Below, one piece after another: positions 1 to 30,000 of a stretch of 30,000 nucleotides of DNA. The stretch comes from Acerihabitans sp. (lineage in GTDB: Bacteria; Pseudomonadota; Gammaproteobacteria; Enterobacterales; Enterobacteriaceae). Numbering within the stretch: the first letter of the stretch is position 1; every line of letters begins with the position of its first letter. The stretch is from positions 21,637 to 51,636 of the forward strand of contig NZ_DASWOM010000011.1 of NCBI RefSeq assembly GCF_036398755.1, written 5' to 3'. Under the pieces are notes generated by a model that searched no databases, was not told the DNA's origin, and worked only from the letters and a program-made list of their open reading frames with translations. The position numbers were made by a program, and so were the translations under genes.

Positions 1-2
1 TT

Positions 3-701
3 ATGCTATTGGTGATTAAAGAAGTTATCTACAAGCTGCCGGTCAATATCATGCTGGCGACCAACGCTTTTGCGCTGGGATTGTTTCTGGCGGTGGTGAT
101 TACGGTTATCAGGTTTTATCGATTGCGTTTTGTCATCAAAATAATCGATTTTTATATATCGCTGGCGCGGGGTATCCCGCTATATCTGCAAATCGTATTG
201 TTTTTTTTCGGCCTGCCGATCGTGTTGAAAACCCTGGCCGACGCGCTGGGCATGGAGTTCAGCATCCGGCATTTTTCACCGGCGGCGTCGGTCGTGGCCG
301 CGCTGACCTTTAACGTCACCGCTTCGCTGTCGGAATCGCTGCGTGGCGGGGTTGCCGGCATCAGGCGCGGGGAAATCGAGGCCGGCCATTCCATCGGCAT
401 GACCCTATGGCAAATTTTGCACCGGGTGGTGGTTCCCCAGTCCGCCGTGCTCTGCCTGCCCAATTTCTGCGTGTTGTTTATCGGCCTGGTCCACAGCACC
501 ACCCTGGCGTTTGGGGCGACGATTATTGAAATGAACGGCCAGGCGAGCCTGTTGGCCGATGACAATGGCCGCTATTTTGAGGCTTTTCTCGCGGCCGGGA
601 TATTTTTTTGGGCCATTACCCTGGTTATCCAGAAGATATTTAAATTATTGGAAAATCATTTTATTGCCAAGACAAAACTGAATCATGCCGACGCGCAGTA
701 A
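3..701 (+). CDS. Polar amino-acid ABC transporter permease (His/Glu/Gln/Arg/opine family)
   Basis: 232-aa multi-TM ORF. It has an EAA-loop-like segment, SESLRGGVAGIRRGEIEAGHSIGMTLWQILHRVVVPQ, typical of HisM/HisQ-type permeases. The ATG sits at nt 3, so the RBS and true start cannot be verified at the window edge. Confidence 0.85.
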   Translation: MLLVIKEVIYKLPVNIMLATNAFALGLFLAVVITVIRFYRLRFVIKIIDFYISLARGIPLYLQIVLFFFGLPIVLKTLADALGMEFSIRHFSPAASVVAALTFNVTASLSESLRGGVAGIRRGEIEAGHSIGMTLWQILHRVVVPQSAVLCLPNFCVLFIGLVHSTTLAFGATIIEMNGQASLLADDNGRYFEAFLAAGIFFWAITLVIQKIFKLLENHFIAKTKLNHADAQ

Positions 702-817
702 ATATCCGTAAGGCTCATAGCGAACGCTTTCGCGGGAAAGTTTTTAACAATATTCGATACCATAAACCCCCGCCTGTTATCCGGCGGATGAATAGTATTA
801 TGCCATTAGAGGTCCCA

Positions 818-2002
818 ATGATGAAAATTACACAAGTTGAAGTATTGCATATCCATGAAATTGCCACCGATGGCCACAAGGGGCAGCGTCCCGTGCTGGT
901 ACGCATCGATACCGACGCGGGTATTTACGGGTTAGGGGAGGTGGGCCTGGCATACGGTTCCGCCGGCAGGGCGGCTTTTGGTATTATCCAGGATTTAGCC
1001 CGGCATATTATCGGAAAAGACCCGTTTAATATCGAAGGCATTTGGGAAACATTATTTAAAGAAACTTTCTGGGGGCAGGGCGGGGGCGCGGTTATTTTTG
1101 GCGGCATCAGCGGTATTGATATCGCCCTCTGGGATATCAAGGGCAAAGCTCTGGGTGTGCCGGTATATCAATTGTTGGGCGGCAAAACCCGCGATAAAAT
1201 CAGGAGTTATGCCTCGCAAATACAGTTGGGATGGTCCTCAAAGCGTGTGCCGGCGGCGCACCCGGAAGAATATGCCGCCAACGCCAGAACCGCGCTGAAC
1301 GCCGGGTTTGATGCGGTAAAAGTGGACGTTATCATGTTCGATAAGCTTGGTAAAAGCGTCGGCAGGCTCGAAGGCCCGCTGCCCCAGGCCACCCTGCGCC
1401 TGGCGCGGGACAGGGTAAAGGCGATCCGGGAAGAGGTCGGCCCCGACGTGGATATCATTATTGAAAATCACGCCCGCACCGATATCACCAGCAGCATTCA
1501 GCTGGCGAAGGCCATCGAGGAATTTGCCATATTTTATTATGAGGAAATCAATACGCCGCTAAATCCTAAACTGCATAAACTGGCCAAAGAAAAAATCAAT
1601 ATACCCATCGCCTCAGGGGAGCGCATTTATTCCCGTTGGGGATTCCTGCCTTTTCTTACCGACCGCTCGCTGGATGTGGTCCAACCTGATTTGGGCACCA
1701 GCGGCGGATTGAGCGAAGTTAAGAAAATCAGCGAACTGGCGCATATTTACGAAAGCACGGTGCAAGTCCATATCGCGGGTTCGGGGGTTATCGCCGCCGC
1801 GGCGCTGCATTTGGAAGCGGCAATCCCCAATTTTATCATTCATGAACATCATCAGAAAACCTTGATTCCCGGTTACATCGAATTATGCGAGCACAATTAT
1901 CAACCGGTTAGCGGGCATTTCGCCGTGCCTGAACTGCCCGGTATCGGCCAGGAATTAACCAAAACCGCGTATCAAAAAGCGGACCGGATCACGATAAAAT
2001 AA
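818..2002 (+). CDS. Enolase-superfamily (MR/MLE) sugar-acid dehydratase, D-galactonate/mannonate dehydratase family
   Basis: The track ORF is 788..2002. I prefer ATG 818 (or 821) because AGAGG lies at 808-812. The N-terminus MMKITQVEV and the motifs IDIALWDIKGKALGVPVYQLLGG, ASGER and VVQPDL parallel E. coli DgoD as I recall it. Confidence 0.85.
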   Translation: MMKITQVEVLHIHEIATDGHKGQRPVLVRIDTDAGIYGLGEVGLAYGSAGRAAFGIIQDLARHIIGKDPFNIEGIWETLFKETFWGQGGGAVIFGGISGIDIALWDIKGKALGVPVYQLLGGKTRDKIRSYASQIQLGWSSKRVPAAHPEEYAANARTALNAGFDAVKVDVIMFDKLGKSVGRLEGPLPQATLRLARDRVKAIREEVGPDVDIIIENHARTDITSSIQLAKAIEEFAIFYYEEINTPLNPKLHKLAKEKINIPIASGERIYSRWGFLPFLTDRSLDVVQPDLGTSGGLSEVKKISELAHIYESTVQVHIAGSGVIAAAALHLEAAIPNFIIHEHHQKTLIPGYIELCEHNYQPVSGHFAVPELPGIGQELTKTAYQKADRITIK

Positions 2003-2047
2003 GCGCCACGCCGGGTGCAACGTCAGCGATCCCGGGCGCTGGGACCG

Positions 2048-3265
2048 TTATTCCCCCGCGCCCGCCGCGCTATCAAACGCGCGATCGATATCCCGCGTTA
2101 AATCCTGCGGATTTTCCAACCCGATATGCAGGCGTATCAGCGCCGTGTCGCCTTGCCAATCGCCATGCTTGCTTAGCAGCGCCGGATCGGCGATGGTCGC
2201 CAGGCTTTCGTAGCCGCCCCAGGAGGCGCCGATGGCAAACAGCGACAGCGCGTCCACGAACGCCGCGGCAAACCCCGGCGCCTTTCGGCGCACGGTAAAA
2301 GACACCAGCCCGCTGGCGCCGGTAAAATCACGTTGCCATAACGCATGGCCCGGATCCGACGGCAGCGCCGGATAAAACACCCGCGCGACCTCGGCATGAC
2401 CCGCCAGATGCCGGGCCACCTCGGTGGCATTGATCTGGTGGCGCGGCATGCGTACCGCCAGGGTGCGGATACCGCGCAGCGTGAGATACGCATCGTCCGC
2501 GCCCACGGTCAATCCCAGCGCATCGTAGGCGGCGCCAATCCGCGCCGCCAGTTCGGGACCGTCGACCACCACGACCCCCTGCATGACGTCCGAATGTCCC
2601 GCCAGATATTTGGTGGCCGCCTGGAGCGAAATATTAGCGCCCAGCGCCAGTGGTTTGAAAAAATAGCCGCCGCTCCAGGTATTATCCGCGGCCACCAGGA
2701 TCCCGCGCCGGCGGGCCAGCGCGACTATCGCCGGGAAATCCAGCACCTCATACAATAACGAGCCGGGGGATTCCAGGTAAATTAGCCGCGTGTTCGGCCG
2801 GACAAGCGCCGCCAGATCGTCCCCGGACGGTGAAAAATACTGCAACTGTATGCCATAACGCGACAGCAGCGCCCGGTCGATACGATGTATCGGCGAATAA
2901 ACGCTGTCCGCCACCAGGATATGGTCGCCCGGTGACGCCAGCGCGATAAACACCAGGGAAATCGCCGACAGGCCGGAAGGCGTGAGGAATGCGCGATGGC
3001 CTCCCTCAAGGGTCGAGACCGCCGACTCCAGCGCCTGATGGGTATCCATGCCGTGGCGGCCATAGCTGGCGACGCGTTCACCCGCGCTGTGTCGTTGATG
3101 ATAGTCGGCCATGGTGGCGACCGAGGCGAAACGCACGGTGCTGGCGCGCACCACCGGGATATTGACCGGCCCGGCGCCGGCGGGGTCGGGTGCGGGCGCG
3201 CCGCTATGGATCAACAGGGTTTCCGCCCGCAGGGGGGGCTGCGGGGGCTGCGGTTTTCCGCTCAT
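2048..3265 (-). CDS. metC: PLP-dependent C-S beta-lyase of the Cys/Met-metabolism family (MetC-like cystathionine beta-lyase paralogue)
   Basis: 405 aa. SLQAATKYLAGHSDVMQG contains the PLP-lysine motif (E. coli MetC has SIQAATKYLVGHSDAMIG). ASWGGYESL and LIRLHIGLE are also present. GGAG lies 6 nt upstream of the ATG. The ATG overlaps the stop of the upstream cupin gene as ATGA at 3262-3265. Confidence 0.85.
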   Translation of the reverse strand: MSGKPQPPQPPLRAETLLIHSGAPAPDPAGAGPVNIPVVRASTVRFASVATMADYHQRHSAGERVASYGRHGMDTHQALESAVSTLEGGHRAFLTPSGLSAISLVFIALASPGDHILVADSVYSPIHRIDRALLSRYGIQLQYFSPSGDDLAALVRPNTRLIYLESPGSLLYEVLDFPAIVALARRRGILVAADNTWSGGYFFKPLALGANISLQAATKYLAGHSDVMQGVVVVDGPELAARIGAAYDALGLTVGADDAYLTLRGIRTLAVRMPRHQINATEVARHLAGHAEVARVFYPALPSDPGHALWQRDFTGASGLVSFTVRRKAPGFAAAFVDALSLFAIGASWGGYESLATIADPALLSKHGDWQGDTALIRLHIGLENPQDLTRDIDRAFDSAAGAGE

Positions 3266-3879
3266 GCCTTGCTCCTGTCGGGCGTCATCTGGGTGGCGTT
3301 GTAAGGGGTGACGGCGCCGGTGACCGGATCGAACGCCACCCGTCGCACCAGCGTTTCCAACGGACGCCCGTATAAATGCAAATGCCGGGTCGTGCGCTTG
3401 CCGGTGACATGGATGCTATGGATATCCTCCGGCAGGAAGGCGATGGGCGTGCCCGGCTCAACCACCACTTCCCGCAGCAGGCGCAATTCGGCGTGATCCG
3501 GCCTGCCATGATCGTCATGGCGCTCATAGATGCGGTTCAGTTCCTGTCCTTCGACGGCGGCAATGGCGGCCCAGGTGGTATGGTTATGCGGCACCGAGTT
3601 TTTATCCGCCAGCAGCACGTTCAGATAGAGCGCGATGTCGTCATCGCCGTCGTGCGCGTTAAGACGGTAGCGCGCGGAGGCTTCGCCGTCGGCCGTCGGC
3701 GGCGGAAAATCGCGCGCGCTGAATAAGCTTTCATCCGCGGCCAGTCGCGCCAGACGCTGGGTCACCTGCTCCAGCAACGGACGGGATAATGGCTGTCCGT
3801 CCAAAATGGCGCGGATCTCCCGCAGCGTATCTTCTACCGCTTGCCGACGGCGTGAGGCCGATATATCCAGGGTAGTCAT
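3262..3879 (-). CDS. Cupin thiol dioxygenase, cysteine dioxygenase / 3-mercaptopropionate dioxygenase family
   Basis: 205 aa. A 3-His metal site pattern is present: VPHNHTTW (HxH) plus EDIHSIH. HLHLY matches the SLHLY (His155/Tyr157) motif of rat CDO. GGAG lies 7 nt upstream of the ATG. Confidence 0.75.
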   Translation of the reverse strand: MTTLDISASRRRQAVEDTLREIRAILDGQPLSRPLLEQVTQRLARLAADESLFSARDFPPPTADGEASARYRLNAHDGDDDIALYLNVLLADKNSVPHNHTTWAAIAAVEGQELNRIYERHDDHGRPDHAELRLLREVVVEPGTPIAFLPEDIHSIHVTGKRTTRHLHLYGRPLETLVRRVAFDPVTGAVTPYNATQMTPDRSKA

Positions 3880-3938
3880 GACTCTTCTCCCATAAGTGAG
3901 TAAACGATGTGGTGCTTAAGCGACGGTAGAAACCCTCT

Positions 3939-5444
3939 TTATTCCCGGAACGCCTCCCGCCGGGTGCGGCGTATCGCCGGCAGCGCCACCAGCAGGACCA
4001 GTCCGGCCGCCGCAGCCAGCAGGGACGCCGACAGCGGGCGGGTGACGAACGTGCTTAAGTCGCCGTGGGACAACAGCAGGGCGCGCCGGAAATATTCCTC
4101 CAGCAGCGGCCCAAGGACGAACCCCATCAACAGCGGCGCGGGTTCGCAGTCCAGTTTCAACAAAACGTATCCCAGCAGGCCGAAACCGACCGCCTGCAGT
4201 ACGTCGAACACCGCGTTTTGCACCGAATACACGCCGATGCAGCAAAACACCAGGATCGCCGGATACAGAAAGCGGTAGGGGATGCGCAGCAGGCCGGCCC
4301 ACAGGCCCACCAGCGGCAGGTTCAGGATCACCAGCATCAGATTGCCAATCCACATCGAGGCCAGCAGTCCCCAGAACAGGGCGGGATTATTGGTCATGAC
4401 CTGCGGCCCCGGCTGGATATCATGGATCATCATCGCGCCCACCATCAGCGCCATCACGGCGTTGGAAGGAATGCCGAGCGTCAGCAGGGGAATAAACGAG
4501 GTCTGCGCCGCCGCGTTGTTGGCGGCTTCAGGCCCGGCCACGCCCTCAATGGCGCCGTGGCCGAACTCGGCGCTGAATTTGCTGATTTTTTTCTCCAGCG
4601 CATAGGCCGAGAACGAGGCAAGCGTCGCGCCGCCGCCGGGTAATATCCCCAGGATCGAGCCAAGCAGCGTGCCGCGATAAATAGCCGGCCGCATGCGTTT
4701 AAAGTCGGTTTTATCCGGCCAAAGCGTGGAGATTCTGCTGACGTCGACCCCGTTGCCGTCGTTGTCCTCCAGATTGCGGATGATTTGCGCAAAACCGAAG
4801 ATGCCCATCGCCAGCGCGACAAAGCTCAGCCCGTCGGACAGTTCGGCAATGCCCAGGGTAAAGCGCTGGGCGCCGGAATTGATATCGGTGCCCACCAGGC
4901 CCAGCAGCAGTCCCAGGACAATCATGGACAGCGCTTTCAGCAGTGAGCCCGACGACAGCACCACCGCGCCGATAAGCCCGAGAAACATCAGCGAGAAATA
5001 CTCGGCCGGGCCGAAGCGAAAGGCGACTTCGGTCAAGGGTATGGCAAAGGCCGCCAGAACCAGCGTGGCGACGCTGCCGGCAAAAAACGACCCGATGGCG
5101 GAGGTGGCCAGCGCCACGCCGGCCCGTCCCTGCCGCGCCATTTGATGCCCGTCGAGGGTGGTGACAACCGACGCGGACTCGCCGGGGATATTCAACAGGA
5201 TGGCGGTGGTGGATCCGCCGTATTGCGCGCCATAATAAATACCGGCCAGCATAATCAGCGCCGCCTCCGGCGGCAGGGCGTAGGTCGCCGGCAATAGCAT
5301 GGCGATAGCCGCCACCGGCCCCAGGCCGGGCAACACGCCGATCAGGGTGCCGAGCGTACAGCCGATAAAGCAGTACAGCAGGTTTTCCCAGGACAGCGCG
5401 GTACTGAAACCCAGCATCAGATGCGTTAATAACGCCATAACCAA
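3939..5444 (-). CDS. tctA: Tripartite tricarboxylate transporter (TTT), large permease TctA
   Basis: 501-aa polytopic membrane protein of typical TctA size and glycine-rich TM composition. It lies immediately downstream of the tctB-like and tctC-like genes. Confidence 0.9.
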   Translation of the reverse strand: MVMALLTHLMLGFSTALSWENLLYCFIGCTLGTLIGVLPGLGPVAAIAMLLPATYALPPEAALIMLAGIYYGAQYGGSTTAILLNIPGESASVVTTLDGHQMARQGRAGVALATSAIGSFFAGSVATLVLAAFAIPLTEVAFRFGPAEYFSLMFLGLIGAVVLSSGSLLKALSMIVLGLLLGLVGTDINSGAQRFTLGIAELSDGLSFVALAMGIFGFAQIIRNLEDNDGNGVDVSRISTLWPDKTDFKRMRPAIYRGTLLGSILGILPGGGATLASFSAYALEKKISKFSAEFGHGAIEGVAGPEAANNAAAQTSFIPLLTLGIPSNAVMALMVGAMMIHDIQPGPQVMTNNPALFWGLLASMWIGNLMLVILNLPLVGLWAGLLRIPYRFLYPAILVFCCIGVYSVQNAVFDVLQAVGFGLLGYVLLKLDCEPAPLLMGFVLGPLLEEYFRRALLLSHGDLSTFVTRPLSASLLAAAAGLVLLVALPAIRRTRREAFRE

Positions 5445-5447
5445 ACC

Positions 5448-5957
5448 CTAGTGGCTAATAAACGCGGGCCAGACCGGGATTAATTGATCCAGTCCCCAGA
5501 TAAACAACGTCACATTCAGCATGACCAGTACGGCCGTATTGGCAAGCGCGCCCCTGAGGGTGAACTGGCTGCTGGCCCTACTGGCAATCAGCACCAGCAG
5601 TGATACCGAAATCACCAGCCCCGCCGGCTCGAGCAATAGCGCGAATACCGTGGCGGCGCCCAGTACCCACAGCACTTTCCCCGCCCGCCACGGCGGCGCG
5701 GGGGCCGCCATGCGGCGGGCGGATAAAGAGAAAAGGATGACCAGCAGACCGAATGCCGCCAATAAGATCCCAAGGCAAAGCGGGAAAAACCCCGCGCCCA
5801 TCCGGGAGGCGGTGCCCATCGGGTATTGCCCCGCCAGGACGCTGAAACCGCCGCCCGTCAGGAAAAAAAAACAGCCGGACCAGAAATTCCGCCGATGGCG
5901 TATGGCCGGCAGGCCGCCGCGGCGCACCGCGTCGATTGTAAGGGAAGTGATATTCAC
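5448..5957 (-). CDS. tctB: TTT small permease TctB
   Basis: 169-aa, 4-5 TM protein between the tctC-like and tctA-like genes. It uses a GTG start. Its stop is 3 nt before the tctA start. Confidence 0.75.
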   Translation of the reverse strand: MNITSLTIDAVRRGGLPAIRHRRNFWSGCFFFLTGGGFSVLAGQYPMGTASRMGAGFFPLCLGILLAAFGLLVILFSLSARRMAAPAPPWRAGKVLWVLGAATVFALLLEPAGLVISVSLLVLIASRASSQFTLRGALANTAVLVMLNVTLFIWGLDQLIPVWPAFISH

Positions 5958-5999
5958 TATGGTTCCGCCTGTAAGAGCCGCCGCCCGCGGCAGCCGCTA

Positions 6000-6968
6000 T
6001 CATTGAATACTGATGCCCGCGTCGTGGACGATTTTGCCGTAACGCGTCGCGTCAGCGGCCAGTGTCTCGGCCAACTCTTGCGGCGTGCCGGCCTTTACGC
6101 CGTAACCCAGGTTCTCCAGTTCGCGCTTCACCCCGGGTGAACGCAGCACCTCGGCGAAGTCGCGGTTCAGCCGGTCGACGACGGCGGGGGGCGTGCCGGC
6201 CGGCGCCAGGTACCCCTGCCAGCTTTCAACGCTATAACCCGGCTGGCCCGATTCGGCCATGGTCGGCACCTCGGGCAACGCCGGCGACCGGTATGTCGTG
6301 GTCACCGCCAGCGCTTTTAACCGCCCGCTTTTAACATATTCGGTTACCGCCGCCAGGGTAATCAGCGTGGCGTTGGTATGGCCGGCGATAACATCCACCG
6401 CCGCCGGTCCGCCGCCGGGATAGGGGATATAGGTCACCTTGCCGCCGGTGCGCTGATTGAGAATTTCATGGGCAATCTGGGCAATGCCGCCGTTGGTGGG
6501 CAGCCCCAGGCTGATGGCGCCGGGTTTTTCCCGGGTTTCGGCCACATACTGCGCAAACGTAGCGATGCCGAGATTGGGATTGACCACCAGGATTTGCGGA
6601 TTGACCACCGCTTTGATGACAGGCGTAAAGGCGGCGGAATCATAGGGCAATTTCTTGAACAACAGCGCGTTAAGCGTCAGCGCTTCGCCGGTTTGCAGCA
6701 GGGTATAACCGTCGGCGGGCGCCTTCGCCACCTTGGCGCTGCCGATGGTGCCGCTGGCGCCGGGGACGTTTTCCACAATGACCGCTTGGCCCCATTTCTC
6801 ACTGAGCTTTTCCGCCAGCACGCGCGTAAGTTTATCGGCGCTGCCGCCGGCGGCCACCGGTACAATGATTTTGACCGGCTTTTGCGGAAATCCGGCGCGG
6901 TCCTCGGCGTTGGCCACCCCAAGCGTTGCAATCAGCAGACCCAAAGCCAGGGTTTTGTACGGTAACAT
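6000..6968 (-). CDS. tctC: TTT periplasmic substrate-binding protein TctC (Bug family)
   Basis: 322 aa. Sec signal peptide MLPYKTLALGLLIATLGVANA. Bug/TctC-like core (PVKIIVPVAAGGSADKLTRVLAEKLSEKWGQAVIVENVPGASG). GGAG lies upstream of the ATG. Confidence 0.9.
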   Translation of the reverse strand: MLPYKTLALGLLIATLGVANAEDRAGFPQKPVKIIVPVAAGGSADKLTRVLAEKLSEKWGQAVIVENVPGASGTIGSAKVAKAPADGYTLLQTGEALTLNALLFKKLPYDSAAFTPVIKAVVNPQILVVNPNLGIATFAQYVAETREKPGAISLGLPTNGGIAQIAHEILNQRTGGKVTYIPYPGGGPAAVDVIAGHTNATLITLAAVTEYVKSGRLKALAVTTTYRSPALPEVPTMAESGQPGYSVESWQGYLAPAGTPPAVVDRLNRDFAEVLRSPGVKRELENLGYGVKAGTPQELAETLAADATRYGKIVHDAGISIQ

Positions 6969-7176
6969 GGGACGTATCTCCGGTAATAAAAGCCTGTTTG
7001 AATTATCTTACCGGCGAAAGGGACGTTAATTAACTGATTAAACCGGCTATGGTTAGCAACTATTGGTCTAGACGCGGGAAACGCCGACCCACCCGCGCCA
7101 ACCGGCGCTTCCCAAACGCCGGAGGCCATAGTAAGCTTATTTCTCACATAATATTAACATGAGCTGAAAGGTAATA

Positions 7177-8337
7177 ATGTCCATACTGCAAGGCACTGAA
7201 CGTATTTTAACCACCCATGTCGGCAGTCTCCCGCGCCCGGTAAAATTGCTGGATCTGATGAAGTCGAATATCGACGGCGCGGATAATCAGGTGGAGCTGG
7301 AAAGCTGTATCAAAGACGCGGTGATCGAGTCGGTTCAGCAGCAGGTCGATGACGGTATCGATATTGTCACCGACGGAGAACAATCCAAGGTCGGCTTTTT
7401 TGCCTATGTCCGTGACCGCCTGAGCGGTTTTTCTCCTCGTCCGGGGCAGCGCTATACCGCTTTCGACGCGGAGGTCGAGGCGTTCCCCGACTATTACAAA
7501 CACTACTTCGGCGAGGCGATGCTCGGCGGCAACCTGGTGCCTTTCGTGCCGGTGGCCTGCACCGGCACGATTGCCTATCACGGCACCGCGCAATTACAGC
7601 GCGATCTGGCCAATCTGACGCAGGCGCTGGATAAAGCCGACGCCCACGCGGCGTTTATCCCGTCGGTGGCGCCGACCGGCGTGGGCAGCAACGAGTTTTA
7701 CCCCAGCGAAGGCGAGTACCTGGCCGCGGTCGCCGAGGCGCTGCGCGTTGAGTACAAAGCGGTGATTGACGCCGGGTTCAGCCTGCAAATCGACGATCCC
7801 TTCCTGCCCGATTTGTTTGCCGATCGCGCCCTGGACAATAGTGCTATCCACCGCAAGGCGGGTGAATATGTCGAGATCCTCAATCATGCGCTGCGGGGGC
7901 TGCCGCAGGAAAAAATCCGTTATCACACCTGCTACAGTATCAACGAAGGCCCGCGCATTCACGATGTGCCTTTCGTCGAGTTTGTGCGCTATATGCTCAA
8001 TATCAACGCGGCGGATTATTCCTTCGAGGCGGGCAATGTCCGCCATGAGCATGAATACCACCTCTGGGAAGAGATAAAGCTGCCGGCGGGTAAGCGATTG
8101 ATACCGGGCGTGATCTGCCATGCCAGCAACACCGTGGAGCATCCGGAGCTGATTGCCGAACGCCTGGTCCGCTTTGCCGAGCGCGTGGGACGGGAAAACG
8201 TCATCGCCGGGGCCGACTGCGGCTTTTCATCGCAGGCGACCTATAGGACGGAAGTGCATCCCACCGTGGTGCGCGAAAAATTCCGCGCCATGCGCGCGGG
8301 CGCCGACCTCGCCAGCCAACGGCTGTGGAAAAAATAA
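7177..8337 (+). CDS. Short cobalamin-independent methionine-synthase-like protein (MetE C-terminal domain family; Zn-dependent thiol methyltransferase)
   Basis: 386 aa. N-terminal THVGSLPRP motif. His-x-Cys (YHTCY) and a distal Cys (GADCGF) match the MetE zinc-ligand pattern. AAAGG RBS at 7167-7171. Confidence 0.8.
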   Translation: MSILQGTERILTTHVGSLPRPVKLLDLMKSNIDGADNQVELESCIKDAVIESVQQQVDDGIDIVTDGEQSKVGFFAYVRDRLSGFSPRPGQRYTAFDAEVEAFPDYYKHYFGEAMLGGNLVPFVPVACTGTIAYHGTAQLQRDLANLTQALDKADAHAAFIPSVAPTGVGSNEFYPSEGEYLAAVAEALRVEYKAVIDAGFSLQIDDPFLPDLFADRALDNSAIHRKAGEYVEILNHALRGLPQEKIRYHTCYSINEGPRIHDVPFVEFVRYMLNINAADYSFEAGNVRHEHEYHLWEEIKLPAGKRLIPGVICHASNTVEHPELIAERLVRFAERVGRENVIAGADCGFSSQATYRTEVHPTVVREKFRAMRAGADLASQRLWKK

Positions 8338-8444
8338 GCAGGCGCCGTCTCAAGGCCGGATAGGGTACGGTGGGCACCATGGCACACCGACCCGGCCCTG
8401 AGGCCGCCAAGGTGATGTGGTCTAGCAATAATGCGTCCTATTGC

Positions 8445-8468
8445 GGCGGCGGCATCAATGCCGCCGCC
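8445..8468. terminator. GC-rich hairpin between the convergent MetE-like and ABC-permease genes
   Basis: GGCGGCGGCAT/ATGCCGCCGCC inverted repeat (about 9-10 bp effective stem, tetraloop). There is no U-tract on either strand. It may be a bidirectional transcript-end structure or a REP-like element. Confidence 0.35.
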
Positions 8469-8538
8469 CGGCGATGACCCTTTACGCCGCCACCGCACGC
8501 GTAGGCTACCCCGGCGTTCCTGCATGTCTTTGCCCCCT

Positions 8539-9546
8539 TTACCATTTCACCTGATCGCGCTGCCAGGCCAGCGTGCGATCGCGAACATAAAACAGCAATG
8601 TGATCAGCGAGGAAAACAGCAGCGCCATCACAATCAGCGCGGCGTACATATTGGCGTAGGCGGCCCAGCCCTGCGCCCATTGCAGATACCAGCCCAGCCC
8701 TGATTTCACCCCCATCATCTCCGCCGCCACCAGCACCGAAAACGAGGCGCCCAGCCCCATGAACAGGCCGACGAAAACGTGCGGCAGCGACGCCGGCACC
8801 GCCACCCGCAGAATCAAAAACAGCGTATTGGCGCCAAGCGTGCGCGCGACGTCATAGTAGCGGGTGTCGACGCTGGCCACCCCGGACCAGGTCAGCACCG
8901 TCACCGGGAACCAGGTGGCGAGCGCGATAAGGAAAATCGCGGCGGAAAAGCTCGACGGAAAAAAGTACAGCGACAGCGGCAGCAGCGCGGTCGACGGCAC
9001 CGGGCCGAGGAAGCGCAGGATCGGATGGACCCAGTACCCCAGCCCGCGCGACCAGCCGATGGCGACGCCGGTCACGAAACCGCTCAGGCTGCCGAAGAAA
9101 AAACCCAGCGCCAGCAAGCGCATCGAGTGCACAACGCTATCGCCCAGCCGCTGCCAATCGGTGGCATAGGCCTCGACAAGCCCGCGCGGCGGGGCAAAAA
9201 ACGGCACCGGCAGCAGGCCCAGTTTGGCGGTAGTGACTTCCCAGACCGCGATATACGCCGCCAGCGCAATCAGCCAACGGCCGGCCCATAGCAGCGGCTG
9301 CAGCAGCCAGGGCAACGAGCACAGGCGCCCGGCCGCCGCCGCCAGCGTCAGCAGCGCCGCCAGGGCGATAAACAGCTGATGGGTTTCAGTGACGAATCGC
9401 GGCGGCGCGAAGCCCTGGGGCTTGTCGGGCCACCACGCCATCAGCGCCGCCAGCGCCCACCAGGCGATTACCGCGACGATAAGCGGCGGCGACAACCGCA
9501 GGCGCGTGGTTTTATCTGCGTACAGATGCACAGCTTCACTGGACAT
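8539..9546 (-). CDS. ABC transporter permease, NitT/TauT (nitrate/sulfonate/taurine/HMP-type) family
   Basis: 335-aa polytopic protein. EAA-like loop YYDVARTLGANTLFLILRVAVPASLP. It has an N-terminal extension of about 70 aa relative to typical family members. It lies downstream of the binding-protein gene. Confidence 0.85.
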   Translation of the reverse strand: MSSEAVHLYADKTTRLRLSPPLIVAVIAWWALAALMAWWPDKPQGFAPPRFVTETHQLFIALAALLTLAAAAGRLCSLPWLLQPLLWAGRWLIALAAYIAVWEVTTAKLGLLPVPFFAPPRGLVEAYATDWQRLGDSVVHSMRLLALGFFFGSLSGFVTGVAIGWSRGLGYWVHPILRFLGPVPSTALLPLSLYFFPSSFSAAIFLIALATWFPVTVLTWSGVASVDTRYYDVARTLGANTLFLILRVAVPASLPHVFVGLFMGLGASFSVLVAAEMMGVKSGLGWYLQWAQGWAAYANMYAALIVMALLFSSLITLLFYVRDRTLAWQRDQVKW

Positions 9547-9576
9547 GCTTTCTCCTGATAACTCGCCGCAGCAGGC

Positions 9577-10629
9577 TCACGCGGCGGCGTGGTGTTCGTG
9601 ATGAGCCGCGTCCGCGGGGATCAAATCGGGTACATAATGTTCGGCAAATCGCTGTGCGTCGGTATCGGGCCGGATGACGTTGATGGTCTTCAGCTCATTG
9701 ACATAGAAGGCCACTTCCTGGCGCAGCCGCGCGCCGGTGGAATGATGTTGATGGGTATGTTCCCGCAGCATGGCGGCAATATCCCCCGGCGCCACCGTTC
9801 CCGGCACGAAGGGGGCGAAAATTTTGGCGGTCTCGTCCGGATGTTCGGCGGTCCACTGCTGGGCATCGACTATCGCCTGGGTAACGGCGCGGGCAATCGC
9901 CGGGTTTTCCCGGACCAGCGAGCCGCGCAGCCCCAGCACGCAGCAGGTGAGATTGGCGTATTCGCCGCTGAGATTGTTATCCACCTCCAGCAGGTCGTAG
10001 CGTTTTTTCAGCAGCCAGCCCTGCGGATCGTCACTGGCGATGGCCTGCACCTCGCCCTTGCGCAACGCCTCGCCGAACAGATCGGCCGGGTACTGTACCC
10101 AATTGACCTGCTTATCGGGATCGATACCCTGCCTGGCCAACTGAATGGCGAAAAAGTTGCGGATCGGACTGGCCTGGTCGCTGACCGCCACCGATTTGCC
10201 CACCAGATCCTTAACACCGCCGATACCGGCGGTTTTCGGCGCCAGCAAGCGCATGCAGCCGCCGTGCGTGCCAACGGTAAGATCGACGTCAAAGCCCTGT
10301 TCCAGCGGTTTTAGCCAGCGCAGCGCCATGCCGATGCCGCCATCCGCCTGCCCGGTGGCGATGGCCTGCAACAGCGCGTCGGTGGGACCGCTGAAATTGA
10401 CCGGTTCGACGTTCAGGCCGTAGCGTGTGAAAAACCCCTGTTTCAGCGCCACCGAAATGGGCGACTGGCAGACCGCGGTCTGGCCCCAGGCCAGCTTGAT
10501 GGTTTTCAGTTGCGTATCGGCCGCACGCGCAAGCGTAGGTAATAACGGACTCAGGCTGAGACCCGCGCCGACAAGACCCACATTGCGCAAAAAATGCCGC
10601 CGGGAAAACGTTAAATTATTGTTGCCCAT
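9577..10629 (-). CDS. Periplasmic substrate-binding protein, NMT1/THI5-like (SsuA/TauA/ThiY class), Tat-exported
   Basis: 350 aa. Twin-arginine signal FSRRHFLRNVGLVGAGLSL...ARA. NMT1-like body. Contains the His-rich segments HTHQHH and C-terminal AAHHEHHAAA. Confidence 0.8.
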   Translation of the reverse strand: MGNNNLTFSRRHFLRNVGLVGAGLSLSPLLPTLARAADTQLKTIKLAWGQTAVCQSPISVALKQGFFTRYGLNVEPVNFSGPTDALLQAIATGQADGGIGMALRWLKPLEQGFDVDLTVGTHGGCMRLLAPKTAGIGGVKDLVGKSVAVSDQASPIRNFFAIQLARQGIDPDKQVNWVQYPADLFGEALRKGEVQAIASDDPQGWLLKKRYDLLEVDNNLSGEYANLTCCVLGLRGSLVRENPAIARAVTQAIVDAQQWTAEHPDETAKIFAPFVPGTVAPGDIAAMLREHTHQHHSTGARLRQEVAFYVNELKTINVIRPDTDAQRFAEHYVPDLIPADAAHHEHHAAA

Positions 10630-10819
10630 TTTTGTTATTTACCTATTTGAGGATGTTTATAATTATTACTATCCGCATAAAGGTGCGAAGAATTAAATAA
10701 CATTTTCTCATATTCAAATGTGATTATTTATTTGCGTTTTACGGCTTAACTTAATTCATTATTCGCATTTCCTTTTTTCTTCCGCCGGCGTTAGGTTGCT
10801 TAGCTACAGGAGAAAAATA

Positions 10820-11617
10820 ATGGCATCTATCCCGCTGGAAAATAGTCGTGGCCTGGAATTGAATGTGGCGAATGTCAGCCACCAGTTTTATTTGGGCGGC
10901 AAAACGTTACCGGTATTGGATCGGGTCTCGCTGAAGGTGCGCGCCGGGGAATTTGTGGCGCTGCTGGGGCCTTCGGGCTGCGGTAAATCCACCTTGCTGC
11001 GGCTGGTCGCCGGCCTGGATTCACCCACCTCGGGCGCTATCACCGAAGACAATGTGGCGCTGGTGGCCCCGGCGCCGTCCAGGGTGGTGGTCTTCCAGGA
11101 TCCCACGCTTTACCCCTGGCGCACGGTCTATGACAACGTCGGCCTGGGATTGCAGACCGGGAAAAAGCGGCCGCCGGACGCGCGATCGCGGATTGAACGC
11201 ATCCTGCAGCGGGTAGGGCTGGCGGAGTTCGCCAATGCCTGGCCCAGCCAGCTTTCCGGCGGCATGGCCCAGCGCGCGGCATTGGCCAGGGCGCTTATCA
11301 ACCATCCGCGCCTGCTGATCCTGGATGAACCGCTGGGCAAGCTGGATTCCCTGACGCGAATCCATATGCAGCGCGAACTGGTCGATTTATGGCGCGAGCA
11401 GCGCTTCAGCGCACTGATGGTGACGCATGACGTGGAGGAGGCGCTGCTGATGGCCAATCGCGTGATTATCTTCAGTCCCCGGCCGGCGTCCATCATCGAC
11501 ACCATCGAGGTGGAATTACCCTATCCGCGGCGCCGCAGCGATCCGCGGTTAATCGCCCTGCGTACGCAGGCTTTAGCGCAATTAGGCGCGGAATCAGCCA
11601 TGGAAGAACCATCATGA
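10820..11617 (+). CDS. ABC transporter ATP-binding protein (SsuB/TauB-like)
   Basis: The track ORF begins at TTG 10796. I prefer ATG 10820, which is preceded by AGGAG at 10808-10812. Walker A GPSGCGKST, signature LSGGMAQR, Walker B LLILDEP and H-loop MVTHD are all present. Confidence 0.9.
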   Translation: MASIPLENSRGLELNVANVSHQFYLGGKTLPVLDRVSLKVRAGEFVALLGPSGCGKSTLLRLVAGLDSPTSGAITEDNVALVAPAPSRVVVFQDPTLYPWRTVYDNVGLGLQTGKKRPPDARSRIERILQRVGLAEFANAWPSQLSGGMAQRAALARALINHPRLLILDEPLGKLDSLTRIHMQRELVDLWREQRFSALMVTHDVEEALLMANRVIIFSPRPASIIDTIEVELPYPRRRSDPRLIALRTQALAQLGAESAMEEPS

Positions 11618-12144
11618 GCAACTTGCAACAGTATTTGGTGCAAAAACGCGCGGCGTTGCTGGCGCGCAATGCCGTCGATCCCGCCACCCTGGCGCCGGTG
11701 ACGCTGAAAGCGCGCGCCACGGCGGAAGGGCGCAGCGGCATCCGTCATATCCGTATCCGCCAGCATCATATTATCAGCGATAGTCCGGCGGATTTTGCCG
11801 GCTACGACCTGGGGCCGGCCTCGCCCGAGATTTTCCTCGGCTCGCTGTCCAGTTGTCTGACGCATATTTTCCTGATCCACGCAGCCGACCGCCAGATCCC
11901 GCTGTCGCGCCTGGAAGTGGAGGTACAGGCGGAAATCGATCAGCGCGGCGGCAAGGCGCCCGGCTTTGAAACGGTGCCGTTCTATCCCTACAATATTCGC
12001 TATATCGTCGAACTGGACTCCAGCGCCAGCGAAGCGGAGATAGCCGCCCTGCACCACGCGGTGGAAACCTGGTGCCCGGTGCTGAACCTCATCAAAAACC
12101 CGCAGTCGCTGGAAGGCACGCTGATTTATAAACACGTCGCCTGA
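11614..12144 (+). CDS. OsmC/Ohr-family protein (putative thiol peroxidase-like)
   Basis: 176 aa. It has the two-cysteine pattern of the family (SSCLTHIF ... WCPVLNL). The ATG overlaps the ATPase stop as ATGA at 11614-11617. Confidence 0.7.
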   Translation: MSNLQQYLVQKRAALLARNAVDPATLAPVTLKARATAEGRSGIRHIRIRQHHIISDSPADFAGYDLGPASPEIFLGSLSSCLTHIFLIHAADRQIPLSRLEVEVQAEIDQRGGKAPGFETVPFYPYNIRYIVELDSSASEAEIAALHHAVETWCPVLNLIKNPQSLEGTLIYKHVA

Positions 12145-12197
12145 CATCCCCGCCAATACGGCGGGTCTCGCCAGGCCGCCCGCGCCGGGTGTAAAAA

Positions 12198-12905
12198 CTA
12201 GTAGCGGGCGGGCTTGGCCGCAAATTTCGACAGGGTCGCGTAGGTGAGTTTTTCAAGATACTTCATCAACCGGCGCACCGCCAGTCGCGCGGCCCGCTCA
12301 TCTCGGGCGATAATCGTGTTCAACACATCGCTGTGGCATTTCGCGCCTTCGGCGAAGGCTTGGTTTTGCTGGATATTTTGATACCAGAATCGTCGCGACT
12401 GGGCATGACTGGTCATCATGATCTGGGTCAACATGCTGTTGTGCGCGGCTTTGACTTCATTTTCATGAATCTGGCGATTATATTTAAGATATTGAATCGT
12501 ATCGCCCTTGGCCGCCGCCTGAAGAATGCCGCGGCTGAGGTGGGCCATGACGTCAAGCTCTTCGGCGGTTGCGCGCACGCAGGCGCATCCGACCATCAAC
12601 TCTTCCAACGGTTTTCTCACCTCCAACAGCTCAAATTGCTGGTGAATGTCGGTACCGCAGACCATAGTGCCGCGACGGGGCTGCATTTCCACGAAACCAA
12701 TCTGGCGCAAACGTTGCAAGGCTTCACGAATTGGCGTGCGGCCCATATTGAGCTGGGTCGCCAATTGCTGCTCTGACACCATCGTATTGGGCGGTAGTTG
12801 CCGCATCACGATCATCTCTTCCAGCTGTTCAAAAGCGATATCCGTCAATCTCAGCTCGGGTTCCGGCCGCATGGCCACGATCGCGTCCCCTTTTTTTGCA
12901 CTCAT
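12198..12905 (-). CDS. GntR-family transcriptional regulator, FadR/FCD subfamily
   Basis: Winged-HTH segment SEQQLATQLNMGRTPIREALQRLRQIGFVEMQPRRGTMV followed by an all-helical FCD-like C-terminal domain. I prefer the start at 12905 (MSAKKG...) with AAGGA 7 nt upstream. The track start at 12965 would add an implausible hydrophobic extension. Confidence 0.85.
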   Translation of the reverse strand: MSAKKGDAIVAMRPEPELRLTDIAFEQLEEMIVMRQLPPNTMVSEQQLATQLNMGRTPIREALQRLRQIGFVEMQPRRGTMVCGTDIHQQFELLEVRKPLEELMVGCACVRATAEELDVMAHLSRGILQAAAKGDTIQYLKYNRQIHENEVKAAHNSMLTQIMMTSHAQSRRFWYQNIQQNQAFAEGAKCHSDVLNTIIARDERAARLAVRRLMKYLEKLTYATLSKFAAKPARY

Positions 12906-12955
12906 CCACATATCCTTTCCGTTGCACTTGACACTGAATAGTATACATATTAAAC

Positions 12956-12985
12956 ATGTCGACATCTGACATATCAGGAGTCGAC
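12956..12985. promoter_or_regulatory. Candidate GntR/FCD operator in the divergent regulator/operon spacer
   Basis: A perfect 10-bp palindrome ATGTCGACAT (12956-12965) fits the GT-N-AC core of FadR-subfamily operators. It is nested in a 28-bp imperfect palindrome (12958-12985, 11 of 14 matches per half) bounded by two GTCGAC copies and covering the AGGAG RBS of the FAD-oxidoreductase gene. Confidence 0.4.
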
Positions 12986-12988
12986 AAT

Positions 12989-14332
12989 ATGGATATCAAT
13001 ATAACCGATCGTCGCGGGGTCCAGGCCCGTGATTGCGATGTGCTGGTCGTTGGCGGCGGCGCAGCCGGTCTGGCCTGCGCGGTAACGGCGGCGCGACAGG
13101 GTTTGAACGTCATTTTGCTGGAGCGTTATGGCTATTGCGGTGGCGGGGCGGTCGCCGGCCTTTCGGGGACAGTGTGCGGTTTATACCTGGCGAGTGAAAC
13201 GGCGGAGCAAAAGCCGCAGCAGATTGTTTTTGGTTTTACCGAGACGTTTTGCCAGGCATTAGAGGCCCGGGGCGGCCTGAGTGAACCGCTGCGTTACGGC
13301 AAGACGTGGACGCGCGTTCATGATCCGCTGAAATGGCGAATGACGGCCGATGATTTATTATGCGATGCCGGTGTAAACGTGATTTACCACTCGGTTGCTA
13401 TTGGCGTGTTGCTTGACGGCGGCGAGAAAGTCGATGGCGCCATGGTCTGGACCAAAGAGGGATTATTGCGCATCAACGCCGGGATAACCGTTGACGCCAG
13501 CGGCGATGCCGACGTCGTCGCGATGGCGGGCCGGCCCGATATCATAGGGGACCAGGGCGTGGTGCAGAATCCCACCATGATATTTCATTTACAGGGTGTG
13601 GATGTGCCCCGGTTTCTGGCCCGCCATGGTGCCGATACCATTATGGATGAATCGGTTTCCGCGCTGATTTATGAGAAGAACCAGTCGGGAGCCTATGCCT
13701 TGCCCCGCAATAAAATCTGGCTGTTCCCCACCACCCAGCCGGGTGAACTCCTGTGCAACTGTACCCGCATTACCGGTTGCGATAATCGTGAACTCAACGC
13801 CCTCTATTACCGTGATTTTACCGAGGCGGAAATAAACGGACGACGGCAGGCTATGGAATATGCGCGGTTTTTCCGCGATAACCTGACCGGATGCGAACAC
13901 GCCTGGTTAAGCGACACCGCGCATCAGGTCGGTATCCGCCAGAGCCGTCAGCTGCGGGGGCGGAGGGAGCTGAAAAACGCCGATGTGGTCAATGGCCGCA
14001 AATGTGCCGCCGCCATTGCCCGTTCCGCCTGGCCAATCGAGCTTCATGCGGGGAGCAAACCCAAAGTGGAATGGCTGCTGGACGATTATTACGACATTCC
14101 CTACGACTGTTTTGTGCCCGCATCAGGGCGGGGATTGCTGGTCGCCGGGCGCTGCCTGTCGGCCGAGCATGAAGCGGTCGCCTCCGCCAGGGTGACCGCC
14201 CAATGTTTTGCCTACGGCCATGCCATCGGCCACGCCGCCGCGATTGCGGTGAATAACGGCCTGGATCCCGATGAGATCGACCCATTGGAGATTCGCCAAT
14301 TTTTGCGCCGCGATGGCGCATCTCTGGAATGA
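12989..14332 (+). CDS. FAD-dependent oxidoreductase (FAD_oxidored/GIDA-like family, substrate unknown)
   Basis: Dinucleotide fold DVLVVGGGAAGLACAVTAARQGLNVILLERYGYCGGG. I prefer ATG 12989, preceded by AGGAG at 12976-12980. The track start is 12956. Confidence 0.8.
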   Translation: MDINITDRRGVQARDCDVLVVGGGAAGLACAVTAARQGLNVILLERYGYCGGGAVAGLSGTVCGLYLASETAEQKPQQIVFGFTETFCQALEARGGLSEPLRYGKTWTRVHDPLKWRMTADDLLCDAGVNVIYHSVAIGVLLDGGEKVDGAMVWTKEGLLRINAGITVDASGDADVVAMAGRPDIIGDQGVVQNPTMIFHLQGVDVPRFLARHGADTIMDESVSALIYEKNQSGAYALPRNKIWLFPTTQPGELLCNCTRITGCDNRELNALYYRDFTEAEINGRRQAMEYARFFRDNLTGCEHAWLSDTAHQVGIRQSRQLRGRRELKNADVVNGRKCAAAIARSAWPIELHAGSKPKVEWLLDDYYDIPYDCFVPASGRGLLVAGRCLSAEHEAVASARVTAQCFAYGHAIGHAAAIAVNNGLDPDEIDPLEIRQFLRRDGASLE

Positions 14333-14349
14333 CCCAGGAGTGTTAAATC

Positions 14350-15093
14350 ATGTTGAGTGTTGAAACCCACGGCGCTACCCGTCGTCTGATCCTCAGTCGC
14401 CCCGAGCGCAGGAACGCCTTGGGCGGTGAAATCATGTCCATGCTGTTGGCCGAATTGAAACAGGCGGAGCGGGAGCCTCAAATCCGGGCCATTGTGCTGA
14501 CCGGCGCGCCCCCCGCGTTTTGCGCAGGCAGTGATTTAAAGGAGCTGGGCGGATTATCCATAGCCGATATGTGTCTGCACGAAGCGGATACGGCCGCGGT
14601 TGCCCGCTATTTCGCGGTGCTGAGCAAGCCGATTATCGCCGCGGTCGAGGGTTACGCGCTAGGGGGCGGTTTTATCCTGGCGGCGTCTTGTGACGTGGTG
14701 GTCAGTGCTGCCGATGCGCGCTGGCATTTGCCTGAAGTGTCCAACGGCTGGTTGCCGCCATGGGGCCTGCAGGCGCTGATTGCCCGCACCGGCGCGCATC
14801 GCGCGCGCGCGTTGTGCTGGGGCATTGCCGCCATGGACGGCGCCCAGGCACAGGCCATCGGCCTGGTCGACCAGATCTGTCAACCCACGCGGGCCGATGA
14901 GCAGGCCATGGCCATCGCGGAAAAATTCGCCTTGCTGCCGCCATCGGCGGTGGCTTCGTGCAAGCGCTATTTTGATCCCCTTTTGAATAATAATGCGGAC
15001 TATCTTGACCGCCTCGCTTCCCGGCACTTTGCCGACGATTGCCTTGGCGGCCAGGCACAAACCGTCCTCGCCAAATATGGAGAAAAAAAATGA
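14350..15093 (+). CDS. Crotonase-superfamily enzyme (enoyl-CoA hydratase/isomerase family), atypical active site
   Basis: 247 aa. Oxyanion-hole segments FCAGSDLKE and GYALGGGFILAASCD. AGGAG RBS at 14335-14339. The canonical GGGxE glutamate reads GGGFI here. Confidence 0.85.
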   Translation: MLSVETHGATRRLILSRPERRNALGGEIMSMLLAELKQAEREPQIRAIVLTGAPPAFCAGSDLKELGGLSIADMCLHEADTAAVARYFAVLSKPIIAAVEGYALGGGFILAASCDVVVSAADARWHLPEVSNGWLPPWGLQALIARTGAHRARALCWGIAAMDGAQAQAIGLVDQICQPTRADEQAMAIAEKFALLPPSAVASCKRYFDPLLNNNADYLDRLASRHFADDCLGGQAQTVLAKYGEKK

Positions 15094-16655
15094 ATAAAAT
15101 CATGACGGCGGAACAGGCCGTCGCCGGTATTCAAGACGGACAAACCGTGGCGGCGGTGGGCGTAATCGGGTGGATTGTGCCGGACCAGACGCTGAAGGCA
15201 TTAGGCCAACGTTTCAAAAATACCGGCGCGCCGCGCAACCTGACTTTTTATTTCCCCTGCGGCACCGGTGATGCGGTAAATATCAAGGGCATGGACCATG
15301 TAGCGCAGCCAGGACTGATGAAGCGCATTGTCTCAGGTTCGTATATCAATCCCGTCGATCCCGCCACCGGTAAGCGGCCGGCCCTGATGGGATTGATACA
15401 GGATAATAACGTTGAGGCCTATTCATGGCCGATCGGCGCTTCCATGCAATGGCTACGTGAAGTGGCGCGAAAATCTCCCGGCTATATTTCCCGCATCGGC
15501 TTAGGCACCTATGTCGACCCCGATTTTGGCGGCGGCAAGTTTACCGCCCGCTGTGAAGAAGACTTAATCCGTAAAATCCATATTGATGGAGAAGAGCTGC
15601 TTTATTACCCGACATGGGATATTGATGTGGCCATAATCCGCGCCAGCAGCGCGGATGAGTTTGGCAATCTTTCTTTCGAGGAGGAGCCGTTGCTGTCGTC
15701 TGGCATAGCGCTGGCGCTTGCCGCCAAAGCCTGCGGCGGCAAAGTCATCGCGCAGGTAAAAAATATCGTCAAGCGGGGTGAACGCCTGGCCAACGACATT
15801 CGTCTTCCGGGTATTTTTATCGACAGCATCGTCCAGGATCCCGATATGCACATGGGCAGCAATGTCGGCGACGACAAACATTATCTGCAACCTGCCGTTG
15901 CGTTTACTCATTTGCCGGATATTCCCTTCGGTCCGGATAAAGTTATCGCCCGCCGCGCCGCAAAAGAAGTGCGCCGGCAAGAACTGTCGATATTCGGGTT
16001 TGGCGCGGCGGCGGATATTCCGCTGGTTATGGTCGAGCAGGGTATTATCGATCCCGGCAATTGCTATGAGGATTACTGGTTCACCACTGAGCACGGATCT
16101 TATGGCGGTATTGTCATGAATGGCTGGCAATTCTCCGCCAATCGCCATCCTGACGCATTGCTGGACGGCTTGACGCAATTTGATGTAATCGATGGAGGAT
16201 TATGTCGTTTTGCCGCCCTAGCGTTCGCGGAATATGACGCGCGCGGCAACGTCAACGTCAGTAAATTTGGCAAGGCCAACCCCGGCGCGGGAGGCTTTAC
16301 CGATATTGCCTTTAACGCGCGGCGCCTGGTTTTTACCGGCTCGTTCACCACCGGCGGCCTGGATATTGCCTATCAACAAGGAAAGATGCATATCCGCCAG
16401 GAAGGCAAGGTCAGTAAATTTGTTCATCAGGCGCAAAGCATTACCTATGCTGTCGGACAGGGGATAAAGAAAGGGCAGGACGCGCTGATTATTACCGAAC
16501 GGGCGGTGTTTGAAGCGACGGCGGACGGCCTGATATTAACCGAAATTGCCCCGGGCGCGGATTTGCAGCGCGACATTCTTGATAAAATGGAGTTCGCTCC
16601 CGTTGGTATCCTTGATCCGCTTCCTTTGATGGAATCATCATTATTCGTTGAATAA
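15090..16655 (+). CDS. Fused alpha/beta acyl-CoA:acetate/3-ketoacid CoA-transferase (YdiF-like, family I)
   Basis: Collinear with E. coli YdiF as I recall it (IGLGTYVDP, LLYYP, ITERAVF, LTEIAPGADLQRDILDKMEF). A candidate catalytic Glu lies in TTEHGSYGG. ATG 15090 overlaps the crotonase stop (ATGA), with GGAG at 15079-15082. Confidence 0.88.
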   Translation: MNKIMTAEQAVAGIQDGQTVAAVGVIGWIVPDQTLKALGQRFKNTGAPRNLTFYFPCGTGDAVNIKGMDHVAQPGLMKRIVSGSYINPVDPATGKRPALMGLIQDNNVEAYSWPIGASMQWLREVARKSPGYISRIGLGTYVDPDFGGGKFTARCEEDLIRKIHIDGEELLYYPTWDIDVAIIRASSADEFGNLSFEEEPLLSSGIALALAAKACGGKVIAQVKNIVKRGERLANDIRLPGIFIDSIVQDPDMHMGSNVGDDKHYLQPAVAFTHLPDIPFGPDKVIARRAAKEVRRQELSIFGFGAAADIPLVMVEQGIIDPGNCYEDYWFTTEHGSYGGIVMNGWQFSANRHPDALLDGLTQFDVIDGGLCRFAALAFAEYDARGNVNVSKFGKANPGAGGFTDIAFNARRLVFTGSFTTGGLDIAYQQGKMHIRQEGKVSKFVHQAQSITYAVGQGIKKGQDALIITERAVFEATADGLILTEIAPGADLQRDILDKMEFAPVGILDPLPLMESSLFVE

Positions 16656-16664
16656 TAATTAATG

Positions 16665-16688
16665 AGGCCTGTTATATTCAACAGGCCT
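16665..16688 (+). terminator. Stem-loop after the CoA-transferase gene (possible attenuating terminator or RNA stabiliser)
   Basis: Perfect 9-bp stem AGGCCTGTT/AACAGGCCT with a 6-nt loop, 10 nt after the stop. Only TT follows, so there is no proper U-tract. Confidence 0.4.
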
Positions 16689-16812
16689 TGAGCCGTATCT
16701 GTCCCTATATTAGCCGCAAACGGCGGGCGCCGTTAATACTGTTATTATCGGTCTCGCCGCCGTCGGCTAAACCTACAATAAATTATATGGCGACAAGCCA
16801 GAGGGTACTTCT

Positions 16813-18102
16813 ATGCTCAAGCGTTTACGGTGGACAATGGTTTTTATGTTGTTTATGGCCGGCGTCATCAGTTATCTGGATCGCGCGGCGCTGTCCGTTG
16901 CCGCCCCTTTGCTGACCAAGGATTTAAACCTGGACCCGGCTGAACTGGGTATTGTATTCAGCAGCTTCTTCATTGGCTATTCGCTGTTCTGTTTTGTCGG
17001 CGGACACTTATCCGATCGCCTGGGGCCAAAAAAAGTCTTGCTGGCGGCCATGCTGGTGTGGTCGCTGTTCTGCGCCTTAACGGCCGGCGTGGCCGGTATC
17101 CTCTCCTTGTTGGTGGTCCGGGTAATCTTCGGCATGGGGGAGGGGCCTTATGCCACATGCACCAATAAAATCATCCACCAATGGTTTCCGGTCGAGAAAC
17201 GCACCACGGCGGTGGGTTTGGCTAACGCGGGTCAACAGGTGGGCGGCGCCATCGCCGGTCCGTTAGTCGGATTGATTGCCGTCACCTGGGGGTGGCGCGT
17301 TCCTTTTCTTCTTATCGGCTTTTTGGGGTTGATATGGCTAATCGTGTGGCGTTTTACCGCCAGCGACAAGCCGCAACTGCATCCCTGGCTGCGCGGCCGC
17401 CTTGACGAGTCAATCGACCCTACGCCCTCCGTTGCCCGCGAGGACACGCCCGCTGTTTCCCTGGGGCAATATTTGCGCCGGCCGACCGTTCTTGCCACGT
17501 CCTTTGCCTTTTTCGGCTACGCCTATGTTCTTTACTTCTTCCTGTCATGGTTCCCGAGCTTCCTGATGATGGAGCGTCATCTGAGCCTGGCCAGCATGAG
17601 CTGGGCGAATATTGTGCCCTGGGTGTTCGGGGCCAGCGGCATCATCTTGGGCGGCCTGATTTGCGATTTGTTGTATCGAAAACTGAAAAAAGGCATTCTC
17701 GCCCATAAAATCGTCATCGTGGTCAGCCTGTTGATTTCCGCCTGCTGCGTCGCCCTGGCCGGGCAGGCTTTCAGCGTCGCCGTGGCCATTGGCCTGATGT
17801 CGGGCGCCGCCTTTTTCACCAACCTTACCCTGAGCGCCTATTGGGGCATTATCTCGGATACGGTGCATGCCAGCCGCATCGGCAGCGTGGGGGGATTTAT
17901 GCATCTGGTGGCTAATACCGCCGGCATTATCGCGCCCACGTTAACCGGTTTTCTCGTCAAGGCCACCGGGACATTCCAGAGCGCTTTTCTTATTTCCGGC
18001 GCCGTTGCGTTGCTCGGCGCGCTGGGGGTGGCTATTTTTGTCCGCCAACCCACTCTTTATACAGCGCGTCGCCGATCGTCCGACATTCGTGCCGACGGTT
18101 AA
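16813..18102 (+). CDS. MFS transporter, anion:cation symporter (ACS) family (GudP/GarP/ExuT/DgoT-like organic-acid permease)
   Basis: 429 aa, about 12 TM segments. The N-terminal signature VISYLDRAALSVAAPLL and GHLSDRLGPKK are typical of ACS-family acid-sugar and organic-anion permeases. Confidence 0.85.
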   Translation: MLKRLRWTMVFMLFMAGVISYLDRAALSVAAPLLTKDLNLDPAELGIVFSSFFIGYSLFCFVGGHLSDRLGPKKVLLAAMLVWSLFCALTAGVAGILSLLVVRVIFGMGEGPYATCTNKIIHQWFPVEKRTTAVGLANAGQQVGGAIAGPLVGLIAVTWGWRVPFLLIGFLGLIWLIVWRFTASDKPQLHPWLRGRLDESIDPTPSVAREDTPAVSLGQYLRRPTVLATSFAFFGYAYVLYFFLSWFPSFLMMERHLSLASMSWANIVPWVFGASGIILGGLICDLLYRKLKKGILAHKIVIVVSLLISACCVALAGQAFSVAVAIGLMSGAAFFTNLTLSAYWGIISDTVHASRIGSVGGFMHLVANTAGIIAPTLTGFLVKATGTFQSAFLISGAVALLGALGVAIFVRQPTLYTARRRSSDIRADG

Positions 18103-18125
18103 CCAGGGGCGATGATAGCCAGATT

Positions 18126-18164
18126 AAAGCGGATGATACATAATCGTATACCCGCTTTTCTTTT
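18126..18164 (+). terminator. Probable intrinsic terminator after the ACS-family MFS gene
   Basis: 7-bp stem AAAGCGG/CCGCTTT (18126-18132 and 18152-18158). The 19-nt loop contains an inner ATAC/GTAT pairing. The stem runs into TTTTCTTTT. Confidence 0.5.
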
Positions 18165-18175
18165 GCAGGAGTCCT

Positions 18176-19090
18176 GTGGTGTCCGATCCTTTTGCGCAAG
18201 TGGTTGCCTTGCTCCAGCCGAGCACACCCTATTCCAAGATTGCCAGCGGCGCGGGCCGCTGGCGCGTTCAGCGCTCTGAGCCGGGACGGCCATTTTACTG
18301 CGCGGTTCTCGAAGGTGCCTGCCGGCTCGCGGCCGATGGCAACGAACCGCTGATCCTGGCCGAGGGTGACTTTGTCCTGATCCCGGCGGTGCATAACTTC
18401 TCGACGTCCAGCCTGCTTGCGGCGGGTCCGCAAGACCTCGTCGTCGCGCCAACCCTATTGGCCAATGGCGAATTCAGGCTAGGTAATGCGCATGGCCCCG
18501 CCGAGGTTCGCTTGCTGATAGGCTACTGCGTTTTTGATTCTCCCGACGCGGCGTTGCTGGTTTCGCTGCTGCCCAGGTTGGTGCATGTCCGCGGCGAAAA
18601 GCGGCTGGCCACCATCCTGCAGCTGGTGAGGGAAGAAGCGCGTTCGCAGAGGCCCGCGCGCGATATTATCCTGGCGCGGCTGCTGGAGGTGCTGTTTATC
18701 GAAGCCCTGCGCTCAACGGTTGGGACGTCGGCGTCGCCCGGACTTTTGCGCGGGCTGGCCGACGACCGCGTCGCGGGCGCATTGCGCGGCATGCATGAAA
18801 CGCCGTCACGCCCCTGGACCGTTGCGCAATTGGCGAAAGAAGCCTCCCTCTCGCGATCGGCGTTTTTTGAGCGTTTTCATCGTGCCCTGGGCGTCGCCCC
18901 GATGGAATACCTGCTCGCCTGGCGCATGGCATTGGCCAAGAATTTTCTGCGTAGCGGAAACCTGGCCATGACCGAAGTCGCCCAGCGGGTCGGCTACAGT
19001 TCGGCCAGTTCGTTCAGCGTGGCGTTTAACCGCTATGCGGGGCTGCCCCCGGCCCGGTACGCGCGCGAACAGGGCGAAGGGGCCGAGTAA
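18176..19090 (+). CDS. AraC-family transcriptional regulator with N-terminal cupin domain
   Basis: 304 aa. The N-terminus DPFAQVVALLQP is typical of cupin_6-type AraC regulators. The C-terminus has a double HTH (WTVAQLAKEASLSRSAFFERF ... MTEVAQRVGYSSASSFSVAFNR). GTG start with AGGAG at 18167-18171. Confidence 0.85.
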   Translation: MVSDPFAQVVALLQPSTPYSKIASGAGRWRVQRSEPGRPFYCAVLEGACRLAADGNEPLILAEGDFVLIPAVHNFSTSSLLAAGPQDLVVAPTLLANGEFRLGNAHGPAEVRLLIGYCVFDSPDAALLVSLLPRLVHVRGEKRLATILQLVREEARSQRPARDIILARLLEVLFIEALRSTVGTSASPGLLRGLADDRVAGALRGMHETPSRPWTVAQLAKEASLSRSAFFERFHRALGVAPMEYLLAWRMALAKNFLRSGNLAMTEVAQRVGYSSASSFSVAFNRYAGLPPARYAREQGEGAE

Positions 19091-19101
19091 ACAATCCGGC
19101 G

Positions 19102-19938
19102 CTAGCGGTCATGCAGCAACAGCTCGCCGCACCCATACCGGCGCGTCCGCTCAAGCGTCGCCATGACATCCCGGTAAGCATGCTCGATCGCCTGCGGGAG
19201 GGGGATGTTTTTCAGCATATAGCCGGTCAACGCCGCGCTGAAAAGATCGCCCGTCCCTTTCGGCGTGGCGTTGATGCGCGGATGCGCGAACACCTGTTCC
19301 TGGTCGCGGGTCACCATAATGACGCGCATCGCTTGTTCGCTATCGTCGAGGGGCGCCGGCGCGGCGCTGGTGACCACGACCCACCGGGTCCTGCCGGTGA
19401 GCAGGGTACGGGCCGCGGCGATGGCCTGGTCTATCGTGGTGATGCGGCGCCCGGTTAATGTTTCCAGCTCAAAGCAATTGGGCGTCATCCCCTGGGCGTG
19501 TGGCAGCAGGGTGTCAAGGTAGGCCCGGGTCATCCTGGGGTCGACGTAGATGCCGGTATCATAATCGCCGATAACCGGATCAATGATAACCATAATCTCC
19601 GGGCGGCGGGCGACAAGTTGCGTTAACCATTCGGCCAATATTTCCGCCTGCGAGGGGCCGCCCATATAGCCGACCAGGACGGCCCGGGTCTGCCCGGCCA
19701 CGCCACGGTCATCAAGTCCCCGCAGATAGCCCCTAAACCATTCATCCGGCACCGCGCCGCCGTACAGGGAGGGGTAGTGCGGCGTATTGCTGAACATCAC
19801 CGTGGGCACCGCCGCGGCGCTGAAACCCATGCGTTGCAAGGTTGGAATGGCGACACTGTTGCCCACGCAACCATAGACCACCTGGGACTGGACGGATATC
19901 ACATCCACCGGCAGGGTTTTTAGCGACTCGTTGATCAT
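19102..19938 (-). CDS. pdxK: Pyridoxal/pyridoxine/pyridoxamine kinase
   Basis: 278 aa. Closely collinear with E. coli PdxK as I recall it: VISVQSQVVYGCVGNSVAIP, AVPTVMFSNTPHY..YGG..PDEWF, DPVIGD, KGTGDLF. Confidence 0.9.
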   Translation of the reverse strand: MINESLKTLPVDVISVQSQVVYGCVGNSVAIPTLQRMGFSAAAVPTVMFSNTPHYPSLYGGAVPDEWFRGYLRGLDDRGVAGQTRAVLVGYMGGPSQAEILAEWLTQLVARRPEIMVIIDPVIGDYDTGIYVDPRMTRAYLDTLLPHAQGMTPNCFELETLTGRRITTIDQAIAAARTLLTGRTRWVVVTSAAPAPLDDSEQAMRVIMVTRDQEQVFAHPRINATPKGTGDLFSAALTGYMLKNIPLPQAIEHAYRDVMATLERTRRYGCGELLLHDR

Positions 19939-19995
19939 AAAAAATATGCCTTAACCTGATTCTCGTGCATCACTGCGCCTACCCGGCGATAACGG

Positions 19996-20019
19996 ACCCG
20001 GACCCCGGCCGGGTTTTTT
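19996..20019 (+). terminator. Terminator-like hairpin with no upstream + strand gene
   Basis: ACCCGG/CCGGGT stem (19996-20001 and 20009-20014) with a 7-nt loop. The stem's terminal T opens a 6-T run (20014-20019). It lies in the pdxK / panE-like spacer. Confidence 0.45.
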
Positions 20020-20077
20020 CATGCATCGCATGCCGGGCTTAGCCAACCCTATAGTACTGTATTCCTTTGGGCAATAC

Positions 20078-20123
20078 TCCCTGCCGCGACCGGTGTAAAC
20101 AATGAAACAACAGGGATTTTTTT
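20078..20123 (+). terminator. Second terminator-like element in the same spacer
   Basis: TCCCTG/CAGGGA stem (20078-20083 and 20111-20116) followed by T7 (20117-20123). The 27-nt loop weakens the call. Confidence 0.3.
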
Positions 20124-20280
20124 CCTCGCGCAAGCGCTATTTTCAGCGCGACGCATCATGGCGCCTGATTTTAGGGCGCGCGGCGCTGGCGTCAACCGGG
20201 CAATGAACAGATTTCGCTGTAATAATGGCGCGGGGCTGCTTAGTATGGCAGATGCCTTTTATCAGCACGGGATGATAGTG

Positions 20281-21174
20281 ATGACCATTGAAAATCCAAC
20301 CATTGCCCTCGTCGGGCCGGGTGCCATCGGCACGACCCTGGCGGCGGCGCTGCATGAAGCCGGACGCACGCCAACCCTCTGCGGGCGCACGGCGCTTGAG
20401 CGCCTGGAGCTGCGCTTCGACGGCGGTCGTATCCTGGTGCCCGGGCCCGTGCATACCGATCCGGGCTTGATCAAGCATACCTTCGACCTGGTTTTCGTCG
20501 CGGTCAAGACGACCCAGGTGGCGGCGGCGGCGCCGTGGCTGTACGCATTGTGCGGCGCGAAAACGGTGGTCTGCGTACTGCAAAACGGCGTTGAGCAGCA
20601 AACGCTTTTCGCGCCGTTTTTATCCGGCGGCCCGGTGCTGCCCTCGGTGGTATGGTGTCCCGCGCAACGGGAACCGGACGCCTCGGTATGGCTGCGCGCC
20701 GAAGCACGCCTCACCCTGCCGGACACGCCGGCGGCCAGCCTGGTGATCGCCGCTTTGCGCGGCACCCGTTGTTCGGTCGACCTGGCGCAGGATTTTACCT
20801 CCGTCGCGTGGCGAAAACTGCTGCAGAACGCGGTCGCGGGTTTAATGGTGCTGGCCGGTCGCCGTGCCGGCATGTTCGCGCGCGCCGATATCTCCGGTCT
20901 GGCCCTGGCCTACCTGAGGGAATGTCTTGCGGTGGCGCGCGCCGAGGGCGCATTGCTGGGCGACGACGTACCGCAGGAGATCCTCGAGGGCTTTCATCGC
21001 TCCCCGCCCGACCTGGGCACCTCCATCCTTGCCGACCGCCAGGCCGGCAACCCGCTTGAATGGGACTGCCGGAACGGGGTGGTGCGCAGATGTGGCCAGG
21101 CTCGCGGCATTCCAACGCCGATAAGCGATCTGGTGGTGCCGCTGCTGGCCGCCGCCAGCGACGGACCCGGCTGA
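20281..21174 (+). CDS. 2-dehydropantoate 2-reductase family oxidoreductase (PanE/ApbA-like)
   Basis: The Rossmann motif IALVGPGAIG lies near the N-terminus when the start is ATG 20281. Also present are AVKT, LQNGV and a C-terminal ApbA_C-like region (ILADRQAGNPLEWDCRNG). The track start at 20158 adds 41 poorly coding-looking residues. Confidence 0.75.
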   Translation: MTIENPTIALVGPGAIGTTLAAALHEAGRTPTLCGRTALERLELRFDGGRILVPGPVHTDPGLIKHTFDLVFVAVKTTQVAAAAPWLYALCGAKTVVCVLQNGVEQQTLFAPFLSGGPVLPSVVWCPAQREPDASVWLRAEARLTLPDTPAASLVIAALRGTRCSVDLAQDFTSVAWRKLLQNAVAGLMVLAGRRAGMFARADISGLALAYLRECLAVARAEGALLGDDVPQEILEGFHRSPPDLGTSILADRQAGNPLEWDCRNGVVRRCGQARGIPTPISDLVVPLLAAASDGPG

Positions 21175-21192
21175 TTCGAGCGGATGGTCTTT

Positions 21193-21221
21193 CGCGCCGG
21201 GGCCGCGTAAGCCCTGGCGCG
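21193..21221 (+). terminator. GC-rich hairpin downstream of the panE-like gene
   Basis: An 11-bp stem, CGCGCCGGGGC/GCCCTGGCGCG, including one G-T pair, with a 7-nt loop. It starts 19 nt after the stop. No U-tract follows. Confidence 0.35.
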
Positions 21222-21423
21222 CTTCGGGTCGGCATCCTTATCTTCCCCAGGCTCAGCCCGGCCAAGCAGAGGCCGAACCGCGCCCCGTCATTGTCGCGGC
21301 GCATTAAAAATGTTTTTATAAACAAGATATAGATCACACTTAGTATTTCTTCTTTAAATCAATAGATTAACCATGATTTTTGTATTTTTGCTTAAAAGTC
21401 GTTGTAATTGCAAATCCACGCCG

Positions 21424-21451
21424 TTGACATCAATGCACACGTGTGCATAAA
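21424..21451 (+). promoter_or_regulatory. Candidate sigma70 promoter upstream of the kinase-enolase operon
   Basis: TTGACA (21424-21429), a 16-nt spacer, then CATAAA (21446-21451), inside the AT-rich spacer. It lies about 200 nt upstream of ATG 21656. A second, weaker candidate is TTGACA at 21576-21581. Confidence 0.45.
21433..21448. promoter_or_regulatory. Candidate LacI-family operator
   Basis: Perfect 16-bp palindrome ATGCACACGTGTGCAT with a central CG, the same architecture as PurR/CcpA/LacI-type operators. It overlaps the spacer and -10 of the candidate promoter. Confidence 0.5.
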
Positions 21452-21655
21452 TTAAGTCAATCGCGGCAAAGAATAACGGTTGTGAAAAGAGCGCTTACGC
21501 ATTGGTATTCATTTAAGCAGGTTAAATTTAAGTGAATCGCCGTTTTTGGGTAAACAACGGGCAGCTGTTGAATAATTGACAATTCTTATTGTTGATGGGT
21601 TTAGTGCGCGTTTAAAAACCATGCCGGTCTAAAGTTGGCCAGAGAAGGGTGACAT

Positions 21656-22684
21656 ATGGGAAATAGTTTTATAGACCTGTCGGCTGAACATCAGGCCATC
21701 CAGGAGGTGCTGCAAAATATGGGACTATTGCATGCGGGTAATACCTGGCATGCCACCGCCCTGACCGGCGGCGTATCCTCTAATATTTTAAAAATCACCG
21801 TCGGCAATCGGCAATTCTGTCTTAAACAGGCCTTGCCTACGCTTAAAGTCGCCAAAGAATGGCACGCGCCATTGGAGCGGATTTTTGCCGAAATCGACTG
21901 GATGAAAACCGTTGCGCGGATTGAACCCCATGTAGTGCCAAAGATATTGGGCGTGGATAACCGGCATCTCTGTTTCGTCATGGAATATTTGCCTGCGGAA
22001 CACTATCGCAATTGGAAATCCCAGCTATTGAACGGCGAGATTGATGTTGGTTTCGCCGAACGAATGGGGGGCATTCTTAATAACATACATAAACAAACGG
22101 CAAAGAATAACGAACTGGCGAGAATGTTTGCCTACGATGAGAACTTTTTCTCGCTGCGGCTGGATCCCTATCTTGGGGAAATCGCGCGCCATTGCCCTGA
22201 GCACTCCGCCTCTATTCTATCCATATTGCATCGCACCCAAACCACGAAAATCGCTTTGGTTCATGGTGATGTCAGTCCAAAGAATATTCTGCGCGGACCG
22301 CAAGGCCCGGTGATCCTGGATGCGGAATGTGCCTGGTACGGCGATCCCGCTTTTGATTTGGCATTCTGCCTCAATCATTTTTTACTGAAATCCGTTATCG
22401 CAAAAAAGAGCATTGATAAACAGCGGCTGCTGGCTTCGTTTCAGGCCCTGAGTGAAAAATATATTGCCGATATAGATTGGGAGCCTGCGGCGGATTTGAA
22501 TCTGCGCGCGGCAACGCTTTTGCCTTGTCTGCTGCTGGCGCGGGTTGATGGAAAATCACCGGCCGAATATATACAAGGCCGGGATGCGGATCGGGTGCGC
22601 CAGGCAAGTTTCACCTTACTTGACCGTGGATATACGCAATTAAAAGATATCCAGGAATTCTGGAAGAAGGAGATAGGTTTATGA
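21656..22684 (+). CDS. APH-fold small-molecule kinase, methylthioribose-kinase (MtnK)-like
   Basis: 342 aa. MtnK-like N-lobe (LTGGVSSNILKI ... CLKQALPTLKV). Brenner catalytic motif HGDVSPKN. Mg-binding segment ILDAECAWYGDPAFDLAF (compare MtnK IDPEFAFYGP.GFD). AAGGG RBS. The stop overlaps the next ATG. Confidence 0.8.
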   Translation: MGNSFIDLSAEHQAIQEVLQNMGLLHAGNTWHATALTGGVSSNILKITVGNRQFCLKQALPTLKVAKEWHAPLERIFAEIDWMKTVARIEPHVVPKILGVDNRHLCFVMEYLPAEHYRNWKSQLLNGEIDVGFAERMGGILNNIHKQTAKNNELARMFAYDENFFSLRLDPYLGEIARHCPEHSASILSILHRTQTTKIALVHGDVSPKNILRGPQGPVILDAECAWYGDPAFDLAFCLNHFLLKSVIAKKSIDKQRLLASFQALSEKYIADIDWEPAADLNLRAATLLPCLLLARVDGKSPAEYIQGRDADRVRQASFTLLDRGYTQLKDIQEFWKKEIGL

Positions 22685-23952
22685 GTAAAATAAAAAATAT
22701 CGTTGCCCGGCGTATATGGGATTCCCGCGGCTGGCCGACCGTTGAAGCCGAAGTTCATTTAGATAACGGCGTTATCGGCCGGGGTTTGGCCCCGGCCGGC
22801 GCCTCGCGCGGTATGCATGAAGCCGTTGAACTGCGCGACGGCGGCGCCACGCTCTCGGGCAAGGACGTGCGGCAGGCATTGTTGAATATCAAACATGAAA
22901 TCGCCCCCGCGCTGATCGGCCTGGACGTCACCGACCAGCGGTTAATCGATAATACCTTGATTGAACTGGATGGCACCGGCAACTTTGCCCGTTTGGGCGC
23001 CAATGCCACCGTAGCCTGCTCGATGGCCGCTATATACGCGGCCGCGGGCCACGCGCATGTGCCTTTGTGGAAATATCTTGCCGGCGGCAACCCTGTCGCC
23101 ATGCCTTTGCCGCAGATTCAAATTTTCGGCGGCGGGGCCCATGCCGGCCGGCGTATCGATATCCAGGATCTGATGGTGATTGCCAACGGCGCAACCTCCT
23201 TCCAGGAAGCCCTGGTGATGACCGCCGAGGTCTATCACAGCGCGGGTCGAATCATGGAGCGGCGCGGGCAGTTAAATGGCGTCGCCGATGAGGGCGGCTG
23301 GTGGCCCGCGTTTTCAAATAACGAGCAAGCGCTTGATACGCTGGTTAAGGCGATTGAGGGCGCGGGTTACACGCCGGGCCAGGATGTGTCCATCGCGTTG
23401 GACATCGCGTCGTCCGAGTTTGGTCAAAACGGACGTTATCGTCTGGCGCTGGAGTCAACCGAATATGACTCGGACGGCATGTGCGAATTATTACTCGGCT
23501 GGCTTGACCGCTATCCCATTATTTCCATTGAAGACCCGTTAGCTGAAGATGATGAGGCGGGATTGATTGCCTTTACCAAAGCGGCGGGCGCGCGCGTTCA
23601 AATCGTCGGTGATGACTATTTCGTGACCAATGCCGATCGGGTCAAGGCCGCCGTGGCGAAAGGAGCCTGCAACGCCGTGCTGTTAAAACCCAATCAGGCC
23701 GGCACCCTTACCCAATTATTCAATGCCTGTGAACAGGCAAAGTCGGCCGGCTTTGGGACGATTATTTCGGCCCGCTCCGGGGAGACGGAGGATAATATCA
23801 TCGTACATTTAGCCCTGGGCCTGAATGCCGGGCAATTAAAAGTGGGCTCCATAACACGCGCCGAGCGTACCTCGAAATGGAATGAGGCCATTCGCCTGGA
23901 AGATTCAAACGATTTGGGTTTTTTAGGGATAAGGGCACTGGGAAATAAATAA
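22681..23952 (+). CDS. Enolase-family protein (divergent phosphopyruvate hydratase paralogue)
   Basis: 423 aa, collinear with E. coli Eno. Shared segments: DSRGWPTVEAEVHL, GASRG, VADEGGW, ALDIASSEF, ISIEDP, IVGDDYFVTN, LLKPNQAGTL, SGETED, LKVGS. AGGAG RBS. The ATG overlaps the kinase stop as ATGA at 22681-22684. Confidence 0.9.
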   Translation: MSKIKNIVARRIWDSRGWPTVEAEVHLDNGVIGRGLAPAGASRGMHEAVELRDGGATLSGKDVRQALLNIKHEIAPALIGLDVTDQRLIDNTLIELDGTGNFARLGANATVACSMAAIYAAAGHAHVPLWKYLAGGNPVAMPLPQIQIFGGGAHAGRRIDIQDLMVIANGATSFQEALVMTAEVYHSAGRIMERRGQLNGVADEGGWWPAFSNNEQALDTLVKAIEGAGYTPGQDVSIALDIASSEFGQNGRYRLALESTEYDSDGMCELLLGWLDRYPIISIEDPLAEDDEAGLIAFTKAAGARVQIVGDDYFVTNADRVKAAVAKGACNAVLLKPNQAGTLTQLFNACEQAKSAGFGTIISARSGETEDNIIVHLALGLNAGQLKVGSITRAERTSKWNEAIRLEDSNDLGFLGIRALGNK

Positions 23953-24087
23953 CTGAAGGTTTACATGATTTATTAGCTGAACAGGCGTTATCTATAGGTT
24001 TTATTATCCTATATCCTGCCGTTTTTTGACTGTCTGTTCTGGTTATAGGAATTTTTGCAATTCAATATTTGCAATCAGGAGATTCAA

Positions 24088-25398
24088 ATGACCGAATACG
24101 GCAGTGAAACTTTACCCGTGGCTGAAAAAAAGGTGCAGGTAAAACCCATCATTCAGGTGGGGGCGGGCAACGCGCTCGAAATATATGATTTTATGATCTA
24201 TGGGTATTATGCCCGTTATATATCCCAGGCATATTTTCCTTCAGATAATGAATATACTTCACTTATGCTAACGCTGATGACCTTTGCGCTGGGTTTCTTT
24301 GCCCGGCCATTCGGGGCGATTATATTAGGATCCTATACCGATCGGCATGGACGAAGAAAAGGCTTGGTTTTATCGCTGTTTTTAATGTCGCTCGGGATCC
24401 TGTGTATTGCCCTCACGCCGACCTATGCCGCCATAGGCGTGGCCGCGCCGATTATTGTACTGTTAGGCCGGCTGCTGCAAGGGTTCTCCGCCGGTGCTGA
24501 ATTAGGTGGCGTGGTGGTCTATTTAGCCGAAATATCACCGCCCCATCGCCGGGCTTTTTATACCTGCTGGCAGGTGGGTTCGCAGCAGTTTGCCGTCATG
24601 ACGGCGTCGATTGTAGGCCTGGTCCTGCTTTATGCCATGCCGACCGCGCAACTGCACGACTGGGGCTGGCGTATCCCCTTGCTCATTGGCTGCGCCGTTA
24701 TTCCGCTGATGTTCTGGTTACGTTCAAATCTCCAGGAAACCGCGGTTTTCGCCAAGAAAAAAAGAACGCCGACGGTAAAGGAAATTTGCTCTAGCCTGAC
24801 CACCGGATGGCGCACCATAGTGACCTGTATGGGCATGGTGGCCATGGCGACCGTTACCGCGCAAACTGTTACCACCTATGCGCCAACCTATATCAAAAGC
24901 CTTAACCTGGGGGAAAACGTGGGTTTTATTACGTTATTCTTCGTTGGTTTGTCTATTTTATTCTGGTTGCCCATCACCGCGTCTATCGCCGATCGCGTCA
25001 ACCGGCGCACGATGATGATAATAGTGACGCTGCTGGCCGCCGTCACCGCTTATCCTCTTCTATCATGGCTTTCAGCGGAACCCACCATCCTTAAGTTTGT
25101 GGTGTTCGAGCTGTGGTTCTCATTTATTTACGCCTGCTATAGCTCGGTACAGGTCGCCGCCATGGTGGAAATGGTGCCGGCGCATGCCCGCACCGCGGGT
25201 TATTCCTTTGCGCAGGCGGTAGCCGCCGCCGTCCTGGGCGGGTTGACCCCGGCCATTTACACCTGGCTGAACCATGCTTTCAACAGCAATGCGATGGTCG
25301 GGGTCTGGCTTGGTTTCAACGCGCTGCTGAGCCTTATCGCCGTATTGACGCTTGACCATAAACAAACAAAGATAAATCAATTCGTTGAATTGCATTGA
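24088..25398 (+). CDS. MFS transporter, metabolite:H+ symporter (MHS) family, citrate/tricarballylate (CitA/TcuC)-like
   Basis: YDFMIYGYYARYISQAYFP...SLMLTLMTFALGFFARPFGAIILGSYTDRHGRRKGL resembles the CitA/KgtP-type signature. I prefer ATG 24088, preceded by AGGAG. The track start is 24055. Confidence 0.85.
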   Translation: MTEYGSETLPVAEKKVQVKPIIQVGAGNALEIYDFMIYGYYARYISQAYFPSDNEYTSLMLTLMTFALGFFARPFGAIILGSYTDRHGRRKGLVLSLFLMSLGILCIALTPTYAAIGVAAPIIVLLGRLLQGFSAGAELGGVVVYLAEISPPHRRAFYTCWQVGSQQFAVMTASIVGLVLLYAMPTAQLHDWGWRIPLLIGCAVIPLMFWLRSNLQETAVFAKKKRTPTVKEICSSLTTGWRTIVTCMGMVAMATVTAQTVTTYAPTYIKSLNLGENVGFITLFFVGLSILFWLPITASIADRVNRRTMMIIVTLLAAVTAYPLLSWLSAEPTILKFVVFELWFSFIYACYSSVQVAAMVEMVPAHARTAGYSFAQAVAAAVLGGLTPAIYTWLNHAFNSNAMVGVWLGFNALLSLIAVLTLDHKQTKINQFVELH

Positions 25399-25467
25399 AT
25401 GTGCTCGCCGCGCTAGGGCGCGCGGAGATGGCACGCGTAAGGTTTTAATTCATCCGGTAGGTATTAT

Positions 25468-26430
25468 ATGAAAATAGTTATTTTAGATGGCGGCGTGCTC
25501 AATCCCGGCGATCTTTCATGGACGCGGCTTGAGCAGTTGGGAGAGATACAGGTTTATGAAAATTCGGCGCCGGAGGAGGTGGTGGAACGCATAGGCCGTG
25601 CGGAGATCGCTATCGTCAATAAGGTGTCTTTGGGCCGGAAAGAATTTGAGCGCTGTCCTGAGCTCAGGTTTATCGGCGTTACGGCGACCGGTTATAATAA
25701 CATCGATCTTGCCGCCGCCGGAAACCAGGGTATCGCCGTGGCCAATGTTCCCACCTACGGCACGGTTACCGTGGCGCAATTTACCACTTCGCTGATGCTC
25801 GAACTCTGTAATCACGTGGGTGAACACGCGCTTGACGTCCGCGCCGGCGGCTGGAGCCGAAAAACCGACTTTTGCTATTGGCTGAAACCAATGATCGAGG
25901 TCGCCGATAAAAGCGTCGGCATTATCGGCTTCGGCCGCATTGGCCAGGCGTTCGGCATGGTTGCCCAGGCGCTCGGGATGAAGGTCCTGGCCTATGATGA
26001 GCATCGCGACCTGTCGCTGGAAAATGAGCGGGTCCGATATGTCGATTTGGACACTCTGTATGCGCAAGCGGATATCATCAGCCTGCACTGTTTATTGACC
26101 GGCAAAACGCAGGGCATGATTAACGCCGCCGCCATCGGCAAAATGAAAAAATCGGTGTTGATCCTGAACGCCTCACGGGGCGACCTGGTCAATGAAGCGG
26201 ATTTGGCCGCGGCGTTAAACAGCGGCCGCGTCGCCGGCGCGGCGGTGGATGTGCTATCGCAGGAGCCGCCGTCGCCGGATAATCCGCTGCTGTCCGCCAG
26301 GAACTGCCTGGTTACGCCGCATATTGCCTGGGCTTCGGTCGAGGCGCGCGGGCGGATTCTCGCCATCACCGCCGACAACGTCAAGGCGTTTATCAACGGT
26401 CACCCGCAAAATCGGGTTGATACTCTCTAA
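25468..26430 (+). CDS. D-isomer-specific 2-hydroxyacid dehydrogenase, glycerate dehydrogenase/hydroxypyruvate reductase (HprA)-like
   Basis: 320 aa. NAD fold GIIGFGRIGQAFG. Candidate catalytic Arg (NASRG), Glu (DVLSQEPP) and His (TPHIAWAS). The overall pattern (MKIVILD..., FCYW, SLHCLLT) resembles HprA-type enzymes. Confidence 0.85.
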   Translation: MKIVILDGGVLNPGDLSWTRLEQLGEIQVYENSAPEEVVERIGRAEIAIVNKVSLGRKEFERCPELRFIGVTATGYNNIDLAAAGNQGIAVANVPTYGTVTVAQFTTSLMLELCNHVGEHALDVRAGGWSRKTDFCYWLKPMIEVADKSVGIIGFGRIGQAFGMVAQALGMKVLAYDEHRDLSLENERVRYVDLDTLYAQADIISLHCLLTGKTQGMINAAAIGKMKKSVLILNASRGDLVNEADLAAALNSGRVAGAAVDVLSQEPPSPDNPLLSARNCLVTPHIAWASVEARGRILAITADNVKAFINGHPQNRVDTL

Positions 26431-26458
26431 CAGCACATGGGGTATTGAAAACAGCATA

Positions 26459-27241
26459 ATGGAAAATTCAATTACCAACGCGGCGGATGTGATTCGCGCG
26501 GCATGGGAAAATGGCAAAGCCGGGCAACCCATCCGCGCTGCTTTCAGTGATGACGATACCGTCAGCGGATATAGGATCCAGGAATACAATGATACCCTTT
26601 GGCAGGCGCAAGGGCGCCGGCGGGTCGGCCGCAAGCTGGCGTTGACCAATAAAGCCGTGCAGCGGCAATTCGGCATGTCCCGGCCCTGCCATGGGAATAT
26701 CTATGCCGACATGGTATTGGTGGAAGGAACCGAAATCACCAGGCGGGCCTCCTCCGAGCAGCGCGTCGAAACTGAAATAGCGGTGGTGCTTAAAAAAGAC
26801 CTGACGCAGACCACTCATACCATCCTGGATATTATCGACGCCTGCGATTATATATTGCCCGCCTTTGAAATTGTGGATAGCCGCTTTATCGGCTGGAATG
26901 TCAGGTCCTGTGATTTTATCGCCGATAATACCTCCGCCTGCCTGGTGGTTTTTGGCACCAAACCGGTCAGGTTGTCTGATTTTGATATGACGCGCAGCCT
27001 GATGACCACCAAAAGAGGTGATGAGGTGGTCTCTGTAGGCGCCGCGGCGGCGTGCCTGGGCCATCCCTTGCACGCCCTCAAATGGCTTGCCGATGAACTT
27101 GTTCGCGCCGGGAATCCGCTCAGGGCGGGGGAATTCGTCATCACCGGCGCGCTGGGGCCGGCGGTCGCCGCCGCGCCCGGCGATACGTTTACCGCCGAGA
27201 TCACCGGCCTGGGTTCGGTTACCACGGTTTTTGCTCGATAA
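26459..27241 (+). CDS. 2-oxopent-4-enoate / 2-oxohept-3-enedioate hydratase family protein (MhpD/HpcG/XylI class, FAH fold)
   Basis: The family pattern is present: YRIQE, GRKLALTNKAVQRQFG, ETEIAVVLKKDL, FEIVDSRF..W, IADNTSA, LGHPLHALKWLADEL..AG.PLRAGEFVITGAL. ATG 26459 is the first in-frame start after the upstream gene's stop. The RBS is weak. Confidence 0.8.
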   Translation: MENSITNAADVIRAAWENGKAGQPIRAAFSDDDTVSGYRIQEYNDTLWQAQGRRRVGRKLALTNKAVQRQFGMSRPCHGNIYADMVLVEGTEITRRASSEQRVETEIAVVLKKDLTQTTHTILDIIDACDYILPAFEIVDSRFIGWNVRSCDFIADNTSACLVVFGTKPVRLSDFDMTRSLMTTKRGDEVVSVGAAAACLGHPLHALKWLADELVRAGNPLRAGEFVITGALGPAVAAAPGDTFTAEITGLGSVTTVFAR

Positions 27242-27277
27242 TCAGCAAAATCTCTCGCCAGAATGGCAGGATAAATC

Positions 27278-28057
27278 ATGACACGACAGCGTGAACTGCA
27301 GCAGAATCATTTTAAGCATGCGATTAAACAGGGGCAGGTTCAACTGGGTTTGTGGACGCAGCTGGGCAGCGCTATTGCCGCGGAAATCCTCTCCGGCTGC
27401 GGCTACGATTTCATGGGTTTGGACGCGGAGCATGGCCCCAGCGAGTATATGGATATCTATGCCCAACTGCAGGCCTGCGCCGCCGGCGGCCCGACACAGC
27501 CGGTGGTCCGGCTGCCCAACCAGGATATCTCGCTGATAAAACGCTATCTCGACGCCGGGGCGAATACGCTGATGGTGCCGCAGGTGGATACCCCGGAACA
27601 GGCCGAAACGCTCGTCTCGGCGGTGCGCTATCCGCCCCGGGGCATTCGTGGTTATTGCGGCGCGCCCAGGGCGTCAAACTTCGGCAGGATAAAAAATTAC
27701 GCCGCCGTCTGCGAACGCGAAATTTGCCTGATCGTGATGCCGGAGACCATCACTGCCCTTGATAACCTTGAAAAAATGGCTGCGATTGACGGCATCGACG
27801 GCTTTTTTATCGGCCCGGGGGATTTGGCCGCCAGTCTGGGATATATCGGCCAGCCCATGCATCCGGAGGTCATCAAGACCATTGAAGAGAGCGGCAGACG
27901 AATTAAGGCCGCGGGTAAAGCCGCCGGCATTCTGTGTACCGATGAACAGCAAACGCGGCGCTATATTGAAGTGGGTTTTCAGATTATCGCGATCGGATCG
28001 GATCAGGGGCTGTTAACCCAAGGCGCTGAAAACCTGTTGGCAAAATTTCGGCAATAA
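27278..28057 (+). CDS. HpcH/HpaI/GarL-family class II 2-keto-3-deoxy-acid aldolase
   Basis: 259 aa, collinear with E. coli GarL as I recall it: GLW..., DAEHGP, PVVRLP, YPPRGIRG, DGFFIGPGDLAASLG, AIGSD. AGGA RBS 6 nt upstream of the ATG. Confidence 0.88.
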   Translation: MTRQRELQQNHFKHAIKQGQVQLGLWTQLGSAIAAEILSGCGYDFMGLDAEHGPSEYMDIYAQLQACAAGGPTQPVVRLPNQDISLIKRYLDAGANTLMVPQVDTPEQAETLVSAVRYPPRGIRGYCGAPRASNFGRIKNYAAVCEREICLIVMPETITALDNLEKMAAIDGIDGFFIGPGDLAASLGYIGQPMHPEVIKTIEESGRRIKAAGKAAGILCTDEQQTRRYIEVGFQIIAIGSDQGLLTQGAENLLAKFRQ

Positions 28058-28105
28058 GCAGGGTCAACGAATCAGGTGGTTTTTTGCTCTAATGGCGGTA
28101 TGTTT

Positions 28106-28138
28106 GGATGCGTATATTACCTACGCATCCGTTTTTTT
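28106..28138 (+). terminator. Rho-independent terminator of the kinase...aldolase operon
   Basis: Perfect 9-bp stem GGATGCGTA/TACGCATCC (28106-28114 and 28122-28130) with a 7-nt loop, followed by G plus T7 (28132-28138). It lies 49 nt after the aldolase stop. Confidence 0.85.
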
Positions 28139-28145
28139 ATCCAGG

Positions 28146-29258
28146 TTACCGTTCTGACCGGTTCACGCCGGTTGAATCGCCAAGCGCCAGCCGTGGCGTA
28201 AATAGCTGGTTTTCTGTCGAGCGGATAAATTCATCATGGGTTAAAGTCAATTCGCTGTCCATGATGTGGCGAATCATATCCACGCAGGCGTCAGTCACTT
28301 CTTTTTCCGGTAGCACGACCGTCGTGAGCTGCATATCCAGCAAACTTCCCCAGGGCACCAGGCCATAGGCCACCACGGAAAGATCCTGCGGAATGCGAAC
28401 GCGCAGCGCTTTGGCGGCGGTCAACATGCCCATGGCGTAACGCGGGCTGCCCAGCACCAGCGCGCTTGGCGCGTGGTCCACGCTCATGATCCGTTTAAAG
28501 GCGGCGGTGCCGAACTCGGCCTGCGGCGGTCCGATATGGATAATATCCTTGAGCGCCGCCTGCTCCGCACTCGAGAAATGCTGTAAAAACCCCTGCAATC
28601 GTTCAAAGCCGGTGCTCAGGTCGGTGGATGACCCTATATAGCCAATCCGGGTATGGCCGAGTCTGCGCAAATGCACGGTGGCGAGACTGATGCCATAACG
28701 ATCGTCAATCGCGATAAGCGGCGCCTGGATGCCGTCATGGCGGCGGAGCAGCTGCACCGCATGGGTACGGGTGATAAGCTCCCGCGTTTCGGGCAGGGGA
28801 TTTGCCGAGGGCGCAATAATAATGCCATCCACGCTTGCGGCCATCATCCGGCGCAAAACGTGATATTCCGTATCAGGGTGATCTTCGGTAATGGCCAGGA
28901 TCATTTGCCACGATCGTTTACCCGCCTCGCGGGCGATGGCATTGGTTACGGAAATAAAAAAGTCGTTCTGGATATCGGGAATAATGACCCCAAAAGCGCC
29001 GCTTGTCGCATTACGCAATGCCTGCGCGGCGCTGTTGGGAATATAGCCATATTTTTTTGCAGCCTGTAGCACGCTTTCTCGGGTGGATTGACTGATTGCC
29101 GGGTGACCGTTTAAGGCACGGGAAACCGTGGAATGAGACAATCCCAAAATAGCAGCCAATTTCTTTATCGTCACCGAGCTACCTTTAATTCGGCCAGGTC
29201 CTGGTTTCCCTAACTTATGTATAGTATTAAAATACTTAATAATATTACCATCAGTCAC
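28146..29258 (-). CDS. LacI/GalR-family transcriptional regulator
   Basis: HTH segment VTIKKLAAILGLSHSTVSRALNGHPAISQSTRESVLQAAKKYGYIPNSAAQALR followed by a periplasmic-binding-fold effector domain. GTG 29258 has GAGGG 7 nt upstream. An alternative GTG at 29174 (AAAGG 7 nt upstream) would give the canonical LacI N-terminus. Confidence 0.88.
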   Translation of the reverse strand: MTDGNIIKYFNTIHKLGKPGPGRIKGSSVTIKKLAAILGLSHSTVSRALNGHPAISQSTRESVLQAAKKYGYIPNSAAQALRNATSGAFGVIIPDIQNDFFISVTNAIAREAGKRSWQMILAITEDHPDTEYHVLRRMMAASVDGIIIAPSANPLPETRELITRTHAVQLLRRHDGIQAPLIAIDDRYGISLATVHLRRLGHTRIGYIGSSTDLSTGFERLQGFLQHFSSAEQAALKDIIHIGPPQAEFGTAAFKRIMSVDHAPSALVLGSPRYAMGMLTAAKALRVRIPQDLSVVAYGLVPWGSLLDMQLTTVVLPEKEVTDACVDMIRHIMDSELTLTHDEFIRSTENQLFTPRLALGDSTGVNRSER

Positions 29259-29426
29259 ACTGAAACCCTCTGTGCCGACTTTATCATAACCGGTATGCGG
29301 CTAACAGCGACATAGGTCCGGAACCCCAACCATAATTCGCGGCAATCTTCCGCTTTTTAGTCAATGTACGCCGCCCGGCCCTCGGGCACACCGCTATCAA
29401 CACCGCATACCCGGCATTATCGGTGC

Positions 29427-29455
29427 TTGACAGGTAATCTACCAACTAGTAGGAT
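29427..29455 (+). promoter_or_regulatory. Candidate sigma70 promoter for the terminal membrane-protein gene
   Basis: TTGACA (29427-29432), a 17-nt spacer, then TAGGAT (29450-29455), about 80 nt upstream of ATG 29536. Confidence 0.35.
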
Positions 29456-29535
29456 GACAAGCGTTGTAACCCAAACCGCAATGGCGCGATTGAATCATTG
29501 CCAACAACCTAATTTATTGATTAACAGGAAAAAAT

Positions 29536-30000
29536 ATGACGGATATTCATTTTAAACAGCCCAGTCCGGCCCAGGGAAACCAGTGGCTTAAACCTTATTA
29601 TTTCACGCGCGCCATTGTTTCAATCCTATGGGTAGCGGCAGCGTTCACCGTCGGCACCCATATTCCCGCGGTCGCCGCCGGATTGCTGGTTATCTATCCC
29701 GCCTGGGACGCCGTGGCCAATTTCGTGGATTCACAACGAAACGGCGGACTGAAGCGAAATCCGACCCAGGCGCTCAACGTGGTCGTCAGCGCACTGACGA
29801 CGGCGGCCGTGGCGTTCGCGCTCGGGATGGGCATGAACCTGGTGCTGGCCGTTTTCGGCCTGTGGGCGGCGCTGTCCGGCCTGTTCCAACTGGCGACGGG
29901 CGTTCGCCGCTGGAAACGGTATGGCGCGCAATGGGCCATGATACTCAGCGGCGCGCAATCGGCGCTGGCGGGCGTCTTTTTTATCAGACAGGCAAGCGGC
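29536..30000 (+). CDS. Integral membrane protein, 3'-truncated by the window edge (possibly DUF308/HdeD-like)
   Basis: This ORF is not in the supplied track because it has no stop. ATG 29536 is preceded by AGGA. I hand-translated 155 open codons to the window end: MTDIHFKQPSPAQGNQWLKPYYFTRAIVSILWVAAAFTVG...WAMILSGAQSALAGVFFIRQASG. There are several hydrophobic helices and GC-rich third positions. Confidence 0.6.
   Translation, partial: MTDIHFKQPSPAQGNQWLKPYYFTRAIVSILWVAAAFTVGTHIPAVAAGLLVIYPAWDAVANFVDSQRNGGLKRNPTQALNVVVSALTTAAVAFALGMGMNLVLAVFGLWAALSGLFQLATGVRRWKRYGAQWAMILSGAQSALAGVFFIRQASG

Follow-up and report, generated by a model that had tools for sequence, protein, structure and literature searches.

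A putative TTT importer operon with an MSDO-family dioxygenase and a second MetC-type lyase in a Sodalis relative, and its possible role in scavenging sulfur from succinated cysteine

In this work we ask why the genome of a Sodalis relative of soil or plant type should carry, in one unit, the three genes of a TTT importer, a cupin-type thiol dioxygenase and a MetC-like C-S lyase. The unit lies in a stretch of 30,000 nucleotides, here called the window (contig NZ_DASWOM010000011.1, positions 21,637 to 51,636), and a first-pass annotation had proposed that it couples the import of an organosulfur carboxylate to beta-elimination and thiol oxygenation. This logic is supported in part by our analysis, and sulfur mobilisation, one of two outcomes named at first pass, appears to be right, but the association of the importer with the enzyme pair is not obligatory. 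We consider it highly probable that the five genes serve in sulfur scavenging. As a specific model, which we hold with about even confidence as a whole, the unit would cleave S-(2-succino)cysteine (2SC) by beta-elimination to mercaptosuccinate, whose oxidised product would decay to succinate and sulfite under sulfur starvation.

All five open reading frames are co-oriented on the minus strand in the order tctC-tctB-tctA-cupin-lyase, with intergenic spacings of 42, 3-9, 59 and -4 nt. The tctB-tctA spacing is 3 nt, or 9 nt when tctA starts at ATG 5438, and the cupin stop and lyase start share a 4-nt overlap (ATGA), in agreement with the gaps of 3-59 nt and overlapping last pair described at first pass. 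Also confirmed were the lack of terminator-like structures between the genes, as a scan of the intergenic gaps returned zero sites (intragenic matches were close to chance, with 14 found compared to 9.4 +/- 3.2 in shuffles), and the lack of an adjacent tctDE-type regulator, the divergent neighbour of tctC being a MetE-like gene. The latter was rejected as a member of the unit, since it is not found 5' of tctC in any other examined locus. A conserved block upstream of tctC (7002..7064, minus strand) holds a sigma70-like site at 7029-7002. We also considered a CysB/Cbl site in this block; a leave-own-out PWM derived from the block found neither comparable sites genome-wide nor a CysB-type site, and PWM sites were not enriched upstream of sulfur-poor genes (p 0.43). 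At the opposite end, the 3' junction (2003..2047) contains a weak hairpin (2004-2022); at this position two relatives, G001 and G009, carry on the opposite strand a 1.6-kb four-domain rhodanese gene that is absent from the window. The whole arrangement is kept in these relatives at 88% nucleotide identity which, together with dN/dS values of 0.04-0.40 across the operon, indicates that it represents more than chance.

The cupin gene (3262..3879, minus strand) encodes a thiol dioxygenase that matches MSDO 8VNI by both sequence and fold. This is its best PDB sequence match (E 1.4e-46, compared to 3.5e-5 for MDO), and a predicted structure superposes on 8VNI with a TM of 0.85 and an rmsd of 1.6 A at 47% identity. 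The iron ligands are H98/H100/H154, R70 and R180 correspond to the distal (Arg66) and proximal (Arg175) carboxylate arginines, N87 to Asn82, and H166-x-H168-x-Y170 to the His161-x-His163-x-Tyr165 of the MSDO His-His-Tyr triad, while an alanine (A104) replaces the cross-link cysteine. Ten of the 12 described MSDO site residues are identical; of the other two, Val151 is replaced by Ile and Gln64 by Ser (S68). The 3-His site and HLHLY motif that had been read as CDO/MDO features are both present, but the triad they belong to is of the MSDO type and not Ser-His-Tyr. With MDO and CDO the window cupin shares its fold and 3-His iron site; it differs in lacking the Ser-His-Tyr triad and the cross-linking cysteine, and in having two arginines rather than one. 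There is no Pfam (PF05995) match at E <= 0.001, and CDO or MDO identity was rejected on this MSDO-type site together with an E of about 4e-5 to MDO and an identity of only ~22% to these enzymes. A separate true MDO is encoded elsewhere in the host genome, on contig C17, in a TTT-MDO-rhodanese unit without a lyase. Given two carboxylate-binding arginines, cysteine, homocysteine, cysteamine and 3-mercaptopropionate, previously listed as substrates on which to assay the cupin, are poor candidates. The cystathionine or lanthionine suggested at first pass also fit badly as substrates. Activity of the cupin on mercaptosuccinate appears likely. Phylogenetically, the cupin belongs to a clade (A) that is sister to clade B (support 100/98), which holds the characterised 8VNI-like sequences of the V. 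paradoxus B4 type; Ser68 and the clade A placement set the window protein outside this characterised clade.

The lyase gene (2048..3265, minus strand) encodes a MetC-type PLP C-S lyase (PF01053) that passes TIGR01324 (386.8 bits, cut-off 365.9) and resembles E. coli-type MetC in fold, PLP lysine and catalytic residues. All seven residues of the MetC catalytic set (Y56, R58, Y111, K210, S339, W340 and R372) are kept, as Y68, R70, Y123, K219 (the PLP lysine), S348, W349 and R378, consistent with its earlier description as a full-length MetC-like enzyme. The first-pass annotation had allowed that it might be the sole housekeeping metC; this is excluded by an orthologous enterobacterial-type metC on contig C59, to which the window copy is 42% identical and from which it is separated by clade. 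Four distal pocket positions differ from E. coli MetC (H for R59, R for D116, D for Y238 and A for Y338), changes which are not diagnostic. Charge reversal at D116 was rejected as a marker for succinyl substrates: the window enzyme has Arg at this position, but 12 Caballeronia members have Glu and unlinked enzymes vary. Ala or Ser stands in place of Y338 in every lyase linked to clade A or B, yet some unlinked enzymes show the same change. The lyase may or may not cleave 2SC in vivo with roughly equal probability.

Sulfur-poor composition is a shared feature of the soluble proteins of the unit. TctC, the cupin and the lyase contain no cysteine and fall at the 0.2nd, 0.5th and 2.1st percentiles of the genome for sulfur content, with a single internal methionine in TctC; Sbp, used as a control, has a Cys+Met content of 0%. 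Across the family, Cys+Met ranges from 0-1.5% in clade A cupins compared to 2.0-4.9% in clade B, and from 0.25-2.5% compared to 2.8-5.5% in their respective lyases, with clade A lower than clade B in every genome carrying both. CysB-family regulators were identified over cut-off in several clade A clusters, and the host genome encodes two (CysB-like and Cbl-like) as well as CysI. Depletion of Cys and Met relative to same-genome paralogues, combined with these regulators, suggests a form of the MSDO pathway adapted to sulfur starvation, and the near absence of sulfur amino acids from the soluble proteins suggests that the unit may recover sulfur from fumarate-damaged cysteine. The depletion in this TctC and in the dioxygenases and lyases of clade A, together with the CysB-family regulators in the clusters, is new here. 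The comparison indicates that the MSDO family has split into two forms, one carbon-catabolic and one sulfur-sparing, and that a distinct lyase has been co-inherited with each.

Gene content, family assignments, preserved active sites, sulfur-poor composition and conserved pairing can all be read from sequence, and from them we infer the following reaction steps. The TTT would import a carboxylated organosulfur compound into the module, and the MetC paralogue would cleave an S-(carboxyalkyl)cysteine by PLP-dependent beta-elimination; with 2SC, the most likely substrate, this would yield mercaptosuccinate, pyruvate and ammonia. The clade A MSDO would then convert the mercaptosuccinate thiol to sulfinosuccinate, which would decay unaided to succinate and sulfite, as the MSDO product has been shown to do by spontaneous desulfination (bioRxiv 10.64898/2026.05.19.726356), and the sulfite would enter CysJI assimilation. 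2SC itself is a spontaneous fumarate-cysteine adduct, and fumarate adducts form universally (PMC12757645). Against this model, the characterised MSDO lies in the other clade, and Gln64, a distal-carboxylate contact, is absent from the window cupin. Use of 2SC as a sulfur source, proposed here, is also a feature of the scm (yxe) operon of B. subtilis and of the pathway through 2SL lyase in Dickeya and Enterococcus. However, in known routes 2SC is acetylated, the S-succinyl bond is cut and cysteine is recovered (PMC9706529, PMC12757645), with a 2025 paper regarding acetylation as crucial in all described cases, whereas the route proposed here would need no acetylation, breaking the C-beta-S bond of cysteine and releasing sulfite; none of the five genes encodes an acetyltransferase, ScmK, a fumarase-family 2SL or a deacetylase. 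A third, acetylation-independent 2SC route, spread over Burkholderiales and passed to plant-associated Enterobacterales, is plausible, if somewhat less likely than not. In the open-access literature we found no description of a route linking mercaptosuccinate to succination, or a thiol dioxygenase to sulfur starvation. If true, the model would provide a natural source for the MSDO substrate and explain the uncharacterised lyase of known msdo clusters, and combining the two enzymes offers a direct test of a new fate for succinated cysteine, a universal damage product.

Among alternatives, a broader salvage of S-(carboxyalkyl)cysteines, in which the lyase would act on adducts of itaconate, citraconate, acrylate or haloacetate to liberate various carboxylated thiols, with the Ser-type clade A cupin preferring a larger or branched dicarboxylic thiol, is possible if rather unlikely. 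MetC enzymes are promiscuous C-S lyases, the Gln64 position is Ser or Ala in 40/40 clade A cupins, and in two loci (L246 and L251) clade A lyases accompany only a clade C dioxygenase lacking Arg66. Nevertheless, Arg66, Asn82 and Arg175 are invariant and both carboxylate arginines occur in all 40 clade A cupins, the universality of fumarate adducts (PMC12757645) favours 2SC, and a serine at the Gln64 position is common to the alphaproteobacterial MSDO clade and so may be ancestral.

We regard as quite unlikely a second alternative, in which the TTT and dioxygenase would handle free mercaptosuccinate or its disulfide, leaving the lyase to cleave cystine for rhodanese persulfide or to be dispensable. 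The dioxygenase can persist without the lyase, since codon 251 of the lyase gene is a nonsense codon in G001, G009 and two related assemblies, and the lyase is missing beside the cupin in G005. Alphaproteobacterial MSDO homologues are accompanied by a rhodanese in 10/10 cases and by a lyase in 0/10, a TTT for the disulfide dithiodipropionate has been reported, and the unit on C17 likewise combines a TTT, an MDO and a rhodanese without a lyase. On the other hand, the lyase and cupin genes show translational coupling and have been inherited together in two clades: the lyase tree mostly mirrors the cupin clades, and a lyase lies at most 6.5 kb from 36/40 clade A and 27/43 clade B cupins. Furthermore, the lyase is sulfur-poor and under purifying selection (dN/dS 0.22), such use of cysteine sulfur under starvation would presumably be wasteful, and the window genome has retained the lyase while losing the cis rhodanese.

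The place of the importer in the proposed 2SC route is less firm. On the minus strand, tctC (6000..6968) encodes a Bug/TctC periplasmic binding protein (PF03401) with a signal peptide and PDB Bug matches, tctB (5448..5957) the small membrane subunit (PF07331; dN/dS 0.40) and tctA (3939..5444, likely start ATG 5438) the large membrane subunit (PF01970; dN/dS 0.04), with all three families over cut-off in one unit. TctC contains P37-x-x-A-G41-G42-S-x-D45, in which all orthologues keep P, G, G, S and D; this corresponds to the domain 1 carboxylate-pincer motif as defined previously (PMC5812351). The initial impression that a TTT for such organosulfur substrates would be unprecedented was too strong, as TctCBA for 3,3'-dithiodipropionate in Advenella and SlcHFG for sulfolactate are known (PMC5812351). 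These share with the window system three parts, a carboxylate pincer and coupling to the catabolism of a sulfur-containing carboxylate, but feed catabolic pathways with other enzymes. The window TctC falls within a sulfur-poor subgroup of Bug proteins whose genes are associated with those of MSDO-family cupins and rhodaneses. It is 66-70% identical to Comamonadaceae Bugs adjoining such cupin or rhodanese genes, its nearest orthologues mostly flanking clade C cupin-rhodanese fusions without Arg66, and TctA is 63-67% identical to Alcaligenaceae TctA compared to 43-51% for other enterobacterial TctA.

That the TTT is a separate unit with another ligand within a sulfur-starvation island, the cupin and lyase having their own promoter, we consider improbable. 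In its favour, tctA lies near just 3/40 clade A cupins; different genes follow tctCBA in A. arboris, G005, L233 and L234, and a 59-nt gap precedes the cupin. Yet this gap holds no terminator, TctC is sulfur-poor like the enzymes, each of the six Comamonadaceae TctC orthologues has an MSDO-family cupin no more than about 7 kb away although only 16/251 sampled genomes contain one, and a cupin-lyase-tctCBA order has arisen independently in G772 (L126). Obligatory coupling is ruled out by four relatives with the same tctCBA and neither enzyme. The TTT is a looser partner, and the conserved transporter is an amino-acid ABC importer: PAAT-type systems occur in 34/40 clade A loci (an aminotransferase in 12/40). 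Because this partner is kept here, 6-9 kb downstream of the operon, the TTT ligand is likely not an amino acid; a free mercapto-acid or its disulfide is more likely, and it is doubtful that TctC would bind 2SC itself. This would offer a ligand class for one subgroup among many unassigned Bug/TctC receptors.

Finally, a role in using mercaptosuccinate for carbon and energy or in detoxifying it, on the pattern of V. paradoxus B4 and Advenella, is very improbable, since the gene families match the characterised cluster but that type is clade B with normal Cys+Met, and the window's is sulfur-poor clade A. The gene grouping is not itself new: clusters of msdo, cystathionine beta-lyase and rhodanese are described in Variovorax and Advenella (PMC5373536). 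MSDO has so far been studied for growth on mercaptosuccinate, with no role given to the neighbouring beta-lyase, and the Advenella ABC importer is induced on mercaptosuccinate yet dispensable for growth on it. With the clusters of V. paradoxus B4 and A. mimigardefordensis DPN7 (8VNI), the window shares dioxygenase family, fold, 3-His site, arginines and His-His-Tyr triad, and the pairing with a cystathionine beta-lyase homologue, usually with a rhodanese and amino-acid ABC genes nearby. It differs in its sister-clade cupin (47% identity, Gln64 to Ser), its Cys/Met-poor enzymes, the CysB-family regulator of clade A clusters in place of the local LysR of Advenella, and a complete tctCBA directly upstream with loss of the cis rhodanese. 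Rhodanese is otherwise the most constant MSDO partner, yet missing in cis here. Like the PAAT importers and aminotransferases, further neighbours speak for a setting of amino-acid conjugates: oxoprolinase-type genes and an SBP5 lie directly upstream in Brenneria and Affinibrenneria (with a GST in the latter), and aspartoacylase-type genes occur in other loci. Where genes of such clusters are annotated as 'cysteine dioxygenase' or 'cystathionine beta-lyase', the name probably gives the wrong reaction in many cases.

The five genes lie on the minus strand where the first-pass annotation had placed them: tctC (6000-6968), tctB (5448-5957) and tctA (3939-5438/5444), each assigned to its family by Pfam/NCBIfam, a cupin gene without a Pfam match (3262-3879), and a gene for a lyase of MetC type by Pfam/NCBIfam (2048-3265). 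The short gaps and final overlap that it described were borne out by the ORF coordinates (42, 3-9, 59 and -4 nt, in that order), as was the absence of terminators, a terminator scan detecting no terminator-like site in any gap of the unit. The feature is thus real, and all of its parts come from known families. The host is a Sodalis/Acerihabitans-like enterobacterium, its closest named proteins belonging to Sodalis sp. RH22 and Acerihabitans arboris. Two related genomes (G001 and G009) keep the cassette at 88% nucleotide identity, with dN/dS values of 0.13 (tctC), 0.40 (tctB), 0.04 (tctA), 0.24 (cupin) and 0.22 (lyase). None of the related loci that we examined has, upstream of tctC, the short divergent MetE-like gene of the window (7177-8337).

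The cupin had been read as a CDO/MDO-site protein; the 3-His site stands, but the family is that of mercaptosuccinate dioxygenase (MSDO). Its best solved relative is the MSDO structure 8VNI (E 1.4e-46, versus 3.5e-5 for MDO), and its AlphaFold model (pLDDT 90) matches 8VNI with a TM-score of 0.85 and rmsd of 1.6 A, versus 0.73 for MDO. MSDO binds iron through His93/95/149 and its substrate carboxylates through Arg66, Gln64 and Asn82 (distal) and Arg175 (proximal), and is set apart from CDO and MDO by His161-His163-Tyr165 and Ala99 (bioRxiv 10.64898/2026.05.19.726356); in our alignment the window cupin keeps all of these residues, including the His-His-Tyr set, with the sole exception of Gln64, which is Ser. 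In a tree of homologues, clade B (support 100/98) has Gln64 and holds the sequences nearest 8VNI, clade A (89/67) includes the window cupin and has Ser/Ala at this position, and further groups comprise an Acetobacterales clade and clade C, cupin-rhodanese fusions without Arg66. Because the tree splits clade A from clade B, the window cupin belongs to the MSDO family without being orthologous to its characterised member. The six enterobacterial cupins form a single branch (100/99) amid Burkholderiales sequences, which suggests acquisition by transfer from that order. Among sampled Alcaligenaceae genomes, 85 of 201 had MSDO-family genes; a sample drawn from the whole phylum gave 8 of 401. The clade C proteins (L097, L102, L103, L118, L119 and L169) are sulfur-poor, ~740 aa long and fused to four rhodanese domains; their genes are usually divergent from a TctC orthologue, and they probably act on a monocarboxylic thiol.

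The lyase was rightly called MetC-like with a PLP lysine, the full set of MetC catalytic residues being present. That it is the sole housekeeping metC is ruled out by an enterobacterial-type metC on contig C59 (42% identical); given this gene and two further family members in the genome, the window lyase is an additional copy. Lyases beside clade A and clade B cupins form mostly separate groups, mirroring the cupin tree and standing apart from enterobacterial housekeeping MetC, with the base of the A group weakly supported. A lyase gene was present no more than 6.5 kb from the cupin at 36 of 40 clade A, 27 of 43 clade B and 0 of 10 alphaproteobacterial loci. The pairing, with rhodanese and an amino-acid ABC importer, has been noted in Variovorax B4 and Advenella, where the lyase was given no role (PMC5373536); in Advenella the importer was induced on mercaptosuccinate, yet dispensable. 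The lyase orthologues of the four related assemblies examined (L086:10944-12161, L087, L099 and L100) are all interrupted by an in-frame TGA at codon 251, which encodes Gly in the window; the dN/dS of 0.22 suggests that this inactivation is recent.

The main new result is clade-wide sulfur sparing. TctC, the cupin and the lyase contain no cysteine and only 1, 1 and 4 internal methionines, placing them at percentiles 0.2, 0.5 and 2.1 for sulfur content among ~3,700 called proteins, while the membrane subunits are ordinary. Cys+Met content is 0-1.5% in clade A cupins versus 2.0-4.9% in clade B, and 0.25-2.5% versus 2.8-5.5% in the corresponding lyases (unlinked MetC median 3.8%); these are related, non-independent sequences, and hence no p-value is attached. 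Clade A was the lower in 6/6 genomes with both cupin types and 5/5 with both lyase types, so that GC content does not explain the difference. Likewise, TctC orthologues (at least 60% identity) have a median of 0.67%, versus 2.35% in other TctC-type binding proteins (Bugs); as controls, Sbp and TauD of the host genome have 0% and 1.8%. A response to sulfate starvation in which the proteins produced are low in Cys/Met has been described (PMC8557817). LysR genes of clade A clusters exceed the CysB-family cut-off, and the host has genes for CysI and for two regulators of the CysB family. No regulon motif emerged from a genome scan based on a block conserved upstream of tctC (7025-7064). We found no description of this sulfur-sparing sister clade in the open-access literature searched.

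The transporter shows a looser association. TctC bears a carboxylate pincer, and in an independent set of 251 Comamonadaceae genomes all six TctC orthologues (66-70% identity) lie within ~7 kb of an MSDO-family cupin, which only 16 of the genomes possess; a clade C fusion faces five of the six. Alcaligenaceae orthologues are weaker (52-59%): some follow a rhodanese gene, some are part of clade A clusters and others stand by themselves. A second tripartite tricarboxylate transporter (TTT) of the host (L089:5185-11389, contig C17) is encoded by tctCBA genes followed in turn by LysR, a true 3-mercaptopropionate dioxygenase (E 3e-93 to 6XB9; sulfur-poor, 0.5th percentile) and a four-domain rhodanese, without a lyase, an order similar to that in G014 (L255). 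The proposed TTT-dioxygenase-lyase coupling holds in part: the cassette is kept in G001/G009 and paralleled by one independent cupin-lyase-tctCBA operon (L126), but four Sodalis-lineage loci have tctCBA without either enzyme, two beside other genes of organosulfur-uptake type. From these mixed contexts and the C17 unit, the TTT belongs with thiol-dioxygenase/rhodanese genes, yet is not tied to the lyase. In betaproteobacteria many orphan Bugs are served by few TctAB pairs (PMC5812351); an enterobacterial recipient would require the membrane subunits too, which may account for the complete tctCBA here.

Of the 40 clade A loci, 34 also have a PAAT amino-acid ABC importer, 27 a four-domain rhodanese and 12 an aminotransferase. 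In the host, an importer of this type (C11:14344-17589, 67-68% identity) lies 6-9 kb past the lyase on the same strand. The rhodanese, present in G001/G009 between an enolase-family gene and the lyase, has been cleanly lost from the window (1.6 kb, junction 2003-2047), leaving two paralogues on C17 and C76. The convergent mandelate-racemase-family gene (788-2002) is sulfur-poor (3.7th percentile), with a low GC of 52%, and is highly conserved (dN/dS 0.03); it closes a redoxin-PAAT ABC operon (see also L092:10560-14338) set between the lyase and DUF1847-PAAT genes. Cys-rich DUF1847 (L092:9587-10258, L093:13117-13806, L231:13237-13941) recurs in enterobacterial cluster versions and adjoins tctCBA in A. 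arboris. Brenneria and Affinibrenneria have oxoprolinase-type genes and SBP5 followed by the cupin-lyase pair, with GST also in Affinibrenneria, and aspartoacylase-type genes are found elsewhere; judged by their families, such neighbours would convert glutathione or N-acetyl conjugates to cysteine conjugates.

MSDO requires a dicarboxylic thiol, and MetC-type enzymes free thiols from S-substituted cysteines, for which reason we propose S-(2-succino)cysteine (2SC), the cysteine conjugate whose cleavage gives mercaptosuccinate, as substrate. 2SC forms spontaneously from fumarate and cysteine (PMC12757645). The lyase would cleave it to mercaptosuccinate, pyruvate and ammonia, and the cupin would oxidise mercaptosuccinate to sulfinosuccinate, which would decay to succinate and sulfite, as the MSDO product does non-enzymatically (bioRxiv 10.64898/2026.05.19.726356), the sulfite passing to CysJI. 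This route would differ from the known ones, which acetylate 2SC first and recover cysteine (PMC9706529, PMC12757645). Counting against the proposal are the replacement of Gln64, the premature stop in the lyase of the G001/G009 lineage, the fact that G005 has lost the lyase next to its cupin, and the looseness of the tie to the TTT. We give the full model an even chance, and judge a broader role in sulfur scavenging to be very probable. Precedents exist both for the enzyme pair and for organosulfur TTTs, although the first-pass annotation was not aware of a characterised TTT of that type; we met neither the sulfur-sparing sister clade nor the testable 2SC hypothesis in the open-access literature searched.

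An extra argininosuccinate-lyase-like gene heads a PAAT ABC operon in the host (L260, C93:57501-58938); its candidacy as 2SL is unsupported, no acetyltransferase being recognised beside it and the gene not being sulfur-poor. At L122:7800-9353 and L123:7707-9305, clade A cupins without a nearby lyase are followed by an MmgE/PrpD-family gene, speculatively an alternative means of releasing mercaptosuccinate.

Follow-up and report, generated by a model that had tools for sequence, protein, structure and literature searches.

A conserved kinase-enolase pair in a LacI-linked catabolic islet of Acerihabitans: a candidate route from D-glycerate to phosphoenolpyruvate

Introduction

Which substrate is served by an operon of Acerihabitans sp. 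that joins a kinase and an enolase to a transporter, a dehydrogenase, a hydratase and an aldolase? The first-pass annotation of the window, the whole stretch of 30,000 nucleotides analysed here, did not recognise this set as a described pathway, and a literature search likewise returned no matching pathway and no description of the kinase-enolase pair. The annotation had proposed one dedicated pathway in which a 2-oxo-enoate is hydrated and cleaved and the C3 fragment is carried through glycerate to phosphoenolpyruvate (PEP).

Results

Across positions 21422-29258 of the window, an operator-containing promoter leads into six genes in the same orientation; these end at a strong terminator, beyond which lies a convergent LacI gene. 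All seven genes lie where the first-pass annotation had placed and oriented them, and profile-HMM searches bear out its family assignments for all seven proteins. Its term "LacI-bounded" holds for just one side of the islet. The lower GC that it had noted amounts to 53.3% in 21300-29300 versus 59.4% in the remainder of the window; the three genes immediately upstream have a GC of 62-67%, and GC3 is 53-69% in the islet genes versus 73-78% upstream. A sigma-70-type promoter (21424..21453, + strand; TTGACA, 18-nt spacer, TAAATT; 10 of 12 consensus matches) lies about 200 nt ahead of the kinase start codon. The strong terminator reported at the end of the six-gene run was found as an intrinsic terminator (28105..28138) where the aldolase and LacI genes converge, with a 10-bp stem (28105-28131), a 7-nt loop and a T7 tail. 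The same block (21422-29210) recurs amid unrelated flanks in three other enterobacterial loci with about 72% nucleotide identity, and the islet is best read as a horizontally acquired operon under LacI repression.

The first gene (21656..22684, + strand) encodes a 342-aa, MtnK-like small-molecule kinase of the APH superfamily (Pfam APH, 71 bits). MtnK is the nearest sequence model, although the score of 74 bits does not pass its cut-off of 275, and also the nearest fold, 5-methylthioribose kinase being the top structural match (TM 0.8, 17% identity) of the AlphaFold model (pLDDT 90.7). The nucleotide and catalytic motifs are common to both, but the islet kinase is about 60 residues shorter and its context lacks methionine-salvage genes. 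The kinase family comprises 679 clusters at 50% identity. The catalytic motifs HGD...N and DAE are invariant, and invariant Arg and Lys residues suggest, as far as sequence can tell, an anionic substrate. We propose that the kinase is a (2R)-2-hydroxy-acid (D-glycerate) 2-kinase. To our knowledge, no glycerate kinase of the APH fold has been described.

The second gene (22681..23952, + strand), whose start codon shares the 4 nt ATGA with the kinase stop, encodes a 423-aa enolase-family protein scoring 470 bits against TIGR01060 (cut-off 300). It is 44% identical to E. coli enolase over its full length and keeps the metal ligands, the catalytic Lys and Glu and the phosphate-binding Arg-Ser loop of the glycolytic enzyme. 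The islet enolase belongs, however, to a distinct clade, for which no solved structure was found, and this clade differs from glycolytic enolases in its constant pairing with an APH kinase and in residues beside the catalytic Lys. The changes in the islet protein are, in E. coli numbering, Glu168 to Asp, His370 (yeast His373) to Ala, Gly207 to Ala, Thr394 to Val, Phe343 to Pro and Ile346 to Ala. Glu168Asp, His373Ala, Gly207Ala and Thr394Val are invariant in the kinase-linked enolases, with small residues adjoining the catalytic Lys; most members have gained an Arg in the lid loop, and there are several Trp substitutions peculiar to the clade at positions remote from the catalytic motifs. In established enolase enzymology, Glu168 and His373 flank the C3 hydroxyl. 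The enolase had earlier been treated as an ordinary one; because its clade has invariant catalytic-site changes, 2-phosphoglycerate is a putative substrate, and the remodelling may accommodate another. Retention of all metal, carboxylate and phosphate ligands and of the Lys/Glu pair fits the enzyme to a substrate with a 2-phospho-carboxylate group and a leaving group at the beta position. Whether the context is simple, complex or a plasmid, the whole active-site signature stays the same, which argues for one common hub substrate and against a context-specific sugar acid.

Downstream lies the gene of a 436-aa, TcuC-like carboxylate/proton symporter of the MHS family of MFS proteins (24088..25398, + strand; NF011656, 518 bits versus a cut-off of 445), in a frame open from 24055 with an AGGAG ribosome-binding site ahead of the ATG at 24088. 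It is followed by a 320-aa D-isomer-specific 2-hydroxyacid dehydrogenase resembling HprA and glycerate dehydrogenases (25468..26430, + strand; Pfam 2-Hacid_dh and 2-Hacid_dh_C), which scores 324 bits against PRK06487, under the cut-off of 448, and whose top solved structure is the uncharacterised protein 5tx7. That this dehydrogenase simply replaces GarR, as had been supposed, is probably not so, since true GarR co-occurs with it. The next protein (26459..27241, + strand; 260 aa, 100% identical to NCBI protein P0121 of the same length) is an MhpD/DmpE-type 2-oxo-4-enoate hydratase homologue of the FAH superfamily, with 248 bits against NF008461, under the cut-off of 350, and the 2-oxopent-4-enoate hydratases 8ih6 and 1sv6 as top solved structures. 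The last is a 259-aa class II 4-hydroxy-2-oxoacid aldolase of the HpcH/HpaI family (27278..28057, + strand; Pfam HpcH_HpaI). Its model scores (HpaI 288, GarL models 246 and 231, RhmA 241 bits) are all under cut-off, and its PDB matches are HpaI (232 bits), YfaU (224) and GarL (206). Canonical MhpD-type hydration places H, not OH, onto C5, so by the known mechanism hydratase and aldolase would not straightforwardly give tartronate semialdehyde. The earlier idea that hydration and cleavage feed a C3 glycerate branch is weakened to that extent.

The kinase was surveyed in 96 loci of Proteobacteria, Acidobacteria, Actinomycetes, Methylomirabilales and SAR324. In 86 of them an enolase is encoded no more than 8 kb away, and in 79 it directly follows the kinase; contig ends account for seven of the ten loci without a nearby enolase; three ORFs (P0293, P0327 and P0390) fuse kinase and enolase, and a UxuA-kinase fusion also exists. 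This linkage and the recurrence of the islet block amid unrelated flanks are more than chance. For more than half of the loci, none of the transporter, regulator and other pathway genes in a test panel is linked to the pair, so the product must be a central metabolite. Failure of the two halves, kinase-enolase and transporter-to-aldolase, to occur together elsewhere had been named beforehand as a refutation of the first-pass hypothesis; this test does not refute it, as both are present in Yokenella, Enterobacter, Rhizobium panacihumi, Consotaella, an alphaproteobacterial MAG and locus L104. The islet is nevertheless not one purpose-built pathway of six enzymes: the kinase-enolase pair is a widespread conserved two-gene module, which with its LacI and operator occurs independently, and the genes from transporter to aldolase (dehydrogenase and hydratase included) are additions that vary with the lineage.

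Every recurrent partner of the pair produces or consumes D-glycerate or PEP. In 33 of the 96 loci a D-2-hydroxyacid dehydrogenase is linked. The suspected tie to the lower glucarate/galactarate route holds, as true GarR and GarL adjoin the cluster in two lineages, with GarR at 469 bits (cut-off 451) in one and 521 (cut-off 397) in the other and GarL at 439 (cut-off 393) in both; GarR-like genes lie near the pair in Ramlibacter, Bosea and Consotaella, in the last within the regulon. On three plasmids ppc is operonic with dehydrogenase and kinase, and a divergent glpK occurs in 11 loci. Other clusters combine kinase, enolase, FAH and SDR proteins with a sugar ABC transporter, and their FAH protein would be a 2,4-diketo-3-deoxyhexonate hydrolase releasing glycerate. 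Minimal operons consist of a LacI gene divergent from kinase-enolase and one carboxylate transporter of ACS or MCT-like type; across lineages six kinds of carboxylate transporter accompany the pair.

A perfect 16-bp palindrome, ATGCACACGTGTGCAT (21433..21448), sits between -35 and -10 as a presumed LacI-family operator and is present in a single copy in the whole window. Its core GCACACGTGTGC, allowing at most one mismatch, has 15 matches in 1.67 Mb of related loci. The kinase operon or its TctC transporter is preceded by 13 of these, and the remaining two, L037:12380 and 12499, lie ahead of a gene. The block TTGAC...ATGCACACGTGTGCATAAAT is invariant across four enterobacterial cassettes, while the remaining leader is not conserved. 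The operator is kept from the enterobacterial cassette to simple Paraburkholderia operons and to the TctC promoter of Consotaella, where TctCBA takes the place of the MHS transporter behind the same operator. The LacI-family repressor gene (28146..29258, - strand; Pfam LacI, Peripla_BP_1 and Peripla_BP_3) has a maximal ORF of 370 aa and probably starts at a GTG near 29174, as the helix-turn-helix begins at residue 30. Orthologues share 65-66% identity beside enterobacterial cassettes and 38-47% beside simple kinase-enolase operons, and the repressor with the operator GCACACGTGTGC is part of the kinase-enolase module. Binding of the repressor to the 16-bp palindrome would cover the promoter, and the shared intermediate is presumably its effector.

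Discussion

The reading we favour, with middling confidence, is that a D-glycerate 2-kinase of a new fold and a dedicated enolase lead to PEP, fed in this islet by a di- or tricarboxylate. Gene content and operon signals, the conservation of the pair with its enolase signature and operator, and the linkage to GarL, GarR, Ppc and carboxylate transporters are observations; we infer each substrate and reaction, as well as the effector. The compound imported by the operon would be anionic and is probably a di- or tricarboxylate related to the aldarates. Dehydrogenase, hydratase (MhpD-like) and aldolase (HpaI/GarL-like) may together turn it into pyruvate and a C3 acid with a hydroxy or oxo group (tartronate semialdehyde or hydroxypyruvate), from which D-glycerate would follow. 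The MtnK-fold kinase would phosphorylate the 2-hydroxyl of D-glycerate, at the position of GarK in the E. coli route, and the translationally coupled enolase would dehydrate its product to PEP. That we know of no glycerate kinase with this fold weighs against the reading; three classes of the enzyme are described in the literature (PMC2063504). If the favoured reading is true, the islet kinase would be a fourth, non-orthologous class, and glycerate would reach PEP by a route not yet described.

A dedicated, remodelled enolase counts against glycerate, since the housekeeping enolase would suffice for ordinary 2-phospho-D-glycerate. So does a homologue of the canonical MOFRL-type glycerate 2-kinase beside the pair, in the same supercluster of R. 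panacihumi, which would make the APH kinase redundant there. Both observations would be met if the pair acted on a larger or otherwise different (2R)-2-hydroxy-3-X acid, such as an aldarate, a tetronate (L-threonate or D-erythronate) or 2,3-dihydroxybutyrate, a possible but doubtful reading. The kinase would form a 2-phospho ester, the enolase a phosphoenol 2-keto-3-deoxy acid, and pyruvate kinase or a phosphatase would dephosphorylate it, so that the pair would be an ATP-cycled substitute for GarD/GudD-type sugar-acid dehydratases feeding the aldolase. This would explain the obligate pairing and the altered C3 pocket, and it agrees with the LacI regulators and the ACS-type MFS transporter, both typical of sugar acids, and with the UxuA-kinase fusion; a GarD/GudD-type dehydratase was not seen in the GarL-GarR clusters or in the kinase-enolase-FAH-SDR sugar clusters. 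The constant signature in very different contexts, however, speaks for a single hub metabolite, most loci stand alone and have no downstream enzyme for an exotic product, removal of the enol phosphate has no assigned enzyme, and the ppc linkage favours PEP itself. We know of no precedent for such chemistry in the enolase family proper.

PEP as product, in keeping with ppc and the stand-alone loci, could also arise by loss of a group other than hydroxide, for example from (R)-3-sulfolactate via 2-phospho-3-sulfolactate to PEP and sulfite (ComA reversed), or from the opposite C2 configuration (L-glycerate). Around C2/C3 the enolase has extra room on either side, which could suit a larger leaving group or a substrate of inverted configuration, and the dehydrogenase could turn sulfopyruvate into (R)-sulfolactate. 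We consider this very improbable: Asp168 and Glu209 (yeast Glu211), kept near C3, would repel a sulfonate or phosphate, no sulfite exporter or sulfite oxidase was seen among the neighbours examined, the linked dehydrogenases and GarR indicate the D (2R) isomer, and the GarL, GarR and glpK contexts point to glycerate. A refinement of the favoured reading, improbable and entirely speculative, makes the enolase a second 2-phosphoglycerate isozyme whose signature is non-catalytic and reflects a physical kinase-enolase complex or resistance to a by-product. Gene overlap, fused ORFs and the Trp substitutions off the catalytic motifs are in line with it. Tartronate semialdehyde phosphate is a classical tight-binding enolase inhibitor; it could be the by-product, possibly made by a promiscuous kinase, and tartronate semialdehyde directly precedes glycerate in the GarR-linked clusters.

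A close known system is the lower D-glucarate/galactarate route of E. coli (GarL, GarR, GarK and enolase), which likewise takes up a carboxylate, employs a class II HpcH-family aldolase, forms a D-2-hydroxy acid by reduction and reaches PEP through a kinase and an enolase. The islet differs in an aldolase under the GarL cut-offs, a dehydrogenase that replaces or adds to GarR, an MhpD-like hydratase without GarD/GudD, a kinase of APH/MtnK rather than GarK/GlxK or MOFRL fold, MHS or TTT transporters in place of GarP/GudP, a LacI-type regulator in place of CdaR, and an atypical enolase of its own. Like HpaH and HpaI of homoprotocatechuate degradation, it has an FAH-superfamily 2-oxo-enoate hydratase followed by an HpcH-family aldolase with HpaI as top model; the hydratase is nevertheless nearer MhpD (248 versus 156 bits), both enzymes score under their equivalog cut-offs, ring-cleavage genes are absent, and a LacI-type protein serves as regulator. 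The Rhizobium/Pararhizobium plasmids unite dehydrogenase, kinase, enolase and PEP carboxylase in the same logical order, hydroxypyruvate to oxaloacetate, as the serine-cycle segment of HprA, glycerate 2-kinase, Eno and Ppc, but their kinase and enolase are non-canonical and the neighbours, cupin, VOC, Zn-ADH and FAH genes, do not belong to the serine cycle.

Organization and origin of the islet

The six co-oriented genes and the convergent regulator described in the first-pass annotation were recovered in the same content and orientation, and profile searches (Pfam, NCBIfam) assigned every gene to the family it had named. A sigma-70-type promoter, recognised by its motifs, starts at 21424 (+) and is followed by the gene of an APH-superfamily kinase (21656-22684, +) and that of an enolase-family protein (22681-23952, +), the start of which overlaps the kinase stop (ATGA). 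Downstream are the genes of an MHS transporter (24088-25398, +), a D-2-hydroxyacid dehydrogenase (25468-26430, +), an MhpD-like hydratase of the FAH superfamily (26459-27241, +) and an HpcH/HpaI aldolase (27278-28057, +). A terminator with a 10-bp stem and a T7 tail (28105-28138) lies between the aldolase gene and the LacI-family repressor gene (28146-29258, -), which is convergent to the six genes. A search against Rfam gave neither a riboswitch nor an sRNA for the islet, its 200-nt leader included.

The islet had been described as lower in GC, and its content is indeed 53.3% inside versus 59.4% elsewhere in the window. The three adjoining upstream genes have a GC content of 62-67%, and GC3 is 53-69% in the islet versus 73-78% upstream. 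The block from the promoter through lacI (21422-29210) recurs in three places, Yokenella, Enterobacter sp. BIGb0383 and a metagenome contig, at a nucleotide identity of approximately 72%, and its flanking genes differ in each of these copies (L001, L086 and L087). With its deviant composition, and with the same block placed in differing contexts of related taxa, the islet fits one acquired by horizontal transfer. A megablast search of plasmids with the islet gave zero matches. The copy on the JGI metagenome contig Ga0490067_18843 (L087:10001-17300) is a decaying version of the entire cassette: three ORFs cover what was the enolase, and the genes of the transporter, the aldolase and LacI are cut short, but the operator has stayed perfect.

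A kinase outside the recognised glycerate kinase classes

The kinase, which is 100% identical to an Acerihabitans sp. protein at NCBI, matches Pfam APH (PF01636) with 71 bits against a threshold of 23. Residues His203, Gly204, Asp205, Asn210 and Asp222 of the catalytic HGD...N and Mg-binding D motifs are invariant among 17 kinase sequences. With domain and catalytic motifs intact, it is a member of the APH/protein-kinase-like small-molecule kinases. Its only Pfam matches are APH and Fructosamin_kin, and among NCBIfam models it matches MtnK, ThiK and LxmK weakly. The nearest of these, 5-methylthioribose kinase MtnK (TIGR01767), is matched with 74.3 bits against an equivalog cut-off of 275, which places the kinase outside that family. 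MtnK is also the closest structure to the AlphaFold model (pLDDT 90.7), with a TM score of 0.8 at 17% identity, the fold alone being in common. No solved structure falls within the kinase clade or the clade of paired enolases. The kinase family comprises at least 679 clusters at 50% identity (E value of 1e-30 or better). Glycerate kinases have been reviewed in three classes, GlxK/GarK (I), MOFRL (II) and P-loop (III) (PMC2063504), and in the Pfam and NCBIfam profile searches the islet kinase belongs to none of them.

Protein P0341 (720 aa), from loci L092 and L093, joins a domain of UxuA (D-mannonate dehydratase) to a kinase domain 40% identical to the window kinase. Its genomic context is unrelated, on a poorly annotated contig that carries an exostosin-type glycosyltransferase and has no enolase nearby. 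The fusion may point to sugar acids as substrates of one side branch of the kinase family.

An enolase clade with an altered catalytic site

Few enzymes are as conserved or as well understood as enolase, and to our knowledge the enolase family proper is regarded as monofunctional. The islet enolase matches TIGR01060 over its full length with 469.8 bits (cut-off 300). In E. coli numbering it keeps the metal ligands Asp246, Glu290 and Asp317, the catalytic Lys342 and Glu209, the carboxylate-binding Lys393 and the Arg-Ser phosphate loop with Ser42, and these metal, catalytic, carboxylate and phosphate-loop residues are also intact in 10 more kinase-linked enolases. The E. coli sequence used as reference agrees with the PDB alignments.

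In an alignment of 68 kinase-linked enolases the metal ligands, the catalytic Lys and Glu, the carboxylate Lys and the phosphate loop are likewise retained, and residues beside nearly every catalytic motif are altered. Glu168 is replaced by Asp in all 68 sequences, as is His370 (yeast His373) by Ala, whereas canonical enolases in the PDB retain Glu168 and His373. These two residues sit on either side of the C3 hydroxyl of 2-phosphoglycerate. Even the most divergent sequences, those of Rhodococcus and Methylobacterium nodulans (41-47% identity), have Asp168, Ala370, Ala207, Val394 and small residues beside the catalytic Lys, and the whole signature is identical across all genomic contexts sampled. 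The kinase-linked enolases are a large clade, spread over several phyla, with invariant changes at catalytic-site residues, and at Glu168 and His373 they depart from the residues that define the enolase family. Because the metal, catalytic, carboxylate and phosphate residues are kept, the predicted chemistry is enolase-like on a 2-phospho-carboxylate, which may differ from 2-phosphoglycerate at C3.

The kinase-enolase pair across genomes

Scanning genomes with a kinase profile gave at least 586 loci, 96 of which were examined by scanning six-frame ORF sets against Pfam and by a tblastn panel. An enolase homologue was located within 8 kb of the kinase in 86 of the 96, directly after it in 79, in reversed order in three and a few kb apart in four. 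Among the ten loci with no enolase within 8 kb, seven are contig ends and one is the decayed copy. Hosts of the pair include Alpha-, Beta- and Gammaproteobacteria, Acidobacteria, Actinomycetes, Methylomirabilales and SAR324, and single-ORF kinase-enolase fusions exist. The pair is the conserved core of the islet, and the partnering of kinase and enolase is obligate.

The surroundings of the pair vary, and in more than half of the loci a linked pathway gene was absent from the Pfam-scanned ORFs and the tblastn panel. A D-2-hydroxyacid dehydrogenase is linked in 33 of 96 loci, GarR-like reductases are found among the neighbours, and linked carboxylate transporters belong to six families (MHS, TTT, TRAP, ACS-type MFS, MCT-like MFS and EamA). 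Three Rhizobiaceae plasmids have a ppc-dehydrogenase-kinase operon with the enolase nearby, and in Paracoccus and Roseibium plasmids LacI is divergent from kinase-enolase-FAH-SDR, together with sugar ABC and TTT transporters. A divergent glpK stands beside the pair in 11 loci. These loci are Burkholderiales and make up a whole clade, and the gene is bona fide (for example L063:8381-9883 (-), 806 bits against a cut-off of 498); it reflects either a functional link to C3 metabolism or merely conserved synteny.

The first-pass proposal asked whether the kinase-enolase and dehydrogenase-hydratase-aldolase parts occur together elsewhere, which they do in Rhizobium panacihumi, in Consotaella, where TctCBA replaces the MHS transporter, in an alphaproteobacterial MAG and in locus L104. 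R. panacihumi has a garR-MOFRL-garL operon directly upstream, and at L104 GarL and GarR are encoded directly downstream; both proteins score above the NCBIfam equivalog cut-offs in both loci. The second aldolases of loci L085 and L104 pass the GarL cut-offs, unlike the window aldolase, which scored 231 against 407 bits (TIGR03239) and 246 against 393 bits (NF007849). The window aldolase is also below the HpaI cut-off (TIGR02311, 288 against 369 bits) and below that of RhmA, being roughly equally far from HpaI, GarL and RhmA. It is within Pfam HpcH_HpaI, in line with its earlier description as GarL/HpcH-type. The transporter exceeds the cut-off of the TcuC-type MHS subfamily (NF011656, 518 against 445 bits), and the hydratase is below that of MhpD (NF008461, 248 against 350 bits). 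Hydratase orthologues of at least 57% identity occur on contigs of equal size to those of kinase homologues in at least nine cases. Relatives of approximately 46% identity belong to canonical meta-cleavage operons that also encode DmpF and DmpG, whereas the window hydratase pairs with an HpcH aldolase. These relatives are ordinary MhpD/DmpE enzymes and give no information on a parent pathway of the hydratase.

Around the same dehydrogenase-kinase-enolase trio a second recurrent cluster has genes for a cupin, a VOC-family protein, a Zn-alcohol dehydrogenase, an NAD(P)H oxidoreductase, FAH-family proteins and a LIV-type ABC transporter. It was seen in Rhizobium sp. N324 (plasmid pRspN324b, L095), Cupriavidus necator (p1, L101), a Rhodococcus opacus PD630 plasmid (L096), L099, L103 and L037:6734-12266, and in Rhizobiaceae it includes a plasmid-borne ppc as well. 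Its gene content suggests chemistry that cleaves a ring or a reductone and feeds the trio. In one lineage an RraA-like protein is encoded divergently beside the kinase (L104:2252-2929 (-)) and scores 229 bits, just under the NF004850 cut-off of 231. Its family, 4-carboxy-4-hydroxy-2-oxoadipate aldolase/oxaloacetate decarboxylase, is compatible with tricarboxylate chemistry.

A LacI repressor and putative operator belonging to the pair

The LacI protein has the N-terminal helix-turn-helix and a periplasmic-binding-protein-like effector domain (Pfam). Between the -35 and -10 elements lies a perfect 16-bp palindrome, ATGCACACGTGTGCAT (21433-21448), which is the sole copy in the window; a second copy is absent from the enolase-transporter spacer. 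The palindrome is invariant in four enterobacterial cassettes, the leaders of which are otherwise unconserved. With at most one mismatch, the 12-bp core was found at 15 sites in 1.67 Mb of related loci, 13 of them upstream of the kinase operon or a linked transporter. Included are simple Paraburkholderia operons with LacI divergent from kinase-enolase-dehydrogenase/MFS, and Consotaella, where the promoter of the kinase and that of TctC each have the core. Conservation of the palindrome across orders suggests that the LacI repressor and this putative operator belong to the pair. The other two core copies are in Paraburkholderia sediminicola (L037:12380 and 12499), some 10 kb beyond the kinase operon in the downstream direction, and the gene starting at about 12953 behind them is probably a further member of the regulon.

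Proposed function of the pair

We give an about even chance to the pair being a D-glycerate 2-kinase of a new fold class with a dedicated enolase, a reading favoured because the contexts share D-glycerate as input and phosphoenolpyruvate (PEP) as output. Hydroxypyruvate reductase-type and tartronate-semialdehyde reductase-type enzymes would supply the pair and PEP carboxylase would act after it. In the window, an imported di- or tricarboxylate would pass through dehydrogenase, hydratase and aldolase to the pair. The identical active-site signature would imply a single substrate in all contexts, and the stand-alone pairs a central metabolite as product. Weak points of the D-glycerate reading are the obligate and remodelled enolase, the redundant MOFRL kinase carried by R. 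panacihumi, and the canonical course of MhpD-type hydration followed by aldol cleavage, which does not obviously yield tartronate semialdehyde.

The main rival, which we consider unlikely, gives the pair the role of GarD/GudD-type dehydratases, with a larger 2,3-dihydroxy acid losing water via a 2-phospho intermediate. More broadly, it is a tentative and somewhat improbable suggestion that, ahead of any other branch of the enolase family proper, the kinase-linked enolases have moved away from 2-phosphoglycerate. With their MtnK-fold kinase they would then carry out an ATP-primed elimination on a different 2-hydroxy acid, for which an aldarate, a tetronate, a 2,3-dihydroxy acid and sulfolactate are candidates. 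The conversion of tartrate to oxaloacetate was down-weighted because the linkage to ppc implies PEP, not oxaloacetate, as product. Sulfolactate was likewise down-weighted, since two acidic residues persist at C3 and none of the loci showed sulfite genes. Minor alternatives are another leaving group, another configuration at C2, or an enolase isozyme that resists an inhibitor or forms a complex. Methionine salvage, which combines MtnK with an 'enolase', was rejected: mtn genes are absent, and the paired enolase is glycolytic-type, unlike the RuBisCO-like or MtnC protein that is the 'enolase' of methionine salvage.

Comparison with described routes

With D-glycerate as substrate the islet system would operate in the manner of two described routes, GarL-GarR-GarK-enolase and, within the serine cycle, HprA-glycerate kinase-enolase-Ppc. 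It differs from both in having a kinase of no known glycerate kinase class, an enolase deviating at two defining residues, and an aldolase and a hydratase below equivalog cut-offs. The first-pass view that the cluster matches no described pathway agrees with full-text literature searches, in which neither pair nor cluster turned up. Nothing relevant was retrieved on the pairing of kinase and enolase, on a further class of glycerate kinase, on routes through phosphotartrate or phosphosulfolactate, or on the hydratase/aldolase/dehydrogenase combination, and a published L-threonate route is unrelated to the cluster (PMC12994016).

The pair genes are at present annotated as 'aminoglycoside phosphotransferase' and 'eno'. 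A glycerate kinase function would establish a fourth, unrecognised class with a private enolase and reannotate glycerate, glyoxylate and aldarate assimilation in hundreds of genomes. A new substrate for the enolase clade would be new enolase-family chemistry and considerably more interesting, and an ATP-primed elimination, if true, a new way of dehydrating or desulfonating organic acids that many bacteria of soil and plants would share. The islet would mark an unassigned route for the breakdown of a plant- or soil-derived di- or tricarboxylate.

Other catabolic genes near the cassette

In Enterobacter sp. BIGb0383, and in this genome only, a GH28 polygalacturonase gene is located just upstream of the cassette (L086:7640-9022), a weak hint at pectin- or galacturonate-derived acids as substrate source. 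An ApbA/PanE-family oxidoreductase (20272-21174, +; NF009541, 536 bits against a cut-off of 338) is encoded immediately before the islet, in host DNA of high GC content, and ApbA-family genes are upstream of the pair in three other loci also. The window further contains a TctC-family binding protein (6000-6968) and a separate putative catabolic cluster (12956-19090) with an FAD-dependent oxidoreductase, an enoyl-CoA hydratase, a CoA transferase, an MFS transporter and an AraC-type regulator, and appears to be rich in genes of organic-acid catabolism.

Follow-up and report, generated by a model that had tools for sequence, protein, structure and literature searches.

Organization of the locus

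The window analysed here, a stretch of 30,000 nucleotides from Acerihabitans sp., contains overlapping genes for a small-molecule kinase and an enolase-family protein, followed on the same strand by genes for a transporter, a dehydrogenase, an FAH-fold protein and an aldolase. The features are listed below with their coordinates in the window.

21424..21453, + strand: sigma-70-like promoter (-35 TTGACA at 21424-21429, -10 TAAATT at 21448-21453, spacer 18)
21433..21448, no strand assigned: perfect 16-bp palindrome ATGCACACGTGTGCAT with a central CG, between -35 and -10, probable LacI-family operator
21656..22684, + strand: APH/MtnK-fold small-molecule kinase, 342 aa (Pfam APH, weak MtnK match, AF2 model)
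22668..22672, + strand: putative Shine-Dalgarno AGGAG for the enolase, within the kinase coding sequence (read from the sequence)
22681..22684, + strand: ATGA, in which the start codon of the enolase and the stop codon of the kinase overlap (read from the sequence)
22681..23952, + strand: paralogue of the enolase family, 423 aa, with residue changes around the C3 pocket
24088..25398, + strand: TcuC-like MFS carboxylate/H+ symporter (NF011656, 518 bits against a cutoff of 445)
25468..26430, + strand: D-isomer-specific 2-hydroxyacid dehydrogenase (family-model matches)
26459..27241, + strand: FAH-fold protein of the 2-keto-4-pentenoate hydratase/decarboxylase type (NF008461, 248 bits against a cutoff of 350)
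27278..28057, + strand: HpcH/HpaI-type class II pyruvate aldolase (HpaI 288 bits, GarL 246, KDR aldolase 241, all below cutoffs)
28146..29258, - strand: LacI-family transcriptional regulator, convergent with the operon

The overlap of the two genes and the AGGAG in the kinase 3' end had been pointed out in a first-pass annotation, and both are found exactly where it placed them. The junction reads GAAGAAGGAGATAGGTTTATGAGTAAA, and the AGGAG stands 8 nt from the enolase ATG. Among related loci, the 4-nt start/stop overlap was present in 90 of 152 junctions (59%) and an overlap of some kind in 113 of 152; the 4-nt overlap is also seen in a clade whose gene order is reversed. Judged by eye, most of the junctions inspected carry a Shine-Dalgarno-like AGGAG or AGGAA in the 3' end of the kinase gene. 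The same annotation concluded that the two proteins are co-translated in fixed stoichiometry and share a pathway. Sequence comparison supports the view that they form a dedicated, conserved, translationally coupled pair acting in a common pathway, while co-translation in fixed stoichiometry is what the overlap would predict.

The promoter scan returned 10 of 12 matches, which by itself is at chance level; TTGAC and the -10 element are invariant in five Enterobacterales upstream regions with diverged flanks. The palindrome ATGCACACGTGTGCAT occurs once in the window and is invariant in all five aligned upstream regions, and the same operator 14-mer precedes the kinase gene in Azospirillum, in a betaproteobacterium and in metagenome loci. 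Allowing up to two mismatches, 14 of the 19 loci that have a LacI homologue contain the operator, versus 1 of the 128 that lack one. A palindrome with a central CG, overlap with the promoter and co-occurrence with the regulator gene all characterize LacI repressor/operator systems and were all found here; ATGCACACGTGTGCAT is probably the operator of a LacI-family repressor. The pair appears to head a LacI-regulated operon behind the conserved GCACACGTGTGC operator, to which the regulator would bind.

For the TcuC-like gene, the listed open reading frame begins at TTG 24055, but ATG 24088, which follows an AGGAG at 24077-24081, is the likelier start. This gene holds the same position in the Yokenella, Enterobacter, UBA3516 and Rhizobium loci, and the FAH-fold gene is likewise conserved in the block at related loci.

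Conservation and distribution of the gene pair

A key question is whether the adjacency of the two genes is conserved in relatives, which the first-pass annotation had made a condition of its reading, and the answer is overwhelmingly positive. With the kinase as the query, an enolase gene adjoins it in 76 of 80 genome loci, two of the four exceptions ending at a contig edge; with the enolase as the query, 73 of 80 metagenome loci have the kinase gene immediately upstream of it, and in six of the remaining seven there is no upstream room. This adjacency is far beyond chance. At loci L058 and L060, kinases without an adjacent enolase are surrounded by unrelated neighbours.

The scans yielded more than 585 relatives among 185,579 species genomes and more than 535 metagenome contigs, with the pair spanning Pseudomonadota, Actinomycetes, Nitrospira, Acidobacteria-type MAGs and Methylomirabilales. 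Twenty-five plasmids or chromids carry the kinase gene, among them replicons of Azospirillum brasilense, Cupriavidus necator, Rhizobium and Rhodococcus opacus, and the enolase was confirmed on all nine that were inspected. A near-mode search revealed no similar DNA among reference plasmids. The operon had no match in 5,426 E. coli genomes in a distant-mode search, so a comparison of the two enolases within one genome is not possible in E. coli. In full-text literature searches we found no description of the pair; the first-pass annotation had remarked that no characterized APH/MtnK-fold kinase is known to feed a true enolase. The kinase and the altered enolase represent an almost inseparable, uncharacterized gene pair in hundreds of bacterial species.

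The kinase

The kinase matches Pfam APH (PF01636) with 71.3 bits against a cutoff of 23.2, whereas its best NCBIfam match, MtnK (TIGR01767), reaches 74.3 bits against a cutoff of 275 and covers two partial stretches. The AF2 model (pLDDT 93) retrieved MtnK structures as the best Foldseek matches (2pul, 2olc and 2pyw; TM 0.77-0.84, E ~1e-16, identity 16-17%), and the protein falls below the MtnK equivalog score while sharing the MtnK-type fold. The catalytic HxDxxxxN loop, the Mg-binding Asp and the ATP-binding Lys of the APH family are all present, and K57, E79, H203, D205, N210 and D222 are invariant in 43 homologues. The description of the protein as an MtnK-like kinase is borne out by the Pfam match, the model and these residues, which support an MtnK/APH fold with a predicted intact catalytic core. 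Many Arg and Lys residues are likewise invariant in the 43 homologues, which fits an anionic or acidic substrate rather than a neutral one.

Two more specific identities were rejected. A role as MtnK in methionine salvage is contradicted by the score below the cutoff and by the context: neither mtnA, mtnB, mtnD nor any other methionine-salvage gene was found among the annotated neighbours in the window and related loci. The kinase matched no antibiotic-resistance model in NCBIfam, lies in a catabolic context and is locked to the enolase, which speaks against a resistance kinase.

The enolase paralogue

The enolase of the window carries the Enolase_N (158 bits) and Enolase_C (288 bits) domains and passes TIGR01060 with 469.8 bits against a cutoff of 300. 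It is approximately 55% identical to Lactobacillus and Enterococcus enolases, scores lower with E. coli enolase (1e9i, 352 bits) than with that of Lactobacillus (4mks, 403 bits), and is 73-74% identical to the kinase-linked enolases of Rhizobium and Azospirillum. No pyrG-eno locus was found in the window.

Across all 72 kinase-linked enolases, including that of the window, S39, H159, Q167, E211, D246, E295, D320, K345, R374, S375 and K396 are kept; these comprise the Mg2+ ligands Ser39, Asp246, Glu295 and Asp320, the base Lys345, the acid Glu211, Lys396 and the phosphate site Arg374/Ser375. Such complete retention indicates that the carboxylate, metal, 2-phosphate and acid-base machinery is intact. 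The same 72 sequences, together with six further distant or unlinked members from plasmids, all show Glu168→Asp, His373→Ala and Thr397→Val, and A215→W, S158→A and V346→P are clade-specific. In the window, the corresponding residues are D163 (Glu168), A364 (His373), V388 (Thr397), W208, A153 and a Pro after the catalytic Lys. In total, 28 positions separate the clade from the two canonical enolases aligned, both of which have Glu168 and His373, and these two residues are replaced even in clades that are only 42-47% identical. To our knowledge, Glu168 and His373 are invariant in enolases acting on 2-phosphoglycerate (2-PG), and the E168Q enolase mutant is nearly dead. Judging by yeast enolase structures, we take the altered residues (E168, H373, T397 and the clade-specific sites) to surround the C3 hydroxyl, and changes there point to a different C3 substituent. 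A new conserved Arg by the active-site lid, which could have met an additional negative charge on the substrate, was considered and rejected, as some members have W/C/M or L/T/A there.

The protein had been described as a dedicated enolase paralogue, and the clade-wide residue signature and the kinase linkage agree with this: the sequence comparisons support a true member of the enolase family that is a paralogue and probably not the housekeeping copy.

Genes associated with the pair

Partners were counted by tblastn with a panel of Pfam-identified families and from called genes; naive clustering of neighbouring open reading frames was dropped because antisense shadow ORFs swamped the high-GC loci. 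The commonest partner is a D-2-hydroxyacid dehydrogenase, which occurs at 23% of 148 loci and comes next after the pair at 20 of 113. LacI homologues flank the pair in 13% of loci, a HAD phosphatase gene occurs in 10% and an FMN-dependent 2-hydroxyacid oxidase family gene (Pfam FMN_dh) in 5%, while 78 of 113 loci have no recognizable catabolic partner directly downstream. By family assignment, the recurrent partners (LacI regulators, MFS/TRAP/Tct/EamA transporters, the D-2-hydroxyacid dehydrogenase, FAH proteins, HpcH aldolases and SDRs) belong to carboxylate or acid-sugar catabolism.

Individual clusters differ in composition. GarR-like NAD_binding_2 reductase genes occur in several of them; in Rhizobium panacihumi, GarR-like, MOFRL glycerate kinase and HpcH aldolase genes adjoin the pair and there is no dehydratase, and in Consotaella, the second of these two alphaproteobacterial loci, a canonical MOFRL-type glycerate kinase gene stands beside the cluster. 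On Paracoccus and Roseibium plasmids, the pair is accompanied by a sugar ABC transporter, three to four SDRs, FAH and LacI, again without a dehydratase in the cluster. Two Rhizobium plasmids of one lineage carry a ppc-dehydrogenase-kinase operon with eno nearby, and minimal operons consist of LacI, kinase, enolase, in some cases the dehydrogenase, and a transporter. A survey of two dehydratase families within ~8-10 kb found MR-type genes near the pair in 5 of 158 loci and UxaA-type genes in 3 of 158, corresponding to about six distinct loci and mostly at least 3-8 kb from the kinase. A single TauE gene was seen near locus L178.

Putative function of the pair

What reaction could the two proteins catalyse together? 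From the observed pairing, coupling, folds, retained and altered residues and operator-regulator association, we infer the phosphorylation at O2, the elimination, the nature of the substrate, the fate of the phosphoenol and the order of all enzymes. The reading that we favour, with a probability of roughly 40%, is 2-O-phosphorylation of a 2,3-dihydroxy acid followed by enolase-type dehydration to a (substituted) phosphoenolpyruvate (PEP). The kinase would use ATP to phosphorylate a 2,3-dihydroxy carboxylic acid of D configuration at its 2-hydroxyl, and the paralogue would bind the 2-phospho acid as enolase binds 2-phosphoglycerate. Using two Mg2+ ligands, the phosphate site, Lys345 as the base and Glu211 as the acid, it would then remove the 3-hydroxyl to give a 3-substituted PEP, a 2-keto-3-deoxy acid in its phosphoenol form. 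Glycerate is most likely not the substrate; the likelier candidate would be a bigger hydroxy acid, for example an acid sugar or a hydroxy-di- or tricarboxylate (an aldarate, an aldonate or tartrate), and the pair would stand in for the acid-sugar dehydratase missing from these clusters. An analogue with a different C3 substituent, or a route to a PEP analogue, had been one of two options in the first-pass annotation, and this option fits the evidence at least as well as glycerate does.

In the window, the acid could be imported via the TcuC-like MFS transporter, the D-2-hydroxyacid dehydrogenase could supply or interconvert the 2-hydroxy and 2-keto forms and, after loss of the phosphate, the FAH-type enzyme could handle the 2-keto-3-deoxy acid, which the HpcH aldolase would cleave to pyruvate and an aldehyde. 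The LacI-family protein would repress the operon at the promoter-overlapping GCACACGTGTGC operator.

Dehydration of a range of acid sugars is weakened, however, by the invariance of the core signature across very different gene contexts, which is easier to reconcile with a single small intermediate shared by all of them, for instance a C3 acid. No conserved enzyme that could dephosphorylate a substituted PEP was seen among the neighbours, so pyruvate kinase or the HAD phosphatase found in a tenth of the loci would have to act. The lack of a recognizable catabolic gene just after the pair at most loci (78 of 113) also counts against this reading. Moreover, the presence of PEP carboxylase in one operon with the dehydrogenase and the kinase in the Rhizobium plasmid lineage points to PEP itself as the product.

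These observations bear on the other option of the first-pass annotation, a new kinase that replaces D-glycerate 2-kinase non-orthologously. The paralogue would then make PEP from 2-phosphoglycerate, and the pair would be a portable glycerate-to-PEP branch that plugs into clusters ending in hydroxypyruvate, tartronate semialdehyde or glyceraldehyde. The commonest partner belongs to the hydroxypyruvate reductase family and is often the next gene, and GarR-like reductases and, at a few loci, the FMN_dh-family gene also fit; the Rhizobium ppc-dehydrogenase-kinase arrangement with eno nearby mirrors a serine-cycle segment. Minimal operons need a product that enters central metabolism directly, the invariance of both proteins across contexts fits a single common intermediate, and the enolase scores above the TIGR01060 cutoff. 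On the other hand, the two residues expected of a 2-PG enolase are replaced in every member of the clade, and a cell with abundant enolase needs no second one for 2-PG. Enterobacteriaceae with the operon normally have garK/glxK already. The altered catalytic residues and the canonical MOFRL genes in the R. panacihumi cluster and beside that of Consotaella weaken the glycerate proposal, and we consider it rather unlikely, though still the leading alternative. L-glycerate as the substrate was judged unlikely, since the dehydrogenase that most often accompanies the pair forms D-2-hydroxy acids and the catalytic base and acid stay in place.

PEP itself would also be the product if the kinase phosphorylated O2 of a 3-substituted lactate and the paralogue expelled the substituent; candidates are 3-sulfolactate, 3-phosphoglycerate, isoserine and 3-mercaptolactate, with sulfite, phosphate, ammonia or sulfide as the leaving group. 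The altered residues would lie around the leaving group, with phosphate and metal sites intact, a PEP product would explain the ppc linkage and the stand-alone two-gene loci, and a corresponding 3-substituted pyruvate could be reduced by the dehydrogenase. Among the closest structural neighbours of the kinase is LxmK, whose phosphorylation prepares an elimination. We regard this scheme as improbable: apart from the TauE gene mentioned above, no linkage to a sulfite exporter, a sulfite oxidase or the like recurs, the LacI regulators and sugar ABC transporters suggest effectors that resemble carbohydrates, and the data appear to lend direct support to no particular substituent.

Finally, a metabolically meaningless adjacency of an aminoglycoside or macrolide phosphotransferase, or of MtnK, to a spare glycolytic enolase, as public annotations ('aminoglycoside phosphotransferase family protein' or '5-methylthioribose kinase' next to 'phosphopyruvate hydratase') would suggest, is effectively refuted by the conservation data, as the two genes stay together in ~95% of loci whichever of them is the query and have overlapping codons, the MtnK model falls far short of its cutoff (74 vs 275 bits) with no mtnA/B/D among the neighbours, the enolase clade has its own invariant signature and the pair lies under a common dedicated LacI operator. 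In methionine salvage, the so-called enolases are RuBisCO-like or HAD proteins and do not have the enolase fold.

Comparison with known systems

Several known systems resemble the pair in part. Canonical enolase (Eno, TIGR01060) and the paralogue have in common the two-domain fold, the metal ligands, Lys345, Glu211 and the Arg374/Ser375 phosphate site; the paralogue differs in Glu168→Asp, His373→Ala and Thr397→Val, in its kinase partner and in being often plasmid-borne. MtnK, to which 5-deoxyribose kinase is related, is the best structural match of the pair kinase and shares the HGDxxxxN loop and the Mg-binding Asp, whereas the pair kinase is only 16-17% identical to MtnK, is ~55 residues shorter, has many invariant Arg and Lys residues and lacks methionine-salvage neighbours. 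Glycerate 2-kinases (MOFRL/TM1585 and GarK/GlxK) would make the 2-phospho-hydroxy-acid of an enolase and occur in similar acid-sugar clusters with a GarL-like aldolase and a GarR-like reductase, but their fold is unrelated to that of the pair kinase, and the presence of a MOFRL gene and the APH-type kinase in one cluster argues that the two kinases are not redundant.

Acid-sugar dehydratases (GudD/GarD, the MR subgroup of the enolase superfamily, IlvD/Edd and UxaA) perform the net conversion proposed here, from a 2,3-dihydroxy acid to a 2-keto-3-deoxy acid, among the same kinds of genes (transporter, LacI-type regulator, HpcH aldolase, FAH hydrolase and SDRs); they are single ATP-free enzymes, whereas the pair would proceed via a phosphorylated substrate and a phosphoenol product, and few such dehydratases are encoded close to it. 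In LxmK/LxmY of class V lanthipeptides, a kinase of the same fold class is likewise combined with a dedicated elimination enzyme, but there the phosphate leaves and the substrate is a peptide Ser/Thr; the 2-phosphate site retained in the paralogue suggests that its phosphate stays on the product. Carboxyphosphonoenolpyruvate synthase of phosphinothricin biosynthesis offers a precedent, being an enolase homologue that acts on a modified 2-phosphoglycerate. In that case, unlike in ours, the modification is in the phosphate and not at C3, and the gene lies in a phosphonate cluster without an APH-type kinase partner.

Implications

Annotation pipelines label the enolase as 'phosphopyruvate hydratase, glycolytic process' and the kinase as 'aminoglycoside phosphotransferase' or 'methylthioribose kinase', and many genes recorded as 'enolase' in public genomes have probably been assigned an incorrect reaction. 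If the substrate of the clade differs, metabolic reconstructions of many soil and plant-associated bacteria contain a second glycolytic enolase that does not exist and lack a catabolic step. If the substrate is glycerate, the kinase would represent a fourth, unrelated class of glycerate kinases, and it would have to be asked how an enolase can do without Glu168 and His373.

A single function is usually ascribed to the enolase family proper. We tentatively propose that it holds a large, ancient and diverged clade that, together with an obligate MtnK-fold kinase, performs ATP-primed dehydration of 2,3-dihydroxy acids via 3-substituted phosphoenolpyruvates. If true, this would be a clear functional divergence within the family, marked by Glu168Asp, His373Ala and Thr397Val, and would add a new type of substrate for MtnK-fold kinases. 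The pair would also offer an alternative to the known acid-sugar dehydratases that depends on metal, needs no Fe-S and is potentially ATP-neutral, and PEP analogues would have a natural source in it.

Conservation and coupling of the kinase-enolase pair

The pair consists of an APH/MtnK-fold kinase and an enolase paralogue, arranged in the window as follows.

21656-22684, + strand: kinase ORF, 342 aa
22668-22672, + strand: AGGAG, 8 nt upstream of the enolase start
22681-23952, + strand: enolase ORF, 423 aa

The junction sequence, GAAGAAGGAGATAGGTTTATGAGTAAA, bears out both the stop/start overlap and the AGGAG reported in the first-pass annotation: the enolase ATG (22681-22683) shares bases with the kinase TGA (22682-22684). 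A scan for the kinase in one genome per species yielded at least 585 confirmed relatives. Among the best 80 of these, an enolase homologue adjoins the kinase in 76 loci, following it in 75 and preceding it in one; two of the other four loci reach a contig edge, and two truly lack the enolase. In the reverse search, with the enolase as the query against metagenomes, 73 of 80 loci had the kinase immediately upstream in the same orientation, and for six of the remaining seven there was no upstream sequence at all. The co-occurrence of the two genes across genomes, a point raised in the first-pass annotation, is thus conserved from either side. The hosts include Enterobacterales, Rhizobiales, Rhodospirillales, Burkholderiales, Actinomycetes, Nitrospira, acidobacterial MAGs and Methylomirabilales.

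A 4-nt NTGA overlap is present at 90 of 152 kinase-enolase junctions, and an overlap of any kind at 113. A more distant clade, represented by Methylobacterium nodulans pMNOD02 and Rhodococcus opacus PD630, has the reverse order (enolase, then kinase) and likewise shows 4-nt overlaps. The frequency of overlaps and their presence in the reverse-order clade suggest that translational coupling is probably an ancestral habit of the pair, and fixed stoichiometry of the two proteins is a reasonable inference.

Three observations indirectly indicate that the operon is accessory: it was not found in 5,426 complete E. coli genomes, kinase relatives are carried on 25 plasmid or chromid records, and the GC content drops at the operon start, from 0.62-0.63 at 18-21 kb to 0.50-0.55 at 21-25 kb. 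The last of these points to a kinase-enolase block whose composition is foreign to that of its left flank. The genes of that flank (16813-21174: an MFS transporter, an AraC/cupin_6 regulator, a pyridoxal-kinase-like PfkB protein on the - strand and a PanE/ApbA-type reductase) look ordinary and do not recur beside the pair elsewhere. A separate cluster lies at 788-6968, 15-20 kb upstream of the pair:

788-2002: mandelate racemase/muconate-lactonizing-type (enolase-superfamily) protein
2048-3265, - strand: Cys/Met PLP enzyme
3939-5444 and 6000-6968, - strand: TctA/TctC tricarboxylate transporter genes

In public annotation, the enolase is listed as glycolytic and the kinase as acting on aminoglycosides or methylthioribose. 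The first-pass annotation knew of no characterized case of an APH/MtnK kinase working with an enolase, and our search of the literature (full text, RefSeq accessions included) likewise found nothing on the pair. Neither fold is new; we found no description of the obligate couple, the clade signature or the probable reaction.

The enolase paralogue and its probably rebuilt C3 pocket

Both enolase domains are present in the enolase paralogue, which at 470 bits clears the cutoff of 300 of the NCBI enolase model. It scores lower against E. coli enolase (352 bits) than against Lactobacillus enolase (403 bits) and is 73-74% identical to kinase-linked enolases of Rhizobium and Azospirillum, in agreement with its designation as a paralogue at first pass; it probably belongs to a paralogous lineage and is not the enterobacterial housekeeping gene. 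The best PDB matches of the clade, none of whose members has a solved structure, are canonical enolases at about 55% identity.

An alignment was made of 72 kinase-linked enolases and two canonical ones, the latter taken from the PDB search (yeast numbering is used throughout). Ser39, His159, Gln167, Glu211, Asp246, Glu295, Asp320, Lys345, Arg374, Ser375 and Lys396 are kept in all 72, while Glu168→Asp, His373→Ala, Thr397→Val and Ala215→Trp are equally invariant; Ser158→Ala is present in 70 and Val346→Pro in 67. Altogether, the clade is at least 95% fixed at 28 positions where it differs from both canonical enolases. Asp168, Ala373 and Val397 are also conserved in six further plasmid-borne members, of which two are no more than 42-47% identical; Trp215, Ala158 and Pro346 vary among these six. 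In yeast enolase, the E168Q variant is almost inactive, and we take Glu168, Glu211 and His373 to surround the C3 hydroxyl of 2-phosphoglycerate. Thus, the paralogue shares its domains, metal and phosphate sites, Lys345 and Glu211 with canonical enolase but differs at Glu168, His373 and Thr397. Read against these residue roles, the pattern indicates that the carboxylate, metal and 2-phosphate sites and the base/acid pair are probably intact and that the C3 pocket has been rebuilt.

The kinase

The kinase matches Pfam APH (71 bits). Its AlphaFold model, built on 43 homologues (pLDDT 93), lies nearest to methylthioribose kinase structures (TM 0.77-0.84, 16-17% identity), which upholds the MtnK-like fold assigned earlier, but its score against the MtnK equivalog is weak, far under the cutoff (74 versus 275 bits). 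PsiK and the lanthipeptide kinase LxmK follow as the next-nearest structures. All 43 homologues keep the ATP-binding Lys, the HGDxxxxN loop and the Mg-binding Asp unchanged. Compared with the Enterobacteriaceae homologues (loci L001-L003 and L087), the kinase shows 64-67% identity, the enolase 81-83% and the MFS transporter 83-87%; the kinase appears to be evolving faster than its enolase partner.

Operon structure and putative LacI regulation

The remaining elements of the operon are as follows.

21433-21448: perfect 16-bp palindrome between -35 and -10 elements, upstream of the kinase
24088 (ATG, a likelier start than the TTG at 24055, after AGGAG at 24077-24081), + strand: TcuC-like MFS carboxylate symporter
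25468-26430, + strand: D-2-hydroxyacid dehydrogenase (DH)
26459-27241, + strand: FAH-fold protein of the hydratase/decarboxylase type
27278-28057, + strand: HpcH/HpaI aldolase
28146-29258, convergent with the operon: LacI-family regulator

For the FAH-fold protein, ATG 26459 is the likelier start because the mechanical ORF from 26249 would overlap the dehydrogenase. This seven-gene block is also present in Yokenella, Enterobacter and an Enterobacteriaceae MAG, and the six catabolic genes keep their order, with the LacI-family gene elsewhere, in Rhizobium panacihumi and an alphaproteobacterial metagenome contig.

The sequence TTGAC-N-ATGCACACGTGTGCAT-AAATT is invariant upstream of the kinase in five Enterobacterales loci in which the surrounding DNA has diverged, and the same 14-mer also occurs ahead of the kinase in Azospirillum, in a betaproteobacterium and in metagenome loci. 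The palindrome occurs once in the window; with up to two mismatches, it was found in 14 of 19 loci with a LacI homologue versus 1 of 128 without one. The LacI-family regulator and the palindrome therefore co-occur, and they probably form a dedicated repressor-operator pair. Two loci carry the GCACACGTGTGC operator in tandem, in two copies upstream of the kinase (L006, 7917-7956; L088, 1571-1603), which suggests cooperative or double repression in some lineages. A second motif, GATCACAC (21332-21339, within 21323-21339), is conserved in all five Enterobacterales upstream regions and would fit a CRP-type right half-site (GA-N6-TCACA) located some 125 nt ahead of the -10.

Neighborhoods of the pair

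The only frequent enzymatic partner is the D-2-hydroxyacid dehydrogenase, present in 23% of 148 loci and the next gene in 20 of 113. The other families are LacI (13% of the 148), FAH, TctC and HAD (10% each), FGGY kinase (9%), MFS (7%), HpcH aldolase (6%), and GarR-like reductase and FMN-dependent oxidase (5% each); ORF clustering of an earlier 83-locus set placed an EamA transporter in 15 loci. Since most loci have no recurrent partner, the pair itself is the unit.

Representative gene clusters containing the pair
Paraburkholderia: LacI / kinase-enolase-MFS; LacI / kinase-enolase-DH-MFS
Bosea: kinase-enolase-DH-LacI, TRAP permease alongside
Rhizobium panacihumi: LacI / GarR-like - MOFRL glycerate kinase - HpcH aldolase - kinase - enolase - MFS - DH - FAH - HpcH
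Consotaella: kinase-enolase-DH-FAH-HpcH, then LacI, TctCBA, GarR-like, MOFRL
Metagenome contig: the same block again, with RraA-like and GarR-like genes at its end
Paracoccus and Roseibium plasmids: TctCBA / LacI / kinase-enolase-FAH-SDR(-SDR)-sugar ABC transporter-SDR
Two Rhizobium plasmids (L169, 5169-9990; L173, 6160-10990): LysR / ppc - DH (CtBP-like) - kinase, apparent operon

On the two Rhizobium plasmids, about 5 kb separate this apparent operon from the signature enolase, which is encoded on the opposite strand amid genes for VOC and cupin proteins, alcohol dehydrogenase and LIV-type ABC transporters. Dehydratases of the MR or UxaA type are rare in the vicinity of the pair; no acid-sugar dehydratase was found in the Paracoccus or Roseibium plasmid cluster, the latter of which has a lactonase nearby. 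In Burkholderiales (L017, L045, L050, L051, L067, L070 and other loci), a divergent FGGY sugar kinase lies directly upstream of the kinase, and the pair repeatedly has a DeoC/LacD aldolase, a hexapeptide transferase and a ParA-like ATPase in its vicinity; this may reflect either lineage synteny or function.

The probable reaction

The retained 2-phosphate site implies that the kinase product would carry a phosphate on O2 of a carboxylic acid with a C3 leaving group; retained Lys345 and Glu211, together with the D-specific dehydrogenase partner, point to a C2 configuration as in D-2-phosphoglycerate, and the rebuilt C3 pocket to a C3 substituent other than the plain CH2OH of glycerate. We tentatively prefer, at a probability of roughly 40%, ATP-primed dehydration of a 2,3-dihydroxy acid larger than glycerate, such as an aldarate, an aldonate or tartrate: the kinase would phosphorylate O2, the enolase paralogue would dehydrate the 2-phospho acid to a 3-substituted PEP, and this would be converted to a 2-keto-3-deoxy acid.

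The main rival, somewhat less probable, is the simplest reading of the first-pass annotation, in which a new glycerate 2-kinase feeds the enolase (glycerate → 2-PG → PEP). This reading best accounts for the linkage to ppc, for a partner resembling hydroxypyruvate reductase and for a clade that stays uniform from one context to another, but it does not explain why Glu168 and His373 are invariably lost or why a private enolase would be needed. A third, rather improbable reading has a 3-substituted lactate as the substrate, with PEP formed as the substituent departs. For practical purposes, the data exclude a chance adjacency as well as roles in antibiotic resistance or methionine salvage.

ATP-primed dehydration, the preferred reading, would explain why a dehydratase is missing from clusters that hold every other enzyme of an acid-sugar route, and also why a canonical glycerate kinase can be encoded inside the same cluster.
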